DNA of 64,000 bases from Dehalococcoidia bacterium (GTDB lineage: Bacteria; Chloroflexota; Dehalococcoidia; Plut-88900). The notes beneath the pieces were generated by a model. It had not been told where the DNA came from and did not search any database. It saw only the letters and a list, made by a program, of their open reading frames with translations. This document shows, piece by piece, positions 1-64,000 of the stretch (position 1 is the stretch's first letter; each line of letters opens with the position of its first letter). Both the position numbers and the translations under genes were made by a program. Location of the stretch: assembly GCA_965197585.1 (NCBI GenBank), contig OZ240215.1, positions 448,001 through 512,000 on the forward strand, written 5' to 3'.

Positions 1-147
1 GATGTCGCTGGCCCTCCACCTGACGGCTGCGGGGCCGATTCTTACGGGTCTGGGGAATTCACCGTTCTGCATCATCTTGTAGATCGACGAGCGGCTCATG
101 CCCGTGATCTCCTCGACCTGTCGACGTCTCAATAGTCTGTCTTGCAT
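1..147 (-). CDS. AlpA-family excisionase/transcriptional regulator (3' end runs off window)
   Basis: Manual translation MQDRLLRRRQVEEITGMSRSSIYKMMQNGEFPRPVRIGPAAVRWRASDI; not in the ORF track; alternative start at 153. Confidence 0.9.
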   Translation of the reverse strand, partial: MQDRLLRRRQVEEITGMSRSSIYKMMQNGEFPRPVRIGPAAVRWRASDI

Positions 148-342
148 TGTCATCACCTATTCATGTAGTTCAATTGGTGGTAGCGAAGTGTCGGTTTTCC
201 AGAAGGTCGTCGTGCAGCCTGGTCTTGTCGTTCGGTGTCCATCCAAAGGCCGAGTGCTCCTTGGCCCCGGGTAGCAAGCAGTCCTCTGGTACGGGGTGGT
301 GAATCGGTAGAAACATCCGGGCTCCTTTGATTGATTTCACGG

Positions 343-1302
343 CTAGATAACCTGGTGAGCATGGGAGATGTGCTCGAAGGAGACACGGCTGAGCTGCGGA
401 GCCAGAACCTTGCGGTCCCTGTAAGGCACGGCTACGAGGGCGATCTTGGCCAAGCGGCCATGCCATTTCACCAGCCTGGCGGCCACGGTGATGTCGTCAG
501 CGTTCCATAGGTCGTAGCCGGTTACCCGCTCCACGTATACGGGTTCGCCCGTGAGAATGACCCGTTCTGCCACCGAGTACTGGGCAGGGGGATAGCCACG
601 ACGGGGCAGCATTCCTCGGAGGATCGACAGGGGTCTCTTAACGGTTCTCAACCTGAACCCGGGCGTCCTCGCCACCACGGTGGCCGTGAACTCCTCCGGC
701 GAAGGGCGTTCAGCCCATTTATGCGGGTCACGGTGGCCTTGGCGCTCGTACAGAACCGCCAGCAGGGGCTGATGACGCATCACCTCGGCCAGCCTGATGG
801 TCAGGGAGGAGTAGGCCCGTCCATAGGTGCGCTGCAGGGCCATTACGTCCAGGCCCGTGGTCTCGGCAAATAGTGCAAAGAACCCGGGCTGCATCAAAGT
901 CGCGGCGGCGAACCGGTCAGCCTGACGGCACAGAGGCTGACCCTGGGGACGATGAACTTCGGGATGGAGGTCGTTTAGACGCTCCCGGATGATCTCGTAA
1001 GTCTCGTGGAACACGGTGTGTTCCTGCGTCCCTTCCGTCTCGGAGGCGTCGTACCGGATGACGTAGGTCCCATTGTTGGTGCCCAGGTGCATGCCCCTGA
1101 GTCCTTTCTCGAGGTCAGCATCCGGCACAGTCTCGATACCAGCTTCCTTCAGCACCCGGACCATTTCTCCCATGCGGGGAAAGGGTGAGAACCCGAAGTG
1201 GCCCACGAACCTCCGGGCCACCTCTCCCGGCAACAGTTTCTCCGGGGGAGTCAGGCCAGCTTTGAGGGTATTGCAGAAGTCGTCAAGCATGATGCTGTTC
1301 AT
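343..1302 (-). CDS. ImmA/IrrE-family metallopeptidase-like protein
   Basis: EHTVFHETYE at the HExxH position, followed by ADRFAAATLMQP; overlaps the XRE gene by 4 nt. Confidence 0.8.
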   Translation of the reverse strand: MNSIMLDDFCNTLKAGLTPPEKLLPGEVARRFVGHFGFSPFPRMGEMVRVLKEAGIETVPDADLEKGLRGMHLGTNNGTYVIRYDASETEGTQEHTVFHETYEIIRERLNDLHPEVHRPQGQPLCRQADRFAAATLMQPGFFALFAETTGLDVMALQRTYGRAYSSLTIRLAEVMRHQPLLAVLYERQGHRDPHKWAERPSPEEFTATVVARTPGFRLRTVKRPLSILRGMLPRRGYPPAQYSVAERVILTGEPVYVERVTGYDLWNADDITVAARLVKWHGRLAKIALVAVPYRDRKVLAPQLSRVSFEHISHAHQVI

Positions 1303-1742
1303 TGTAGAAGCCTCTTTCCCGTGTATCGTTCGTACAACTCGACTATGAAACGCTTGGAATCAACGGAGAGGGGCCCCCTGGGACGGGTGCCCACCCGGAA
1401 GACGGGATCGGATAGGACGTACTGGTAAGCCCTCTCCACCTCCGTGGCCTCGTCGGCTTCGGGCTCCCTCTCCTCCCTATCCAGGTAACCGGCCTTCTTC
1501 AGCATTCCCTGCAGGCCCACTCCATATAGGGCCGCAAGTCTCCTGAGAAGCTTGGGTCCGGGATGACGGAGACCCTTCTCTATCTGGGAGAGGTACGCGT
1601 TGGAAATGCCGGTAAGGCGCTGGACGCCCCGCAGGCTTGTATCCCCTCGCAGCCTCTTCAGCATCTGACCGATATCCTCATCTCGGCGGTCGATATCCTC
1701 GTTCATGGAAGCCCTCCGTTTGACCTGTAAGGATTCACTCAC
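1299..1742 (-). CDS. XRE-family HTH repressor (ImmR-like)
   Basis: LKRLRGDTSLRGVQRLTGISNAYLSQIEKGLRHP. Confidence 0.9.
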   Translation of the reverse strand: MSESLQVKRRASMNEDIDRRDEDIGQMLKRLRGDTSLRGVQRLTGISNAYLSQIEKGLRHPGPKLLRRLAALYGVGLQGMLKKAGYLDREEREPEADEATEVERAYQYVLSDPVFRVGTRPRGPLSVDSKRFIVELYERYTGKRLLQ

Positions 1743-1945
1743 GGATCACATTGTAAGGCATTACCGGCACTGTTTGTTACATTATTGCAAGCGTTATCTA
1801 AGAAGTGCTTGCTATGTTGTGATGAAGTGATTGCAAAGGTTAGAGCGTTGTTGTTAGACTGCCATAGCATAGCTTAATCGTTCTAATAACGTAATCATAC
1901 ACCTGTATATGACGGGTTGCCAGCTTCTTGTAAACGAGGATTGCC

Positions 1946-2146
1946 ATGGAAATGGAAATCGCAATGAGCAAGGTCCGACTCACGAGGGAGCAGGAGGAGA
2001 TGCGGCTGCAAGGATTGCGAATCCTGGCCCGCATCATAGCCCGCCAATACCTGTCCAACCCTGATCTGTATCCCGGGGGTTCCACAGGTAGCGGCAGCGC
2101 AGTTCCCGTGGAGGAGGACAATGAATTGAAGGGGGATGTGACATGA
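1946..2146 (+). CDS. Small hypothetical protein
   Basis: Divergent from the repressor; overlaps the next start (ATGA). Confidence 0.55.
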   Translation: MEMEIAMSKVRLTREQEEMRLQGLRILARIIARQYLSNPDLYPGGSTGSGSAVPVEEDNELKGDVT

Positions 2147-2382
2147 AAGGACGACGCCCTGCATCGAGGGTGAGGCTCAAGCAACGGGGCGTATGGGACC
2201 GTCTAGATCAGCTGAACATGAGCCAGAACGAACTGGCACGGACGGCCGGCATCACCTCAGGTTATCTCTCTCAACTGATGAGCGGATCCCGCTGCCCGTC
2301 AGCAGAGATGCGACAGCGTCTGCAGGAAGTCCTAGGAATCGACAGTTTCGACGACCTGTTCATCCTGGAGCTAGTCCAGTGA
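2143..2382 (+). CDS. XRE-family HTH protein
   Basis: MSQNELARTAGITSGYLSQLMSGSRCPS. Confidence 0.85.
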   Translation: MKGRRPASRVRLKQRGVWDRLDQLNMSQNELARTAGITSGYLSQLMSGSRCPSAEMRQRLQEVLGIDSFDDLFILELVQ

Positions 2383-2750
2383 GTCGCAGCTCCCTACTTC
2401 CCCCTGAAACCCTGTACTGCTTGTCTTTCCTGCCGGATGACTTTGTCGACCGTCTTGAATACTTCAAAAGTATCAGCGGCCTCACCTGGGACGGTATGGC
2501 CTACTGCATGGGCGTAGATCCCCGGCAGGTCCGGCGCTGGCGTCATGGCACCAAGCCTTGTGGAGACACGCTGTTCGCCCTGCTCACTCTGGCCGCCCGG
2601 TTCCCGGGTGGTGTCCACATCCTGCTAGGGGTCGACATCCTTCTTCCAGAGCCAGGAGTTCTTGATGTCCTAGGTGAGGGAGTCGATTTCAGAGAGGCAC
2701 TAAAGCCCCGCATTTTAGCCGGCTCCGGTGGGGAAGGCCGGAAGGATTAG
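2379..2750 (+). CDS. XRE-like HTH protein (PxDF-xRL-xxFK-xxSG family)
   Basis: GTGA overlap with the previous stop; PDDFVDRLEYFKSISGLTWDGMAYCMGVDPRQVRRW. Confidence 0.75.
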   Translation: MSRSSLLPPETLYCLSFLPDDFVDRLEYFKSISGLTWDGMAYCMGVDPRQVRRWRHGTKPCGDTLFALLTLAARFPGGVHILLGVDILLPEPGVLDVLGEGVDFREALKPRILAGSGGEGRKD

Positions 2751-3051
2751 CATCTTGGGTGTGCAAAGAAGGGTCCACAGGCCCATTAAGGTTGTCTTCC
2801 CTGAGGACTTCACTGAACGACTTGTGCGTTTCAAGGAGGCTAGTGGGATGTCCTGGCGGTCTATTGCTCGTCTTCTTGGCGTCAGTCCTTACCGGCTAAG
2901 GGAGTGGAGATTCAAGGGAGTCATACCCGGTTCCGCTCATCTCTTCTGTCTCTTGACCTTGGCTGAGAGCATGGGGCTCCGGGATAGGGTGCTGATGTGT
3001 CCCGACCGGGATCTACCCAACGGCGGGGATATCGAGGTATTCCCCCGATGA
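2728..3051 (+). CDS. XRE-like HTH protein (same family)
   Basis: FPEDFTERLVRFKEASGMSWRSIARLLGVSPYRLREW. Confidence 0.75.
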   Translation: MGKAGRISILGVQRRVHRPIKVVFPEDFTERLVRFKEASGMSWRSIARLLGVSPYRLREWRFKGVIPGSAHLFCLLTLAESMGLRDRVLMCPDRDLPNGGDIEVFPR

Positions 3052-3165
3052 AGTGCTTAGGCTTCACCAGTCTCAGGTCTGAGAAGCTTAGACACCTAAT
3101 TAGAGTGCTCACCTTGGAAGTGTAAGTGCTGGAGTTAGGGACGTTGGGCAGTGCCGAGAAGAAGA

Positions 3166-3909
3166 TCACAATGGAAGGGACTGCCCGGCCTCTCGTAGGT
3201 CCCTTCGTCGTTGTTGAGCGTCTGGCAGAGCCCTGCTCACGAGGCTCCAGAAATTCGCCGAATGATTCTTAACCCTCATATGAGCGAGTTCGTGGACGAC
3301 GACGTACTCAAGCAGCTTGGTAGGAAGCATCACCGTCCGCCAATTAAAGCGCAGTGTGCCATCCGGGGCACAGCTCCCCCAGCGAAGCCGCTGATCCCGT
3401 ATTAACACACGGGACATCTCACCCGAGCCAAGGAGAGGCCACCAGCTTTCTACGGCCGTGACTAGGCGATCAGCTGCACGGCGCCGATACCAGTTCACGA
3501 ACGCCCGACGTATACGGTCACAGCGACTCTCATCGTCAAGGCCTGGGGGAATAGAGACCCGGAACCTCCAGTGATCGAATCGCACTTCGGCCGTGCGTCG
3601 GTTCTCAGTCTTAATCACCATGCGGATGTTACGACCTAGGTAAGGCAGAGTTTCGCCACTGACAAAGCGCTTGGGGGGAACAGCCAGCAAACCAACAGAG
3701 GAGTGGTCGAGGATCCAGGGTGCGCGCTTGCGGACAATTTCCCTTAGCTTGGAGTCCTCCGCCGTGGAGGGCGCTGCAACCTGCACGCCTCCCCCGTCCA
3801 CTGTAACCTGGACCGTCTTTCTGCGCCTAGTGCTCCGCCGAATATTGTACTCGATGGTGGTGTCGCCGAAGCGAATCTTGTCCCGAGAATTCATCGGGCA
3901 CTTCTCCAA
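3166..3909 (-). CDS. M48/YgjP-like (DUF45) metallopeptidase associated with type I R-M
   Basis: RWGSC, LRFNW and YVVVHELAH motifs; directly downstream of hsdR. Confidence 0.9.
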   Translation of the reverse strand: MEKCPMNSRDKIRFGDTTIEYNIRRSTRRRKTVQVTVDGGGVQVAAPSTAEDSKLREIVRKRAPWILDHSSVGLLAVPPKRFVSGETLPYLGRNIRMVIKTENRRTAEVRFDHWRFRVSIPPGLDDESRCDRIRRAFVNWYRRRAADRLVTAVESWWPLLGSGEMSRVLIRDQRLRWGSCAPDGTLRFNWRTVMLPTKLLEYVVVHELAHMRVKNHSANFWSLVSRALPDAQQRRRDLREAGQSLPL

Positions 3910-6900
3910 GCCACCAATTCCACGATGCGGACGGCTAGGTTGTCTATCTGCGGCTCCGTGAAATCGCCGACAGGACGCAACTGGTGCTTGATATCCCGTC
4001 GCATCATTCGTTGTACTTCATCGTTCGCCTGCCAATCGACAATCTCCAAGTGTTTGTTTAGTTGCGTTTCAACGTTCAGAGCAACGGACTTGAGGCCCTC
4101 ATCGAAGTGGGTACGGTAGGATCCCTGTTCCTCCTGCAGTACACCAGCGGTTGCGGACTCCCCACTCTCGATACTTTCAAGCATCTCGTAGATGGCGAAG
4201 GACACGGGAGAGAGGCCGTGTTTAGCGGCGAAATCAGCCTCGCTGCGCACCTGCCGCCTCAAGGCAAGTTGCCTGCGGCAGGCCTCTGCGGCATCTATCA
4301 CTTGATTTCGGAGGTCCTGGATTATGCGGTCAAGTTGGGTCGACAGCTTCTCGTAGTAGACGGGGTTGCCTGCTATGCGCTCGTGTATCTGGGCCCGGAT
4401 GGCGTGTTCCATAATCGAGGCCCGCGCTTCATCATTCGGCAGGTCCGCAATCTTCTCCTCGAAGTCTTGGTCAAGAACGGACACTGGACTCATGAGCTTA
4501 CGAACTTCGGCGCCGATGCGGTCGTCAATGAGTTTCTTTACCTTTGCCCCTACAGCAGTCCAGTCCAAGTTGGCATCTTCCCGGAGGAACTGGGCCCGGG
4601 CGTAGGCCCGTATCTCGGTCAGGCGAGCGAGGCGATCAATGTAGTCAAGGGCGGCGGGATCGGGGAGATAGCGGTCCATGAGGTGGGAGAAGGAGCGATA
4701 GTCATAGTCAAAGCGCTGGAACAGGTCTGCCTTGTAGGAGCCTTCAGTGGATGCATCGGGGGCGAAGAGGGAGACACATGCCCAGGTATTGTTGAGGTCC
4801 CGACCCTTAAAATGGGATTCGGCCTGGACGGCTGCGGCTTCGATGACGGGACCCGGATCTTCTTCCATCTCCTTCATTGATTCCTGAACGTCAGGCCAGT
4901 CGAAGGTTGCTAAGACCTCCTCCAGGTTTCGGGACACACCATGGTAGTCCACGACAAGCCCGTGGCCCTTCTCAGTGGGCACTCCATTACGTTCGTGGGA
5001 GAAGCGTCGGTTGACTCGAGCTATGGCTTGCAGCAGGCCATGTTCCTTCAGGGAGCGGTCAAGGTAGAGGGCCTGCTCTACGGGTGCATCGAAACCGGTT
5101 AGCAGCATGTCGACCACTACTAGCACCTCAGGCTCTCCCGTGGGATCGACGAAAGCGTTGGTTATCTGCTCCTGGTCTTGTCCTCTTGCCGCGTCGAACT
5201 CGGGGCCGTCATTACGGTCTGTCGTGATGATCGGATAGGCCTTTAGCCCGAAGTTCTTAAGGTGTTCGTAGTATCGCATCGCCGAGGCCCGACTTGGCGC
5301 TACAACCTGGGCCTTGAACCCGTTGGGCCGGACGTGCTGCTTGAAGTGTTCGGCGATGTCAAGGGCGATCATCTCGATCCGCCGTTCCGCCTCGGCAACG
5401 GTCTCTTTGTTAGCGTAGCGGCGGCGGATCTGGGCCCGGTCTTCCTCTGATTCTTCGGAGAAGAGGGCGTCGAATATGCGGTCCAGGGCCTCGGGGCCCT
5501 CGATGGAGAGTTCCGGCAGGCGGGCCTCATAGAAGATGGGAACTGTAGCTCCGTCTTCAACCGACTGGGGGATCGTGTAAGAGTCGATGAGCGACCCGAA
5601 ACGCTGCATGGTGCTACGACGAAATCCCCTGTCTATTGGCGTGCCCGTGAATCCGATCAGCGTGGCCTTGGGCAAGGCCCGAGACATGCGTGCTCCCAGG
5701 ATGCCGTACTGGGTGCGGTGGGCCTCGTCAACCATGACTATGACGTTTTCCGAAGGATTCAGGACATCCAATTCGCCTTGGGGGGTGGTTAGGGCGTCTT
5801 CGAACTTCTGGACTGTAGTCATTATGGTGCGGCCTGCGCCGACGGTTAGCAGCCGGCGCAGGTCCCGCGTGCTTTCCGCTTGCTCAGGGGCAGGAAAACC
5901 GCAGCGTTGGAAGGTTTCGGAGATCTGGCGGTCGAGTTGGCGTCGGTCGGTGACTACAAGGATGGTAGAGTTGGCGAGTCTCGGCTCCCGACGCACCTTG
6001 GTCGCAAGCCATAGCATGGTCAAGGACTTGCCCGAACCCTGGGTGTGCCACACCACCCCACCCCGCTCCTCGGGCTTGCGCCCCGACAGGATGCGGGCCA
6101 TGGCGGCTTCCACAGCCCGGTATTGCTGGTAGCGGGGTAGCTTCTTCACTACCCGACCCCTACTGGGCTCGTAGACCACATAGTTGCGCAGAACGTCTAG
6201 CAGCACTGGAGGGGAGAGGAGGCCGATTATAAGCTGTGCCTGGCCATGGGGCTCGATGCCGAAATGCGTCCTCACCTCTTCATCCGAGTATGGCAGTACC
6301 GATTTCCACTCACAGTAGGCGTTTTCGGGTGCGTGAAGGCCGGCGTAGGCGGCAGCAGCACCGCAGTGGGCGACACAGAGGAGGTTGTAGTGGAAAAGCT
6401 CAGGGGCGCCTTTGCCGTGCCATTGTGGGTCGGCCTCCTGGTAGCGGCGCAGCTGCCGGACGGCCTGGGTCCTCCAGACTTCCATCAGGGAAGGGGACTT
6501 GGCCTCCATGACCACCAGGGGGATGCCGTTGACGAAGAGGACCAGGTCCGGAATGACCATGCGCTCGTCGTCCTCCGGGCCGCGGTCAGAACTGCGGCGG
6601 ACCCGGAACTGGGTCGTGACTACGAACTCGTTGAGGCCCGACTCCGGGTTGTCGAAGTCGAAGAAGCGGACGGTGCGGGTGCGGCCCCCTTGGCCCGAGT
6701 CCACCGTGAAGGGCATGCCGTAGGTTAGGTATTCGTGGACACGGCTGTTGCGGGCCATGCCCGTGGCATCGACGTGTTCAAGGTCAAATATGGGCCGATT
6801 GGCCTGCTCTTCAGTCATCCATTCGTTGAGGCGGAGCAGGGCCCCCTTCAGCCGACCCCTGAGAAGCGCTTCCCGCTGGTCGTCGCGCTCCTGGGCTAGA

Positions 6901-7001
6901 ACTTCCCGGGGCACGTACGTCCAGCCGATCTGTTCAAGGAGAGCTCGGGCGGGGGTTTCAGCGTGGTTTAGCTCGTTGAGCTTGGAGGGAGATGTAGTCA
7001 T
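3891..7001 (-). CDS. hsdR: Type I restriction endonuclease subunit R
   Basis: PDLVLFVNGIPLVVMEAK nuclease motif, HTQGSGKS, DEAHRTQY, FTGTP, MLLTGFDAP, QAIARVNR. Confidence 0.97.
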   Translation of the reverse strand: MTTSPSKLNELNHAETPARALLEQIGWTYVPREVLAQERDDQREALLRGRLKGALLRLNEWMTEEQANRPIFDLEHVDATGMARNSRVHEYLTYGMPFTVDSGQGGRTRTVRFFDFDNPESGLNEFVVTTQFRVRRSSDRGPEDDERMVIPDLVLFVNGIPLVVMEAKSPSLMEVWRTQAVRQLRRYQEADPQWHGKGAPELFHYNLLCVAHCGAAAAYAGLHAPENAYCEWKSVLPYSDEEVRTHFGIEPHGQAQLIIGLLSPPVLLDVLRNYVVYEPSRGRVVKKLPRYQQYRAVEAAMARILSGRKPEERGGVVWHTQGSGKSLTMLWLATKVRREPRLANSTILVVTDRRQLDRQISETFQRCGFPAPEQAESTRDLRRLLTVGAGRTIMTTVQKFEDALTTPQGELDVLNPSENVIVMVDEAHRTQYGILGARMSRALPKATLIGFTGTPIDRGFRRSTMQRFGSLIDSYTIPQSVEDGATVPIFYEARLPELSIEGPEALDRIFDALFSEESEEDRAQIRRRYANKETVAEAERRIEMIALDIAEHFKQHVRPNGFKAQVVAPSRASAMRYYEHLKNFGLKAYPIITTDRNDGPEFDAARGQDQEQITNAFVDPTGEPEVLVVVDMLLTGFDAPVEQALYLDRSLKEHGLLQAIARVNRRFSHERNGVPTEKGHGLVVDYHGVSRNLEEVLATFDWPDVQESMKEMEEDPGPVIEAAAVQAESHFKGRDLNNTWACVSLFAPDASTEGSYKADLFQRFDYDYRSFSHLMDRYLPDPAALDYIDRLARLTEIRAYARAQFLREDANLDWTAVGAKVKKLIDDRIGAEVRKLMSPVSVLDQDFEEKIADLPNDEARASIMEHAIRAQIHERIAGNPVYYEKLSTQLDRIIQDLRNQVIDAAEACRRQLALRRQVRSEADFAAKHGLSPVSFAIYEMLESIESGESATAGVLQEEQGSYRTHFDEGLKSVALNVETQLNKHLEIVDWQANDEVQRMMRRDIKHQLRPVGDFTEPQIDNLAVRIVELVAWRSAR

Positions 7002-7369
7002 GGGGACGATTGCCCCATATCATCCAAGAGTTTTCTCAATTGAGGCAACAGATTGGGAATAGCGTCTTGAACAATGGACCAGATGACGCTGTCGCTGATG
7101 TCCAAGTAGCTGTGTGCAAGCTGATTGCGGACTCCCACTATCGCACGCCACGGTATATCGGGATGTGAATCGCGCACGCTGGCGGGAACGTGTGTCGCTG
7201 CTTCGCCAATCAGTTCGATGTTGCGCAAGGTAGCGTCGTAGATGAGTGTGTTGGCAATGAATGCGTCTTGGTCCAAACCATCTGTAAAGGAGAGTACCTT
7301 TTCCCCAAACTCAATCATGTCCTGAATGTAGAAGCGCCACTCACGCCCTGGGTGTCCAGCGTCACACAT
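6998..7369 (-). CDS. HepT-like HEPN (DUF86) RNase toxin
   Basis: IGEAA...IPW...RNQLAHSY (RxxxxH). Confidence 0.92.
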   Translation of the reverse strand: MCDAGHPGREWRFYIQDMIEFGEKVLSFTDGLDQDAFIANTLIYDATLRNIELIGEAATHVPASVRDSHPDIPWRAIVGVRNQLAHSYLDISDSVIWSIVQDAIPNLLPQLRKLLDDMGQSSP

Positions 7370-7652
7370 AGATTGCCTCGCTTTCTACGTAGGGCCGAAT
7401 TTCGTGGCGTATTTCACTGTCGGTTGCGAGGTCCACCATCCGTCCCAGCAGGTCTTCCAGGTAGAATTGGGCACCGAAGTATGTGCGCCAATCCGGTGGG
7501 CTTGAAAACCGCACCAGGATGTCCACATCGCTCTTATCTGAAGCTTGGTCTCGAGCGAAAGAACCGAAAAGTGCGAGGCGCGTGACACCGAACCGCCTCT
7601 CAAGAGTCGGCTTGTGTTCCTTCAACGTATGGAGAACCTGTTCCTTGTTCAT
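7362..7652 (-). CDS. MntA-like minimal nucleotidyltransferase antitoxin
   Basis: LFGSFARDQASDKSDVDILV; paired with the HEPN gene. Confidence 0.92.
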   Translation of the reverse strand: MNKEQVLHTLKEHKPTLERRFGVTRLALFGSFARDQASDKSDVDILVRFSSPPDWRTYFGAQFYLEDLLGRMVDLATDSEIRHEIRPYVESEAIYV

Positions 7653-7721
7653 TGCCCTAACACCTAGGGAGCAGCGAATTCAGAAGCTATGGTCGTTCCA
7701 AGTGATGAGATTATAGCCTGA

Positions 7722-7807
7722 GCCACACGCGAACTGTTCTAGAGGGGCGAAGGCCAGTATTCGGCGCGGTTGGGTTTGGTGAGCTTGTTGGGCGAAGATG
7801 TGGCCAT
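7722..7807 (-). pseudogene. Degenerate duplicate of the hsdR 5' end
   Basis: ATGGCCACATCTTCGCCCAACAAGCTCACC...(MATSSPNKLTKPNRAE) aligns with the hsdR start MTTSPSKLNELNHAE. Confidence 0.65.
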
Positions 7808-7832
7808 CAAGGCGTTGGGTAGAGTAATAGCC

Positions 7833-9080
7833 CTACCCAAGGTCATCTGCAAATTCAAACCCCTTTGAAGTAACGCGGAATATCTTTCCATCTCCGTGCA
7901 CATCCTCAATCAAACCGGCTTGAAGAAGCTCTTGAAGGTACTGTTCCCATTGAGCAGCTTCTCTAGCATTATCTGTATTGCAAAGGTGCTTGTTGTTTGT
8001 TGTAACCCTCAGCATACTCCCGTGCCGTAGTCTGATTATTTCCCCATCATCGCCTGACACTGCCTCCTTTAGAATGCAACATTCATCCTCTGAGAAATCA
8101 GGAAGGGCATCAATCGGCACTTGTGTCACCGCATCGGTTGTTGATTCTGGTGGCTTTTCATCTATCAGGGAAAGCGCAGCTTCAAAGTCTCCGGCTTTGA
8201 GCCAATCAGGATTCTCCAGTTTTATCGGGCACCCTGCCAGCTCCAGACGTTGCGCTAATTCTTGACGACTTTCGGGCGTGTCTTTGAATCGGACAGCATG
8301 AAGTCCAGCAATGTCACTGAACGGCCTGATATTGCCGAGTTCTACTAGCACCGTACGCTCATGGCTAGCAGCCATTGCCATACCTGCTTCGAACAATACA
8401 TTGGGCCTTGCTTGTCCAGTGAACTGTGTTTCATACGGAGGCTCGTTTTCGGACCAAAATTGTTTCTTAAGCCTGGCTTCATCATCCGGGGTGAGAAGTA
8501 TTACGACAGTGTGAGCGTGCGCGAAAGCGGCTTTCAAGATTTCGCCAATGTACGGGGATGGTTTACCAGTCATTGCGATTGCTTCGGTCCATGCTAGAGG
8601 GTGGAGGTCAATCGCTCTAAGGAATTCAAAAAGTGCTCCGCGGGCAGCGGTGTTCCTTCCATGAACAATGAACACTTCGCGAGTCTCTGCTGATGGCCTC
8701 TCAGCCAGACTGGGCTCGAGAGTTGTCCCTACATCACCTCCTGGAGGACCTGTGATAAATTTGGTTGTTACATCGTCTCCCATATCAGCGAGTATACGAT
8801 GTGGCAGTTTCCCGTGAAGGTCTACAGCCATAAAGACATTTCGGGATCCCTGCTTTTGAAGTAGGGTTTGATTTAGGTTTGTAGTATCGTCCTCAGACTC
8901 ATTTATCTGAATGCGTTCTATGTCTTCAGAGGGTACAGTTCTTCCGTCGATCACTATCGGTAAACCCTGTTCATACCTATAGACAAAGCGCTCGCGGAGG
9001 GCTTCCAAGCTGAGGTCCACTTCAACTTCAACCTTCGATGGCTTGGACTTTGATGTAATGCGTATGTGGTAGTAGGGCAT
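7833..9080 (-). CDS. TIR-like domain protein (Cap12/Pycsar-effector type TIR) with extra N- and C-terminal domains
   Basis: VFIVHGRN...LLTPDD...QARPNVLFEAGMA...PFSDIAG. Confidence 0.85.
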   Translation of the reverse strand: MPYYHIRITSKSKPSKVEVEVDLSLEALRERFVYRYEQGLPIVIDGRTVPSEDIERIQINESEDDTTNLNQTLLQKQGSRNVFMAVDLHGKLPHRILADMGDDVTTKFITGPPGGDVGTTLEPSLAERPSAETREVFIVHGRNTAARGALFEFLRAIDLHPLAWTEAIAMTGKPSPYIGEILKAAFAHAHTVVILLTPDDEARLKKQFWSENEPPYETQFTGQARPNVLFEAGMAMAASHERTVLVELGNIRPFSDIAGLHAVRFKDTPESRQELAQRLELAGCPIKLENPDWLKAGDFEAALSLIDEKPPESTTDAVTQVPIDALPDFSEDECCILKEAVSGDDGEIIRLRHGSMLRVTTNNKHLCNTDNAREAAQWEQYLQELLQAGLIEDVHGDGKIFRVTSKGFEFADDLG

Positions 9081-9087
9081 ATAGCAG

Positions 9088-10380
9088 TCAACTCCCTCTT
9101 CTAAGCACCCGCACCCGACCCGTCAACAGCGCATTTGACGCAGACTCTTTCAGCTTTCGCAACCCCTCCCCTGCCCCTCGCCCATTTTCTATCAACTCGT
9201 CTGAGGAGTCCAGAATGGCAGCAATGTTTTTCTGTTCGGGAAGAGACGGCAGGGGAATCAGAATCTTCTTCAATCGAGACCCAGTGATTGACGGCACCGT
9301 ACTTACATTTGCGAATTCGGAGAGATCGATTGACTCAAACCACGCATAAAGATATCTGTAATCGCACCTCTGTCCTTCAGTTACAGTGATACCGACCATA
9401 TTGTTGTCGATAATAGTCGGAATACTCAATACTCTCTTCTTGTTAGTAGCTATAGCTGCCCCTACTTTAGGAAATACTATGCTTCCATACTGGAATATAT
9501 TTGCACCAAGTTCCTCAATGTCATTTAGGTCAACATAGTTATTGGCGCGACGTATGTAGCTCTCGTTGCCTTCCAAGGTCATGTCTGAGACCTTGATGAA
9601 GGGGAATTCACCTTGACGGCGTCCTTGTCTGTTCAGTGGAAAGCCAACGCCTCCCTTAACATCAGCAAATTCTCCCAGGGGGGTCACCTCCCAGTCAGTA
9701 GGGATGGTGCCTAGGCCCGGGACCTCTTTCCATTCGGTGTGGTGGCCGGGGAGGCCTCGGGTGAGGAGGTTGTGGAGGAGGGAGTCTCGGAGTTGCTCGT
9801 TGGCGGAGACCAGGGCGTCGGTGGCTTCGATGGCGTGGTCGATGGAGTCGAGGATGTTGGCGATGGCTCGCTGCTCGGGGAGGGGTGGGAGGAGGAGAGA
9901 TAAGGCATGCAATTCGTTCTTAGTGACGCCTTGTATGGTAGTACCTCGGGACTTACGTCGAAGTGATGTCGCTTCCCGTAACAATTGGCGGCAAAGAAAG
10001 CCTGGGTCTACATCATCGTTAGATGTTAAGCGGGTGATGTCTTGACTGGCTCCCATAACCTCAGTGGTCAATCCTGCGAGTCCTACTCTTGTTCTGGTGG
10101 CAAGCAACAGTGTCCCAGGTTCGCAAACTACTGTTTGACCTGAATGGAGCCCTTCGATAGTAAGGAATGAGCGGGCGTGCCTCCTGCTTAAGCGAAAGTC
10201 GGTTAAGTCAGCGCCCGTTAGGAACGGAATTTCTCCATTCCAATAGTCCGCCTCATTCTTGCGGGGAGTTCCTCCCTGACTTGTGGTCACTACGTCCCCT
10301 AAGGCCACGACGCACCACCCGTCTGGGACGAAACTATCTGACGATGCTGCAGTTCTTGAATTGGACAACGCCGTTGACAT
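9088..10380 (-). CDS. hsdS: Type I R-M specificity subunit
   Basis: Two TRDs, each starting with P.(G/D)W....LG and ending with LP.LPEQ..IA.ILDS.D; C-terminal LLTG. Confidence 0.95.
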   Translation of the reverse strand: MSTALSNSRTAASSDSFVPDGWCVVALGDVVTTSQGGTPRKNEADYWNGEIPFLTGADLTDFRLSRRHARSFLTIEGLHSGQTVVCEPGTLLLATRTRVGLAGLTTEVMGASQDITRLTSNDDVDPGFLCRQLLREATSLRRKSRGTTIQGVTKNELHALSLLLPPLPEQRAIANILDSIDHAIEATDALVSANEQLRDSLLHNLLTRGLPGHHTEWKEVPGLGTIPTDWEVTPLGEFADVKGGVGFPLNRQGRRQGEFPFIKVSDMTLEGNESYIRRANNYVDLNDIEELGANIFQYGSIVFPKVGAAIATNKKRVLSIPTIIDNNMVGITVTEGQRCDYRYLYAWFESIDLSEFANVSTVPSITGSRLKKILIPLPSLPEQKNIAAILDSSDELIENGRGAGEGLRKLKESASNALLTGRVRVLRRGS

Positions 10381-10768
10381 CTTCTAAATCACCCAAGAGT
10401 TTCGCAACGGAACCAGCACTTAGGCTCACAACCTGGGAATCTCGGCGGAACTTGCACTCAATGTATTTGTCTGGCCCCCCATATACCTCCTTGATGTGGA
10501 ACTGAACCGTGGATCCCGTGATATTGGTTATGGGGCCTTCGAATACACTGGACCTTTCAGCGTTCTTATAGGTCTCGACCCGAGTGGGATTTCGAGCCAA
10601 TTCATCTTGATAAAACTGGTACAACTCCTTGACGGGCATACTCGTGGGCAGGGGAGTAGGGGTAGGCACAGGAGTAGCGGTTGAGGCAGGCCCACAATAT
10701 GATGATAACAGCAACGCCACTCCTGCTAACGCCAGTAAACCGATCGTCGAATTCTTGGGGAATTTCAA
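10334..10768 (-). CDS. Exported OB-fold (tRNA_anti-like) protein
   Basis: AAGGAG then TTG start; hydrophobic signal; PTPTP linker; ELYQFY...G.I..I...IECKF...G.....V....C. Confidence 0.6.
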   Translation of the reverse strand: MKFPKNSTIGLLALAGVALLLSSYCGPASTATPVPTPTPLPTSMPVKELYQFYQDELARNPTRVETYKNAERSSVFEGPITNITGSTVQFHIKEVYGGPDKYIECKFRRDSQVVSLSAGSVAKLLGDLEDVNGVVQFKNCSIVR

Positions 10769-10880
10769 TTTACAAACTCCTTTGCAATGTTGAATTGAAT
10801 CATGGCATCCACTGAACTCAGGTAAAATGGCCAGTTGAGGACTTGGTCGTCGGCAATGAAGACAACGCTCATATGGCTCC

Positions 10881-11909
10881 TTATCGGTGGTAGCCCAGCT
10901 CTGCAAGCAGAGCGTCCATCTTGGCAACGGCCTCGTCCCGGCGTTTTTCGGCCTCCCGGAGTTGGACCAACGCTTCCTCGACACTCATTACCTCTACCGG
11001 CTCCGTTGTGTCCACGTAGCGGCTGATGTTCAGGTTGAAGTCGTTGGCCTTGATCTCGTCCAGATCGGCGACGTGGGCGAAGCGGTCCACCTCCTCGAAG
11101 GCTTCATAGGCCTCGACGATCTTCTCGATGTGCTCCTTGTAGAGGAAGTTCTGGGCCTTGCCCTGCCGGAAGTAGTCCGGCTGGGCCGCGTCGATGAAGA
11201 GGACCTTTCCGCGTCGGGGTTCGGGCTTGGCCTTGTTCAGCACGCAAATGGCTACCGGGATGCTCGCCCCGAAGAAGAGGTTCGGGGCCAGGCCGATGAT
11301 AGCCTCGAACATGTCCGCCTCGACTATCCCCTGCCGGATCTTTCCCTCTGCGCCACCCCGGAAGAGGATGCCGTGGGGCATGACCACGCCGACCTGCACC
11401 GCCTGTCCCTGTACGAGATTGTACGCAGCGACCTCGCCGGAATACGGACTCGCAACAACCTCGCCGGACGCCCGAAGCGACTCCAACTCCAGCAACTCCG
11501 AACGGGCTAGGGCCAGGGCATCGGGAGCCGCATCGGGATTCGCTTCGAGAGTCGAGAGCCGGGCGCGAGCGAGTGCCACGTGCCGGCTCAGCTCGGGTAT
11601 CTTGATAAAGGCGATGGGCTGCCCCACCTCTACCGGGTCGCCCACATCGACCGGCACGTCGATGACGTTGCCCGTGATGTCGGAGATGACCGTGTAGCGT
11701 TCACCAGGCTGCGCGAGGACGCACTCGGAAGACAGGCTCCTCTCGACGCTTCCAAACAGGCCCCAGGCAACGAGGCCCAACAGCGCAATCCCCAGCCCGG
11801 CCACGATCACCCATTCATGGGGAGCCGTGACACGCAGCAGACCGTCTAGGGGCTCCGTCTGCCCCCTGCGCGCGAATGCCTCCTCGCGGAATAGCCGTCT
11901 CCTCGCCAA
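10881..11909 (-). pseudogene. In-frame chimera: N-terminal half of an NHLP-type HlyD secretion protein fused to the C-terminal part of HsdM
   Basis: LFREEAF..EPLDGLLRVTAPHEW, TM helix and lipoyl-like hairpin, then GVVMPHGILFRGGAE...NLFFGASIP...VLFIDA...FNLNISRYV; no SAM-binding or NPPF motif. Confidence 0.85.
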
Positions 11910-12494
11910 ATGTCCATTCCCCCACGCGCTCTTTCTGGCGAGCGTTCAGGTCTCAGGCTCATGCGTCATCAGTGAAGCCGACACGGGTTCTGGTGAGCGC
12001 CGCGCCGGACTTCAGAGTTGCTCGTCGGAGCGCCTGATGTCCGTTCTGAACCCAGGGGAGAACACTTAGAGCGGGTGAAAGAGTGCCGGGTTGTGTTAGG
12101 GTAGGATGCCCGGCGAGTTGCTCCGATGTCTCGGGGCACCTTTTAGTCGGCCCCTCTTCTGAATCGAACGGAATCCTCTCGCGCCATCCGAGCTTCCATA
12201 GTCTATATTTTCGTAGTGTCAACGGTCAATGCAACGCGGCGAACCATCGACACCTGAGAATAGTCAGCGGCGCGGTACACACTTGCCTCTGGTCTGAGCG
12301 ACTTCTCGTGTTGAGGACGCGCCGTCGAGGCCGGTGCGACCGGCCCTGTCTTCGTCGGGGCGCATCAGCGAAAATGGGATTGCACCGCCCTTGTACCCGC
12401 TGGTGGGTGTGGCGTGGCCGCCCCCGATGAAGTGGTTGAGCCTCCAACCCTGGCGGGCCGGAGGCACCTGGGGCCTATCCGGTGTGGCCTGAGC

Positions 12495-12605
12495 GACTCC
12501 TTATATTAGGACCTCCCAGCGAAAAGTTCGCAATTCAGTCTTATCAGGCCCACGACACTGGACTCCTTACAGCAGGACCTCCCAGCGAAAAGTTCGCAGT
12601 ACAGT
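12495..12605 (+). repeat. Imperfect 45-bp direct repeat, two copies, period 66
   Basis: GACTCCTTA-N4-AGGACCTCCCAGCGAAAAGTTCGCA-N-T-N-CAGT at 12495 and 12561. Confidence 0.9.
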
Positions 12606-12615
12606 ACACTCTGGC

Positions 12616-12647
12616 CCCACCAGACTTGGCAAAATCAAGAACCTTCA
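12616..12647 (+). repeat. 32-bp repeat, copy A (copy B at 18363)
   Basis: CCCACCAGACTTGGCAAAATCAAGAACCTTCA; 30/32 identical to copy B. Confidence 0.9.
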
Positions 12648-12957
12648 CAATCAGGTTTTCTTTGTTGGTGTAATCGGTCATACATCCCCACACTACCCAA
12701 ACGCGAGTACCCATGCCTCTGCAGACGAAGCAGGGGCATTACTAGTGAACCAACCACCGCACGGAAACCCTGCCTGATAGTGCCCAAACAACACTCCGCT
12801 CGGCAGACCTGAACGCGAACGATGCTGACACGCCGCGTGCTTGCCCCTTTCTCTGCATCCTCACTATCATGTTATTCAAGAAAGTGGGGCTGTATCCGAA
12901 GTCCAAGTAAGTTACTCTACTTTTACCGGCGTTCAACGAAACTAGACGGCTGGAATA

Positions 12958-15900
12958 ATGTGTATGGGCTACTGTGATTCAGAGGATACAAACATCCCGG
13001 AAGAGACACTTAGTAACACTGGTTCATCGGAGTCGTTGGTGGGCATGAGTCCCTACGCCACTGGCGGAGGGGGCTTCACTTTTGAGCGGAAGGTGGCGGT
13101 CAAGTACTTGGCCCATCTCCTACTTGGCGACGGAGCGGTCGAATTCGGAGAAGGTCGACTTGCCGTCAACGTGGAGTTCCAGCAGGCTCCAGACTATCCA
13201 GTAGACGACTTGGTCATTCGCGCAGCGCGCCCTGAGGAGGCACAACCATCATTGGAACTCGCACTCGGAGTTCGCCGTTCACCGAATCTGGTGCGGAGTG
13301 ATGTGTCAACCCAGAAGTTGATCCGGGAGTTCGTTCGTGCCGTGATCAACGGAACTGCCGATTGTCTGGAATCACGCGTAGGGCTGGTCGTAGCAGGACC
13401 GCAGAAACACGCACAGCAACTAGGAAGCCTAGCTGGTCTTGCTGCAGCTCAGATGGATGCGCCCGGGTTCTTTGACCTAGTCCACACGCCAAAAAAATTC
13501 GATGAAGGGGTTCGAGGCCGACTTGAACACATGGAAAGCCTAGTAGAGAAAGCGCTGCGCGACCTCGGCGAGGCAAATCCTGATGCGGCACTGGTTCGGC
13601 AGCGCACGTGGCAACTGCTCTCGCGGCTCACTGTCCTGATGCCGCGGCTTGAGTCTCCGGATGAAACTGATTGGTCGGAAGTCGAGAACAAGTTAATACC
13701 TGTGGCGCGAGGCATAAGTCTGCCAGGAGCGGAGAAGTTACGCGACCGACTCTTCACCTTGGCTAGTGATTATTCTCCGAGATCTGCGAGAGTCGATCTC
13801 ACGATTTTGCGCCGTGATGCGCATGAAACTCTGGACACGAACTACCGGCGCCACCAGCAAGGATGGCAGATTCTCGATCATCTTCACGGTAGTGCGCTTC
13901 AGTCGTTGCGCTACGAGGTTACAGACAGCGACAGAATTCGCCGCGTGAGTCTTGATCGAAGTGCCGCAACCGACCGTCTCATCACAGCAGTTGGCGAGGT
14001 TGACGCTGTCATCGTAGTAGGTGAATCGGGTGTGGGGAAGAGCGCACTAACCGTTCGAGCTCTCAGTGCCGGGGACACTGACACAATGGGAGTTTTGTGC
14101 ATCAACCTACGACAGATACCGAGGCTGACAGTTGAATTCGAGGCTAGACTGGGCCTTCCCCTCGCCAATCTATTAGGGGAATTGAGCGCACCACTCCGTG
14201 TGCTTGTAATTGATGGAGCGGACGCCATCGCCGAAGGTATGGAAGACGCTTTCCGCTACCTGGTCATCTCCGCTGAGGAAAGCGGAGTGAAAGTCGTGGC
14301 TGTCTCCGGCATGGATGGCATGCAGGTCGTTGACGACATACTCACCGATCGCTTCGGTGACGGTGTGGTTAAGTTTCCGGTGGAATCATTAACCGACACC
14401 GAGCTAGAAGAAATAGTTGAGGCCTTCCCAGAACTGATAGGGCTCACCTCCAATCCCCAATCGCGGGAGCTATTACGGCGGCTCGTAGTAGTAGACCTAC
14501 TTGTTCGTGGCCAACTTGGAGGAGTTCCGCTTAGTGATGCGGACGCGATGCTGGAAGTTTGGTCGGGTCTCGTTCGTCGACATGAATGGTTGGATAAGGG
14601 ACATCCGGACGCCCGGGAGTCCGTGCTCCTGCGATTGGGAGAGTATTCTCTCAATGGCGGCGATAGGCTCGGAGTCATCGATCAACTCGACACGACCGCT
14701 ATCACTGGGTTGCGGCAGGACGGCTTGCTGCAAGCGTCAACTGACAATCCTTTCGTTAGTGGACCCGACTTCGCTCACGATGAGGTGCGCCGCTACTCGG
14801 TCGCTCGTCTGCTCATGCTCGAAAGAGACCCAGCCAAGAGTATCTTGCGCGCCGGAGCGCCGCGATGGGCGCTTGGGGCCGCGAGACTAGCGTGTCAGGC
14901 GTTGTTACAGGAGCCAGACGGAGCCACGTCACCGCTCCGCGGCAGATTCGATGCCTTGCAGGCCTCCTTCGACGCCCTCATACAAGCGAAACATGGGACC
15001 CGCTGGGGCGATGTGCCTAGTGAAGCCTTGCTTTCTCTCGCTGATCCTAGTGAAGTCCTCCGGGACGCGTGGGGTGCATTGCGCTCAAATGATGACGCGG
15101 GACTGAAACGGCTAGTTAGGCTTGTAGATCAGCGACATCGCGATAACAGCGGCATAGCAAATCTCGTTGTGGTAGAGCCAATAATCACGCTATTCCTAGA
15201 AGCCAGTGCGCCATGGCAGTCTGGCGATTTCTCCAGCAATCTACTGAGGCAATGGCTGATTGCGCACATAGTTGCGGGGACTCCGGCCGGATATCCTTTG
15301 CGCATTCTGCTTCGTGAGCGTCTCCTGAAAGCATATGTCGAAGGAGATTATCTGCTTCGGGAACAACAAAAGGCAGAGGAAGCAGCCCGAGTCGCTCGAA
15401 CGCTGGAGGAGGCCGAGGAAGAGCGCCCGCTCATGAAAGGCCCCCGCGACCTTTCTTCGACTATAGGCTACGGTGGACGCCAACGGCGCCAGCGGCCAGC
15501 AGTTCCTCGTGAGTGTAGAGACGAGGTATTCGTGGAACTGCTGGCTTTACTCGGGCCAGATCTAGGTGAGGAGGGAGAAAAAATCCTTCTCAGGATCGCT
15601 CGTGACGCACCTTCTTGTCTAGCTCCCGCGTTGGAGGAGTCACTAACGGGAGACGCACTCGCTGGCTATCGCCGCGGCCTCCTGGCCCATCTGACCCAGG
15701 CATACTACCTTGACGACGAGGCGGATGCTTCAGCATTTCTTAACGACTACGGGATCCGTGGTCACCGAAGCCGAAGACGAAGGGTGTTTGGGCCTCCCGC
15801 TGCTTGGTACCTTGGACCGTTTACGAGTTTATTTTTTTCTGACTTCCGCAACGGCGTCCGGGTACTCAACCTAATGCTCAACCACGCTGCGATCATTCGT

Positions 15901-18183
15901 GCACGCACTGTTGCCCGCCTGATTAGCATTACCGAAGACCATCGCGACATGGATGTCGAGCCTTACAGGGCACACCTAGGAATCACTGGAGCGAGTCAAG
16001 CATATGCCGGCGACGACCAAGTTTGGAGATGGTACCGAGGGACAGGAGTTGGCCCTTATCCATGCATGAGCGCATTGCAAGCACTTGAGCGTACGTGCGA
16101 CCAAATGATAAGAGTTGGCATTCCGATTACAACTCTGGTTTCGGTGCTGCTCGATGGTTGTGAGAACCTTGCGATGGTCGGCCTCGTCCTCGGTATTTTG
16201 GTGAGGCACGTTGAGCAAGCAGACTATTTACTATATCCGTACTTCACAGAACCTATCCTCTGGAGGCTTGAGTTCAGGCGAGTAGTCGACGAACAAGGCA
16301 TGTTTGCAGCCAGCTCTGAAGGAATCGAGGCACCCGACCGGCGCAAATGGTCGCTGCGAGAAGCAGCGATGTCCATGGCATTGGGAGCCACGGACGAGCG
16401 AGCCGAGGATCTTCGGTTGTTAGGAGAAACACTTATCGAAACAGCACGTCGAGAAATCAAGCAAGGACAAAGCGAAGATGGAATAGAGAATCAGGCCAAT
16501 GGCGGCGAAGACATTGAACAGCTCTTGGCACCTGTCCGTGCATGGGCCAGTAGCCTCGACCGTAACAAGTTCCAGGTCCGAGAGGCTGCGGATGGACTAT
16601 ATATCCAGGCTACGCCACCTCACGAAGTCGTTAAAGCACTTGAACTTGCAAACGAGGATCTGGAGCGGACTTCAGAGGAGATTCGGCTCACGGTTCGCTA
16701 CTACGTAAATCGCAAAGAGACTGAAGCAGAAGGAATCGAGGCTGGGGAATTGGTGGTCGACTTAGAGTCCGCACGTATGTTACTGGAGAACCCTCCGACT
16801 GTCAGTGCACATCTTCCCTGGGATGTGCCGGCCCTAGTAGTTGCTGCGGCACTCGAGGCCTACGTACTACAACAAGTTGACCTGCCAGGTGATGCATTGA
16901 CGTTCGCCGTTGACACGGTGTTACAAGTCTCAGAGATTTCGGAAGATGAAGCGTTCCGGAGACCCTTCGAATTCGAGGGCACTCTATTCGAACAAGGCGC
17001 AGACCGCAGTGCCGCGAGGGTTGTGCCACTGCTACTGACACCTTCTGCTGAGCCTTTGCGCGCGATTGGGGCGTCCGCAGACGAGTCGGTCACCGTCAAG
17101 CGCATTTCTGACGCTGGCTTGCTCCTTGCACGAGCCGTAGCCGATGAAGTGCGGCTCCACCTCGCACGCGGACTTCACCACCTCTGGGCAACGCCGTGTG
17201 TTAACCACGGGACTTGCCATCATCATACAGGGTTCGAGATCGTCAACGAGACCTTGCGCGATTGCGCGCTCGGTGAATGGGATCCCGAGTTAGAAAGACG
17301 TTCTATAGTTTTGCTTGACGAACCTATATCCGTCTCACTAGCGAACACATCTGACGATGCCATTATTGTTAGTCGCCTTGATGCATCGATACGAGCACTA
17401 GCACCTGCGTCCGCGGCTAATATTTGCGTCTCCAGCTTTGCAAGGGAATTGCTTATGGTCGTCCTCACCACTCAGAGACGATGCTTGCTCAACTACAAAC
17501 ACCCCAGCGTGGATGATCGAGGAGATCACTCCCTTGTGAGTGCGCGAGCTTTGTTGACATTAGCCGAGCACGGCGATGATGGTCCCCTACACGAGCACAT
17601 TGGTGCTTATTCTTACAGCCCGGGTCTCCTGAGCAAGCTGCTTCAAGCGCTGTCGGCGGCAGCGGAAGAGACTGAAAACCTCGCCTCAACCGCACGGCGG
17701 ATCTGGCCAAGCGTGATCCGTCAGGTAATGGACATGCCATACGCAGGACATTCACTGTTACAGGGCAGAAACTATGAAGGGACACCCATATCAGTGCTCT
17801 TGCCAAATGCAACCCCGCAGAATTCATATCTATACCAAGAGATCCGAGGAATGCCAATCGTTTGGTGGGAACCACTGGCATTAAAGGCGGAAGTCGATAC
17901 ATGGATTGGGTCTGCAGTTGGGAAAGCAAGGTGTGCCGACCAACTCATAGGTTTTCTCAGGCCTCTTTCCGCAGAAGATCAGGCTCGCGTTGGGATACCT
18001 TGGTTGTCCACTATCGTATCAGGGAATCTTGGTGACATTGCCAAGAGTAGTTTCCTGTTGACTGATTGGCTGATTGAGACGCGTTCTGCTGCTGCCGCGG
18101 TCGGCCTCTCAGCTCAATGGCAGCAGATGGTTGACGCCCTCGTAGTTGAAGGAGTCGCAAGACTTGCGCCATATTCCGAATAG
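12958..18183 (+). CDS. Large STAND-like P-loop NTPase, probable defence protein
   Basis: Walker A GESGVGKS, Walker B VLVIDGAD, F.HD-like motif; N-terminal SPYATGGGGFTFE...VDDLVI domain; long helical C-terminus; true start uncertain. Confidence 0.75.
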   Translation: MCMGYCDSEDTNIPEETLSNTGSSESLVGMSPYATGGGGFTFERKVAVKYLAHLLLGDGAVEFGEGRLAVNVEFQQAPDYPVDDLVIRAARPEEAQPSLELALGVRRSPNLVRSDVSTQKLIREFVRAVINGTADCLESRVGLVVAGPQKHAQQLGSLAGLAAAQMDAPGFFDLVHTPKKFDEGVRGRLEHMESLVEKALRDLGEANPDAALVRQRTWQLLSRLTVLMPRLESPDETDWSEVENKLIPVARGISLPGAEKLRDRLFTLASDYSPRSARVDLTILRRDAHETLDTNYRRHQQGWQILDHLHGSALQSLRYEVTDSDRIRRVSLDRSAATDRLITAVGEVDAVIVVGESGVGKSALTVRALSAGDTDTMGVLCINLRQIPRLTVEFEARLGLPLANLLGELSAPLRVLVIDGADAIAEGMEDAFRYLVISAEESGVKVVAVSGMDGMQVVDDILTDRFGDGVVKFPVESLTDTELEEIVEAFPELIGLTSNPQSRELLRRLVVVDLLVRGQLGGVPLSDADAMLEVWSGLVRRHEWLDKGHPDARESVLLRLGEYSLNGGDRLGVIDQLDTTAITGLRQDGLLQASTDNPFVSGPDFAHDEVRRYSVARLLMLERDPAKSILRAGAPRWALGAARLACQALLQEPDGATSPLRGRFDALQASFDALIQAKHGTRWGDVPSEALLSLADPSEVLRDAWGALRSNDDAGLKRLVRLVDQRHRDNSGIANLVVVEPIITLFLEASAPWQSGDFSSNLLRQWLIAHIVAGTPAGYPLRILLRERLLKAYVEGDYLLREQQKAEEAARVARTLEEAEEERPLMKGPRDLSSTIGYGGRQRRQRPAVPRECRDEVFVELLALLGPDLGEEGEKILLRIARDAPSCLAPALEESLTGDALAGYRRGLLAHLTQAYYLDDEADASAFLNDYGIRGHRSRRRRVFGPPAAWYLGPFTSLFFSDFRNGVRVLNLMLNHAAIIRARTVARLISITEDHRDMDVEPYRAHLGITGASQAYAGDDQVWRWYRGTGVGPYPCMSALQALERTCDQMIRVGIPITTLVSVLLDGCENLAMVGLVLGILVRHVEQADYLLYPYFTEPILWRLEFRRVVDEQGMFAASSEGIEAPDRRKWSLREAAMSMALGATDERAEDLRLLGETLIETARREIKQGQSEDGIENQANGGEDIEQLLAPVRAWASSLDRNKFQVREAADGLYIQATPPHEVVKALELANEDLERTSEEIRLTVRYYVNRKETEAEGIEAGELVVDLESARMLLENPPTVSAHLPWDVPALVVAAALEAYVLQQVDLPGDALTFAVDTVLQVSEISEDEAFRRPFEFEGTLFEQGADRSAARVVPLLLTPSAEPLRAIGASADESVTVKRISDAGLLLARAVADEVRLHLARGLHHLWATPCVNHGTCHHHTGFEIVNETLRDCALGEWDPELERRSIVLLDEPISVSLANTSDDAIIVSRLDASIRALAPASAANICVSSFARELLMVVLTTQRRCLLNYKHPSVDDRGDHSLVSARALLTLAEHGDDGPLHEHIGAYSYSPGLLSKLLQALSAAAEETENLASTARRIWPSVIRQVMDMPYAGHSLLQGRNYEGTPISVLLPNATPQNSYLYQEIRGMPIVWWEPLALKAEVDTWIGSAVGKARCADQLIGFLRPLSAEDQARVGIPWLSTIVSGNLGDIAKSSFLLTDWLIETRSAAAAVGLSAQWQQMVDALVVEGVARLAPYSE

Positions 18184-18362
18184 TCCACATATGGAATTCA
18201 TGGCAACACGTGAGAGACGAACTGTCGGCCCCTCAACAACTGGTGTTGACGGGGTCGACATCTGATAGAGGAAGGTCGCTTGACTCATGCCGGGCGACTG
18301 CCGGCAATACTACACTAAGGCGAACCTCATTGCGGAATGGATTCGGATCCTATCCTTACCGA

Positions 18363-18394
18363 CCCACCAGACTTGACAAAATCAAGAACTTTCA
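18363..18394 (+). repeat. 32-bp repeat, copy B
   Basis: CCCACCAGACTTGACAAAATCAAGAACTTTCA. Confidence 0.9.
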
Positions 18395-18583
18395 TTTGAC
18401 GGACTCAATCGACACGGAAAACTTAAGTACTCGTGGGCGGTCGGTTTGGGTCCGTTCAAGCCAGGTCAGATTGTTAGACAGTAGTGTGCCACACAACAGC
18501 CTGCCGGAGAGGATGGGGCCGCTGGGACTATGCGTGATGCGAGCAGCGGCCCCGCGAGATTCCCTCCAAAGCGGCCCGCGTGG

Positions 18584-19258
18584 TCAATCATCCAGCAGCC
18601 CGTTCTGCGCAGCCCACACCACGACCTCCTGCTTCGAGTCGACGCCCAGCTTGATCTAAATGGTGTAGATGGCGTTTCGGACGGTGACCACCTTGACTCC
18701 CCTTGCCGCCGCAATCGCAACGTATGACATGCCCCGGCAGAACGACACAAGTATCTCCTTCTCCCTCTGGGTCAGGTTGACGTCCTTCGCTCTCGCCCCG
18801 CTCCGCATCCTGTGGAACACCCGCCTCACCACCTCGGTCGGCAGACGCCCCTCGCCCGCAGCCGCGCTCTTCATCATGCCCAGGACCTGGTCCATCCCGG
18901 CCACCTTCTGAAGATAGCCGGCCGCACCGGCGGCCACCGCCTCTATGACGGCGTTCGCCTCCGTCGAGGCGGTCAGCATGAGCACCCGTGTCTTGGGCAG
19001 AGACTCCATGATCTCCCGGCACGCCTCCACCCCGTCCATCTTGGGCATCATGACGTCCATGACGATCAAGTCGGGCGACAGCTCGGAGGCCGCCTTCACC
19101 GCCTCCACTCCGTCCCTGGCCTGCCCCACCACCTCGAACTCCTCGGACCGCTCCAGAATCACCTGAAGACCTTCCCGCGTGACTGAATGGTCGTCGGCGA
19201 GCAGCACCCTTATGCGACGAGACTCTGTTGACAATTTATCCCTCCTGTTGTCCGCCAC
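18584..19258 (-). pseudogene. NarL/LuxR-family response regulator with a premature TAG at 18656-18658
   Basis: VLLADDH...MDVMMP...YLQK receiver domain and LTQREKEIL HTH; the frame continues after the TAG as IKLGVDSKQEVVVWAAQNGLLDD*. Confidence 0.85.
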
Positions 19259-20459
19259 CGGACAATGGCATCACGCAGGTCACGCTGGCGCCCCCGGCCG
19301 GTCCCGTGGGCTCGACGATAAGGCGTCCGCCCAGACGCCCGGCGTACACCCGCATGTTTGCGAAGCCGTGGCCCCGCTCCTCGTAGTCGTCGGGAAGGCC
19401 CACCCCGTCGTCCGACACCGACAGCCTGAGCTCATCCCGTCCGAAGTCGAGATCGACCAGCACCCGGCTCGCCCCGGCATGGCGAAGGGCGTTGGCGAGG
19501 GCGTTGTGGGCTATGGAGAACAGGAGACTCCTGACCTCCACCGAAAGCGGCGGCTCCACACCGTTCTGCGTCAGCTCCGCCGACACCGACGTGATGGACT
19601 TGAACGTCGCGACGTGCGAGTCCAGGGTCCAGCCCAACTCACCGCCCTCGAATATGCGGCCCATGTCAATCGGGTGTCTCAGCTGCCAGACGGCGGTCTT
19701 GGAAAGCCGTGAGGTGGCATCGAGCCTGGCGGCGAGCTCTTCGTTCGAGTCTCCGGCAACCTGTCTGGCCGCGTCTATCCCCAGGCCGATCATGAAGGCG
19801 GTCTGGGCGGCCGTATCGTGAATGGCCTGGGAGAGCTCGATCCATTCCCGTTGCAGCTCCCTTTCCCTTTCTATCGCCGCTCTCGCCCTGCGCCGCTGAA
19901 ACCGGGTGATGAAGTTGACAACCAGGACAACCCCGAACATCGCGAGCACCCTGGAGAACAGCATCTTCTCGTTGATCCCATCGAAGGCCATGCCCGAGCC
20001 GACGGTCAGGCTCACGCCGATATATATGGAGGCGGTGATGGTCGTCCAGGTGAGATTCAGCAGAGCGGAGGTGAAGATGGCGGCAAAAGCGGCGAGGGCA
20101 GGATAGTAGGGAATGTAAAGGAAGTTGTCGAAGCCCCCATCGACGCCGCCGCTGGCCGTGATCAGGGCTATGTCCATGGCGCTGAGGACGAGCAGGTGAC
20201 GCCACGTCACCCTGCGCCGGGAGAGCAGACGGTAGTGCACGTAGCCGTTGAGTGCGACCAGCGGCACGTGCATGAGCATGAACGGAATGTACTTGGCATG
20301 GGTGAACGTCGGTCGATAGGCGAGTTCGATCACGGCGCCGGCCCAGAAGAGCCAGCGTAGCCACACCGTGACCTTGGCGGCGTACGATGCCTCGCCCGGG
20401 TCGAGCCAGAGCATCTGGAGAAGCCGCGTCTGTATTGCGCCCATCGATGTCTTTATCAA
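19236..20459 (-). CDS. Membrane sensor histidine kinase (HisKA_3 type)
   Basis: Multiple TM segments; IHDTAAQ H-box; NALRHA, DDGVG, GHGFANM boxes. Confidence 0.92.
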   Translation of the reverse strand: MIKTSMGAIQTRLLQMLWLDPGEASYAAKVTVWLRWLFWAGAVIELAYRPTFTHAKYIPFMLMHVPLVALNGYVHYRLLSRRRVTWRHLLVLSAMDIALITASGGVDGGFDNFLYIPYYPALAAFAAIFTSALLNLTWTTITASIYIGVSLTVGSGMAFDGINEKMLFSRVLAMFGVVLVVNFITRFQRRRARAAIERERELQREWIELSQAIHDTAAQTAFMIGLGIDAARQVAGDSNEELAARLDATSRLSKTAVWQLRHPIDMGRIFEGGELGWTLDSHVATFKSITSVSAELTQNGVEPPLSVEVRSLLFSIAHNALANALRHAGASRVLVDLDFGRDELRLSVSDDGVGLPDDYEERGHGFANMRVYAGRLGGRLIVEPTGPAGGASVTCVMPLSGGGQQEG

Positions 20460-20896
20460 CTACAGGCCCCTATTCCGATACGCAAACTAACCCCCCTGAT
20501 GCCAAGGGGCGCCGGAGCCCAGTTGGATGACACCGGCCCGCCGGTCGAACTTGCGCAGCAACCTCGCGCCAGCTTGCCCCCAGCCTCTGCAGCGGGAACA
20601 GTGGCACATACACGGTGTGGCGCTCCAGCCAACCCGAGGCCGGTACGCCAGCTGCACACAGCTGAAGGCGGTCACGAACCGGTGTGCCCGGACCAGTTAG
20701 GCCGCGACGTATCTCAGCCAGTCCGGGTCCAGGAGGATGAACATCGAACCGCTCCTCCCGAAAGACTCTGGCGGCTATCCCCGTTGGATGAAGGCCCCGG
20801 CTTTGGCGAGGCGCCTGAGACATCTCCTCTCCTGTGAGCGCGTGAGACCATGGAGTGTTTGGTGGTCACGACGGTGCGTAGATGACTATCAATCTA

Positions 20897-21047
20897 GCCA
20901 CTTTAGATTATGTCTACAAGAGCAAAAAGTTGCAGAAACACACTCTCTCAGAGCTAACACTATTGCCGTCCCAAGAGTGTGATTGGGCACTTACCAAAAC
21001 GATGCAGAGCCTCTACCGTTTTCATGGGCAATACCGTTCAGATGACA
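20897..21047 (+). promoter_or_regulatory. Conserved upstream element, copy 1 (before the LRR gene)
   Basis: GCAGAAACAC...TATTGCCG...GTGTGATT.GGCACTTACCAAA.CGATGCAGAG...TTTTCATGGG shared with 23776-23929. Confidence 0.75.
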
Positions 21048-21127
21048 GGCGGAGCTTAAGGCTGGCACCCCACTCAAGATAAGGGTAGTTCTACCGGAGG
21101 ACCTGTTCCCGACGCAAAAGGGAAGCT

Positions 21128-22393
21128 ATGACATTTCGAAGACCCAAGCTGCCAATCAAGACTGCGGTAGCCATGGCGCTGCTGGTGACGGCCGTCGTTG
21201 CCGCCTCAATGTCCATCCCGCCGAGTGGTACGGTCCTGGCCCAGTCTCCCGGCATCTGCGGCCGCACGCAGAAGGTGCAGGACGCCATCCTTGCCAAGCT
21301 GTCAGACGTTACCGCCTGCGGGGACGTCACCGATGCAAACCTGTCAGGGATAACCGGGACGCTTGCTCTGTCCGATATGGGTGTGACCACGCTCAAGTCC
21401 GGGGACTTCGCCGGTCTCAGCGGGTTGCAGGAACTGAAACTGGACGACAACCAGATCAGCTCGCTGCCCGAGGACATCTTCTCCGGACTCGCCGGACTCG
21501 AACGCCTGAACCTGACCTTCACCGAGGTGAGCTCGCTCCCGGAGAACCTGTTCGACGGCCTGACCAACCTACAGAACCTGAAGCTGTACCAGAACGGTCT
21601 TACGGCGCTGCCTGAGGAAATATTCGATGGCCTGACCAACCTGAAGGATCTCACATTCACCGCCAACAAGGTCAGCGCGCTCCCGGAGGAAGTGTTCGAT
21701 GGGCTAACTAGCCTCAACTCACTGGAGCTCCCCAGGAATTCGGTCGCTGCATTGCCGGAGGAGGTGTTCGACGGGCTCACCAACCTGATGGCCCTGAACC
21801 TGCACCAGAACAAGATCACCGCGTTGCCCGAGGGGGTGTTCGACGGCCTCGGCAATTTGACGTGGTTGTACCTGAGCAGGAACGAACTCACGGCGTTGCC
21901 CTCGGGCGTATTCGAAGACCTTGGCGAACTGCAGCAACTGACCCTGTTCAACAACAAAATCACGGCGTTGCCCTCAGGCGCGTTCGAGGGTCTGGGCGAT
22001 TTGAATTCCTTAGTCATGAGTCATAACCAGATATCAACATTGCCCGCAGGCGTGTTCGAAGGCCTCGGAAATCTGGATAGCGTGGAATTCGACCAAAACC
22101 CCGGGGCGCCGTTCACCATCACTGCGGAGTTGGAAAAGAAGGGCGCCGGTGTGGTCGTCAGTATCGACGAGGGAGCTCCGTCTTCGTTGTCGGTAACCCT
22201 TTCGGCCACGGGGGGCACGCTTTCCACGGACACTGTCACCATCGCTCGTGGCGCCCTGGAGAGCGAGACCGTCACCGTGACGGCATCCGGCACGGTCACG
22301 GTCAGCGTCGATTCGGTTGCTAAGAGTGGGACCAGGCTCATAGGTCTTGAGATAGTCGCCGGCAGTGACCTGACGCTTGTGGGGGGGATGTAG
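21128..22393 (+). CDS. Secreted leucine-rich repeat protein (about 9 complete 24-aa LRRs)
   Basis: Signal peptide; Cys cap GICGRT..C; LxxLxLxxNxxxxLPxxxFxG repeats. Confidence 0.93.
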   Translation: MTFRRPKLPIKTAVAMALLVTAVVAASMSIPPSGTVLAQSPGICGRTQKVQDAILAKLSDVTACGDVTDANLSGITGTLALSDMGVTTLKSGDFAGLSGLQELKLDDNQISSLPEDIFSGLAGLERLNLTFTEVSSLPENLFDGLTNLQNLKLYQNGLTALPEEIFDGLTNLKDLTFTANKVSALPEEVFDGLTSLNSLELPRNSVAALPEEVFDGLTNLMALNLHQNKITALPEGVFDGLGNLTWLYLSRNELTALPSGVFEDLGELQQLTLFNNKITALPSGAFEGLGDLNSLVMSHNQISTLPAGVFEGLGNLDSVEFDQNPGAPFTITAELEKKGAGVVVSIDEGAPSSLSVTLSATGGTLSTDTVTIARGALESETVTVTASGTVTVSVDSVAKSGTRLIGLEIVAGSDLTLVGGM

Positions 22394-22508
22394 ATGGCCC
22401 GCCCATACAACAGCGGAAGAAGCACGGCCATGGACGGCGCACCGCGTCGCTCAGCATTCGAGCTACACAGGGTCCCACCGATAGGAGTGACAGATTGAGG
22501 GAACCCAC

Positions 22509-23609
22509 ATGGAGACGGAGAGGAGGAGACCGGTGAGGAAGCTGCGATTCCAGACGACGGCCGTTCTGGCTGTCCTCGTCCCGCTTCTCCTGGTCGCCTG
22601 TGGTGATGGGGATGCTGGGTTGTCCCGCGCCGAGGTTGAGGAGATCGTGCGCGCGGAGATTGCGGAAGCGCCTGCGACGCCCCAGTCGGAACGCGGGCTT
22701 ACCCGCGCCGAGGTGGAACAGATAGTGCAGGACGCCATCGCGGACGTCCCCGACCCGCAACCGGGACTCACGTCCTCGGAGGCAGAGCGGATAGCCCGCG
22801 GCGTGATCGCGTCCATCCCGCCCAAGTCCGCCCTTGCCGAGTACACCCGGTACTTCGTGGGCAACGCCGTCAGCCTATACGAGACCCAGGGACTCGACGC
22901 GACCCTGGCCTACTACAACCGCCCGGAGAGCATCGACGGCCAGTGGTACCTGTTCATCATCGACGAGAATGGCCTCGCCATCGCTCACCCCGACCCGGGC
23001 CGCCTGGGACTCGACCTAAAGGGCTGGGTGGGGACCGACGCCAACGGTTACAACTTCGGGCCGGACATGCTCTCAGCCACCGAGGAGGGCAAGTGGGTGT
23101 CCTACGTATACAGGAACCCGGAGAGCGGCGGACTCGGTTCCGACAACACCGGGGCCATGCAGCTCAAGAACGCCTGGGTTGTGAAGCACGATGGGCTGCT
23201 GTTCGCCTCCGGCTGGTATGTCAACGCCGACGAATTCACCAGGTCCCTGGTGTTCGCCGCCGTTAACAAGTTCCGTTCGGCAGGACTGGAAGCGACCATC
23301 GCATACTTCACTGGCCCCGAGAGCGTCTATTCAGGACTGGCAGCGACTATCGACTACTACAACAGCGCCCAGACCGTCGAAGGGGAATGGTTCGCGTTCA
23401 TAGCCGACAGCAGCGGCACGATCGTAGACCACTACAACAAAGCACTGGTGGGAACGGACCTCAAAGACCTGCTCGGCACGGATGTGTTCGAGGCCACCGC
23501 AGAGGGCAACTGGGTGACCACGGAGGACGTGCGCGTTTGGGTGGTCGGCTACGACGGGATGACCTTCGGGTCGGGCTGGCATAGCGGCCACGACGAATCG
23601 GGTAGCTGA
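22509..23609 (+). CDS. Lipoprotein with tandem Cache-like ligand-binding domains
   Basis: Lipobox LLVAC; WYLFIIDENG..IAHP...G.WVSY...K...V..HDGLLFASGWY; start may be GTG 22533. Confidence 0.8.
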   Translation: METERRRPVRKLRFQTTAVLAVLVPLLLVACGDGDAGLSRAEVEEIVRAEIAEAPATPQSERGLTRAEVEQIVQDAIADVPDPQPGLTSSEAERIARGVIASIPPKSALAEYTRYFVGNAVSLYETQGLDATLAYYNRPESIDGQWYLFIIDENGLAIAHPDPGRLGLDLKGWVGTDANGYNFGPDMLSATEEGKWVSYVYRNPESGGLGSDNTGAMQLKNAWVVKHDGLLFASGWYVNADEFTRSLVFAAVNKFRSAGLEATIAYFTGPESVYSGLAATIDYYNSAQTVEGEWFAFIADSSGTIVDHYNKALVGTDLKDLLGTDVFEATAEGNWVTTEDVRVWVVGYDGMTFGSGWHSGHDESGS

Positions 23610-23775
23610 GCGGAGGGGGACCCGTCGCTCGGTTTTCCGGGCAACAAGGGCCGCATACATGGATACGTCCGAGCTTCGAAGGCGGCGGGAGAACGGGCTT
23701 GCTTAGGCCCTCCCGGCTGACGGCTTGGACATCCCATTGCTTAGGGGATTGCGGTCGTCCGTGAGAAGGATTGGT

Positions 23776-23929
23776 GCCACTTTCGTTTATGCCGGCAAGA
23801 GCGCAAAGTCGCAGAAACACTCTCCCTGAGAGCAAACATATTGCCGCCCCCAAAAGTGTGATTAGGCACTTACCAAATCGATGCAGAGTCTCTAGTGTTT
23901 TCATGGGGCAATGCCTAAGAAGAATGACA
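23776..23929 (+). promoter_or_regulatory. Conserved upstream element, copy 2 (before the giant gene)
   Basis: Colinear similarity to 20897-21047. Confidence 0.75.
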
Positions 23930-24187
23930 ACATAAGCGGAATCACAGGCCGCCGCTCTACGTGCGGACAGCGGAGGAGGCCGTAGGCTCCGCTCATCCCG
24001 CCCGTGCAGAGGGAGGCATTCATTTGGCGCTCGACAGACCGGTCCATGCACCTGAGACGGCGGATGGAGGGATGGCCCCTGCCGTCGCTGCACCGGTCGC
24101 TCTGGGGTCCGCAGCGCGCGGCGACCTAGCACAGATGCCCCCCCGGGTTTATCGATTCTTCGTGCTGGGTAGAAAAAGGGTGGTGCC

Positions 24188-27100
24188 ATGACTCTACCCA
24201 GCCGCCGTGCTCTTCTAACCCTCCTCATCCTTCCCGGGCTACTAGCCCTATTCGCCCTGTACTTGGTCATACCCTGGTCCACAGCCTCCGCGCAGCAAGC
24301 CTCACAGGAGGGTACGTGTCCCGGAGCCGACTCAGCCCCGACGCCGACCGTGGTAGAGGTTGGGGCCGTTCCTATCGTGGTCGAGTCTACTACCGACGAG
24401 TACTTCGTGCTCTATGTACGGCACGATCTGGACGCGGACACCACGTTTGAAGTACCGGTCGGGGTAACCCTGGGCCAGGACGGCGCCACGACGCTGACCG
24501 AGAGCTTGGAGGCACTGCCCAAAGAGCGCTACCGGGTGGAGAAATACCTCGTCAGCGACCCCGCCGATGTCGATGGCGATTGCACTGATGACATTACAGA
24601 GCTGGCGGACCCGGTGGGCATGAACCCGGTGAACCCTGTCCCAGCCATGAGTTTTGACGATGGCGCGGCGGCCATTCCTAACCGCGAGACGTATGTGTCG
24701 CTTGCCTACAAGGGCGACAGCGGTATCGACAGCCATCTCAGGAACCTGGAGGCCGTCAAATTCCATATGGTCGACATGAACACCGACCGCCCATCCGTCT
24801 ATTTCATGAACACCAAGACGTACCGACGACACGATGACTTCCAGGCGGCCGTTGGTCTCGAGGTCAACCCACTCCACGGACATGAGACGATGGTCGCCGA
24901 GATGGTATACCACCCGAAAGCGGTCGCTCCCGACGGGTCTCTGGGTGTTTATCGTTTCCAGTTCGGGGCCAACGATGTCTACTCTTTCAAAGAGATCTCC
25001 TATGCGTTCACGGTTCTGGCAGCCAGCATGCCGCTGCTGGAAGAAAACCTCGCCTATTACCCGATGTGGTCGAAGGCGGTGGCACGCTATCACGAGGATC
25101 AGTCTCTCTATGATGATTCCCGGGTCGACGTGCTGCTTGCAGAAGACATCGCTTTCGATCTGGATTTCATCTCCCTCAACCCAGGGGAGGGGTTCGGATT
25201 CCTGCGGGTCATGTCGCTGGAGGAACGCCCCAACCCTCGCGACATCGTGATCTACGAGACGCTGCCAAACGATCTCTCCCGCGTTGCCGGAATCATCACC
25301 ACCGTACCCCAAACGCCGCTTTCGCATGTCAACCTGCGCGCGGTGCAGGACGGCGTCCCCAACTCCTTTATTCGAGACGCCCTCGAAGACGGCGACATCG
25401 ATGGCCTGATCGGCAGCTACGTCCAATACCTGGTGGGCTCGTCCGGCTACTTCCTCCGCGCCGCCACACCCGAGGAAGTGGATGCCCACTACAAAGCCTC
25501 GCGGCCCTCTGAGACGCAAACGCCGGAACGGGACCTCACGGTCACGGAGATCACGGCCCTGAGCGACATTGAATTCGACGACTGGAACGCGTTCGGCGTC
25601 AAGGCGGCGAACGTGGCCGTTCTGCGGACCCTGGGTTTTCCTGACGGCACCGTCCCAGACGGGTACGCGGTGCCGTTCTATTTCTACGACGAGTTTATGA
25701 AGCACAACGAGTTCTATGACGATGTGGAGGAGATGCTGGCTGACTCGGACTTCCAGTCGGACTTCGAGACCCAGGAGAAAGAGCTCAAGAAACTCCGCAA
25801 GAAAATCAAGAAGGGCGAGACCCCGGAGTGGATTATCGCGGCGCTGACGGAGATGCACTCCAAATACCCTGAGGGGCAATCGCTGCGCTACCGGTCCAGC
25901 ACCAACAACGAAGACCTGCCCGGTTTCAGCGGCGCGGGGCTGTACGACTCCAAGACCCAGCATCCCGATGAGACCGAAGAAGACGGGATTGCCAAATCGC
26001 TCAAGCAGGTGTACGCCAGCCTGTGGAACTTCCGGGCCTTCACCGAACGCGATTTCTATCGCGTCGATCACCTGGCGGCGGCGATGGGGGTGCTGGTGCA
26101 TCCCAACTACTCGGACGAACTGGCCAACGGCGTCGCCGTCAGCTTCGATCCTATCCGAATGAGATACGGAAATTACTACGTCAACACGCAGCTCGGGGAG
26201 GACCTGGTCACCAATCCCGACGCGCACTCGGCGCCGGAGGAAATCCTGTTGCACCAGGGCGGTGAGTATACCGTCCTCGCGACCTCCAACCAGATGCAGC
26301 GGGGGCAACTCCTTATGAGCGACGCCCAAATGGATCAGTTGCGCCGTCATCTCGAACTGATCCATGACGAGTTCGCCAAGCTGTACGGCATCGAGGGCGA
26401 TGAGCCGTTCGCCATGGAGATCGAGTTCAAGATCACCAGTGACGATATTCTGTCGATCAAGCAGGCCCGCCCCTGGGTCTTCGGCGACGACGTGCCATCG
26501 GAAAACGACCCGGCCACCGGAGCGCCCACCATCAGTGGGACGGTTCAGGTGGACGAGACGCTGACGGCGGACATCTCGGGCATCGCCGACGCCGATGGGC
26601 TGACCAGCTTGTTGTACGGCTCCCTCTACAGCTACCAATGGATTCGGAACGATGGAACGACGGAGACGGACATTGAGGACGCCGCAAACTCCACCTATAC
26701 CCTGTCGGACGCCGACGTGGGAAAGACCATCAGGGTGCGGGTGAGCTTTACCGACGACCGGGGCTACGAGGAGACGCTGACCAGCACAGCAACCACTGCC
26801 GTCACCCGGCCCAACAGCCCGGCCACGGGAGCGCCCACCATCAGTGGGACGGCTCAGGTGGGCGAGACGCTGACGGCGGACATCTCGGGCATTGCAGATG
26901 CCGATGGGCTGACCAGCTTGTTGTACGGCTCCCTGTACAGCTACCAATGGATTCGGAACGATGGAACGACGGAGACGGACATCGAGAATGCCACAAGCTC
27001 GACCTATACCCTGTCGGACGCCGACGTGGGAAAGACCATCAAGGTGCGGGTGAGCTTCACCGACGACTGGGGTCATGAAGAGAACTTAGTCAGCGCGGCG

Positions 27101-30100
27101 ACGACCGCTGTGCAGCCTCGTCCCAACAGCCCGGCCACGGGAGCGCCCACCATCAGTGGGACGGCTCAGGTGGACGAGACGCTGACGGCGGACATTTCGG
27201 GCATCGCCGACGCCGACGGGCTGAATAGCGTTTCTTACAGCTACCACTGGATTGCCAACGATGGGACCACCGACACGGACATACTGGGAGCGACCAGCTC
27301 CACCTACACACTGTCGGACGACGATGTGGGCAAGACCATCAAGGTGTGGGTGAGCTTCACCGACGACTGGGGTCATGAAGAGAACTTGGTCAGCGCGGCG
27401 ACGACCGCTGTGCAGCCTCGTCCCAACAGCCCGGCCACGGGAGCGCCCACCATCAGTGGGACGGCCCAGGTGGGCGGGACCCTCACGGCGGACGTTTCCG
27501 GCATCACCGACGCCGACGGGCTGACCAACGCTTCGTACATTTATCAGTGGATTGCAAACTATGGGACCACCGACACGGACATAAGCGGTCAGACAGGCTC
27601 GACCTACACCCTGGTCTCCGCCGACGTGGGCAAGACCATCAAGGTGCGGGTGGGCTTCACCGACGACGCCAACAACAGCGAGACCCTGACCAGCGAGGCG
27701 ACGGCGACGGTGCCGACGGCGGACGAGTGGTGGGCGGATATGTTGGTGGTGGATTACGGCACCGGCGCCATCGGCGCCGCCAGCGCCGATCTCTTTTCGA
27801 ACTCCGGGGGCAACGCTGGCCTTGAGGCAAAGTGGCTGTGGTACTACTCTCCGGAGCGGAAGCTTCGCTTGGCTTTTACGGATAACGTTCCCAACGTCAT
27901 CGACCTGACGCTGCTAGTTGGCGATGTCGCGCTGGCATTACAGGGAGGGGATGCCACCTTTACCTGGGAAGACGTCGACGTCGATTGGGAGGACGGTCAG
28001 ACCCTTACGACGCGCATCGTACGTGATTGGACGAGTGCGGTCGTCGCCCTCAACAGCCCGGCCACTGGGTTGCCGACCATCATTGGCACGGCTCAGGCGG
28101 GCGAGACGCTGACAGCGGACGGTTCCGGCATCAACGATGAGGACGGGCTGACCAGCGTTTCGTACAGCTACCAGTGGATTTCCAACGACGGGACCACCGA
28201 CACGGACATCCAGGACGCCACGGATTCCACCCACACCCTGACCGACGACGACGCAGGCAAGACCATCAAGGTGCGGGTGTCCTTCACCGACGACGCCGAC
28301 CACGAGGAGACGCTGACCAGCGGGGCGACGGGGGTGGTTGCGGCCAAGCCCAACTCTCCGGCCGCGGGAGCGCCGACCATCATTGGTACGGCCCAGGCGG
28401 GCGAGACGCTGACGGCGGACGTTTCTAGCATCGCCGACGTCGACGGGCTGACCAACGTTTCCTACAGCTACCAGTGGATCAGGAGCGACAACGGCACCGA
28501 CGCCGACATTGGGGGTCAGACAGCTTCGACCTACACCCTGTCCGACGAGGACGAGGGCAAGGCCATCAAAGTGAAGGTGTCCTTCACCGACGACGCCGAC
28601 CACGAGGAGACGCTGACCAGCGCGGCGACGGGGGTGGTTGCGGCCAAGCCCAACTCTCCAGCCACCGGGTTGCCGACCATCATTGGCACGGCCCAGGCGG
28701 GCGAGACGCTGACAGCGTACGTTTCCGGCGTCAACGATGAGGACGGGCTGACCAGCGTTTCGTACAACTATCAGTGGATTGCCAACGACGGTAACACCGA
28801 CACCGACATATCGGGACAGACGGACTCCACCTACACCCTGACCGACGCTGCCGCAGGCAAGACCATCAAGGTGCGGGTGTCCTTCACCGACGACGCCGAC
28901 CACGAGGAGACGCTGACCAGCGCGGCGACGGGGGTGGTTGCGGCCAAGCCCAACTCTCCAGCCACGGGAGCGCCGACCATCGGCGGCACGCCCCAGGTGG
29001 GCGGGACGCTGTCGGCGGACACCTCCGGCATATCGGACGACGACGGGTTGACCAACGTCTCTTACAGCTACCAGTGGCTGTCCGGAGGGTCGGACATCGC
29101 CGGAGCCACCGGGTCCAGCTACACCCTCAAGGACGTGCAGAAAGGGCAGACAATCCAAGTGCGGGTCTCCTTCCGCGACGATGCCGACAACGATGAGACG
29201 CTGACCAGCGATACGACGGCGACGGTGGTGGGGCCGCCGCTGACCGTCGGCAGCGATTTCACTCTGGACGCCGCCAACGGCTATCCGACCGGCATCTGGT
29301 CGGACGGGACCACCATGTGGGTCGCGGACTTCGAGGACGCCAAGCTGTACGCCTACCGGATGTCCGACCGGAGCCGGGATTCAGGTAAGGATTTCACTCT
29401 GGACGCCGCCAACGGCTCTCCGGTGGGCATCTGGTCGGACGGGACCACCATGTGGGCGTCGGACTTCGCCGACGGCAAGCTGTACGCCTACCGGATGTCC
29501 GACCGGAGCCGGGACTCGGGCAAGGACTTCAACACGTTGTCCGCCGCCGGCAACCTCTTTCCCGAGGGCATCTGGTCGGACGGGACCACCATGTGGGTCG
29601 CGGACACCGGCAACGACACGGTGTTCGCCTACGACCTGTCTACCAGGGCCTGGGACTTCGAGAAGGACATCACGCTGGGCCCCGGCCACGGTTCTCCGAT
29701 GGGCGTCTGGTCGAACGGATCCACGATGTGGGTTTCGGACTGGCGGGACGCCAAGCTGTACGCCTACCGGATGTCGGACCGGAGCCGGGACGCCGGCAAA
29801 GACTTCGCGCTGGACGCCGACGATGAATCTTACGAGGGCATCTGGTCGGCCGGGTCCACGATGTGGGTGGCGTCCCGCGACGACGCTAAGCTCTACGCCT
29901 ACGACTGGAACAATCCTGCCACGGGAGCGCCGACGATCATCGGCAGGGTCCGGGTGGACGAGACGCTGACGGGGGGCACCCGCTCCATCGCCGACGCGGA
30001 CGGGCTGGACGCCGCCATCTTCGAATATCAATGGGTTTCGAACGGCGGGAACGCCGACACGGACATCGCGGGCGCGACCGATTCGACCTACACCATCGTC

Positions 30101-33100
30101 CCCGGCGACCGGGGCAGGACGATCAAGGTCAGGGTGTCCTTCACCGACGGCGCCGGCAACGATGAGTCGCTGACCAGCGAGCCGACGGGCCGGATCGGGG
30201 CCTCGGGCATCTGCGACCGGACGCCTTCGGTGATGGCGGCTATCGTCGCCGGGATGCCCGGCGTCGGCGACTGCTCGGAGGTTTCCGAGACGAGGCTCAG
30301 GACGTGGACCGGCTCCCAGCACTTCGGCCCCGACGTCACGCCCGGGCTGTACCTGCAGGGGAGAGGACTGTCGGCCCTGCAGGCCGGGGATTTCCGGGAC
30401 CTGCACGCGCTGCGCGCCCTGGACCTGAACAGAAACTTCCTCCAGACGGTCCCGGATGGACTCTTCGATGACCTCCGGGCGGTGGAGGAGCTGTATCTGT
30501 CGGGAAACTTCATTGACGAACTGCCTGACGGGACGTTCGCCGGCCAAACCGCGAATCTGAGCGTTCTGGACCTGTCGGCGAACGGCCTGGAGACGCTGCC
30601 GGACGGCGTGCTGCGAGACCTGGCCGGACTCGTCTCGCTGTCGCTCGCGGGCAACGGGCTCGTGCACCTCCCGGGCGGACTTTTCGACGACCTGGCTAGG
30701 CTCGAAGTTCTGGACCTGTCCGCCAACTCGATAGACGAGCTGCCGGAAGAGGTGTTCGGCGGTCTCGGCGACCTGCAGAGTCTTTCCCTCGCGGGGAACG
30801 ACCTGAAGAGCCTGCCGGAGGACGTGTTCGCCGACCTCGGGAGCCTCGGAGAGCTGGACCTTTCGGGAAACGAGCTCAAGAACCTGCCCGTCGGCGTCTT
30901 CGAAGGTCTGTCGGGGCTGACGGACCTCGACGCAGGCGACAATCCGGGCGCACCTTTCACGTTCACCGCAGAGCTGGAGCGTCGGGGAGACGATACGGTC
31001 ATGGTCCGATTGGGCGAAGGCGCGACGCCGTTTGATCTTCAGATCGAACTGTCGGCCCGTAACGGAGATCTGTCCGCCGAGACCGTCACCATCGCATCAG
31101 GCAGTTCATATTCGAACGTTGTGGAGGTTCGTCCGCACGGGCATCATCTCGTCACAGTGGAAATCGACTCAGTTGCTTTCCTGGTGCCTGCAGGAGGCTC
31201 CACGTCGGGAATCCGCGCCGACCGCGGCAGTGACATGCATTTGTGGGTCGGCAGACCATTGGTTCAAAGGGAATGGATCCAGGACGAAGATTTTGCTCTG
31301 CATCCGGAGAACGCGGACCCGAAGAGCATATGGTCGGACGGCGAAACGCTGTGGGTCGGCGACGATGCCGCTGCCAAGGTGTTCGCCTACAAGCTGTGGG
31401 ACGACCCCGGCACCGAGGCCAGCGAGTACGGGACCCGAGACCCCGGCAGGGACGTTCCGAGCCTCGGCGAGGAGGACTTCTACGTCACCGGCCACGGCCT
31501 CCGATTGTACGTCGCCGAAGAGTCCCTTGACGGCGCCAGCCGGGACGTATTCGGCTACGACCTGACGAGTTTCACGCGCGCGGAAGATCGGGACTTCGTC
31601 TACGGGGGCTTGAACGTCGCCGGGGGAGTGTTCATCGTGCGCGGCACGGCGACGGACGGCCGTCACCTGTGGATCACCAACACCACGTCGCACGCGCACG
31701 CCTTCCGTCTGTTCGACGACCCTGAGACGCCGGAGGACGAATACGGGAGGCCGGACACGTCCCGGAAGCTGACGATGCCCGGCTCGGGCCAGCTGAGCGG
31801 CCTGTTCACCGACGGACGGACGATGTGGGGCGTCAGGTTCGCCTCGAACGACGCCTCGGTGCGGAGCGTGAAACTGTCCGACGGGACCGAGGCGGGGTAC
31901 GACTTTCCGCTCCACGAGGACAACGACCACGCCTCCGGCATCTGGTCGAACGGGGAGACCTTCTACGTCGTCGACGCCGCCGACGACATGATCTACACCT
32001 ATCCTGGCGTCGCCGGCGTCGTTCCGCCGGTCGTCGAAGACGCGGAGACGACCGCCGCGCTGGTCGGCAACACGACGCAGCCCCGCGCAGCGGGCCACGA
32101 CCTGGGCTCGACCGGCGCTAAGAGGGCACAGGCGTTCACCACCGGGACCAGCAGAGCCGGGTACGCGCTGGCGTCCGTCGGGATAGAGTTCGACGAAGTT
32201 TCGGACCCGTCGTCCGCGCCGTCCGACCTTGAGACGACGCTCAACGCGGACGGCGGCGGCGTCCCGGGCGACGCTCTCTGCACGCTCATCGCCCCGGCGA
32301 GCCTGTCGGAACGGAGCGTGAACACCTTCGCCGCTCCGGCCTCGGGGACGACCTGCCCGGTTCTCGAGAAAGAGACGACCTACTTCGTGATCGTCGAAAG
32401 GGTCCGCGTCACCGGTTCCGGCGCCATCGCCGTCAGTGGAACGGTGAGCGGCTCCGAAGACACGGGAGCCGCGGAGGGGTGGTCCATCGCGGACGGAAGC
32501 GCGGCATATTCTCCTCAGGCCGCTGCTCAGGGATGGGCCTCCGACGCGTTTTCCTACAAGATCGAGGTGCGCGGCTCCTTCATCAACAACCCGGCTACCG
32601 GCGAGGCGACGGTCACGGGCACGCCGCAGGTGAAGGGGACGCTCGCCGCGGCGGTCTTCGACGTGTCGGACGACGACGGGCTGACAGGCGCGGCCTACTC
32701 GTACCAGTGGATGCGGGTCGACGGCGCGACCGAGACGAACATCGGGACCGGCTCGTCCACCTACACGCTCATCGCCGAGGATCTGGGCAAGCGGATCAAG
32801 GTGCGGGTGGCGTTCGTCGACGACCGCGGCAACTATGAAACGCTGACCAGCGAGGCCACGCCGTCGGTCGAGGCTTTCAAGGCGGAGGACCAGGCCGGAA
32901 CCGTTTCGCTCTTTCCGGCGAGACCCAGGGTCGGGACGGTGGTCAACGCCGCGCTGAGCGATCCCGACGGCCTCGAAGGCGGCGGCTCGGGGCCTGCGGC
33001 GTCCCTGGGCGCGGTTTCGTGGAGCTGGGCCAGGTCTCCTGACAGAATCGCCTGGACCGGCGTCGAGGCCTACGGCGAAGGAGACAGCTACGTTCCAACC

Positions 33101-36100
33101 GAAGAAGACGAAGGGATGCTGCTCAGGGCCGAGGCGTCATACACCGACGGGCACGGCCCCGGCAAGTCCGCGGAAGCGGTTTCGCCCGCCGTCGTGGGCG
33201 CCCGCGAACCGGGCCCGGAACTGACGGTGACGGAAATAGTCACGGGCCTGTCCTACCCCTGGGGCATCGATTTCACCCCCGACGGGACGATGCTGTTCAC
33301 CCAGCGCGCCGGCGTGCTGAACGCGAGGCTGACCGACGGCACCGTCAAGCGGGTCGACGCGGATCTCGGAGATCTGCTTGTCGACGGGTTCGCCGGCCTG
33401 CAGGCGCTGGCCGTGGACCCGGACTTTACGACCAACCGGCGGTTCTACACGCTCCAAGGGCACGCCGGACGCGAGATGCAGGTGATCGCCTGGACGATCG
33501 ACACGGACTACGACGAAGCCACACGCGTCGTCGATCCCCTGGTAGAGGGAATACCGATCGGGCCCGGCCCCTGGCACTCGGGAGGCCGGCTGCTATTCGG
33601 TCCGGAGGGATATCTATGGATCGCGACCGGCGACGGGCGGGTGGTGACAGGCGCGCAGGACCTGACGTCCCTGGGCGGCAAGGTCCTCCGCATAGACCCG
33701 CGGACGGGCGCCGGGGCGCCGGGCAATCCGTTCGGCGCCTCCTCGCCGGTGTACTCCTACGGCTTCCGCAACCCCCAGGGCCTGGCTCTCCGCCCGGGCA
33801 CGGACCAGATGTGGCTGGTGGAGCACGGCCCGAAACACGACGACGAGATCAATCTGCTCGCGCCGGGGGGCAACTACGGCTGGGACCCGATCCCGGACGA
33901 CGGCGGGTTGGTCTTCTACGACTACTCCGACGAGGCCGGCGTCCCCATGACCGACCTGGCCAAGTTCCCGTCTGCCCGCCAGGCCAGATGGTCCTCGGGA
34001 TTCCCCACCCTGGCAACCAGCGGGGCCGTTTTCCTGGATGGCCCCCAATGGGGGGAGTGGGAAGGGCGACTCGCGGTGGCTACGCTCAAGACGAAGTCGC
34101 TTCGTGTCTTCGAGTTCACGGAACAGGGCGATTTCGCGGGTCAGATCGTCGTTCCGGAGCTCGACGGCAGCCAGGGCCGGCTGCGGACCCCCGTGCTCGG
34201 CCCCGACGGGGCGCTGTACATCGCCACCTCCAACAAACCCGGCGTCGACAGGATTCTCAGGGTGGCCGCCAACCGCGCCGCGACGGGAGCGCCCTCTATC
34301 ACCGGCACGCCCCGCGTGGGCGAGACGCTGACGGCGGACGCCTCGAGCGTCGCCGACTCGGACGGGCTGACCAACGTCTCATACAGCCACCAGTGGATTC
34401 GGAACGAGGGGAACAGCGACTCCGATATACCGGACGCAACGGACACCACCTACACGCTCGTCGCCGATGATGTTGGCAAGACCATCAAGGTACGGGTGAC
34501 ATTCACCGACGACGCGGGGAACGAGGAGACCCTGACCAGCGCGGCAACGGAGGTGGTGCAGCAGGCTAGCAACGCCTGGTCCGCCACGATGACCGTGGGG
34601 ACAAGGGATGGGTTCACCGGGTATTCGTACTGGGGCAATCCCCACCTGGGGTCCCTGTCGACCACCGAGATCGAATGGGACGGCAAGACCCACTATGTCA
34701 GGGTCCTTTTTCTCAAGGACGGCGATCTCCGGCTCGGCCTGAACGAAGAGATGTTCTCCACAGGCTTCGTGCTGTCGATTGGGGACGAGGAGTTCGGCTC
34801 GGCGGACGCTATGGTGGATCATGGCGGTGCGTCCTACAGATTCCGGTGGGATGACCCGGGATTGGGCTGGTCGGATGGGGACGAGGTGTCGGTGAACCTC
34901 GTGCAGTCCGATCAGAATACCCCGGCCCTGGGCGCGCCGACCATCAGCGGCACGGTCCGAGTGGATGAGATGCTGACGGCAGACACCACTGATGTTGAGG
35001 ACGCGGACGGGTTGACCAACGTGTCGTACAGCTACCAGTGGATGGCTGACGGCGTGGACATTCAGAACGCGACCAGTTCCACCCACAAGCTCGTATTCCC
35101 CGACCAGGGCAAGACCATCAAGGTGAAGGTGTCCTTCACCGACGACCGGGACAACGCCGAGGCCCTTACCAGCGCGGCGACTGTGGCCGTTGTTGCAGCG
35201 CCTAACCGCGAGGCCACAGGTGAGCCCACCATCACCGGGACCACACAGGTGGGAGAGACGCTGACGGCCCTCACCAACGGCATCACCGACGAGGACGGGC
35301 TGGACGACGTTTCCTACAGCTACCAGTGGATTTCCGGCGGTACGGACATCGACGGAGCCACCGGCTCCAGCTACACGCTCACCAATAGTGAGCAGGGCCA
35401 GACCATCCAGGTCCGGGTGACCTTCACCGACGATGCAGACCACGAGGAGACGCTGACCAGCGCGGCGACGGGGGTGGTTGCGGCCGAGCCCAACTCTCCG
35501 GCCGCGGGAGCGCCCACCATTGATGGAACGGCCCAGGTGGGAGAGACGCTGACGGCGGACATCACGGACATCGCCGACGAGGACGGGCTGACCAACGTTT
35601 CGTACAGCTACCAGTGGGTTGCCGGAGGGTCGGACATACCGAGAGCAACGTCCTCCAGCTACACGCTTACAACCAGCGAGCAGGGACAGACCATCCAGGT
35701 TCGGGTGTCCTTCACCGACGACGCCGACAACGAGGAGACGCTGACCAGCGCGGCGACGGCGGCGGTGGCCGCCAAGCCGAACAGCCTGGCCACCGGCCAG
35801 CCCACCATCAGCGGAATCGCTCATGCAGGCCAGACATTGACGGCGGGGACGTCGGGCATTGCCGACGACGACGGGCTGGACGACGCCATATTCAGCTACC
35901 AGTGGATTGCCAACGACGGGACCACAGACATGGACATCGAGGATGCTGACGACTCAACTTACACTGTATCGGACGATGACGTGGGCAAGGTCATCAACGT
36001 GAGAGTGTCCTTCACCGACGACGCAGGGAACCAGGAGACGCTGACCAGCGGTCCCACCGCCTCTATAAGCCGGAGCATCATCTACGTGGTCGAACCGACT

Positions 36101-36691
36101 GCACACCCGACCAACCTCGTGGCCCAGTGGAAGAACGGTTCGGTCAGACTGTCATGGTACGCGCCCATGTTGGATACGGACTCGATCACCGGCTACAGGA
36201 TATACCGTGATTCTCAGCCGATCATTTACCGTCTGGGCTCCGGGACACGGTACCGGGACCAAGATGCAACCGAGGCCGGCTCAGAATACACCTACTGTGT
36301 CAGCGCCGTCAGGGACGGGGCCGACTTCAGCGAGTGCTCGGACGATGCGAGGGTCACCGTGCCGGGAGCGACGACCACCGTTGTGTCGCCGGATGCGACC
36401 GATCGACATCCGACGGACCTCGTTGTGAGTCTCGTGGACGGCGTGGTGGTGCTGACCTGGGACGCTCCCACCATGGAAGCCGAGACCGTCACGGGCTACG
36501 AGGTCCTGCGCCGCCGACCCGGGAATGAGGAGCACACACTGGTCCCGTACGGCCAGGCCATTGGCGGTACGACATTCATTGACCATGAGGCGACAGAGCC
36601 GGGAGTCAAGTACACCTATCGCGTGAAGGCTCTGAGAGGCGACGAGAAGAGCCGATGGTCCAACTACGTCAACATCACTATACCTCAGTAG
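24188..36691 (+). CDS. Giant secreted multidomain protein: His-swivel and PEP/pyruvate-binding (ATP-grasp) module, 15 Ig-like repeats, beta-propeller repeats, LRRs, PQQ glucose/sorbosone dehydrogenase, 2x FN3
   Basis: Signal peptide ending ASA-QQ; GIITTVPQTPLSHVN; GVKAAN, RSSTNNED...FSGAGLYDS, IKQARP; PATGAPTISGT repeats; GIWSDGTTMWV repeats; HSGGRL...GFRNPQG...NYGW. Confidence 0.9.
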   Translation: MTLPSRRALLTLLILPGLLALFALYLVIPWSTASAQQASQEGTCPGADSAPTPTVVEVGAVPIVVESTTDEYFVLYVRHDLDADTTFEVPVGVTLGQDGATTLTESLEALPKERYRVEKYLVSDPADVDGDCTDDITELADPVGMNPVNPVPAMSFDDGAAAIPNRETYVSLAYKGDSGIDSHLRNLEAVKFHMVDMNTDRPSVYFMNTKTYRRHDDFQAAVGLEVNPLHGHETMVAEMVYHPKAVAPDGSLGVYRFQFGANDVYSFKEISYAFTVLAASMPLLEENLAYYPMWSKAVARYHEDQSLYDDSRVDVLLAEDIAFDLDFISLNPGEGFGFLRVMSLEERPNPRDIVIYETLPNDLSRVAGIITTVPQTPLSHVNLRAVQDGVPNSFIRDALEDGDIDGLIGSYVQYLVGSSGYFLRAATPEEVDAHYKASRPSETQTPERDLTVTEITALSDIEFDDWNAFGVKAANVAVLRTLGFPDGTVPDGYAVPFYFYDEFMKHNEFYDDVEEMLADSDFQSDFETQEKELKKLRKKIKKGETPEWIIAALTEMHSKYPEGQSLRYRSSTNNEDLPGFSGAGLYDSKTQHPDETEEDGIAKSLKQVYASLWNFRAFTERDFYRVDHLAAAMGVLVHPNYSDELANGVAVSFDPIRMRYGNYYVNTQLGEDLVTNPDAHSAPEEILLHQGGEYTVLATSNQMQRGQLLMSDAQMDQLRRHLELIHDEFAKLYGIEGDEPFAMEIEFKITSDDILSIKQARPWVFGDDVPSENDPATGAPTISGTVQVDETLTADISGIADADGLTSLLYGSLYSYQWIRNDGTTETDIEDAANSTYTLSDADVGKTIRVRVSFTDDRGYEETLTSTATTAVTRPNSPATGAPTISGTAQVGETLTADISGIADADGLTSLLYGSLYSYQWIRNDGTTETDIENATSSTYTLSDADVGKTIKVRVSFTDDWGHEENLVSAATTAVQPRPNSPATGAPTISGTAQVDETLTADISGIADADGLNSVSYSYHWIANDGTTDTDILGATSSTYTLSDDDVGKTIKVWVSFTDDWGHEENLVSAATTAVQPRPNSPATGAPTISGTAQVGGTLTADVSGITDADGLTNASYIYQWIANYGTTDTDISGQTGSTYTLVSADVGKTIKVRVGFTDDANNSETLTSEATATVPTADEWWADMLVVDYGTGAIGAASADLFSNSGGNAGLEAKWLWYYSPERKLRLAFTDNVPNVIDLTLLVGDVALALQGGDATFTWEDVDVDWEDGQTLTTRIVRDWTSAVVALNSPATGLPTIIGTAQAGETLTADGSGINDEDGLTSVSYSYQWISNDGTTDTDIQDATDSTHTLTDDDAGKTIKVRVSFTDDADHEETLTSGATGVVAAKPNSPAAGAPTIIGTAQAGETLTADVSSIADVDGLTNVSYSYQWIRSDNGTDADIGGQTASTYTLSDEDEGKAIKVKVSFTDDADHEETLTSAATGVVAAKPNSPATGLPTIIGTAQAGETLTAYVSGVNDEDGLTSVSYNYQWIANDGNTDTDISGQTDSTYTLTDAAAGKTIKVRVSFTDDADHEETLTSAATGVVAAKPNSPATGAPTIGGTPQVGGTLSADTSGISDDDGLTNVSYSYQWLSGGSDIAGATGSSYTLKDVQKGQTIQVRVSFRDDADNDETLTSDTTATVVGPPLTVGSDFTLDAANGYPTGIWSDGTTMWVADFEDAKLYAYRMSDRSRDSGKDFTLDAANGSPVGIWSDGTTMWASDFADGKLYAYRMSDRSRDSGKDFNTLSAAGNLFPEGIWSDGTTMWVADTGNDTVFAYDLSTRAWDFEKDITLGPGHGSPMGVWSNGSTMWVSDWRDAKLYAYRMSDRSRDAGKDFALDADDESYEGIWSAGSTMWVASRDDAKLYAYDWNNPATGAPTIIGRVRVDETLTGGTRSIADADGLDAAIFEYQWVSNGGNADTDIAGATDSTYTIVPGDRGRTIKVRVSFTDGAGNDESLTSEPTGRIGASGICDRTPSVMAAIVAGMPGVGDCSEVSETRLRTWTGSQHFGPDVTPGLYLQGRGLSALQAGDFRDLHALRALDLNRNFLQTVPDGLFDDLRAVEELYLSGNFIDELPDGTFAGQTANLSVLDLSANGLETLPDGVLRDLAGLVSLSLAGNGLVHLPGGLFDDLARLEVLDLSANSIDELPEEVFGGLGDLQSLSLAGNDLKSLPEDVFADLGSLGELDLSGNELKNLPVGVFEGLSGLTDLDAGDNPGAPFTFTAELERRGDDTVMVRLGEGATPFDLQIELSARNGDLSAETVTIASGSSYSNVVEVRPHGHHLVTVEIDSVAFLVPAGGSTSGIRADRGSDMHLWVGRPLVQREWIQDEDFALHPENADPKSIWSDGETLWVGDDAAAKVFAYKLWDDPGTEASEYGTRDPGRDVPSLGEEDFYVTGHGLRLYVAEESLDGASRDVFGYDLTSFTRAEDRDFVYGGLNVAGGVFIVRGTATDGRHLWITNTTSHAHAFRLFDDPETPEDEYGRPDTSRKLTMPGSGQLSGLFTDGRTMWGVRFASNDASVRSVKLSDGTEAGYDFPLHEDNDHASGIWSNGETFYVVDAADDMIYTYPGVAGVVPPVVEDAETTAALVGNTTQPRAAGHDLGSTGAKRAQAFTTGTSRAGYALASVGIEFDEVSDPSSAPSDLETTLNADGGGVPGDALCTLIAPASLSERSVNTFAAPASGTTCPVLEKETTYFVIVERVRVTGSGAIAVSGTVSGSEDTGAAEGWSIADGSAAYSPQAAAQGWASDAFSYKIEVRGSFINNPATGEATVTGTPQVKGTLAAAVFDVSDDDGLTGAAYSYQWMRVDGATETNIGTGSSTYTLIAEDLGKRIKVRVAFVDDRGNYETLTSEATPSVEAFKAEDQAGTVSLFPARPRVGTVVNAALSDPDGLEGGGSGPAASLGAVSWSWARSPDRIAWTGVEAYGEGDSYVPTEEDEGMLLRAEASYTDGHGPGKSAEAVSPAVVGAREPGPELTVTEIVTGLSYPWGIDFTPDGTMLFTQRAGVLNARLTDGTVKRVDADLGDLLVDGFAGLQALAVDPDFTTNRRFYTLQGHAGREMQVIAWTIDTDYDEATRVVDPLVEGIPIGPGPWHSGGRLLFGPEGYLWIATGDGRVVTGAQDLTSLGGKVLRIDPRTGAGAPGNPFGASSPVYSYGFRNPQGLALRPGTDQMWLVEHGPKHDDEINLLAPGGNYGWDPIPDDGGLVFYDYSDEAGVPMTDLAKFPSARQARWSSGFPTLATSGAVFLDGPQWGEWEGRLAVATLKTKSLRVFEFTEQGDFAGQIVVPELDGSQGRLRTPVLGPDGALYIATSNKPGVDRILRVAANRAATGAPSITGTPRVGETLTADASSVADSDGLTNVSYSHQWIRNEGNSDSDIPDATDTTYTLVADDVGKTIKVRVTFTDDAGNEETLTSAATEVVQQASNAWSATMTVGTRDGFTGYSYWGNPHLGSLSTTEIEWDGKTHYVRVLFLKDGDLRLGLNEEMFSTGFVLSIGDEEFGSADAMVDHGGASYRFRWDDPGLGWSDGDEVSVNLVQSDQNTPALGAPTISGTVRVDEMLTADTTDVEDADGLTNVSYSYQWMADGVDIQNATSSTHKLVFPDQGKTIKVKVSFTDDRDNAEALTSAATVAVVAAPNREATGEPTITGTTQVGETLTALTNGITDEDGLDDVSYSYQWISGGTDIDGATGSSYTLTNSEQGQTIQVRVTFTDDADHEETLTSAATGVVAAEPNSPAAGAPTIDGTAQVGETLTADITDIADEDGLTNVSYSYQWVAGGSDIPRATSSSYTLTTSEQGQTIQVRVSFTDDADNEETLTSAATAAVAAKPNSLATGQPTISGIAHAGQTLTAGTSGIADDDGLDDAIFSYQWIANDGTTDMDIEDADDSTYTVSDDDVGKVINVRVSFTDDAGNQETLTSGPTASISRSIIYVVEPTAHPTNLVAQWKNGSVRLSWYAPMLDTDSITGYRIYRDSQPIIYRLGSGTRYRDQDATEAGSEYTYCVSAVRDGADFSECSDDARVTVPGATTTVVSPDATDRHPTDLVVSLVDGVVVLTWDAPTMEAETVTGYEVLRRRPGNEEHTLVPYGQAIGGTTFIDHEATEPGVKYTYRVKALRGDEKSRWSNYVNITIPQ
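26501..36060 (+). repeat. Fifteen ~290-310-bp intragenic Ig-like repeats in blocks
   Basis: Counted units of N.PATG.PTI.GT.QVGETL...YQW...TIKVRVSFTDD...ETLTS; some neighbours are nearly identical at DNA level. Confidence 0.85.
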
Positions 36692-36899
36692 CCCCCTGAG
36701 CTACAGGACACGGGGTGTCATGCATACATGGATGTCCGGGCGGGGCGGTGAGCCCGCCCGGACGGGTGCTCTTCCTACACGGGAGCGGCTGAGGCGGCGG
36801 CATCTCGCGCCTCCCGCCATCGTGCTGCGCCCACCGCCGCACGTACCAGACGATCCCGTAGGTGAGGGTCCGGGAGTCCTGCGGGAGGACCCGCTCGCC

Positions 36900-37163
36900 A
36901 TGCTGAGACCGCACACATACTACAGCCCAAGGACCCACGTATTCCCCGACGACTTCCCACAGCGCCTGGAGCGGTTCAAGGAGGAGTCCGGCCTGTCGTG
37001 GGCGGAGATCGCCCGCCGTCTCAGAACCTACCCTCTCACCATACGACGTTGGAGGTTCAACGGGGTACGACCCAACCTGGCTCATCAGGTCGCGCTCCTT
37101 GAACTTGCCGACTCCCTGGGCCTGAGCCATATCTTCACCGACCGGAGCTCCCAGCAGGTATAG
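36900..37163 (+). CDS. XRE-like HTH protein (PxDF family)
   Basis: FPDDFPQRLERFKEESGLSWAEIARRL; GGAGG upstream of ATG 36900. Confidence 0.8.
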   Translation: MLRPHTYYSPRTHVFPDDFPQRLERFKEESGLSWAEIARRLRTYPLTIRRWRFNGVRPNLAHQVALLELADSLGLSHIFTDRSSQQV

Positions 37164-37558
37164 TCCGCACGATATGCCCAGCTCTGCTGGCAACGCCCGT
37201 AGACCTGAGAGAGTGCTCAGGCCGAGTGCGTCGACTCGGGGCAAGGTCCCCGGGATGAGACAAGCACGTCGATGACGCGGCGATTGCCCCGAGTCGAAAC
37301 TCGAACCCCCAAACGCCTGGCGGCACGGCCGGCCTATTGACCGGCTCAAGGAGCGCACCACGTCAGTTGGTCAGGCTCGGACACGGGCTAGACCTCCTGA
37401 AACGCAAAAAGGGCCGCATACATGGACACGCGGCAGGTCTGAAACGCAAAAGAGGCACACATACGTGGCCGTGCAGGGGGAGACCACCGCCACATCGACG
37501 GCGGCCTCCCCCTGTGTGTTGCAGTCAAGCGCCCGGCAGCGATACGGCAGGGTCCGGC

Positions 37559-37902
37559 CTAGAACAGCCTCAGCGTCTGCTGCTGTGCCTGCGTCTCCTC
37601 CGGCGTTTCGGTTGACGCTTCCTGCGCCGCTTCCTGCCCGCGCCGGTTCCGGCGCCGGGCCGGTGGAGCGGGTCTCGCGTAGGCGGGATGCTTGGGGGCG
37701 TCTTCCCACCTGGCCCTCGCCCTTTCGACCACCGCCGAGACCTCCTGCGTCAGCCCGGATACGTCCAGGTCGTCGAAGGTCTCGATGTGCGGGGCCGACG
37801 AGGGCTGCTGCACCCCGATGGTGGCCCTGCCGCCCTTGATGGACACGACCACCTTCAGGTCCTCCGAGGATTCGGTCCCCTCTCCAGTCGCCTGCTCATC
37901 GG
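37559..37902 (-). pseudogene. 5'-truncated hypothetical gene
   Basis: Protein-like C-terminal portion (EDLKVVVSIKGGRATIGVQQP...QTLRLF); the upstream part of the listed ORF is antisense to the VirD4-like gene. Confidence 0.5.
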
Positions 37903-40350
37903 CGTCGCCGAACCCTTCTCCCTGGAGCTGGCCGGGGACATGGACGGCGTGACGCTGATGGCCCGCTGCCTCGACGACCAGGTGGTGCGCGGCCAGCTCT
38001 CCGCCCACTACCCCCAGGCCCGCATCCGGAAGGTGGACCCCGACGCCGATCCCCTGCGCATGAGCGAGGGCGAGCAGGCGTGGAGCATCACCCTGCGGGC
38101 AGACTGTCCCGAATACGTCCCCCTGCGCACCTTCAGGGACGACGACCTGCTCGACCCCGGCTCCGACCCTCTCATCGCCCTCATGGGCGCCCTCTCGGCC
38201 CTGAACGAGGGGGAGCGCGTCGTGGCCCGGCTGATGCTGCGCTCCCTCGGTCCCGACTGGTCGCAGCACCACATGGACAAGGCCCACAAGCGGCCCGGCA
38301 TGGAGCCGCGAGAGCCCGCCTACACCTACCAGACCAAGCGCCTCCAGATGGACGGCATCACAATGGCCGTCCTCGGCCTGGGCGCCCTTGCGGCCCTGAA
38401 GGGCTACCTGTGGGTGCAGGACGGGGAGATCTGGAAGGCCGCCCTCCTGGGAACGGTCACGGCCCTGGGGCTGGCCGCAGGCGGATGGGCGGGCACCGCT
38501 GGAAGAAGGCCCGGTCCCGCGTCGAGGACCCCCTGCTCATCAGGGAGAAGGTGTCCCGCATCGCCTTCGACGCGGAGATACAGGTCACGGCGGTCCTGCC
38601 CGCCGACACGGGGCGGCAGCGGGCCGGGGAGCTCCTCGGGCCGGTGGCCGCCGCATACCGCCACTTCGACAACCCCGCAGGGGCGCGGTTCAAGGTGGAC
38701 AGGGTCCGCCCCGCCGCGCCCGACCCGGCCCTGCTCCACCCGGCAGGCCCCGGACTGCTCGGCAGGCGCAGCGTCCTGGGAGTCCGCGAGGCGGCCGCCC
38801 TCTGGCACCCGCCCGGAGCGGGCGACGAGACGCCCCTGGTGGAGCGTTCCGGCGCGAAGGGGCTCATCCCCTCGGCCAGGGGAATCAGGGGAGGCGCCCT
38901 GGTGGGAGACACCACCGCGGGCAAGCCCATGCCCGTCCACTTCCCCGAAGACCTGCTCAGGAGGCACCACCTCTACGTCGCCCGCACCCGCATGGGCAAG
39001 TCCACCCTCATGCATCACATAGCCGTCCACAAGATGCGGGAGAAGGCCGAGGGCAGGGACCACGACGCCATCGTCGTCATCGACCCGCACACCGATCTCG
39101 TCGACGGGATCCTCGAACACGTCCCCGACTCCCTCATGGACAGGGTGCGCGTCATCGACCTGTCCGACGCCTCCCGCTCCCCCGGCATCAACCTTCTCGA
39201 CACCCGCATCTTCGCCGACCGCGACCGCACCGCCGACTCGGTGGTGCGCGTCGCCAAGGGCCTGTGGGAGCAGTGGGGGCCGAGGATGCAGTCCATCCTC
39301 GAACAGACGGTCAATACCCTCCACGAGGCCAACGAGCACCCCGAGACGGACGAGAACGAGCAGCACACCATCCTGGACGGGCTGCGCCTGTTGTCCAACG
39401 ACCCGTACCGGAACGCCGTCCTGGCGAAGGTCTCCGACCCCTATCTGCTTGAGTGGTGGGCCAGGGACTTCGGCAGCTGGCACCGCCAGTACCGCGCCGA
39501 GGCCCTCGCCCCCGTCCAGACCCGCCTCTCCTACTACGCATCATCCAAGAGGGCGCGGGCCATCCTCGGCCAGCGCCGCTCCACCATCGACATTCGCGAG
39601 ACCATCCTCGACGGGGGAGTCCTGCTGGTCTCCACCTCCCAGGGGACCGTGGGCAGAGACGTGGCCGCCCTGGTGGGCGCGTCCCTCCTCAACCTCGTGG
39701 ACGCCGTGATCCGGGAGCAGGGGAGCGTGGCGCTCCGGGAGCGGCGGGGGGCGCTGGTGGTCGTGGACGAGATGCAGACCATGCCCGGCGTGGACTACGA
39801 GTCCATGCTCAGCGAGCTGGGCAAGTTCGGCGCCTCCTTCATCCTCGCCACCCAGAGCCTCGCCAAGCTGGACGACCTCTCCCGAACCATGCGCGACACC
39901 CTGCTCGCCAACGTCGGGTGCCTGGCCGTCTTCCAGGTGGCCGGCTCCGACGCCCGCCACCTGGTCTGGGAGCTGGGGAAGGACCGGGTGACCGAGGAGG
40001 ACATCGTTTCCCTGCCCGTCCACCACTGCTACGTCCGCGCCACGGTCGGCACGGAGCGGATGGACTCCTTCTCGATGGAGGTGAGGAAGCCGGAGACGGG
40101 AGACCGGGACGGGGCGGACCGCATCCGCAAGGCCAGCTCCGTCTACACCGTCTCGGCCCAGCAGCTCGCCTACGCCGAGACCCAGGGCCACGGCAAGGTG
40201 GAGGAGTTCCGCAGGGGAGTCGAGACCCTGAAAGAGAGCGGCCCGCAGACAGAGGAGAAGAAGACTCCCCACGGCCCCGAGCGGTGGAAGCGGACCAGCA
40301 GGCGCAAGGCGCAGAGGAAGGAGCGTCCGGATGAAGATCAACGCCAGTGA
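37903..40350 (+). pseudogene. VirD4/TraD-like coupling ATPase, frameshifted near 38490 and probably 5'-truncated
   Basis: Frame 1 gives PFSLEL... and a TM pair; frame 2 continues HRWKKAR...ARTRMGKST, VIDPH, VVVDEMQ, LATQS. Confidence 0.8.
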
Positions 40351-41962
40351 ACGGGAGACGCTCAGCGTCATCGCGTCGTGCCCCTTCGCCGACCGGCTGG
40401 AGCTGGCCGCCATGTCCGGCGCGTCGAGGAGCGCGGTCTACGAGGCGGTCGGCAGGCTGGAGGACGCGGGCCTCGTCGCCCACGTGCCCCACGCGGCGGA
40501 CCTGATACCCCCGACCCGCCGCTACCGCCTCACCGCCGGGGGCCTGGGCGCACTGGCCGAGGCCGAGGGCGCCAGCATCGACGACCTGCTGCGCTCTCGC
40601 CCCGTCTCCGTCCAGTGGCTGCGCGTCCTGATGGACCGGCTGGACGCCCTGGCCGTCATATACCGCCTGGCATCGACCGTGACCGGCGTCGCCCACCCGG
40701 TCGGCCTCCGCCTGTACCGGGCCGGTCCCCTCGACGCCGCCTTGACCCTCCCCGGAGAGCGGACCGTGGGCATCGCCAGGCAGGGACACGCCGCCGACAG
40801 GACGGGCTTCTCGCGGCGGCTCTGGAAGCTGCGGGACGGGCCGCGCCCCGGAACGGTCCTCGTCCTGGTAGCCGACGAGGTGCGGCTGAGGCACGCCCGC
40901 AGGATGCTGCCCCGCACCGTGGAGGCGCTGCTGGCCCTGGAACGGGACGCGGCCCTCGCCGGACCCGAGGACGAGGTGTGGCGTCCCGCCGCCTCCGGTC
41001 CCCCCGCGAACCTGCGGAACGCCCTGGGGCAGCTGGCTCCCGGGGGAGAGTTGCTCGTGGAGGCCGATCCCTCGCAGGCGGACCTGCCCGGCAACGGCGC
41101 CCCGGACGCAGACCGCGCCCTGCCCGTCCTTCTCAAACCCGCCGAAAAACGCGCCCTCGACCTCATCTACGACTGGCCCTGGCCGCTCCGCACCGAGCTG
41201 GCGAGCCTGATGGCCGTCTCCGACCGCCGAGCGTCCCAGCTGGTCAACCCCCTGGAAGGGTTCGGCCTCGTGACCCGGCCCATCGACGGCAGCGGACGAC
41301 TGGCCCTCACCGAACGGGGGATCGCGCTCCTGGCCCGAAGGGACCGCACCTCCGTCGCCGTCGCGCGCAAACGGTGGAGCGTCACCCCCGTGGACTACGA
41401 GGCCCCGCTGGAGTGGCGCAACGTGACAGGCGGTCGGAGCCGCCAGCTGCTCAGGAACATCGAGCACACCGGGGCCGTCCACGCCTTCGTCGCAGCCCTG
41501 GCAAGGCAGGCCCTCGCCCTGGGGTGGGAGCTGGCCCAGATCGACCCGCCCATGAGGGCATCGAGGCACTTCAGGCACGAGGGACGGAACCGATCGGTCA
41601 ACCCCGACGCCTTCGGCGTCCTGAAGAGAGGCCCCGCAGCCTCGCCCTTCTTCCTTGAGTGGGAGAGGCGAGCGGTGCGCCCCTCGACGATGGCGACGCG
41701 GATCGCACCCTATCTGCGCTACTACTCAACTCACAGTCCCATCGACGACCACGGCGCCAGGCCCTCCGTCCTGATCGTCTTCGACGACGACATCGCCGCC
41801 ACCAACTTCCTGCGAGTGGCGGGGGACGAGATGGACCGCGCCGGGGTCAGCGTGCCCCTGTGGGTCTCCCACAGCGCGGTCATCGACGCGCTGGGCCCGC
41901 TGGGAAGGGCGTGGAGGACTCCCGGCGACTGGGAGCCCGCACACGTCCTGCTGGCCCGCTGA
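40331..41962 (+). CDS. Replication-relaxation family protein (putative relaxase), internally duplicated
   Basis: Two wHTH segments; HTGAVH...NPDAFG...FFLEWER...YLRYY; adjacent to the VirD4-like gene. Confidence 0.7.
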   Translation: MKINASERETLSVIASCPFADRLELAAMSGASRSAVYEAVGRLEDAGLVAHVPHAADLIPPTRRYRLTAGGLGALAEAEGASIDDLLRSRPVSVQWLRVLMDRLDALAVIYRLASTVTGVAHPVGLRLYRAGPLDAALTLPGERTVGIARQGHAADRTGFSRRLWKLRDGPRPGTVLVLVADEVRLRHARRMLPRTVEALLALERDAALAGPEDEVWRPAASGPPANLRNALGQLAPGGELLVEADPSQADLPGNGAPDADRALPVLLKPAEKRALDLIYDWPWPLRTELASLMAVSDRRASQLVNPLEGFGLVTRPIDGSGRLALTERGIALLARRDRTSVAVARKRWSVTPVDYEAPLEWRNVTGGRSRQLLRNIEHTGAVHAFVAALARQALALGWELAQIDPPMRASRHFRHEGRNRSVNPDAFGVLKRGPAASPFFLEWERRAVRPSTMATRIAPYLRYYSTHSPIDDHGARPSVLIVFDDDIAATNFLRVAGDEMDRAGVSVPLWVSHSAVIDALGPLGRAWRTPGDWEPAHVLLAR

Positions 41963-42027
41963 ACACGCCGTGCGGGAAGGGAGTGGAGCGGCGGCTCCAT
42001 CCCGTACCGAAAGGAGGTCTTCAACAC

Positions 42028-42315
42028 ATGGAACCGGAACGGAACGAAGAACCGAGAGGCCGCCGGAGGCGGGGAGCACGCTCAGCCGTGCGCCTCGACG
42101 CCCGGTCACTCTGGGCGCGGTTGGCGCTGCTGAACCGCTCCCAGAACTGGCTCGCCCAGGAGATAGGGATCAGCTCCGGCTATATGTCCAAGCTGGTCAC
42201 GGCAGGCCGCGCGCCCTCCGGACGCATCCGCCATAGGATGCTCAAGGCCCTCGGATTCGAGGACTTTCACGAGCTCTTCAAGCTCGATGAGGAGGACCAA
42301 GATGAAGAACTTTAG
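42028..42315 (+). CDS. XRE-family HTH protein
   Basis: AAGGAGG RBS; RSQNWLAQEIGISSGYMSKL; paralogue of 2143-2382. Confidence 0.85.
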   Translation: MEPERNEEPRGRRRRGARSAVRLDARSLWARLALLNRSQNWLAQEIGISSGYMSKLVTAGRAPSGRIRHRMLKALGFEDFHELFKLDEEDQDEEL

Positions 42316-42661
42316 TGACTTTCAGCCACCCAACGGCTTGGAGCCCGGCATCAAGATCGCCGGCCTCGTCGCGCCCTACCAGAGCGGCGCCCTGCCCCAA
42401 GACTTCCCCAACCGCGTCGAACGCCTGAAGGAGGCCAGCGACCTCACCTGGAACGAGCTCGCCGACGCCGGCGGCATCGACAGGAAGCGCTTGCACAGGT
42501 GGCGGCCCAAGAAGAACGGCAAGAAGCCCGTCAAGCCCGACGGCGACGGATACCACGCCCTCGTGAAGCTTGCGGCCCTCATTCCGGGGGGCCTCGACAT
42601 CCTCATGGGGGACGGATTCCAGCTGTACCTCTGGCAGGACTGGCAGGACCGGCAGGACTGA
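42302..42661 (+). CDS. XRE-like HTH protein (PxDF family)
   Basis: LPQDFPNRVERLKEASDLTW...LAALIPGGLDILMG; paralogue of 2379-2750. Confidence 0.75.
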   Translation: MKNFSDFQPPNGLEPGIKIAGLVAPYQSGALPQDFPNRVERLKEASDLTWNELADAGGIDRKRLHRWRPKKNGKKPVKPDGDGYHALVKLAALIPGGLDILMGDGFQLYLWQDWQDRQD

Positions 42662-42667
42662 CGTCCC

Positions 42668-42970
42668 ATGCAGTGCCAGAGCACGGACCACATGTGCGTC
42701 CGCCGCGATGCCTACCCCGACGACTTCCCCCAGGCCCTGGAGCGCTTCAAGGAGGCATCAGGAAAGACCTGGGACGAGATCGCCTGGCTGCTGGGAACGA
42801 CGACCGCCACGCTGTGGCGGTGGCGAAACGCGGGGATCAGGCCCAACGCCCACTATCTCCTCGCCCTACAGGACCTGGCCGAGAGTCTGGGACTGGGACA
42901 CCTGCTTCCACCCATTAGGGTCATAAAGGTGCCCGTCAGCGGTTCGGCGGAAGGCGTCCGGGCCGGATAG
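42668..42970 (+). CDS. XRE-like HTH protein (PxDF family)
   Basis: YPDDFPQALERFKEASGKTW...LAESLGL; paralogue of 2728-3051. Confidence 0.8.
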   Translation: MQCQSTDHMCVRRDAYPDDFPQALERFKEASGKTWDEIAWLLGTTTATLWRWRNAGIRPNAHYLLALQDLAESLGLGHLLPPIRVIKVPVSGSAEGVRAG

Positions 42971-43139
42971 ACGCGGGGGCCTCCGCGGCCCTGGATAGGA
43001 CAGCTTCAGGCTTCAAGAACGCTCGCATCCAGGTGCGAAGGGAGCACGACCGACATCAAGGAGAAAACGAGAGTCCGGCGGCTTCCGAAAAAGACGAGGG
43101 CGTGAGCGCAGGGGCCACGTGCGCCCCGCGATATGACCG

Positions 43140-43382
43140 ATGGACCAGACCTGTATGAAGGATAAGAAGAAACAGAACGGAGGGCGAAAGCCCCGCGGCG
43201 GCGCCTTTGAGATTGGCGTCATCACGGTCTCTTCCACGCCCTCACCCGACGCCCGGGACCGCCTGCGCCGCATCATCACCATGATGATCAAGCACTCCAA
43301 CAGGGACAGGCAGGCCGCGCTCGGCGAGAACGCTGCCACGAGCGACCCGCAAGCTGATGACACCACCGAGGCGGAGGCATGA
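43140..43382 (+). CDS. Small hypothetical protein
   Basis: ORF coupled (ATGA) to the next gene. Confidence 0.5.
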   Translation: MDQTCMKDKKKQNGGRKPRGGAFEIGVITVSSTPSPDARDRLRRIITMMIKHSNRDRQAALGENAATSDPQADDTTEAEA

Positions 43383-43561
43383 TGAAGCCCGAACCGTCTC
43401 TTACCGTGATCAGCCTGGGCGGGGGCGTGCAGTCCTCCGTCATGGCGCTCATGGCAAACGAGGGGGCATTCGACCGCATCCCCGACTGCGCCATCTTCGC
43501 CGACACCCGTTGGGAGCCGCCCAGCATCTATGAGCACCTGGCGTCGCTGAGAGACCGGCTA
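43379..43561 (+). pseudogene. Truncated PAPS-reductase-like (PP-loop) gene
   Basis: VISLGGGVQSS...AIFADTRWEP..IYEHL, after which similarity ends just before the IS. Confidence 0.75.
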
Positions 43562-43689
43562 GCGAGACGGCTTCGGGAACGAGTGCGAGGGTCACTGTGG
43601 GGTGTGAGGTGGGTGTGAAGACGAACGACAGAGGTCTGAGCAACCCACGGCTGCACGGGCTATCACCGGCATCGAGCGCGCAATGTTTC

Positions 43690-44604
43690 CGTAGAAATCC
43701 GACAGTCCATGTAAGCTCATGGACATGTCAAATCTCACACTGATAACGTTGGCCTGGGAGTTGTACGAGCAAGGGATGACAAAAGCGCAGATAGCGCGGC
43801 AGCTGGGTAAACACCGGGAGACGGTCCATCTGTGGGTTCGGGGCATCCAAGAACAGGGGCTGCTGCCCTTCCTTGGGCGATACGAGCAAGCCAAGAAGGG
43901 GCCCAGGTTAGGGAGGCGGGTCGACCCGATGGTGAAGCGATGGATTTGGGCCATTAGGGAGCGGGAGGCGGGGTGCTGTGGACAGAAGATCGCCTACTTC
44001 CTGGAGCGGGAACACGGGGTACGCCTGTCAGTGCCTAAGATATATGAGATCCTGAAGGAGAAGTACATCATCCGTTCCAAGTGGAAGAAGAATCGGCGTA
44101 GAGGGCCGGTGCCCACGGCCAGCAGCCCTCGCCAGGTGGTACAGATGGACACGGTGATGTTTGGAGGCCTGTTTGCCTTCACCGGCATCGACATATACAC
44201 CAGGGAGGCAGACATCCTGTTAGCCCCCTCCCTGACCGCCGCTTACGGCTGTGCCTTCCTGGAACAAGCGATGACACGGCGCTTCGATGGCAGGGTGGAG
44301 TTGATCCAAACGGACGGGGGCAGTGAGTTCAAAGAGGCCTTTGCAGAGCGGGTGTTGGCCTACTGCCAACGACACCGGGTGGCTCGGCCCTACAAGAAGA
44401 ACGAGCAGGCCTACATCGAGAGCTTCAACCGGACAGTGCGGAAAGAATGTCTGGGCTGGACCCGCTACAGCGCCCAGGACCTTCCCCAGTGCCGGAGATT
44501 AGTAGAGCAGTTCCTGGATCGGTATCACTACCACCGCCCACACCTCGCCCTCGGACTAAAGCCCCCTCTCAAGAAAGGAGTCTTCCACCTGTCGGATATT
44601 TACG
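43690..44604 (+). mobile_element. IS481-like insertion sequence
   Basis: Inverted repeats CGTAGAAATCCGACAG (43690-43705) and CTGTCGGATATTTACG (44589-44604), 14/16 match; exact termini may extend a few bases. Confidence 0.75.
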
Positions 44605-44609
44605 CATAA
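43719..44609 (+). CDS. DDE transposase (HTH plus rve core)
   Basis: QMDT, QTDGGSEF, IESFNRT, RPHLAL. Confidence 0.93.
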   Translation: MDMSNLTLITLAWELYEQGMTKAQIARQLGKHRETVHLWVRGIQEQGLLPFLGRYEQAKKGPRLGRRVDPMVKRWIWAIREREAGCCGQKIAYFLEREHGVRLSVPKIYEILKEKYIIRSKWKKNRRRGPVPTASSPRQVVQMDTVMFGGLFAFTGIDIYTREADILLAPSLTAAYGCAFLEQAMTRRFDGRVELIQTDGGSEFKEAFAERVLAYCQRHRVARPYKKNEQAYIESFNRTVRKECLGWTRYSAQDLPQCRRLVEQFLDRYHYHRPHLALGLKPPLKKGVFHLSDIYA

Positions 44610-44621
44610 TATTGCGGAGCG

Positions 44622-44650
44622 TTGACAGCCGACACCGCTCGTGGTATGTT
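44622..44650 (+). promoter_or_regulatory. Sigma70-like promoter
   Basis: TTGACA-17 nt-TATGTT with extended -10 TG. Confidence 0.6.
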
Positions 44651-44659
44651 TTGAACACC

Positions 44660-44709
44660 ACCCCTATCTCTTCGGCGGTAGGGTCGAGACCGTCCTCCGG
44701 GACGGTCTC
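44660..44709 (+). other. Two-hairpin structured leader of the NYN gene
   Basis: CCCTATC..C(TTCG)G..GGTAGGG and perfect GAGACCGTCC-TCCG-GGACGGTCTC. Confidence 0.65.
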
Positions 44710-44731
44710 TGTCTTTGTGTGGGAGTAGCGA

Positions 44732-45361
44732 TTGATCACCAACGTCTACATCGACGGCTTCACTCTCTACTACCGCGCCCTGAAGGACACGCCGTTCAGG
44801 TGGCTGGACCTACGGAGGCTGGCCGAGACGCTCCTTCCCCAGGACTCGATCAACCGGGTCTCCTACTTCACCGCGCGGCTCAACGCCCGTCCTGGGAATC
44901 CCTCTCAACGCCAGCGGCAGCAGGCGTATCTGAGAGCGCTGGCGACGCTGCCCGGCTTCGACGCGTACTACGGCGTGTTCCGGTCCGGCGTCAAGCGCCG
45001 TCCGCTAGCGGAGCCTGTGACGGGGCTGCCCCCTTACGTTCTGGTGAGGGACTCGGAGGAGAAGGGGTCGGACGTGAACCTCGCCACCCGCCTGCTGGTG
45101 GACGGGTTCAACGGGGAGTACGAGCAGGCGGTCGTCGTGTCCAACGACGCCGACTTTGCGGGAGCGATGCGGTATGTCCGGGACGACCTGGGGCTTCGGG
45201 TCACGCTAGTCAACCCGGACCCAAGGAACAGCAGTCCGAGGGAGTTGGCGGACGCCGCAACCTACGTCAAGCGCCTCTGGAAGAGCCACCTGAGACGGAG
45301 CCTGTTCCCACACACTCTTACCGACAAGATCGGAGTCATTACCAAACCAGCAGGGTGGTAA
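44732..45361 (+). CDS. NYN/PIN-domain ribonuclease
   Basis: VYIDGF.LYY, EEKGSDVNLA, VVSNDADF. Confidence 0.9.
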   Translation: MITNVYIDGFTLYYRALKDTPFRWLDLRRLAETLLPQDSINRVSYFTARLNARPGNPSQRQRQQAYLRALATLPGFDAYYGVFRSGVKRRPLAEPVTGLPPYVLVRDSEEKGSDVNLATRLLVDGFNGEYEQAVVVSNDADFAGAMRYVRDDLGLRVTLVNPDPRNSSPRELADAATYVKRLWKSHLRRSLFPHTLTDKIGVITKPAGW

Positions 45362-45401
45362 CGCTACCCAATAGTTCCACTCAAGGGAGTAAGCAGAAGA
45401 C

Positions 45402-45623
45402 ATGACAAAGCGATATGGAGCACGACTCAACTTACTGGCTGATCCAGGCGATAAGAATAAGGTCGTCTATGTCGCACAGACGATCAAGAGTGGAAGCGCC
45501 CAGAACGCTCCATATAAGATCGACCATCGTGAGGACGGGAAAGCCAAGGAGACCTTCGTGCCTTACCAGGACGATGCGGCGTTGTTGCAGGCGATTCGCG
45601 GCGCTTTGTCCGGTAGCCTTTGA
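45402..45623 (+). CDS. Small hypothetical protein
   Basis: ORF with protein-like composition between co-oriented genes. Confidence 0.5.
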   Translation: MTKRYGARLNLLADPGDKNKVVYVAQTIKSGSAQNAPYKIDHREDGKAKETFVPYQDDAALLQAIRGALSGSL

Positions 45624-45764
45624 GAGCAGTAGGAGATGAGTACAAGAAATGCTGGACCAGCTAAATGACCTGCACGGATGAGCGAGAGAAGTCTCGCCGG
45701 AACGGGGCGTGGTCGTGCTGCCAACGTACTAGTCATCCGTACACACTGAAGGAGGGAGTAATAG

Positions 45765-46895
45765 GTGTCAGACAGCAATAAATTTGATTTTCCAGGTACG
45801 TATCGCGCCGACTGTGGGCATACTCACGACTTTGATAAAGGAAGCCCCGTCATTGCATGTCCTGATTGTGGCGACGGCAAGGGCACAACATGGACCTGGA
45901 TTGAAGGGGACATACCACCCACCACGGTGATGCACCAAATAGGCTTGCCTAGTGGTACGTTGACTCTCATGTACATAGGTATACCGCCGGTCAGCGACGA
46001 GTCTACGGACGACATCACCCGCGCAATGCAAGTGTTCTCGCGGGATTGCCAGATGATGACGACGTGGTTCGTGGGCATCATGTCTAGCCGAAGGGCTATG
46101 CGGGAGCATCTAGAGCGCCTGGCCAGCCGTAGCGAGCCTCTTAGAATCACTACATTGCGTCCGGACGGCAGAGAGGAAGCTATTCTTGCTCAGATGCCTG
46201 CGGAGGAAGTCATCGAGTCGATCGGCGATGCTGGAGACTTCGAGCGTCTCTATGCCAACTCGTTCGTCGTCTTTATGTATCACCTGTGGGAAGAGACCGT
46301 CCGACCGAAGATCGCGACCGCCGTGGGAGTAGACCCCTGTCATGTGAAAGCTGACCTGATGGGGGAGTGGCGATTGCTCAGAAATTGGATCATTCATCGC
46401 AGCAAGGATGCCGAAGACGACTTCTTCAGGCGAGCCCAAACTTTGGTTGTCGCCTTAGGGCTTCAGCGGAGCATTTTGAGCCTGACAGCCAGTAATGTAT
46501 TGGTCTTAGTACGACACCTGAACAATATGAAGATCGAGATAAACCCACATTCATTGGAAATGGGGCTCGCCCTCGAGTCCGTCAGCCCGGAGATGATTGC
46601 CGATGTCGCGAGGACACTTGAGCCGGGAGAGGGGTCCATTGTACCCGTCGAGGCAGGAATGGCCCCATCGCCCGCGATTATCGTCTTTGATGAGGTACTG
46701 GCGATGATCCACGAAAACGATTGTAGTCAAATAAAGGTCCAACTACAGTCGTCTACAGCTTGGCGGCAGTTGAGAGTTTCAGATCGTTGGGTCGCGTCAT
46801 CAGTGGTTAAGCTCTTGGAGCAGGAAGAGCAACTCTGCCGAGAGTGTGCGTCTATTCCTCGTAGGTCCCACGACCACCACCCGCCCGGCCCCTAA
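45765..46895 (+). CDS. Hypothetical protein with Zn-ribbon motifs and a HEPN-like RxxxxH
   Basis: CGH...CPDC; LRNWIIH; C-terminal H...C...CREC. Confidence 0.6.
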   Translation: MSDSNKFDFPGTYRADCGHTHDFDKGSPVIACPDCGDGKGTTWTWIEGDIPPTTVMHQIGLPSGTLTLMYIGIPPVSDESTDDITRAMQVFSRDCQMMTTWFVGIMSSRRAMREHLERLASRSEPLRITTLRPDGREEAILAQMPAEEVIESIGDAGDFERLYANSFVVFMYHLWEETVRPKIATAVGVDPCHVKADLMGEWRLLRNWIIHRSKDAEDDFFRRAQTLVVALGLQRSILSLTASNVLVLVRHLNNMKIEINPHSLEMGLALESVSPEMIADVARTLEPGEGSIVPVEAGMAPSPAIIVFDEVLAMIHENDCSQIKVQLQSSTAWRQLRVSDRWVASSVVKLLEQEEQLCRECASIPRRSHDHHPPGP

Positions 46896-47106
46896 CGAAA
46901 TCTCCGATAACTCCATGTATCACAGTACGAGCGGAACACGTCTCATTAGAGTTTTGCACTTCCCTCCAGTAGTAGCCAGTCCTTTGACGCTACCCCGCCA
47001 ATCGCGGTGTGATGGTGGGCAGAAGTTGGCCCGGCGATGCTGCAAACACCCCGGGCCGTGGCGCCACCTGCGGAGACAGGTGATGCGAATAGATTGTACT
47101 ACTCGC

Positions 47107-47138
47107 AGACCCGCTCCCGACAGGAGGCGGGTCTTTTT
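47107..47138 (+). terminator. Intrinsic terminator-like hairpin just upstream of the recombinase
   Basis: AGACCCGC...GCGGGTCT followed by TTTT. Confidence 0.65.
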
Positions 47139-47167
47139 GATTTCAGGAGATTCAAGAGGAGGCAATC

Positions 47168-48799
47168 ATGGCGAGAACCACCAAGAGGAAGACGGAGGGG
47201 AACCGGGCGGCCATCTACGCCCGCGTATCGGACAAGAGCCAGGACGGGGAGGACAAGACCTCCATCGCCGAGCAGACGGGCGACATGGAAGCCTACTGCG
47301 AGAGCAAGGGACTGACCATCACCGCGCGCTACCAGGAGGTGGGCCGGGGCTGGTCGAAGAAGCGACCCGAGTTCCAGCGGATGCTGGCCGACGCTAGACG
47401 CGGACGCTTCGATACCATCGTGTGCTGGAAGTCCGACCGCCTCAGCCGGGGCATGTACCCCGCCGCTGCCCTCATGGAGGTCGTCGAGGCCCACCAGATT
47501 CGGCTGGAAGCCGTCTTGGACGCCATCGACATGAAGACCTTCGGACTCATGGCGGCCATCGGTAAGATCGAGTTGGACAACTTCCGGGAGCGGTCCACCA
47601 TGGGCAAGCGGGGTACGGCCAAGCAAAGACGGGTGCCCACGGGAAACCTCCCCTACGGGTACCGCATTGGCGATGACGGCAGGCCGGAGGTCGTGGAAGA
47701 GCAGGCGGAGGTCGTCCGTCGCATCTTCCACATGTACGTCCATGAGGGCATGAGGGCCTACTCCATTGCCGTGCAGCTGACCGACGAAGGGGTCCCCACA
47801 CAGGCCGGCAAGCTGACGTGGCTTCAGTCCCGCGTGCACCACATCCTGGGGAACACCACCTACACGGGCACTTGGGTATACGGCAAGTACCGCCATGTCT
47901 CCACCGAGGACGGCATGAAGGTCTACGATCAGCCGAGGGACACTTGGATTGAGATCCCGATGCCGCAAGTCATCGACGACGAGACCTGGGAGCGGGCGCA
48001 GAAGTTGAAGAAGCAGCGAAGCATAAAGGCCAAGAGGAACACGAAGGTGCTCTACCTGTTGCAGCACCTGCTGAAATGCGGGGAGTGCGGCCGCAACTTC
48101 CACACGAGGGCCTCCTGGACAACCACCAGCGTTCGGAACGGCAAGGCTTACACCTACGAACTGACCACCCCCAGACGCTACTACATGTGCAACGGCACTC
48201 AGAGCCTCCGCTTGCGCTGCCGTGAGCGTCCCTACATCCGGGCGGAGCAGTTGGAGGAGCCGATATGGAGCGAGGTGAAGCGGGTGCTCCAGAACCCCGA
48301 CCTGATCGTCGCCGGTATCGCCACCCTCGATTCTCAGGAGGGCGGCGGAATGGAGGAAGAGATCGCCCAGGCCGAGCGAGACCTGCGGAGCATCCAGATG
48401 GAAGAGGATCGCGCCATCAGGCTGTTCGTGTCGGGGAAGATCACCGAGGCCCAACTCGACCTCCAGCGCAGGTTCATCACCGAGCGGCTTGAGAGCGCTA
48501 GGGCGAAGCTGGACGATTACCGGGCTCGTGAGGCGAGCGGAACCGAAAAGCGGCGACTGATGGAGGAGGTCCTAGCCTGGGCAAAAGAGTTCGGCCAGGG
48601 CTTGGACGAGTTGACCTCCGAGGAGCGCCACGATTATCTCCAGAAGCTCGTGGAACAGGTCATCATCGACAGGGACAACAACGTGGACATCACGCTGGCT
48701 ATACCCATCGACGATGACTCCTCAGACCCTGATTCTCCTGACCCTGAGTCCCCTCAGCCTGAGTGCGTGTCAATTGGATCACAAGAATCTTCACGCTGA
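47168..48799 (+). CDS. Large serine recombinase
   Basis: IYARVS, RPEFQRML, DRLSR, PYGY, CGECG...YMC...C zinc ribbon and coiled coil. Confidence 0.95.
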   Translation: MARTTKRKTEGNRAAIYARVSDKSQDGEDKTSIAEQTGDMEAYCESKGLTITARYQEVGRGWSKKRPEFQRMLADARRGRFDTIVCWKSDRLSRGMYPAAALMEVVEAHQIRLEAVLDAIDMKTFGLMAAIGKIELDNFRERSTMGKRGTAKQRRVPTGNLPYGYRIGDDGRPEVVEEQAEVVRRIFHMYVHEGMRAYSIAVQLTDEGVPTQAGKLTWLQSRVHHILGNTTYTGTWVYGKYRHVSTEDGMKVYDQPRDTWIEIPMPQVIDDETWERAQKLKKQRSIKAKRNTKVLYLLQHLLKCGECGRNFHTRASWTTTSVRNGKAYTYELTTPRRYYMCNGTQSLRLRCRERPYIRAEQLEEPIWSEVKRVLQNPDLIVAGIATLDSQEGGGMEEEIAQAERDLRSIQMEEDRAIRLFVSGKITEAQLDLQRRFITERLESARAKLDDYRAREASGTEKRRLMEEVLAWAKEFGQGLDELTSEERHDYLQKLVEQVIIDRDNNVDITLAIPIDDDSSDPDSPDPESPQPECVSIGSQESSR

Positions 48800-49229
48800 G
48801 GTTCAGGTTGGTGCTGTAGAGAGAGGGTCGGGGACAGACCCTCCGGCGGTCTCCCAGCCCTCCGACAGTGCTAGAACCGCCACGTTGCCGGTCACAACAG
48901 CTGCCCAGCGCGCCAAGGCCCTGATCCCAAGTCTGAAGTGGTTCGATGAGCAGCCGCGGTCGTCGTAGTGGCCGCGGGCTACAACATTTGTGTACTGATA
49001 CAGTCGATGCACGAGTTGGACATCGTCCCCGCGTTCACCGCCGGGGCATTGGACAAGAGTTACTCTCTGAACTTGATGGGTTCCTCCCGGACCAATCGTA
49101 AGTGTAGACTATCAGCTGGCCTCTCTGACACAGCGGACAGGTAGTGGGCATGGACAGAGGGATGGACAACGAGAACTCAGAGGTCGTCGAAGCCTCTGTT
49201 ATTGCCGACCTCTCAGTGGGTGCTTACGA

Positions 49230-50048
49230 GTGATGGGCATACTTGTGAGAGTAGTAGCATTCTTAGGAACCTTAGTAGTTCTCGGTGGCATCGCGGCGGC
49301 TGCCATTCTACTGGGCAACGCAACCTCAGGCGATGTAGTTCTCCTCATCCTCGGTGCCGGACTAGGGGCTATTTTGAGCCAGGCCTTTGCATTGTCTGGC
49401 GATTCATGGCTTAGAGGGCGAAGAGAACGGGCGGCCCTCACTGGCTTTGTAGAGAAACTCAGGGAAGTAGAAAGTGAGATGGCTTTCTATCGCACATACA
49501 TGGCCAATGACTTACGAGCGTACCCCGCAGCAGGGATAGCGATAAGCGATGAGGCACGCCGGGCGTTTGATAGTTTGGCAGACATAGACATCAGTCAATA
49601 CCAATTGACCCTACAATCCTTGTTCGACTACGTTGAGTACCACCCCATAGAAACTAAGAAAAAGAGTGAAATAACAAAATGGTTGAGGATTTTCGAGGAA
49701 GATACCAAGCCATGGTTCGCTTCTGGACATCAACAAAGACCGAAAGGGACGCCGGGGCGTTTTTCGGCACTCCTTGATGTATTGGCCAAACGATTAGACT
49801 TCCTGCCTTACGTACGGACAAGGAATTTTGACGCGACCCCTAAGCCAATCCTAATATGTGGACGGATATTCCGCTTCTATTCGAATGAACCTATCACATT
49901 TCATCTATATGCTTCATGGGCATGCCACGTAGAGGCCAACCAAGTTGTCTATTCCCCTGCAGATGGGAAACTGTATTGGTATGATGTTTCCGACACGGGG
50001 AGGAGGTTAGTCGATACAACTGACTACGAGCATCCGTGGGCTGAGTGA
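49230..50048 (+). CDS. Hypothetical membrane protein (2 N-terminal TM segments)
   Basis: 272-aa ORF with two hydrophobic segments. Confidence 0.6.
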   Translation: MMGILVRVVAFLGTLVVLGGIAAAAILLGNATSGDVVLLILGAGLGAILSQAFALSGDSWLRGRRERAALTGFVEKLREVESEMAFYRTYMANDLRAYPAAGIAISDEARRAFDSLADIDISQYQLTLQSLFDYVEYHPIETKKKSEITKWLRIFEEDTKPWFASGHQQRPKGTPGRFSALLDVLAKRLDFLPYVRTRNFDATPKPILICGRIFRFYSNEPITFHLYASWACHVEANQVVYSPADGKLYWYDVSDTGRRLVDTTDYEHPWAE

Positions 50049-50061
50049 GGTTTCTTCAGGC

Positions 50062-50981
50062 GTGTTGATTCGCTGGCTCTCCCTACTTCTGCTGGTCATA
50101 GCTTTCGCAGTGTGCAATGCCGTTCCAACGCCGGCACCAACCGACACTCCTCTCGCTCTCGAATCCGGTCCGACCGTTGCTGCAACGCCATGGCCTGCTA
50201 CCTCATCTCCCCTACGCCAGCACCGACCCCACTCGCTGCCGCGACTACACCGGCGGCCAGCCCGACGCCCGAACCAACGGCAACACCCCACACGACGGCT
50301 GGAACCGATACTTGGCGAGGTCTTATGGTCGCCGCCGAGCACCGCTGCTCGGAGTACAACCCTGTCGACTACCGCTATTCGCAGTCTGTAGAGCCGCGCA
50401 TCGTTGCCAGCATGGGCGGCATCATCTACGGCCGTACACCGGCTCATGGTTCGACAGCACATCTGAGACCGACATCGAGCACATTGTCGCACGCTCCGAG
50501 GCCCACGACAGCGGCCTCTGCGCAGCGGATACTGCGACGAAGCGGCGGTTTTGCCTCTGGCCTGCTGAACCTGACCCTTGCCAGCCCTTCAGTCAACCGT
50601 TCGCAGAAGAGCGACAAGGACGCGGCGGACTGGCTCCCCGACCTGAACCAATGCTGGTTCGCAAACCGCGTGGTCAAGGTGCGCCAGCAATACACCCTCA
50701 CCATCGACTAGCGTGAACGCGACGTGCTGGAGAGCATCCTGGCGGGCTGCACTTCGGCCACTATGGTTGTGCAGCAGTCCCGTCCGCTCCAAACGGCGAC
50801 TCCGAGCCTATCTACGGGAGGTGGAGCGAACATCGATGCCCTCCGGTTGTACGACGACAACGGCGATGGCTGTATCACCTGCGCGGAAGCGTGTGCCCAC
50901 CGCATCGCTCCCGTTCACCGTGGCCACCCAGCGTACCCCTACATGGACGACCGAGACGGCGACGGGGTGGTATGTGAGTGA
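50062..50981 (+). pseudogene. Decayed secreted HNH (DUF1524-like) nuclease with Excalibur Ca-binding domain
   Basis: Pieces in different frames: DIEHIVARSEAHDSG; NLTLASPSVNRSQKSDKD..DW; TAG at 50709; HPAYPYMDDRDGDGVVCE. Confidence 0.8.
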
Positions 50982-51704
50982 ACATCGCCGTCCCAGCGTC
51001 CCCTGCTGTAACAGCGGGGGCCTTTTGCTTGTTTCAGACCGCCGCAGCGATTCCGACACTCACGGCTACGCCCCGCCCGATCCTCGCCTATTCGATAGTG
51101 AGTAAGCGGAAGCTTGTCTTCCTAATTCAACTGAGCGGCTTGATCGTGATGGGGGACTTCCAGTTGGGTCGCACGCAGCGGCTGACAAGGATTGGATTGA
51201 CCTCGCTGGTCAGGATGGCTATGTTCCTGACTGTATGCTCCTCAGCGCCAGCTACCAATCGTCGCGTGGCGGCGGGCGACTCCGCCACGCGACGATCACC
51301 AGCCTCACATCGCTGTACACTAGCTCTTCGTCGAGTCGGCCTCTTGGGTAACCCGCTCCCGGGGTAGCCTCCAAGACGCAACTCTCCGCTTTGGCTCCGG
51401 ACCCCTGCCCGGACCGCCCGGAGGCTCCGCGCTCGTGTGGCAGCGCCATCAGTCGTTCGACGTTCCCGCCGCCCCTTCGATAATCGACTTCCTCGACCTC
51501 ACCCGTCATCCTTCGGCGTCCCAACATCGAGAATTTAATCTGTCAGAGCCACCACGGCGCCATCCAGAGGCATAGTCATTGCCGGCCGGTCCCGTAGACA
51601 CTCTGGCCAACGCCGACCGGGAGCCATCCACGCGGTCCACCAGACTGGATTCGAACTAGTGGGCGCTTCCCCTACTTGTGGGAGTACAACCTAGATTGAC
51701 ACTA

Positions 51705-51734
51705 CCCACCGAAAAGTTGGCAGTACAGTACGCT
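51705..51734 (+). repeat. Dispersed copy of the 12.5-kb repeat
   Basis: CCCACCGAAAAGTTGGCAGTACAGTACGCT, 27/30 identical to 12581-12610. Confidence 0.8.
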
Positions 51735-52090
51735 TAGGTGTGCTTGATCAGACTCGAACTTCTAATCAAGGCCCAACGCGACCGGCACTTAGATGCGTTC
51801 CGCAAACCAGATCCAGTCACTCCGGTCATAGTCATAGGTGAAGGCGTGATACCATACATTGCGTGGCAATCTTCAGGGGCGTTACTTTCGCCCTATGAGT
51901 GTGGTAAGCATTGTGGGAATGAAACCAAATTGTAGGTAGCTCGTAGCTAAAGACGAATCCCACCCTCTCCGCCAGCCCCCAATAGGTCCCGACAGTCCTG
52001 CATTCCCCGGCCACTGGACGGAGGCCTGATGCCCAGTCTGCCTGTTAGCTATGGAGACCCACGACTCCTAAGGATCATCACATAAAGCCC

Positions 52091-53230
52091 ATGGCCATAA
52101 CTTCGCTGATCTCTGCTGACTCCCACGTTGTAGAACCTCCCGACCTTTGGCAGGAGAGGATAGATAGCCGGTTCAAGGATGCCGCCCCGAGGCTTGTAGA
52201 GGAAGATGGAGTGCATCGTTGGGTGGTGGGAGATGGGGTTAATTTGGGGTCGTTGGGTGCGCCTTCGCAGGCTGGGCGTCGGTATGAGGGATTGTCGAAC
52301 CTGGGGCTTGCCGCCCGAATGGAAGAGGTCCCCGAAGCGGCGTACGAACCCAAAGCTCGGGTAGAGGCCATGGCGCAGGATGGCGTCGAGGCCGAGATGG
52401 TCTACTCGACCATCGGGACCCGCATCTATACTTCGCCCGTTAATGGAGAGCTGATGTCGGCCTGTTTTCGTGCGGTGAATGACTGGACGTCTGAATTTGT
52501 CGGGGCTTTTCCAAGTAAGCTGGCTGGCGCAGCCCTTATAAACGTAGAAAACACCGAGGATGCTGTAGATGAACTGCACAGGTGCTCCAAGTTAGGATTG
52601 CGCTCTGCAGCCGTGGCTACCTATCCGGGAGATGAATCGCCCTACCGCCTGCCCTTCTACAACTCGTTTTGGGAAAAGGCCGAGGATCTGCGTATGCCTC
52701 TGAGCATGCACGCGGGCTCGGAAAGGCCGGGGCCCGGCAGGTTCAGCATTGGCGACTTTGCCATGACCGTGCAGAAGTCCGGTGACGCAGCCTTCAGATC
52801 TACCTACCACTATTGGGCCATGCGCTCCGTTGCCGATATGGTCTTCGCAGGCGTGTTCGAGCGTTACCCTGGCCTCCAGTTGGCTGTAGTTGAGCACGAC
52901 GTAGGCTGGGCGCCGCACTTCATACACCGCATGGACATGACCTATTCCGAACATGGGTACGTGTCGGAAATACGCTTCAAGGACGGCAAGCTTCCGAGTG
53001 ACTTCATAAGACAGAACGTTCTTTTCACCTTCATGGAGGACCCGGTATTCGTGCCGCTACTTTCTATGGTAGGGGTCGATAGGGTAATGTGGGGCTCGGA
53101 CTACCCACACCGAGAGTCGACCTGGCCACGATCAAGGCAAGTGCTGACTCAGGTGTTGGGAGGACTAACGGAGCAGGAACAGAGGCGGATCACATATACA
53201 AATGCCGCAGAGCTATATAGCCTGGGCTGA
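52091..53230 (+). CDS. Amidohydrolase_2 family protein
   Basis: ISADSHVVEP, MHAG, WGSDYPH. Confidence 0.92.
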   Translation: MAITSLISADSHVVEPPDLWQERIDSRFKDAAPRLVEEDGVHRWVVGDGVNLGSLGAPSQAGRRYEGLSNLGLAARMEEVPEAAYEPKARVEAMAQDGVEAEMVYSTIGTRIYTSPVNGELMSACFRAVNDWTSEFVGAFPSKLAGAALINVENTEDAVDELHRCSKLGLRSAAVATYPGDESPYRLPFYNSFWEKAEDLRMPLSMHAGSERPGPGRFSIGDFAMTVQKSGDAAFRSTYHYWAMRSVADMVFAGVFERYPGLQLAVVEHDVGWAPHFIHRMDMTYSEHGYVSEIRFKDGKLPSDFIRQNVLFTFMEDPVFVPLLSMVGVDRVMWGSDYPHRESTWPRSRQVLTQVLGGLTEQEQRRITYTNAAELYSLG

Positions 53231-53235
53231 CTGCG

Positions 53236-53772
53236 TTGGAGAGTAATGAGATGATCGAAGTAGAAAACTTAGAAAAGACATTTGACAACAAGTTTACCCG
53301 CGAATTCGGGTTCCCCAAGAAAAGGCCTGCGACCAAGGTTAAGTCTTTCCTATCCGACAAGGAAAAGGAATTCATCCAACAATCGCCATTTCTGGTAATG
53401 GCCACAAGCAGCGCCGACGGCACCTGCGACGCATCGCCTAAGGGCGGTATGCCCGGTTTCGTAAAGGTCCTGGACGACACTCGCCTGCTCATCCCCGACG
53501 TTGCCGGGAACAGGCTGTTCCAGTCCTATCTGAACATGACGGACAATCCCCACGTCGGTCTGATCTTCTTCATTCCGGGCATCGGAGATACGGTGCGCGT
53601 GAACGGGACGATGGAATTCGTGAGCAAAGAAGAGCTTGCACGTTTGGAAGTCGAGCTGGAAGTCCACAATCCGGACGACAACTCGAAAGTGCAGCAGGGA
53701 ATCATGGTGAGCATTGAAGAGGCATATGGGCATTGTCCCAGGGCGTTAAACTTCTCCAAGCTGTGGGGTTAA
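53236..53772 (+). CDS. Pyridoxamine 5'-phosphate oxidase-like flavin-binding protein
   Basis: DASPKGG.PGF, PD..GNR, HCPRA. Confidence 0.88.
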   Translation: MESNEMIEVENLEKTFDNKFTREFGFPKKRPATKVKSFLSDKEKEFIQQSPFLVMATSSADGTCDASPKGGMPGFVKVLDDTRLLIPDVAGNRLFQSYLNMTDNPHVGLIFFIPGIGDTVRVNGTMEFVSKEELARLEVELEVHNPDDNSKVQQGIMVSIEEAYGHCPRALNFSKLWG

Positions 53773-53802
53773 GGTAACCTAATCGGGTGCCGACCCACTC
53801 CC

Positions 53803-54093
53803 TTGTCAAAAACTGCACCACGTTCGAGGACTGAAATGTCGTTTGCCGAAGTGCTGGGTACCATAGGCGTAAGCATGATTCTTGTTGGGTTCTCTCTCAA
53901 CCTGTTTGGCCTGATGCAACGCCGCACCTACAAATACGTCCTTCTCAACCTTGTTGGGGGAGCGCTGGCCTGCACCGCCTCAATCCTCATTGAGTTCTTC
54001 CCCTTCGTGATACTGGAGGGCACCTGGACCGTGGTAGCCGTAGTCGGACTCATAAACCTCTTGCGGTCCCGAAAGGCCATGGAGCAGGCATAG
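53803..54093 (+). CDS. Small membrane protein (CBU_0592-like)
   Basis: Three TM segments; Y..LNLVG...F.ILE..W. Confidence 0.7.
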   Translation: MSKTAPRSRTEMSFAEVLGTIGVSMILVGFSLNLFGLMQRRTYKYVLLNLVGGALACTASILIEFFPFVILEGTWTVVAVVGLINLLRSRKAMEQA

Positions 54094-54178
54094 ACTTGTG
54101 CCGCCTTACAGCAATGAAACTGCCCGGTAATTCAGGGGCACTTGACCAGGGCCTCCGCGCCAATCGGGGCCCGAGTCG

Positions 54179-55429
54179 ATGACTACAGCCTACGCCCCTA
54201 CCCCCGTCTACCCCCGATACCGATGGGTCGTGCTCAGTTCCTGGATGCTGCCTCATCTCTGGAGCTTTGTCTTCCTGTCCAGCCTTGGCCTAATGCTGCC
54301 CAGCATTCGGGAGGAACTTGGACTAACGGGCTTGCAGGAAGGCTTCCTGGGCGGCGCATCCCAGCTCGCCAATATCCTCCTGGCCGTTCCCTTCGGCTGG
54401 TTCCTTAGCCGTTTCAACCCCAAGCACATCACCACCATCAGCCTCTTCTGTGCAGCGGGCTTCATCTTCTTCCAGGCTTGGGCCCCGATATACATCCTGC
54501 TCCTTCTCGGCAGGTTCCTCTACGGCGTAACCGCCGTCGCCCGAGAACCCGCCTGGGTCATGCTCATCCGCCGCTGGGTCCCGCCCCGGGAGATCGTAAT
54601 TGCTAACACCATGGGCAACTTCATGTGGGGCTTCGTGGCTCTCGGCATTATGGCCGTGCCCCTGCTCATCAGGGTGCTGGATGATAGCTGGCGCAACGCA
54701 TCCAACGTCATAGCCTTGAGCCTGGTGGCCTTGACCATGGGATGGCTGTTTCTCGGCAAGGATGGCAAGAACTTGGAGGCCGCACGGCAGGCCCCGACCG
54801 AACGCATAAACCCCTTCGCAATCGTCAAGCGCTATAAGGAGCTTTGGCTTCTTGCTTTCGGGATGTTCGGCCAGGGCATCAACTTCACCGGTTTCTCCAC
54901 ATTCTGGCCCAGCTTCCGCCTCGACCATTTTGGAATGTCGGAACTCGAATCCGCGGTGGTGATGGGCATCGGGGGCCTCTTTACATCCTTTACCGGGCTC
55001 AGCGTCGGGCTCTACGTGAGCCACAAGGGAGGCAAGAGGACGGTGCTTATGCTTTCCGGGATCATCCTCGTCGCTTCCTCTATGGGATTGCTTTGGGTAG
55101 GACCCTTGTGGATCCTGGTCCTGCTGTTTGTGGTGCAGAGCCTCGGGTGGACCTTCTTCCCCGCCGCCACGACCATCCCATACGAACTCCCGGGCATCAA
55201 ACCCCGGGAAACCGTCGTCGCCGTCTCGGCCCTCTTCATGTCCCTATGGGGTGGCGCCTTCCTGGGCCCGATCATCTCAGGGGTCATACAGGACCTCACC
55301 TCGGACGTCCGGCTGGCCATCACCATCACCAGCATGGCTCCCCTGTTTATGACAGTCGCCGCCCTCCTCCTGTCCAAGAAATGGGACCTCCCCCCATCGG
55401 CAGAACGCTCCTCCCCCACCCCCGACTAA
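54179..55429 (+). CDS. MFS transporter
   Basis: About 12 hydrophobic segments; LLLGRFLYG. Confidence 0.88.
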   Translation: MTTAYAPTPVYPRYRWVVLSSWMLPHLWSFVFLSSLGLMLPSIREELGLTGLQEGFLGGASQLANILLAVPFGWFLSRFNPKHITTISLFCAAGFIFFQAWAPIYILLLLGRFLYGVTAVAREPAWVMLIRRWVPPREIVIANTMGNFMWGFVALGIMAVPLLIRVLDDSWRNASNVIALSLVALTMGWLFLGKDGKNLEAARQAPTERINPFAIVKRYKELWLLAFGMFGQGINFTGFSTFWPSFRLDHFGMSELESAVVMGIGGLFTSFTGLSVGLYVSHKGGKRTVLMLSGIILVASSMGLLWVGPLWILVLLFVVQSLGWTFFPAATTIPYELPGIKPRETVVAVSALFMSLWGGAFLGPIISGVIQDLTSDVRLAITITSMAPLFMTVAALLLSKKWDLPPSAERSSPTPD

Positions 55430-55437
55430 CCCATTCC

Positions 55438-56436
55438 TCACCCCACCTTCGCCATCACGTCCTTGGCGAAGGACTCGACCTGCTCCATCATTTCGGGGAT
55501 GGTGTCACCGGCGATGTGCAACGCGTTGACGTGGTCGAAACCCTGCTCCTTCAGCCCGCCGATCTTATCGATCACCTCATCCACGGTTCCGATCCAGTTC
55601 TGTTCGACGATGGTATCTAAGGGAACACCCCTCGCGAGGCGCATCATCCCCTGTCGGCTGGTGCGGTAGTGCTCAACCGCTTCCTCGTGGGTGGCGGCGA
55701 GGCTCAGCTCTCCTTCGGCTACTACGTTGATCTCGTCCATGCTACGGCCCTGTGCTTCAAGGAGAGGCTCCAGGGCCTCGATGGCGCTTCTGCCCGCCGA
55801 GGCCTGAGTAAACAGCCCGTTGCCCCACCGTGCGATGCGGCTAAGGGCGTCGGGGTTCCGGCCGGGGGCGTAGATGGGAAGGGGGTTCTGGACGGGCTTG
55901 GGAAATACCTCCACGTCACGGAACTCTACGTACTTACCGGAATAGCTGACGGATCGTTCGGAGTGACCCAGGAGCCGGTGCAGGGCCTCCATCTTCTCGT
56001 CGAGCATGCGGCCCCGGTGTACGCGGCGCATTCTGGGTTGGATCATTTCATACTCGGCTCGGTTGCCGAGGCCTATGCCCAAGGCAACCCTGCCGTTGCT
56101 GAAGTGGTCCAGAGTCGTGATCTGCCGGGCCAGGATTATCGGGTCCCGATAGGGGAGCAGGACGACACCGGTTCCAAGCACGATCTTGTCCGTTACGGCC
56201 GCCAGGTAGGATAAGGACACGATGAGCTCGTACCAGTTAGGCGGGTCGGGGTCTTCCACGGGGGCTACACCAGGGGCGAGGGTCATGAAGTCGGTGCCCC
56301 AGACGGTGTGATAGCCGAGCTTCTCGGCGTCCTGGACTATCTTGACTATCTCCCGGGGCCCGGCGAATGGGATGGGAACGAAGACCGATTCTCGGCTGGT
56401 TGGTATCTCCATGTCGTAATTCATGGGTGTCGACAC
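55438..56436 (-). CDS. LLM-class flavin-dependent oxidoreductase
   Basis: AEKLGY, LAAVT..I.LGTGV, TLDHFSNGR, PKPVQ. Confidence 0.92.
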   Translation of the reverse strand: MSTPMNYDMEIPTSRESVFVPIPFAGPREIVKIVQDAEKLGYHTVWGTDFMTLAPGVAPVEDPDPPNWYELIVSLSYLAAVTDKIVLGTGVVLLPYRDPIILARQITTLDHFSNGRVALGIGLGNRAEYEMIQPRMRRVHRGRMLDEKMEALHRLLGHSERSVSYSGKYVEFRDVEVFPKPVQNPLPIYAPGRNPDALSRIARWGNGLFTQASAGRSAIEALEPLLEAQGRSMDEINVVAEGELSLAATHEEAVEHYRTSRQGMMRLARGVPLDTIVEQNWIGTVDEVIDKIGGLKEQGFDHVNALHIAGDTIPEMMEQVESFAKDVMAKVG

Positions 56437-56680
56437 CTCCTGGGGTTGGCATGGGGCACCGGGCGATTATACGCCGCGAGCTTGCCGAGGGACATGGGTT
56501 TAAGGCAAGGGAGTCTGGGCTTTCTGAGGCGGGCCTTTGATTGATGTGCGGGCTCAGGCGTGATGTTTGATTGTTTTCCGGGAAAACCGGTTTTTTCGCG
56601 TATTGGAGGTGTGGACTAGTGGGCGGTTCCTTTCGTGAGTGGGGTGAGGGGAGAGGGGGGAAGGGTGAGCGGGCAAGTCC

Positions 56681-57730
56681 GAGATTCCTCGCGAAGCCTC
56701 GGAATGGTAAAAGGGAGGGGGAGGGGTGTGGACGCCCCAATCGGGGCGCCCACACCCTGGGCGGCTGGCCGGTCGTCCCCAGTGGGGAAGTGGGCAAGGG
56801 GGAGGGAGGTGATGGAAGGTCCCGGACGGTTGCGCGAGAAGGCGTCTACGCCTGTGCCGATGGGTGGTGTCCGCCTCAGCGGAGGGTTGACATCGGTGAC
56901 GGCTCTGCGACAGCCCCTAACTTCTGAGAGGACGTGGAGGAGAAGCGAGGAAATCTCGCTGTGGGGCGGTCTCGACCACCAGAAGTGCTCGACCGTCCTA
57001 AGGGACGGGAGCGGGGACCCGTGACCGGCGTTCGTAGTCGGAAGTTCTCCGGTTGTGACGACGGTGGAATCCTTAAATGGTGCGTTTGTTTTGAGTCGGA
57101 GGTTGTCCGACTGTTCGGACTGGCCGGCAAGGTCTGCGCCGGTGGAGTCCGGGAAGGGCACGAAGGCCCGAGGGGGCGCTATGGCCCGAGGGAGCGACAT
57201 GACGCCGTGCTCCGGGGCGTCGCCTGAGGAGGCGAAACGGATGCGCCGGGTGAGTGGGGCGCGCACTTGGCAGCAGCCCTGGGAGAGGGTGTGCCGTGAT
57301 TTGTCCGGGAACCTTCCATGCAGGGGGCGGGACGATGATTGATCGCTGCGAAGGCGTAGGCGTAGGGCCTTTGGGCAGCGCTTGTAGTGGGAGTTAAGAA
57401 GCAGGATGGTGGATGGAAAGGGGCTGGGGAGGAGGCGCGTGCCGGTGGCCGGGCGGTGGCATACCGCTCGGTGTCGGCGGGGCCTGAATAGGCTAGTGCG
57501 ACTCATGGGACTCCTTTGGTTCTTTCCCTATATAGGGCCGACGTGCTAGGTCGGCACCTGGGGAATAATATAGTACACATGTTCATATCGAGTCAAGGGG
57601 TTGGCGTCACATCTGAGAGGAGAGGAGCCCCACCCCGTTCCGTTCTTGAAACCCTTCGACGGGGCTCAGGGCGAACGGAACCTCCTCCCTTGGGGATAGA
57701 TACAGGCTCTCGGCGACCGGAATGACGTAT
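56681..57730. repeat. Intergenic region with REP-like palindromic units
   Basis: GAGATTCCTCGCGAAGCCTCGGAATG (56681), CCCTTCGACGGGGCTCAGGGCGAACGG (~57652), GATACAGGCTCTCGGCGACCGGAATGACG (~57699). Confidence 0.45.
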
Positions 57731-57845
57731 GGGGGGTGTGGATAGGATTTTGTAGGATTAGAGATTATTGTGGACGAACTCATCGTAATATAATGGGAGA
57801 CAAGGATCGGGGTGACATCGATCAGAAGATTGGGGAGTTGACGAA

Positions 57846-58943
57846 ATGATTGAAACAAGAATTATCTCCGGGGATTCTCATGTGCAGGAGCCCAAGGAGA
57901 TGTATACGGCTCGATTGTCGGAGGAACACCTCGCTCGGCTCCCTCACGTAGAGGTTATCGACGGTGTCGAGTATCGGATGGTCGAGGGACGGAAGCCGAG
58001 AAGGCTGGACATCGCCGAGGCCCGGGAGACCGAAGAAGACCAAGTGCGTGAGTTCCGAGATGACGACTCCGGCGGCCGGGACATTGAGCGGCGGCTTACG
58101 GACATCGCCAAAGACGGCATCTACGGCGAGATTATCTACCCCAATGAGACTCTCGGGCTTCACAAATCTTTCGACGCCGGCTACCAGTTCGCCGTCGCCC
58201 AGGCCTATAACGACTGGGCCATAAACCTCTTTCGTGACCACTTGCACCGCTTCGTACCAGTGGGGGTGATTCCCGTAACGGACATCCCTACTGCGGTCGA
58301 AGAAGTTAAGAGGGTCAGCAAGCTGGGATATAGAGCTGTGAAGATCCCCATTTCCGTCAGGGGCAAACCCTACAACCAGCCGGACTACGAGCCCCTATGG
58401 GACGCCGTCGAGGACGCCGGCCTGGTCCTCAACCTGCACGCCTTCACCGACGCCGAGGACACATACCCTGAGGACTGGGGTGAGGAGAATGGCTTTGGTG
58501 GGGCGCTTAACTTCATGGTCATGAGCATGGCCGCAGGCCTGGAACCCGCGTCGATGCTTATAAGCTCGGGGATGCTGGAGCGGCACCCGGGGATCAATCT
58601 AGGAGTAATCGAGTGCGGGGCGGGGTGGCTCGCGTGGCTACTGTACGCCCTCGACGAGCAGGTGGATAAGAAGCACATGTGGATTTCGCCCAAGCTGCCC
58701 ATGAAGCCCAGCGATTACTTCCGGCGCCAGGGTCACGTCACTTTCGGAGACGACCCGGTGGCACTTCTCACCATACCCGTGCTCGGCGACGACTGCCTGG
58801 TGTGGGGCAGCGACTACCCCCACGACGAGGGCACTTTTCCTCACTCCCAGGAGGTCATCGAAAAGACCTTCCAGACCGTCAGCGAGGAATCCAAGCGCAA
58901 GATTGTGTATGGGAACGCGGCGCGGATATACGGGTTTGGATAG
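57846..58943 (+). CDS. Amidohydrolase_2 family protein
   Basis: ISGDSHVQEP, NLHA, WGSDYPHDE. Confidence 0.92.
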   Translation: MIETRIISGDSHVQEPKEMYTARLSEEHLARLPHVEVIDGVEYRMVEGRKPRRLDIAEARETEEDQVREFRDDDSGGRDIERRLTDIAKDGIYGEIIYPNETLGLHKSFDAGYQFAVAQAYNDWAINLFRDHLHRFVPVGVIPVTDIPTAVEEVKRVSKLGYRAVKIPISVRGKPYNQPDYEPLWDAVEDAGLVLNLHAFTDAEDTYPEDWGEENGFGGALNFMVMSMAAGLEPASMLISSGMLERHPGINLGVIECGAGWLAWLLYALDEQVDKKHMWISPKLPMKPSDYFRRQGHVTFGDDPVALLTIPVLGDDCLVWGSDYPHDEGTFPHSQEVIEKTFQTVSEESKRKIVYGNAARIYGFG

Positions 58944-59034
58944 GGGGGATAGGCCTGGTATACGCAGTACATGGATTGATGTTGACAGTGGTTATAATAT
59001 CGGTAGAGTCCCGCGAAAGAGCAGGAGGAGGACG

Positions 59035-59385
59035 ATGAGCTTCGTTGTGCTGACATTTCGCTTCGAGCAAGAGGAGGACGGGTGGTTTGGGAAGTGCGTG
59101 GAGCTGGGTACGGCTACCTCGGCTGAATCACTGGCGCAGTTGGAGGAGGAGTTGAGGGACCTGGTGGGTCTGCATTTGGCCACTTTGGAGGAAACCGGAC
59201 GGCTGGGACAAGTGTTTGATGAGTGGGGAGTAGAATTGCACACGGACATGCCTACTGAAACGTCTACGAGTTTGCCGGTAAGTCCATGGAACAACGGGCG
59301 GGAATTACGGCTTTTTCAACCACAGATATTCATTTTGCCGGCTGTGTCCGACATAACGCCCGTAGTAGTTTCATTGCATGGTTGA
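59035..59385 (+). CDS. HicB-like antitoxin
   Basis: AGGAGG RBS; FEQEEDGWFGKCVELGTATSAES partial RNase H fold; upstream of HicA. Confidence 0.7.
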   Translation: MSFVVLTFRFEQEEDGWFGKCVELGTATSAESLAQLEEELRDLVGLHLATLEETGRLGQVFDEWGVELHTDMPTETSTSLPVSPWNNGRELRLFQPQIFILPAVSDITPVVVSLHG

Positions 59386-59635
59386 TCTGCCCGCACTGTC
59401 ATCGAGAGAAATGATGAGTCTTCTGAGATACGATGGATGGGAGGAGGGGCGAAATACAAGGCACGGAATAGCCTTCAAGAAGCGGGTGGAAGGGGAGATA
59501 AGGTCAACTATAATACCCTACAATCGCAAGTCTCTTGGTAAGAAGACTCTTCATGAAATACTGGGGAGACAGCAAACTGGGATAGGCAGGCAAGGATTGC
59601 AAGATCTGATAGAGAAGCGCAGGCAGGGCTGCTAG
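59378..59635 (+). CDS. HicA-like toxin
   Basis: LPALSSREMMSLLRYDGW...IIP...LGKKTLHEIL. Confidence 0.75.
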   Translation: MVDLPALSSREMMSLLRYDGWEEGRNTRHGIAFKKRVEGEIRSTIIPYNRKSLGKKTLHEILGRQQTGIGRQGLQDLIEKRRQGC

Positions 59636-59663
59636 AGTCGAGAAGGGTAAGAACGAAAAAATC

Positions 59664-60005
59664 ATGCCGATATATGAATTTGGGTGCCGTCAGTGCGCCG
59701 GTTTAACGAACCATTTCACCAGGAAGTACGAGATTCCTGATAGCGTGACTTGCGATAACTGCGGGAGCGGGGATACTTGGAAGCTTGTGTCCTTGAGCAA
59801 TCATCGGTTCCCGGCCAAGCACAAGTACAGCGAGGACTTCGTAGAGAAGTCGATGCCATTCCTCAAGAGCCGCAAGGAGCTCAAGGGGATGTTCGAGAAG
59901 GAGACTGGGGAGTCCGACGAGGCGAAGGCGATGAAGATGAGCGACCAGATCGGCTCCCAGATCGACCGGGTAATACACAAGCAGATTTCGGATATGAATC
60001 GCTAA
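59664..60005 (+). CDS. FmdB-family zinc-ribbon protein
   Basis: MPIYEFGCRQC...CDNCGS. Confidence 0.88.
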   Translation: MPIYEFGCRQCAGLTNHFTRKYEIPDSVTCDNCGSGDTWKLVSLSNHRFPAKHKYSEDFVEKSMPFLKSRKELKGMFEKETGESDEAKAMKMSDQIGSQIDRVIHKQISDMNR

Positions 60006-60041
60006 CGCCGACTGAGAGACGTTCACACTACTCTGAGGGTG

Positions 60042-60086
60042 AAAAGACAAGGGCGAATGTGCCTCGCACATTCGCCCTTGTCTTTT
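60042..60086. terminator. Bidirectional intrinsic terminator
   Basis: Perfect 21-bp inverted repeat AAAAGACAAGGGCGAATGTGC-CTC-GCACATTCGCCCTTGTCTTTT between convergent genes. Confidence 0.85.
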
Positions 60087-60109
60087 ACTCTTCAAGGAGG
60101 AAGCAGGGT

Positions 60110-61312
60110 CTAGACAACTCCCTGTCCGGCCAACTCTCTTATATCCTCTGGCCCGTAGTCCAAGATTTCGTTCAGCACCTCGGAAGTATGCTGTCCCAAC
60201 AAGGGAGCGGCGGTGACGGTGGTCGGGGAGTCCGACATCTGGATGGGAGAGCCGAGGGTCCTGAACTTGCCAATCTGAGGGTGGTCTATGTCTACGATCA
60301 TGCCTCGCTCCATGAGGTGGGGGTCGGTGTGAATGTCCTGGGGGTTGAGGCAGGCCCCGACTATCGCGCCCGCACCACCCAGGATGCTCATCACTTCATG
60401 TTTGGTGTGCTTGGTCGTCCACTTTTCGATCATCGCCGTAATGTCGTCGTTATGTTCCCAGCGCTTTCTGGAGTCCGAGTATCGTTCGTCGCCGATGAGG
60501 TCTTCTCGGCCGATTGTCTTTAGGATCGCCTCCCAGGCCCCGGCGGGCCCTTCGTCGGCGTAGATATAAGCGTAGTCGTCGGGGCCGCCTGGGGCGCATT
60601 TGTAGACCCAGGACGGGGCCTTGCCACTGTGGTATGCGCCCCGGATATGGATGTCGGGGTCTTCGTAATAGCGCATCATCCCGACCCTGGCGAAGTTGAC
60701 CATAGCGTCTTGCATGGCTACTTCGATGCTCTGGCCTCTACCCGTCCGCTCCCGCTGGTAGAGGGCGGCTGTAATGCCGAGTGCGGCGTGATATCCGGTC
60801 CCGATGTCTCCGAAGGACACACCGGTAGGCATAGGCGGCCCATCCGGGTAGCCATTGGTTGTATAGCAGCCGCCCGTGGCCTGGGCCACCATGTCAAAAG
60901 CCTTCAGGTGACTGTAGGGTCCGTAAGTCCCGAAACCCTTAACCCGCGTAAGGATGACGCGGGGGTTAATCTTTGAGAGGACCTCGTAAGAGAGGCCCAG
61001 CCGTTCGAGGGTGCCTGGGCCCATGTTCTCGGCGACCACGTCGGAGCGCTTGAGAAGGTCAAAGAAGATGGCCTTGCCTCTTTCAGTTTTCAGGTTGAGC
61101 GTGATGCTGCGCTTGTTGCAGTTGAGGATGATGAAGTAGTAGCTGTCAATCCCTCCCTTCTTGGGAGTGCTTTTACGGCCGGGATCGCCGCGGCCGGGGG
61201 ACTCGACCTTTATGACGTCCGCCCCAAGCCAGGCCAGGGCCTGAGTGCAAGTGGTGCCGGCCTCATACTGGGTGAGATCCAAGATTCGAACGCCTTTGAG
61301 TGCCTGGTCCAT
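60110..61312 (-). CDS. Family III CoA-transferase (formyl-CoA transferase-like)
   Basis: LKGVRILDLTQYEAG, LGADVIKVE, NCNKRSITLNLK, APLLGQHT. Confidence 0.93.
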   Translation of the reverse strand: MDQALKGVRILDLTQYEAGTTCTQALAWLGADVIKVESPGRGDPGRKSTPKKGGIDSYYFIILNCNKRSITLNLKTERGKAIFFDLLKRSDVVAENMGPGTLERLGLSYEVLSKINPRVILTRVKGFGTYGPYSHLKAFDMVAQATGGCYTTNGYPDGPPMPTGVSFGDIGTGYHAALGITAALYQRERTGRGQSIEVAMQDAMVNFARVGMMRYYEDPDIHIRGAYHSGKAPSWVYKCAPGGPDDYAYIYADEGPAGAWEAILKTIGREDLIGDERYSDSRKRWEHNDDITAMIEKWTTKHTKHEVMSILGGAGAIVGACLNPQDIHTDPHLMERGMIVDIDHPQIGKFRTLGSPIQMSDSPTTVTAAPLLGQHTSEVLNEILDYGPEDIRELAGQGVV

Positions 61313-61437
61313 TACTTGCCTCCCGCAATCGCTTGGGGTCTTCAGCCGCCTTGCGCGGTATGTTATGAGGTCGCGCGTGTTAGCGTCAATTGGAAATGGT
61401 TATGATTGCACCATATGGATAGAGGCGATTTCTGATC

Positions 61438-61932
61438 ATGCATGCGGAACTTCCGTTGTGGCCGCCGAGGCGGCGAAGGCGTCAAACGGATATGCTCTGG
61501 CTGGAGAGGCTGGAAGATGTGGGGATTGCGCCATTTCAGGACACCTTTCCCGACTCGCCCCCCTCCCAGCTCCACAAGGCTGTTGAGCAGTTCAATACCG
61601 GCCTGTTCTGGGACTGCCACGAGACTCTGGAAGACCTCTGGCTGGTCACGCCTTATCCGTTGCGGCACTTCTACCAGGGCGTTCTGAAGATAGCGGTAGG
61701 GCTTCATCACTCGGATAGACATAATGTAAAAGGCGCCAGGAACAAGCTGAGCGAGGGACTGCGGTTGCTGAAGGTATTCACGCCGTCGTTTCTTGGTCTG
61801 GACACCGGGGCCCTTGCTGTCGAAGCGGATCGATGGTTGCAGCTGGTGAGTCGAGGCCCGCGGTTGGATTGGACGGCCCTGGATTCAGAGCCTAGGCCGC
61901 AGATTCGCCAATCCCCAGGCGAACATGGATAG
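61438..61932 (+). CDS. DUF309 family protein
   Basis: FN.G.FWDCHETLEDLW...YQG. Confidence 0.85.
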   Translation: MHAELPLWPPRRRRRQTDMLWLERLEDVGIAPFQDTFPDSPPSQLHKAVEQFNTGLFWDCHETLEDLWLVTPYPLRHFYQGVLKIAVGLHHSDRHNVKGARNKLSEGLRLLKVFTPSFLGLDTGALAVEADRWLQLVSRGPRLDWTALDSEPRPQIRQSPGEHG

Positions 61933-61979
61933 CTGAAGCACTTGCCCTCAAGCCCTTATTAGAGTTGGGACGTGGGGAG

Positions 61980-62828
61980 TTATATGACCTGCCAGAGCCG
62001 ACGGCCTTCACTTCTTATGATTCTGCCGAAGCTCGGAGGCATGTAGTGCCCCATTCCGATCACTGAACCGTCCTGCAGGAGGCGTTCCAGCACTACTTCC
62101 CTTGTCTGGCGAGCGAGGGCATGGTCGGTGTCGAAGATGATTTCCCAGTGGGTCTCGTTGGACTGGGGAGCGAAGTTGATGACGTCACCGAGGATGTAAC
62201 CGCGCACTCCGTCGGACAGGATGCCGAGGCTCATGTGGCCGGGAGTGTGGCCGGGAGTCGGGACCATGGTTACTTCGCTGGTGAGGGAAACCTCGCTGTC
62301 GGCCAAGACCATAGCGCCGAGTGATTCGAGAGGGTTTACCTGGGTGGCCATGTGGGCGTTGTTTTCCAGGTCCTGGTTGTAGAATTCGTAGTCGACTTTG
62401 GGAATGTAGTACGTGGCGTTGGGGAAGGTGAGCCGGGAGGCGCCGTTCTCCTCGGTTATGTTCCAACCGACATGGTCTACGTGCAGGTGAGTAATGGCGA
62501 CTATTTCGATCTCGTCGATTGAGACGCCCTTTTCGGTTAAATCGTCCATGAGTCGGCCGGGATAGTCTTTGCCCCATCCCGTATCGACGAGGATGGTCTT
62601 GCCCTGGGAACGGATGACGAAGCTGCCAAAGTTGACGTCGATCTTACCGTCATCCCCGACAAGGCCGGGGTAAGCGTCCCACTCGGAGAGAGCTACGTTG
62701 GGGAAAAGGGTAGTGGCGGGGGCTCGGTCTGCGCCGTCTGTAAGGGAGAGGACTTCTGCGTTTCCTACGGTGATTTTGTAGTCTGGCATCGGGATCCTCC
62801 TGGGGGAAGTGTGGGTTGATAATACCAC
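61980..62828 (-). CDS. MBL-fold metallohydrolase
   Basis: THLHVDHVG, PGHTPGH, GD, GH; probable start at MPDYKI. Confidence 0.92.
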   Translation of the reverse strand: MVLSTHTSPRRIPMPDYKITVGNAEVLSLTDGADRAPATTLFPNVALSEWDAYPGLVGDDGKIDVNFGSFVIRSQGKTILVDTGWGKDYPGRLMDDLTEKGVSIDEIEIVAITHLHVDHVGWNITEENGASRLTFPNATYYIPKVDYEFYNQDLENNAHMATQVNPLESLGAMVLADSEVSLTSEVTMVPTPGHTPGHMSLGILSDGVRGYILGDVINFAPQSNETHWEIIFDTDHALARQTREVVLERLLQDGSVIGMGHYMPPSFGRIIRSEGRRLWQVI

Positions 62829-62895
62829 TTTGGTGAGATACCGGGTGGGTATAATGGACGCCGAGGCATTCGGCGGCTTTCCTATGGAGCTTTAG

Positions 62896-64000
62896 TTGCG
62901 TTATCGACTCGGAATAGACGTCGGTGGAACTTTCACCGACTATGTCCTTCAGGACCGGGAGACCGGTAGGCTAACCGTCGGCAAGCACCCGACTCAGCCT
63001 TCCGACCTGACCGTCGGGATTGTCGAGGGGCTGGGAGGAGTGCTGCAAGGGCGCGGGATCTCTGAGATGGAACAGGTAGTCCATGCGACTACGGTCGCCT
63101 CCAACCTGATGGTCGAGCGCAAGGGCGCGGTCACGGGCCTGCTCACGACTCGGGGGTTCCGAGACGTGCTTCTTATCCAGCGCCAACTGCGGGTGAACAT
63201 CTACGACTTGTTCCTCGATAAGGTGCAGCCTTTGCTGTCTCGGCGTTTCATCCGAGAGGTGGATGAGCGGATGACCCACTCCGGCGAGGTCTGGAAGCCC
63301 CTCTATGAGGATAGTGTCATCGAGGCAGTTGAGAGACTCAGTGCCTTGGGAGTCGAGTCCTTCGCGGTGGCCCTACTCCACTCCTATGCCAACCCGGCCC
63401 ACGAGCGTCGGGTGCGGGAGATCATACTCGATTCAATCCCGTCGGCACTGGTTACTCTGTCCAGTGATATATCACCCCAGTGGCGGGAATACGAACGCAC
63501 CAGCACTGCGGTCGCCAACGCTTACGTGATGCCTGCGGTTCGGGGGTATTTGAGGGGGTTTCAGGACACCTTGAGCAGTCAGGGATACACCAGACCCCTG
63601 CAGGTCATGCAAGCTAACGGGGGGACGGCGACGGTTGAAATTATCAACCACGCCCCGGTGCGGGTCATTGAGTCGGGGCCCGCGGCGGGTGCCTTAATGG
63701 CGGCCAGCATAGGCGGGGCCTTGGGCCTCAAGCGCATGATCTCATTCGATATGGGAGGCACGACAGCCAAGGTGTGCCTCATTGAGAACGGTTCACCCTC
63801 TACTGCCTCCCAAATCGAGATCGCCCGTATGAAGATGCAGTCGGGCAGTGGGTTGCCTATCAGTGTACCGGGTATCGACCTTGTGGAGATCGGAGCGGGT
63901 GGGGGCAGCATAGCCAGAGCGGAGATGGGGACCATCGCCGTAGGCCCGGATAGCGCAGGCGCGAGTCCTGGCCCTATCTGCTACGGCGCCGGAGGACTGG
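62896..64000 (+). CDS. Hydantoinase/oxoprolinase subunit A (runs off window)
   Basis: Manual translation from TTG: MRYRLGIDVGGTFTD...SGPAAG...FDMGGTT...IGAGGGS; not in the ORF track. Confidence 0.92.
   Translation, partial: MRYRLGIDVGGTFTDYVLQDRETGRLTVGKHPTQPSDLTVGIVEGLGGVLQGRGISEMEQVVHATTVASNLMVERKGAVTGLLTTRGFRDVLLIQRQLRVNIYDLFLDKVQPLLSRRFIREVDERMTHSGEVWKPLYEDSVIEAVERLSALGVESFAVALLHSYANPAHERRVREIILDSIPSALVTLSSDISPQWREYERTSTAVANAYVMPAVRGYLRGFQDTLSSQGYTRPLQVMQANGGTATVEIINHAPVRVIESGPAAGALMAASIGGALGLKRMISFDMGGTTAKVCLIENGSPSTASQIEIARMKMQSGSGLPISVPGIDLVEIGAGGGSIARAEMGTIAVGPDSAGASPGPICYGAGGL

Follow-up and report, generated by a model that had tools for sequence, protein, structure and literature searches.

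The 64,000-nucleotide (nt) stretch of Dehalococcoidia DNA analysed here (the window) contains a forward-strand open reading frame (ORF) at 24188..36691, which encodes a giant multidomain protein of 4167 residues that is predicted to be exported. A Pfam search of the whole protein matched 12 families (E ≤ 0.01). Outside a PPDK_N domain near the N terminus, these include AIR9-type Ig repeats, LRR_8 (best stretch, residues 2147–2206), a GSDH beta-propeller (residues 3021–3352, E = 5e-66) and fn3 (residues 4075–4162). Tandem arrays of 300-nt and 288-nt units occupy 26509–27667, 28072–29077 and 34967–35911, and a 135-nt array lies at 29247–29902. This long remainder is presumably a non-catalytic stalk and adhesion part; the regions considered below lie within the first ~770 residues (Table 1).

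Table 1. Features of the protein encoded at 24188..36691 (window coordinates)
Feature	Position	Strand	Basis
Putative signal peptide / N-terminal anchor, residues 1–35	24188..24292	+	RR, hydrophobic core at residues 7–32, ASA-QQ
Beta-sandwich domain, residues ~45–122	24320..24553	+	Six strands (54–121), AlphaFold2 model
Asp-rich loop DPADVDGDCTDDITEL, residues 124–139, putative Ca2+ site, plus Cys132	24557..24604	+	Residue conservation
Family-specific alpha/beta domain, residues ~145–322, candidate acceptor-binding domain	24620..25153	+	AlphaFold2 model
Swivel-type phospho-His carrier domain (predicted), residues ~325–445	25160..25522	+	Foldseek of model
His380 codon CAT, predicted phosphoryl-carrier His in TPLSHVNLRA	25325..25327	+	Sequence, conservation
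ATP-grasp nucleotide-binding domain (PPDK_N), residues ~455–765	25550..26482	+	Pfam, Foldseek, hhalign
Remainder: Ig-like repeat arrays, LRR, beta-propeller(s), fn3	26509..36691	+	Pfam, tandem-repeat analysis

The sequence-only reading had recognized in this N-terminal part the motifs of a dikinase, and a check of the sequence recovered every one of them at its quoted position. The stretch VAGIITTVPQTPLSHVNLRAVQDGVP (residues 366–391, nt 25283–25360) contains His380, and is followed by GVKAAN (470–475), VPDG (489–492), RSSTNNED (569–576), FSGAGLY (580–586), EIEF (744–747) and QARP (759–762). Agreement of this extent is far beyond chance.

The ATP-grasp domain was identified by sequence and by structure. 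Pfam placed PPDK_N (PF01326) at residues 469–763, with an E-value of 9.7e-25 in the whole protein (88 bits against a cut-off of 27) and 8.8e-26 in residues 1–770 alone, the scores being 88–91 bits across both runs; the nucleotide-binding domain of the PPDK/PEP-synthase type proposed earlier is thus upheld well above the cut-off. PF01326 is also present in all 32 relatives searched. A Foldseek search with the whole model returned rifampin phosphotransferase (RPH; 5hv2, E = 9e-16) and PEP synthase (2ols, E = 5.6e-15), and the matches to the ATP-grasp domain span RPH, PEP synthase, HpeI and PPDK, from 9e-16 to 5e-8. Searched by sequence, the PDB yielded PEP synthase 9dae_A at E = 4.2e-6, and at 2.3e-16 when the family profile was used. 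The family profile aligned by hhalign with Escherichia coli PpsA over residues 14–243 (probability 97%). Among 218 full modules, K472 is kept in 217 and R569, E575 and D576 in all 218, and the C-terminal residues E746, Q759 and R761 are kept in 212, 212 and 211, the exceptions being mostly gaps. The module's predicted catalytic residues are, on this conservation, intact and under purifying selection.

Upstream of the ATP-grasp domain, the AlphaFold2 model of residues 145–460 (pLDDT 86.7) contains a ~120-residue domain (residues ~325–445) whose predicted fold agrees with the phospho-His carrier domains of PPDK, RPH and Enzyme I. The top PDB matches in Foldseek are swivelling beta/beta/alpha domains, none of them at E ≤ 1e-3. 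They include PPDK 1dik (E = 2.6e-3), the His domain of RPH 5hv2 (E = 3.5e-3, 109 columns, rmsd 3.3, probability 1.00), the N-terminal domain of Enzyme I 1zym (E = 2.8e-2) and the phosphoryl-carrier domain of PPDK 2fm4 (E = 0.11, TM 0.52 on the target), together with MccF and AF_0055. In the model, His380 is located at the N terminus of a helix (residues 380–388), and the full-module alignment shows it in 216 of 218 relatives, alongside T376 (218) and S379 (208), consistent with a role for His380 as the site of the phospho-intermediate. The sequence-only reading had seen a swivel-type phospho-His motif here. The predicted fold agrees with it, at E-values above 1e-3, but the corresponding family, PF00391, was detected neither in residues 1–770 of the window protein (E ≤ 10) nor in any of 32 relatives (E ≤ 1). 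Profile comparisons gave the same picture: all nine PDB matches of the family profile are confined to the ATP-grasp part, the full profile aligned with E. coli PpsA only in its ATP-grasp domain, and the profile of the His region matched PpsA in the wrong region (E = 0.24), leaving the PpsA His domain unaligned.

The preceding ~300 residues had been described as a single unrecognized domain. They do match no known family, but in the model they resolve into a beta-sandwich, an Asp-rich loop and an alpha/beta domain. The beta-sandwich block has pLDDT values mostly of 87–94, and those of residues 1–42 are low. The pTM of the AlphaFold2 models is only 0.60–0.64, and it is therefore uncertain how the domains in them are placed relative to one another. 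No Pfam family was found in residues 1–468 at E ≤ 10, the beta-sandwich included; known ligand-binding families and carbohydrate-binding modules were not detected in residues 1–455 by Pfam or among ESM Atlas look-alikes; and the look-alikes of residues 43–455 are only unnamed clusters (scores 0.95, 0.92 and 0.91). For the alpha/beta domain, the PDB matches of the residue 145–460 model are all of the swivel-fold class. Conservation is high in this region. In the Asp-rich loop, D127, D129, D131 and D135 are invariant in one alignment (A1), and the first three are kept in 211, 212 and 212 of 218 relatives; in the alpha/beta domain, N208 (204/218) and H215 (213/218) are near-invariant. The loop may bind Ca2+, and Cys44 and Cys132, the sole cysteines of residues 1–770, may form a disulfide. 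A search with residues 43–322 returned 334 short proteins among 1817 candidates; no catalytic Pfam domain occurs among the 120 of these that were listed, some of which carry an fn3 or a cadherin-like domain, and the short proteins may represent split or frameshifted genes.

Several features indicate that the dikinase-like module is likely to be exported, as the sequence-only reading had supposed. We judged export by a hydrophobicity heuristic, together with anchor domains in relatives. Residues 7–32, followed by ASA-QQ, form the sole hydrophobic segment (19-residue window) in all 4167 residues, and an N-terminal hydrophobic stretch is present in 230 of 281 relatives, compared with 4 of 281 for an internal control window. 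Among 32 aligned relatives, Pfam detected the anchors Por_Secre_tail in five, CW_binding_2 in two and SLH in one, and the T9SS sorting domain TIGR04183 (NCBIfam) scored above its cut-off in three of seven relatives tested. We also counted towards export that the module has only two cysteines, which co-occur in 148 of 218 relatives.

The ~730-residue dikinase-like unit is a self-contained, portable module. At E ≤ 1e-30 its family falls into 1257 representative clusters, and species-representative genomes contain at least 581 loci. In 329 relatives with a full module, it is N-terminal in 247 and internal or C-terminal in 82, and 133 are stand-alone proteins; in giant proteins it can lie at the start, in the middle or at the end, and the stand-alone forms (~750–850 residues) often carry T9SS, SLH or CWB2 anchors. 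A position at the N terminus of a giant protein, as described for the window protein, is therefore not specific to the module. The expectation that similar secreted proteins already lie unannotated in databases proved correct: there are thousands, named 'hypothetical' or 'PEP/pyruvate-binding domain-containing protein'. We found no published description of an exported dikinase-like module family in the literature searched, papers on type IX secretion cargo included.

Metagenome-assembled genomes (MAGs) with the module belong to Chloroflexota, Actinomycetota, Acidobacteriota, Latescibacterota and Thermodesulfobacteriota, and the source names of further relatives include Bacteroidetes, Verrucomicrobia, Planctomycetota and Spirochaetales. 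On a tree of 74 modules, the phylum labels require 15 changes, where 4 would be the minimum. Genomes can carry several copies, and at 7 of 80 loci the module contains stops or lacks the end motif. To survey the neighbourhoods we took the longest ORF of 150–800 residues on each flank of 67 loci (L001–L067), which gave 110 of the 383 extracted ORFs. Pfam identified transposases, Cache and HisKA_3 sensors and other surface proteins among them; no recurrent enzymatic partner was found in these 110 ORFs, nor any ATP source, phosphatase or transporter linked to the module.

Taken together, these data lead us to favour, with modest confidence, the reading that residues ~36–767 constitute a self-contained and exported phosphotransferase of the dikinase type, catalytically competent but with its domains in permuted order. 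In such a mechanism, Mg-ATP would be bound by the C-terminal ATP-grasp domain, its beta-phosphate would pass to His380 on the swivelling carrier and its gamma-phosphate to water or phosphate. The carrier would then swing to the N-terminal region (residues 45–322) and phosphorylate an acceptor bound there, with the module displayed at the tip of the 4167-residue, repeat-rich surface protein. ATP would thus serve as the donor outside the cell. The likeliest acceptor would be a hydroxyl group on a polymer or glycan outside the cell, which we favour because of the analogy with glucan-water dikinases (GWDs), and a small molecule would be the next choice. We counted against the proposal that the carrier domain is unrecognized by sequence and that its structural matches are weak (none at E ≤ 1e-3). 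Extracellular ATP is scarce, which we likewise counted against it, together with the lack of a linked ATP source, phosphatase or transporter among the flanking ORFs, the lack of a recognized ligand-binding family in residues 1–455, the heuristic basis of the export call and the low pTM of the models.

An extracellular ATP quencher would draw on the same evidence for a catalytic core and for export. In it, water would be the sole final acceptor and ATP would be converted to AMP and two Pi at the cell surface. Such an activity would either silence a signal of danger or contraction in the host or serve to scavenge phosphate, with the N-terminal domains acting only as a tether or regulator. The lineage names of the nearest genomes and the domains of neighbouring proteins (ankyrin, SRCR, LDL-receptor repeats, LRR and cadherin) suggest animal-associated bacteria, and contractions coordinated by ATP have been reported in a sponge (PMC11883242). 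We nonetheless consider this role unlikely. The N-terminal 280 residues are kept as widely as the core and have the near-invariant N208 and H215 of their own, as would be expected of a specific acceptor site. Moreover, family members are found among T9SS cargo and in MAGs of Verrucomicrobia, Planctomycetota and Spirochaetales, so that the family is not bound to one kind of host, and simple ecto-nucleotidases would be cheaper for such a job. A surface-displayed small-molecule phosphotransferase is quite unlikely. It would resemble RPH or the phenol and hydroxyacetophenone dikinases and would act on a diffusible antibiotic, toxin or signal outside the cell, activating or inactivating it before entry. 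RPH is among the best structural matches of both the ATP-grasp and the carrier domain (5hv2, 9e-16 and 3.5e-3, the latter with rmsd 3.3), HpeI 9goj matches at 4.6e-14, and there are weak NCBIfam matches to RIF phosphotransferase and to PigC/RedH ligases. However, no NCBIfam score comes near its cut-off (RIF_Ptrans_rph, 56.5 against 999), the domains are arranged in a different order, Foldseek matches the acceptor domain to no rifampin-binding domain, and long adhesin-like stalks are better suited to touching a surface or polymer than to capturing a diffusible molecule.

The problem of ATP supply would be solved if the giant protein were delivered on contact to a host or competitor cell, or taken up by it, and the module acted in that ATP-rich interior. 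The module is carried by giant repeat proteins that also have LRR and adhesin-type domains, and its several copies per genome and phylum-mixed tree (15 changes against 4 for 74 modules) are common for interaction genes. Yet searches of the protein and its neighbours turned up no translocation, Rhs/PAAR, autoprotease or toxin-immunity feature; the 133 stand-alone relatives among 329 have only a signal peptide or surface anchor; and, unlike typical C-terminal polymorphic toxins, the module occurs at either end or in the middle of proteins. We therefore give a delivered effector only a slim chance. Divergence of the carrier domain past Pfam recognition, and the 7 of 80 loci with stops or lacking the end motif, would suit a non-catalytic relic, in which a pseudoenzyme core serves as a nucleotide-binding or ligand-binding adhesion domain. 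Pseudoenzymes usually lose the catalytic His or the ATP-binding residues, whereas here the His and the ATP/Mg-binding residues are near-totally conserved across at least five phyla, and we regard a relic as very improbable.

An exported, surface-anchored enzyme with intact chemistry would mean ATP-driven phosphorylation outside bacterial cells. It is a tentative further step that the modules form the first family of ecto-dikinases, through which uncultured marine or animal-associated bacteria would spend extracellular ATP on phosphorylating, at the cell surface, a polymer of the host or the environment; such a family would be widespread. If so, the activity might loosen an insoluble glycan or matrix, much as GWD acts on starch, and so open it to attack or attachment, it would also drain the host's ATP signal, and the ~280-residue N-terminal region would be a new acceptor-binding or carbohydrate-binding fold. 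The module defines a new candidate acceptor domain for a well-understood phosphotransfer machine and offers a testable candidate by which uncultured symbionts may modify a host surface, polymer or ATP signal, and its stand-alone forms are small enough for direct expression and assay.

Known enzymes of the PPDK, PEP synthase, RPH and GWD types are cytoplasmic or plastidial. The model and Pfam coordinates support the earlier observations that the module places the predicted His carrier before the ATP-grasp domain, in a GWD-like order, and that it has no pyruvate-binding barrel: the PEP/pyruvate TIM barrel (PEP-utilizers_C) is not one of the 12 families that Pfam matched in the whole protein (E ≤ 0.01), nor does it occur in residues 1–770 at E ≤ 10. 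The likeness to GWD and PWD lies in the order of binding region, His and C-terminal dikinase domain: PMC6805951 describes for GWD an N-terminal binding region, a catalytic His and a C-terminal PPDK/PEPS-like nucleotide domain. A 2026 review records no high-resolution structure of GWD or PWD (PMC12892837), and no GWD structure occurs among the PDB matches of the models. GWD transfers the beta-phosphate of ATP to its His and then to an acceptor hydroxyl, and the gamma-phosphate to water (PMC7569903); a similar ATP–His–acceptor chemistry is presumed for the module, and both lack the PEP/pyruvate barrel. By contrast, GWD and PWD are plastidial proteins of plants and algae that bind starch through CBM45 or CBM20, whereas the module protein is bacterial and predicted to be exported, and has neither binding module in Pfam but a ~280-residue N-terminal region that matches no known family.

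RPH (5hv1, 5hv2, 5fbs and 5fbt) is the top structural match for the ATP-grasp domain and among the best for the carrier domain, and its three parts, ATP-grasp, acceptor and swivelling His domains, have predicted counterparts in the module. However, RPH is cytoplasmic and arranges these parts as ATP-grasp, acceptor and His, whereas the module has the order acceptor, His and ATP-grasp, with an acceptor domain unrelated to that of RPH by Foldseek. Membership of the RPH family was rejected on this permuted order and on the NF041857 (RIF_Ptrans_rph) score of 56.5 bits against a cut-off of 999. With PpsA and PPDK the module shares a homologous nucleotide-binding domain (PF01326; PDB 9dae, 2ols and 1kbl), and the predicted swivel-type carrier has, like PpsA, a G[IV]P motif 9–11 residues past the His. 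These enzymes have the ATP-grasp domain first and a TIM barrel, whereas in the module the ATP-grasp domain is last, the barrel is absent and PF00391 is unmatched. We rejected membership of the PEP synthase/PPDK family because the barrel is lacking and the equivalog scores are far below their cut-offs (NF005057, 72.8 against 598; TIGR01418, 69.3 against 739.75; TIGR01828, 14.8 against 843), the alignments covering only the first ~230 profile positions. HpeI (PDB 9goj) resembles the module in its ATP-grasp domain (Foldseek, 4.6e-14). Dikinases of the HpeI and phenylphosphate-synthase types phosphorylate phenolic hydroxyls by passing phosphate from ATP through a His to the acceptor, and these systems work in the cytoplasm, with their parts on separate subunits. 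The module differs from them in fusing all parts, with a different acceptor region, in one chain that is predicted to be exported.

The nucleotide-binding half of the ~730-aa module at the N terminus of the window's 4167-aa protein is a real dikinase ATP-grasp. All motifs named in the sequence-only reading, which proposed a secreted dikinase-like module with a swivel His followed by an ATP-grasp, are present where it placed them, and its assignment of nucleotide-binding motifs to the pyruvate phosphate dikinase (PPDK)/PEP synthase type is backed by Pfam, Foldseek and hhalign. Residues 454–679 align to the first ~237 positions of the NCBIfam PEP synthase models, and PDB searches by sequence retrieved PEP synthases only (9dae_A, 4.2e-6; 2.3e-16 with the family profile). 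An AlphaFold2 model of residues 1–770, built from a 32-sequence alignment (mean pLDDT 83.8, pTM 0.64), gave 23 Foldseek matches in the PDB at E<=1e-3, led by rifampin phosphotransferase (RPH) 5hv2 (9e-16), PEP synthase 2ols (5.6e-15), HpeI 9goj (4.6e-14) and PPDK 1kbl (5.4e-8), and hhalign against Escherichia coli PEP synthase (PpsA) covered PpsA residues 14–243 with 97% probability. The module is not itself a PEP synthase, PPDK or RPH, because their defining features were sought and not found: Pfam detected no PEP/pyruvate barrel in the whole protein, as already supposed, and NCBIfam scores lie far under the family cut-offs (PEP synthase, 72.8 vs 598; RPH, 56.5 vs 999). The PEP-utilizers domain is likewise absent from the whole protein by Pfam.

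For the candidate His carrier region, the spacing part of the proposed likeness to the swivel motif is real, with GI[IV]T ahead of the His and G[IV]P 9–11 residues beyond it, as in PpsA, but sequence methods missed the region: PF00391 was found in 0 of 32 relatives (Pfam, E<=1), and the His-region profile aligned to PpsA at E 0.24 and on the wrong segment (hhalign). Structure backs a swivel-type fold more directly than sequence. The best PDB matches of a second model, spanning residues 145–460 (pLDDT 86.7), are swivelling β/β/α domains, including AF_0055 (2.2e-3), PPDK 1dik (2.6e-3), RPH 5hv2 (3.5e-3; 109 columns, rmsd 3.3 Å, probability 1.00), the Enzyme I N-domain 1zym (2.8e-2) and the isolated PPDK phosphoryl-carrier domain 2fm4 (0.11, target TM 0.52); MccF and Staphylococcus aureus pyruvate kinase also match. 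As none reaches E<=1e-3, this evidence is support rather than proof. In the AlphaFold2 model, His380 lies at the N terminus of helix 380–388.

The first 320 residues have no Pfam match (residues 1–770, E<=10); that search returned PPDK_N, one chance-level match and nothing else. Beyond residues 1–42, which are modelled with low confidence, the region is predicted to comprise a β-sandwich, an Asp-rich loop and an α/β domain. Foldseek found no PDB class besides the swivel fold for the 145–460 model, and look-alikes of the N-terminal region in the ESM Atlas are unnamed clusters. From its position and conservation, we infer that this region is a candidate acceptor-binding part.

The proposed signal peptide is supported by a hydrophobicity count, a crude stand-in for SignalP. 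The sole hydrophobic 19-residue window in the protein falls at residues 7–32, followed by ASA-QQ, and among 281 relatives with an initial M and 20 aa or more ahead of the module, 230 carry a strongly hydrophobic 12-residue window within the first 50 aa, vs 4 in the control segment (aa 201–250). Most N termini visible at the best 80 of at least 581 confirmed genomic loci resemble these. In three of seven relatives tested the T9SS type A sorting domain scores above cut-off, and in a fourth just under it; Pfam anchors among the 32 aligned relatives are Por_Secre_tail (5), CW_binding_2 (2) and SLH (1). Cys44 and Cys132, the only cysteines in the module, fit one putative disulfide; both occur in 148 of 218 relatives and neither in 14.

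The module is portable. Of the 8000 candidates scored in a word-indexed search, 2366 are relatives at E<=1e-3 (61–98% identity among the 120 listed). When 1.84 billion cluster representatives were searched exhaustively, 4316 passed E<=1e-3, of which 2567 also passed E<=1e-10 and 1257 E<=1e-30. The match invariably spans ~aa 35–767 and can fall anywhere in proteins as long as 3769 aa; one protein (P0122), the single such case, contains it twice. A place at the N terminus of a giant protein is thus true in the window but not of every relative: among 329 full-module proteins fetched, the module lies within 120 aa of the N terminus in 247 and deeper in 82, and 133 are stand-alone. Separately, 334 short proteins (P0384–P0503 among them), some from megabase contigs, have the N-terminal region and no other part of the module, and at 7 of the 80 loci (L024, L037, L048, L050, L060, L065 and L075) the module is interrupted by in-frame stops or its end motif is missing; pseudogenes, split genes or assembly frameshift errors may account for both groups.

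Scanning species-representative genomes yielded at least 606 stretches, at least 581 of them confirmed, of which the best 80 were retained. The nearest among those listed is a Dehalococcoidia MAG (98% identity over aa 1–770); the others derive from Dehalococcoidia, Acidimicrobiia (including Candidatus Poriferisodalis), Acidobacteriota, Latescibacterota and Thermodesulfobacteriota MAGs, lineages that, judging from their names, are probably sponge-associated. Several genomes hold two or three copies. On a FastTree of 74 modules (the 80 loci minus the seven interrupted ones, plus the window's), phylum labels require 15 changes vs a minimum of 4, a pattern that co-resident lineages exchanging the module could produce, as could paralogy or binning errors. 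The modules of a Terriglobia MAG (L049) and a Thermodesulfobacteriota MAG (L053) are near-identical (end branches 0.075 and 0.059, support 100%), reflecting either a recent transfer across phyla or the mis-binning of a contig. One T9SS-type member has 3158 relatives at E<=1e-3, from sources named as Bacteroidetes, Verrucomicrobia, Planctomycetota, Spirochaetales, Anaerolineae and Acidimicrobiales MAGs and annotated as hypothetical or 'PEP/pyruvate-binding domain-containing'; similar proteins without assigned function were therefore in databases, as had been anticipated.

A few bases 5′ of the ATG of the giant ORF is a purine-rich stretch, AAAAAGGGTGG. Beyond the module (26509–36691), near-identical DNA tandem arrays make up the protein: units of 300 nt and 288 nt encode AIR9-like Ig repeats; the 'GIWSDGTTMWV' repeats, which match no Pfam family, come from a 135-nt unit. 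The ORF with the 98%-identical module (L001) spans 1978 aa from the same start vs 4167 aa here, either through repeat-number variation or assembly collapse.

Features of the window and of the module-bearing protein
Feature	Position	Strand	Basis or context
ORF with weak capP match	343-1302	-	PADLOC 6.3e-8
HsdR	3891-7001	-	type I restriction-modification set
TIR-domain ORF	7833-9080	-	between R and S; Pfam CAP12/Pycsar TIR 5e-26, PADLOC PDC-S35 6e-20
HsdS	9088-10380	-	type I restriction-modification set
N6_Mtase	10881-11909	-	type I restriction-modification set
1741-aa ORF	12958-18183	+	sub-threshold AAA_22 only (E 9e-4), next to defence genes
HisKA_3 kinase	19236-20459	-	upstream of giant ORF
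LRR protein	21128-22393		upstream of giant ORF
Cache-domain protein	22509-23609		upstream of giant ORF
Module-bearing ORF	24188-36691	+	4167 codons
β-sandwich, six strands	aa 54-121	+	AlphaFold2 model
Asp-rich loop DPADVDGDCTDDITEL	between β-sandwich and α/β domain	+	AlphaFold2 model
α/β domain	aa ~145-322	+	AlphaFold2 model
His-containing string	aa 366-391	+	motif check on translated ORF
His380, CAT codon	25325-25327	+	translated ORF
GVKAAN, VPDG, RSSTNNED, FSGAGLY, EIEF, QARP	within aa 470-762	+	translated ORF
PPDK_N	aa 469-763	+	Pfam, whole protein: E 9.7e-25, 88 bits vs cut-off 27
AIR9-type Ig repeats		+	Pfam, whole protein
LRR_8		+	Pfam, whole protein
GSDH β-propeller	aa 3021-3352	+	Pfam, whole protein
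fn3, terminal		+	Pfam, whole protein
TrwB-like coupling protein	38080-40350		downstream of giant ORF
MarR-HTH + Replic_Relax protein, relaxase-like	40331-41962		downstream of giant ORF
rve transposase	43719-44609		downstream of giant ORF

Among 110 flanking ORFs at 67 loci, Pfam revealed no recurrent enzymatic partner, so the module seems to work by itself. Cache or HisKA_3 ORFs repeatedly adjoin module genes at Dehalococcoidia loci (L001, L008, L009, L042 and L054) and could be a linked, though not general, sensor. Eukaryote-like domains (ankyrin repeats, SRCR, LDL-receptor class B repeats, and LRR with cadherin-like domains) are encoded beside module genes at L049, L053, L059 and L026. The stretch just downstream of the giant gene, 38080–44609, where GC rises to 0.70–0.72 vs ~0.58 elsewhere in the window, probably represents an integrated mobile element; at L067, too, the module gene has a Replic_Relax ORF beside it. 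Farther upstream, 3891–11909 looks like a small defence island, and the neighbouring 1741-aa ORF, which matches no PADLOC family, is by its sequence a large uncharacterised NTPase-like protein.

The anatomy would accommodate a three-station dikinase cycle in permuted order, with an acceptor region, a His carrier and an ATP-grasp. Because it fits such a cycle, we favour, at somewhat better than even confidence, a putative exported dikinase-type phosphotransferase whose acceptor is possibly a polymer; the main weakness of this reading is the supply of ATP outside the cell. The pattern of residue conservation across 218 full modules speaks for an active enzyme that also has a specific site in its N-terminal part: T376, R569, E575 and D576 are kept in all 218, K472 in 217, H380 in 216, H215 in 213, E746 and Q759 in 212, R761 in 211 and N208 in 204, the remainder being mostly gaps. 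A pseudoenzyme is accordingly very improbable. A pure quencher of extracellular ATP would share the export signal and the ATP-grasp, and, set beside the conserved N-terminal site, we consider it unlikely; a surface phosphotransferase acting on small molecules, with the same stations, seems a little less likely still. An effector active inside another cell would also be exported and, given the anchors in some relatives, ranks slightly lower again.

No account of an exported dikinase-like family was found in searches of open-access article text. The exported phosphotransferase that we favour differs from PEP synthase, PPDK and RPH in the order of its stations. It also has no CBM45 or CBM20 of the glucan-water dikinase (GWD) type (Pfam, aa 1–770, E<=10); a 2026 review describes GWD and phosphoglucan-water dikinase as being without a high-resolution structure (PMC12892837). 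Its His-then-ATP order, likened to GWD in the sequence-only reading, agrees with the GWD descriptions, in which an acceptor or binding part is followed by the His and the ATP-grasp (PMC6805951, PMC7569903), a likeness of layout drawn from published domain descriptions.
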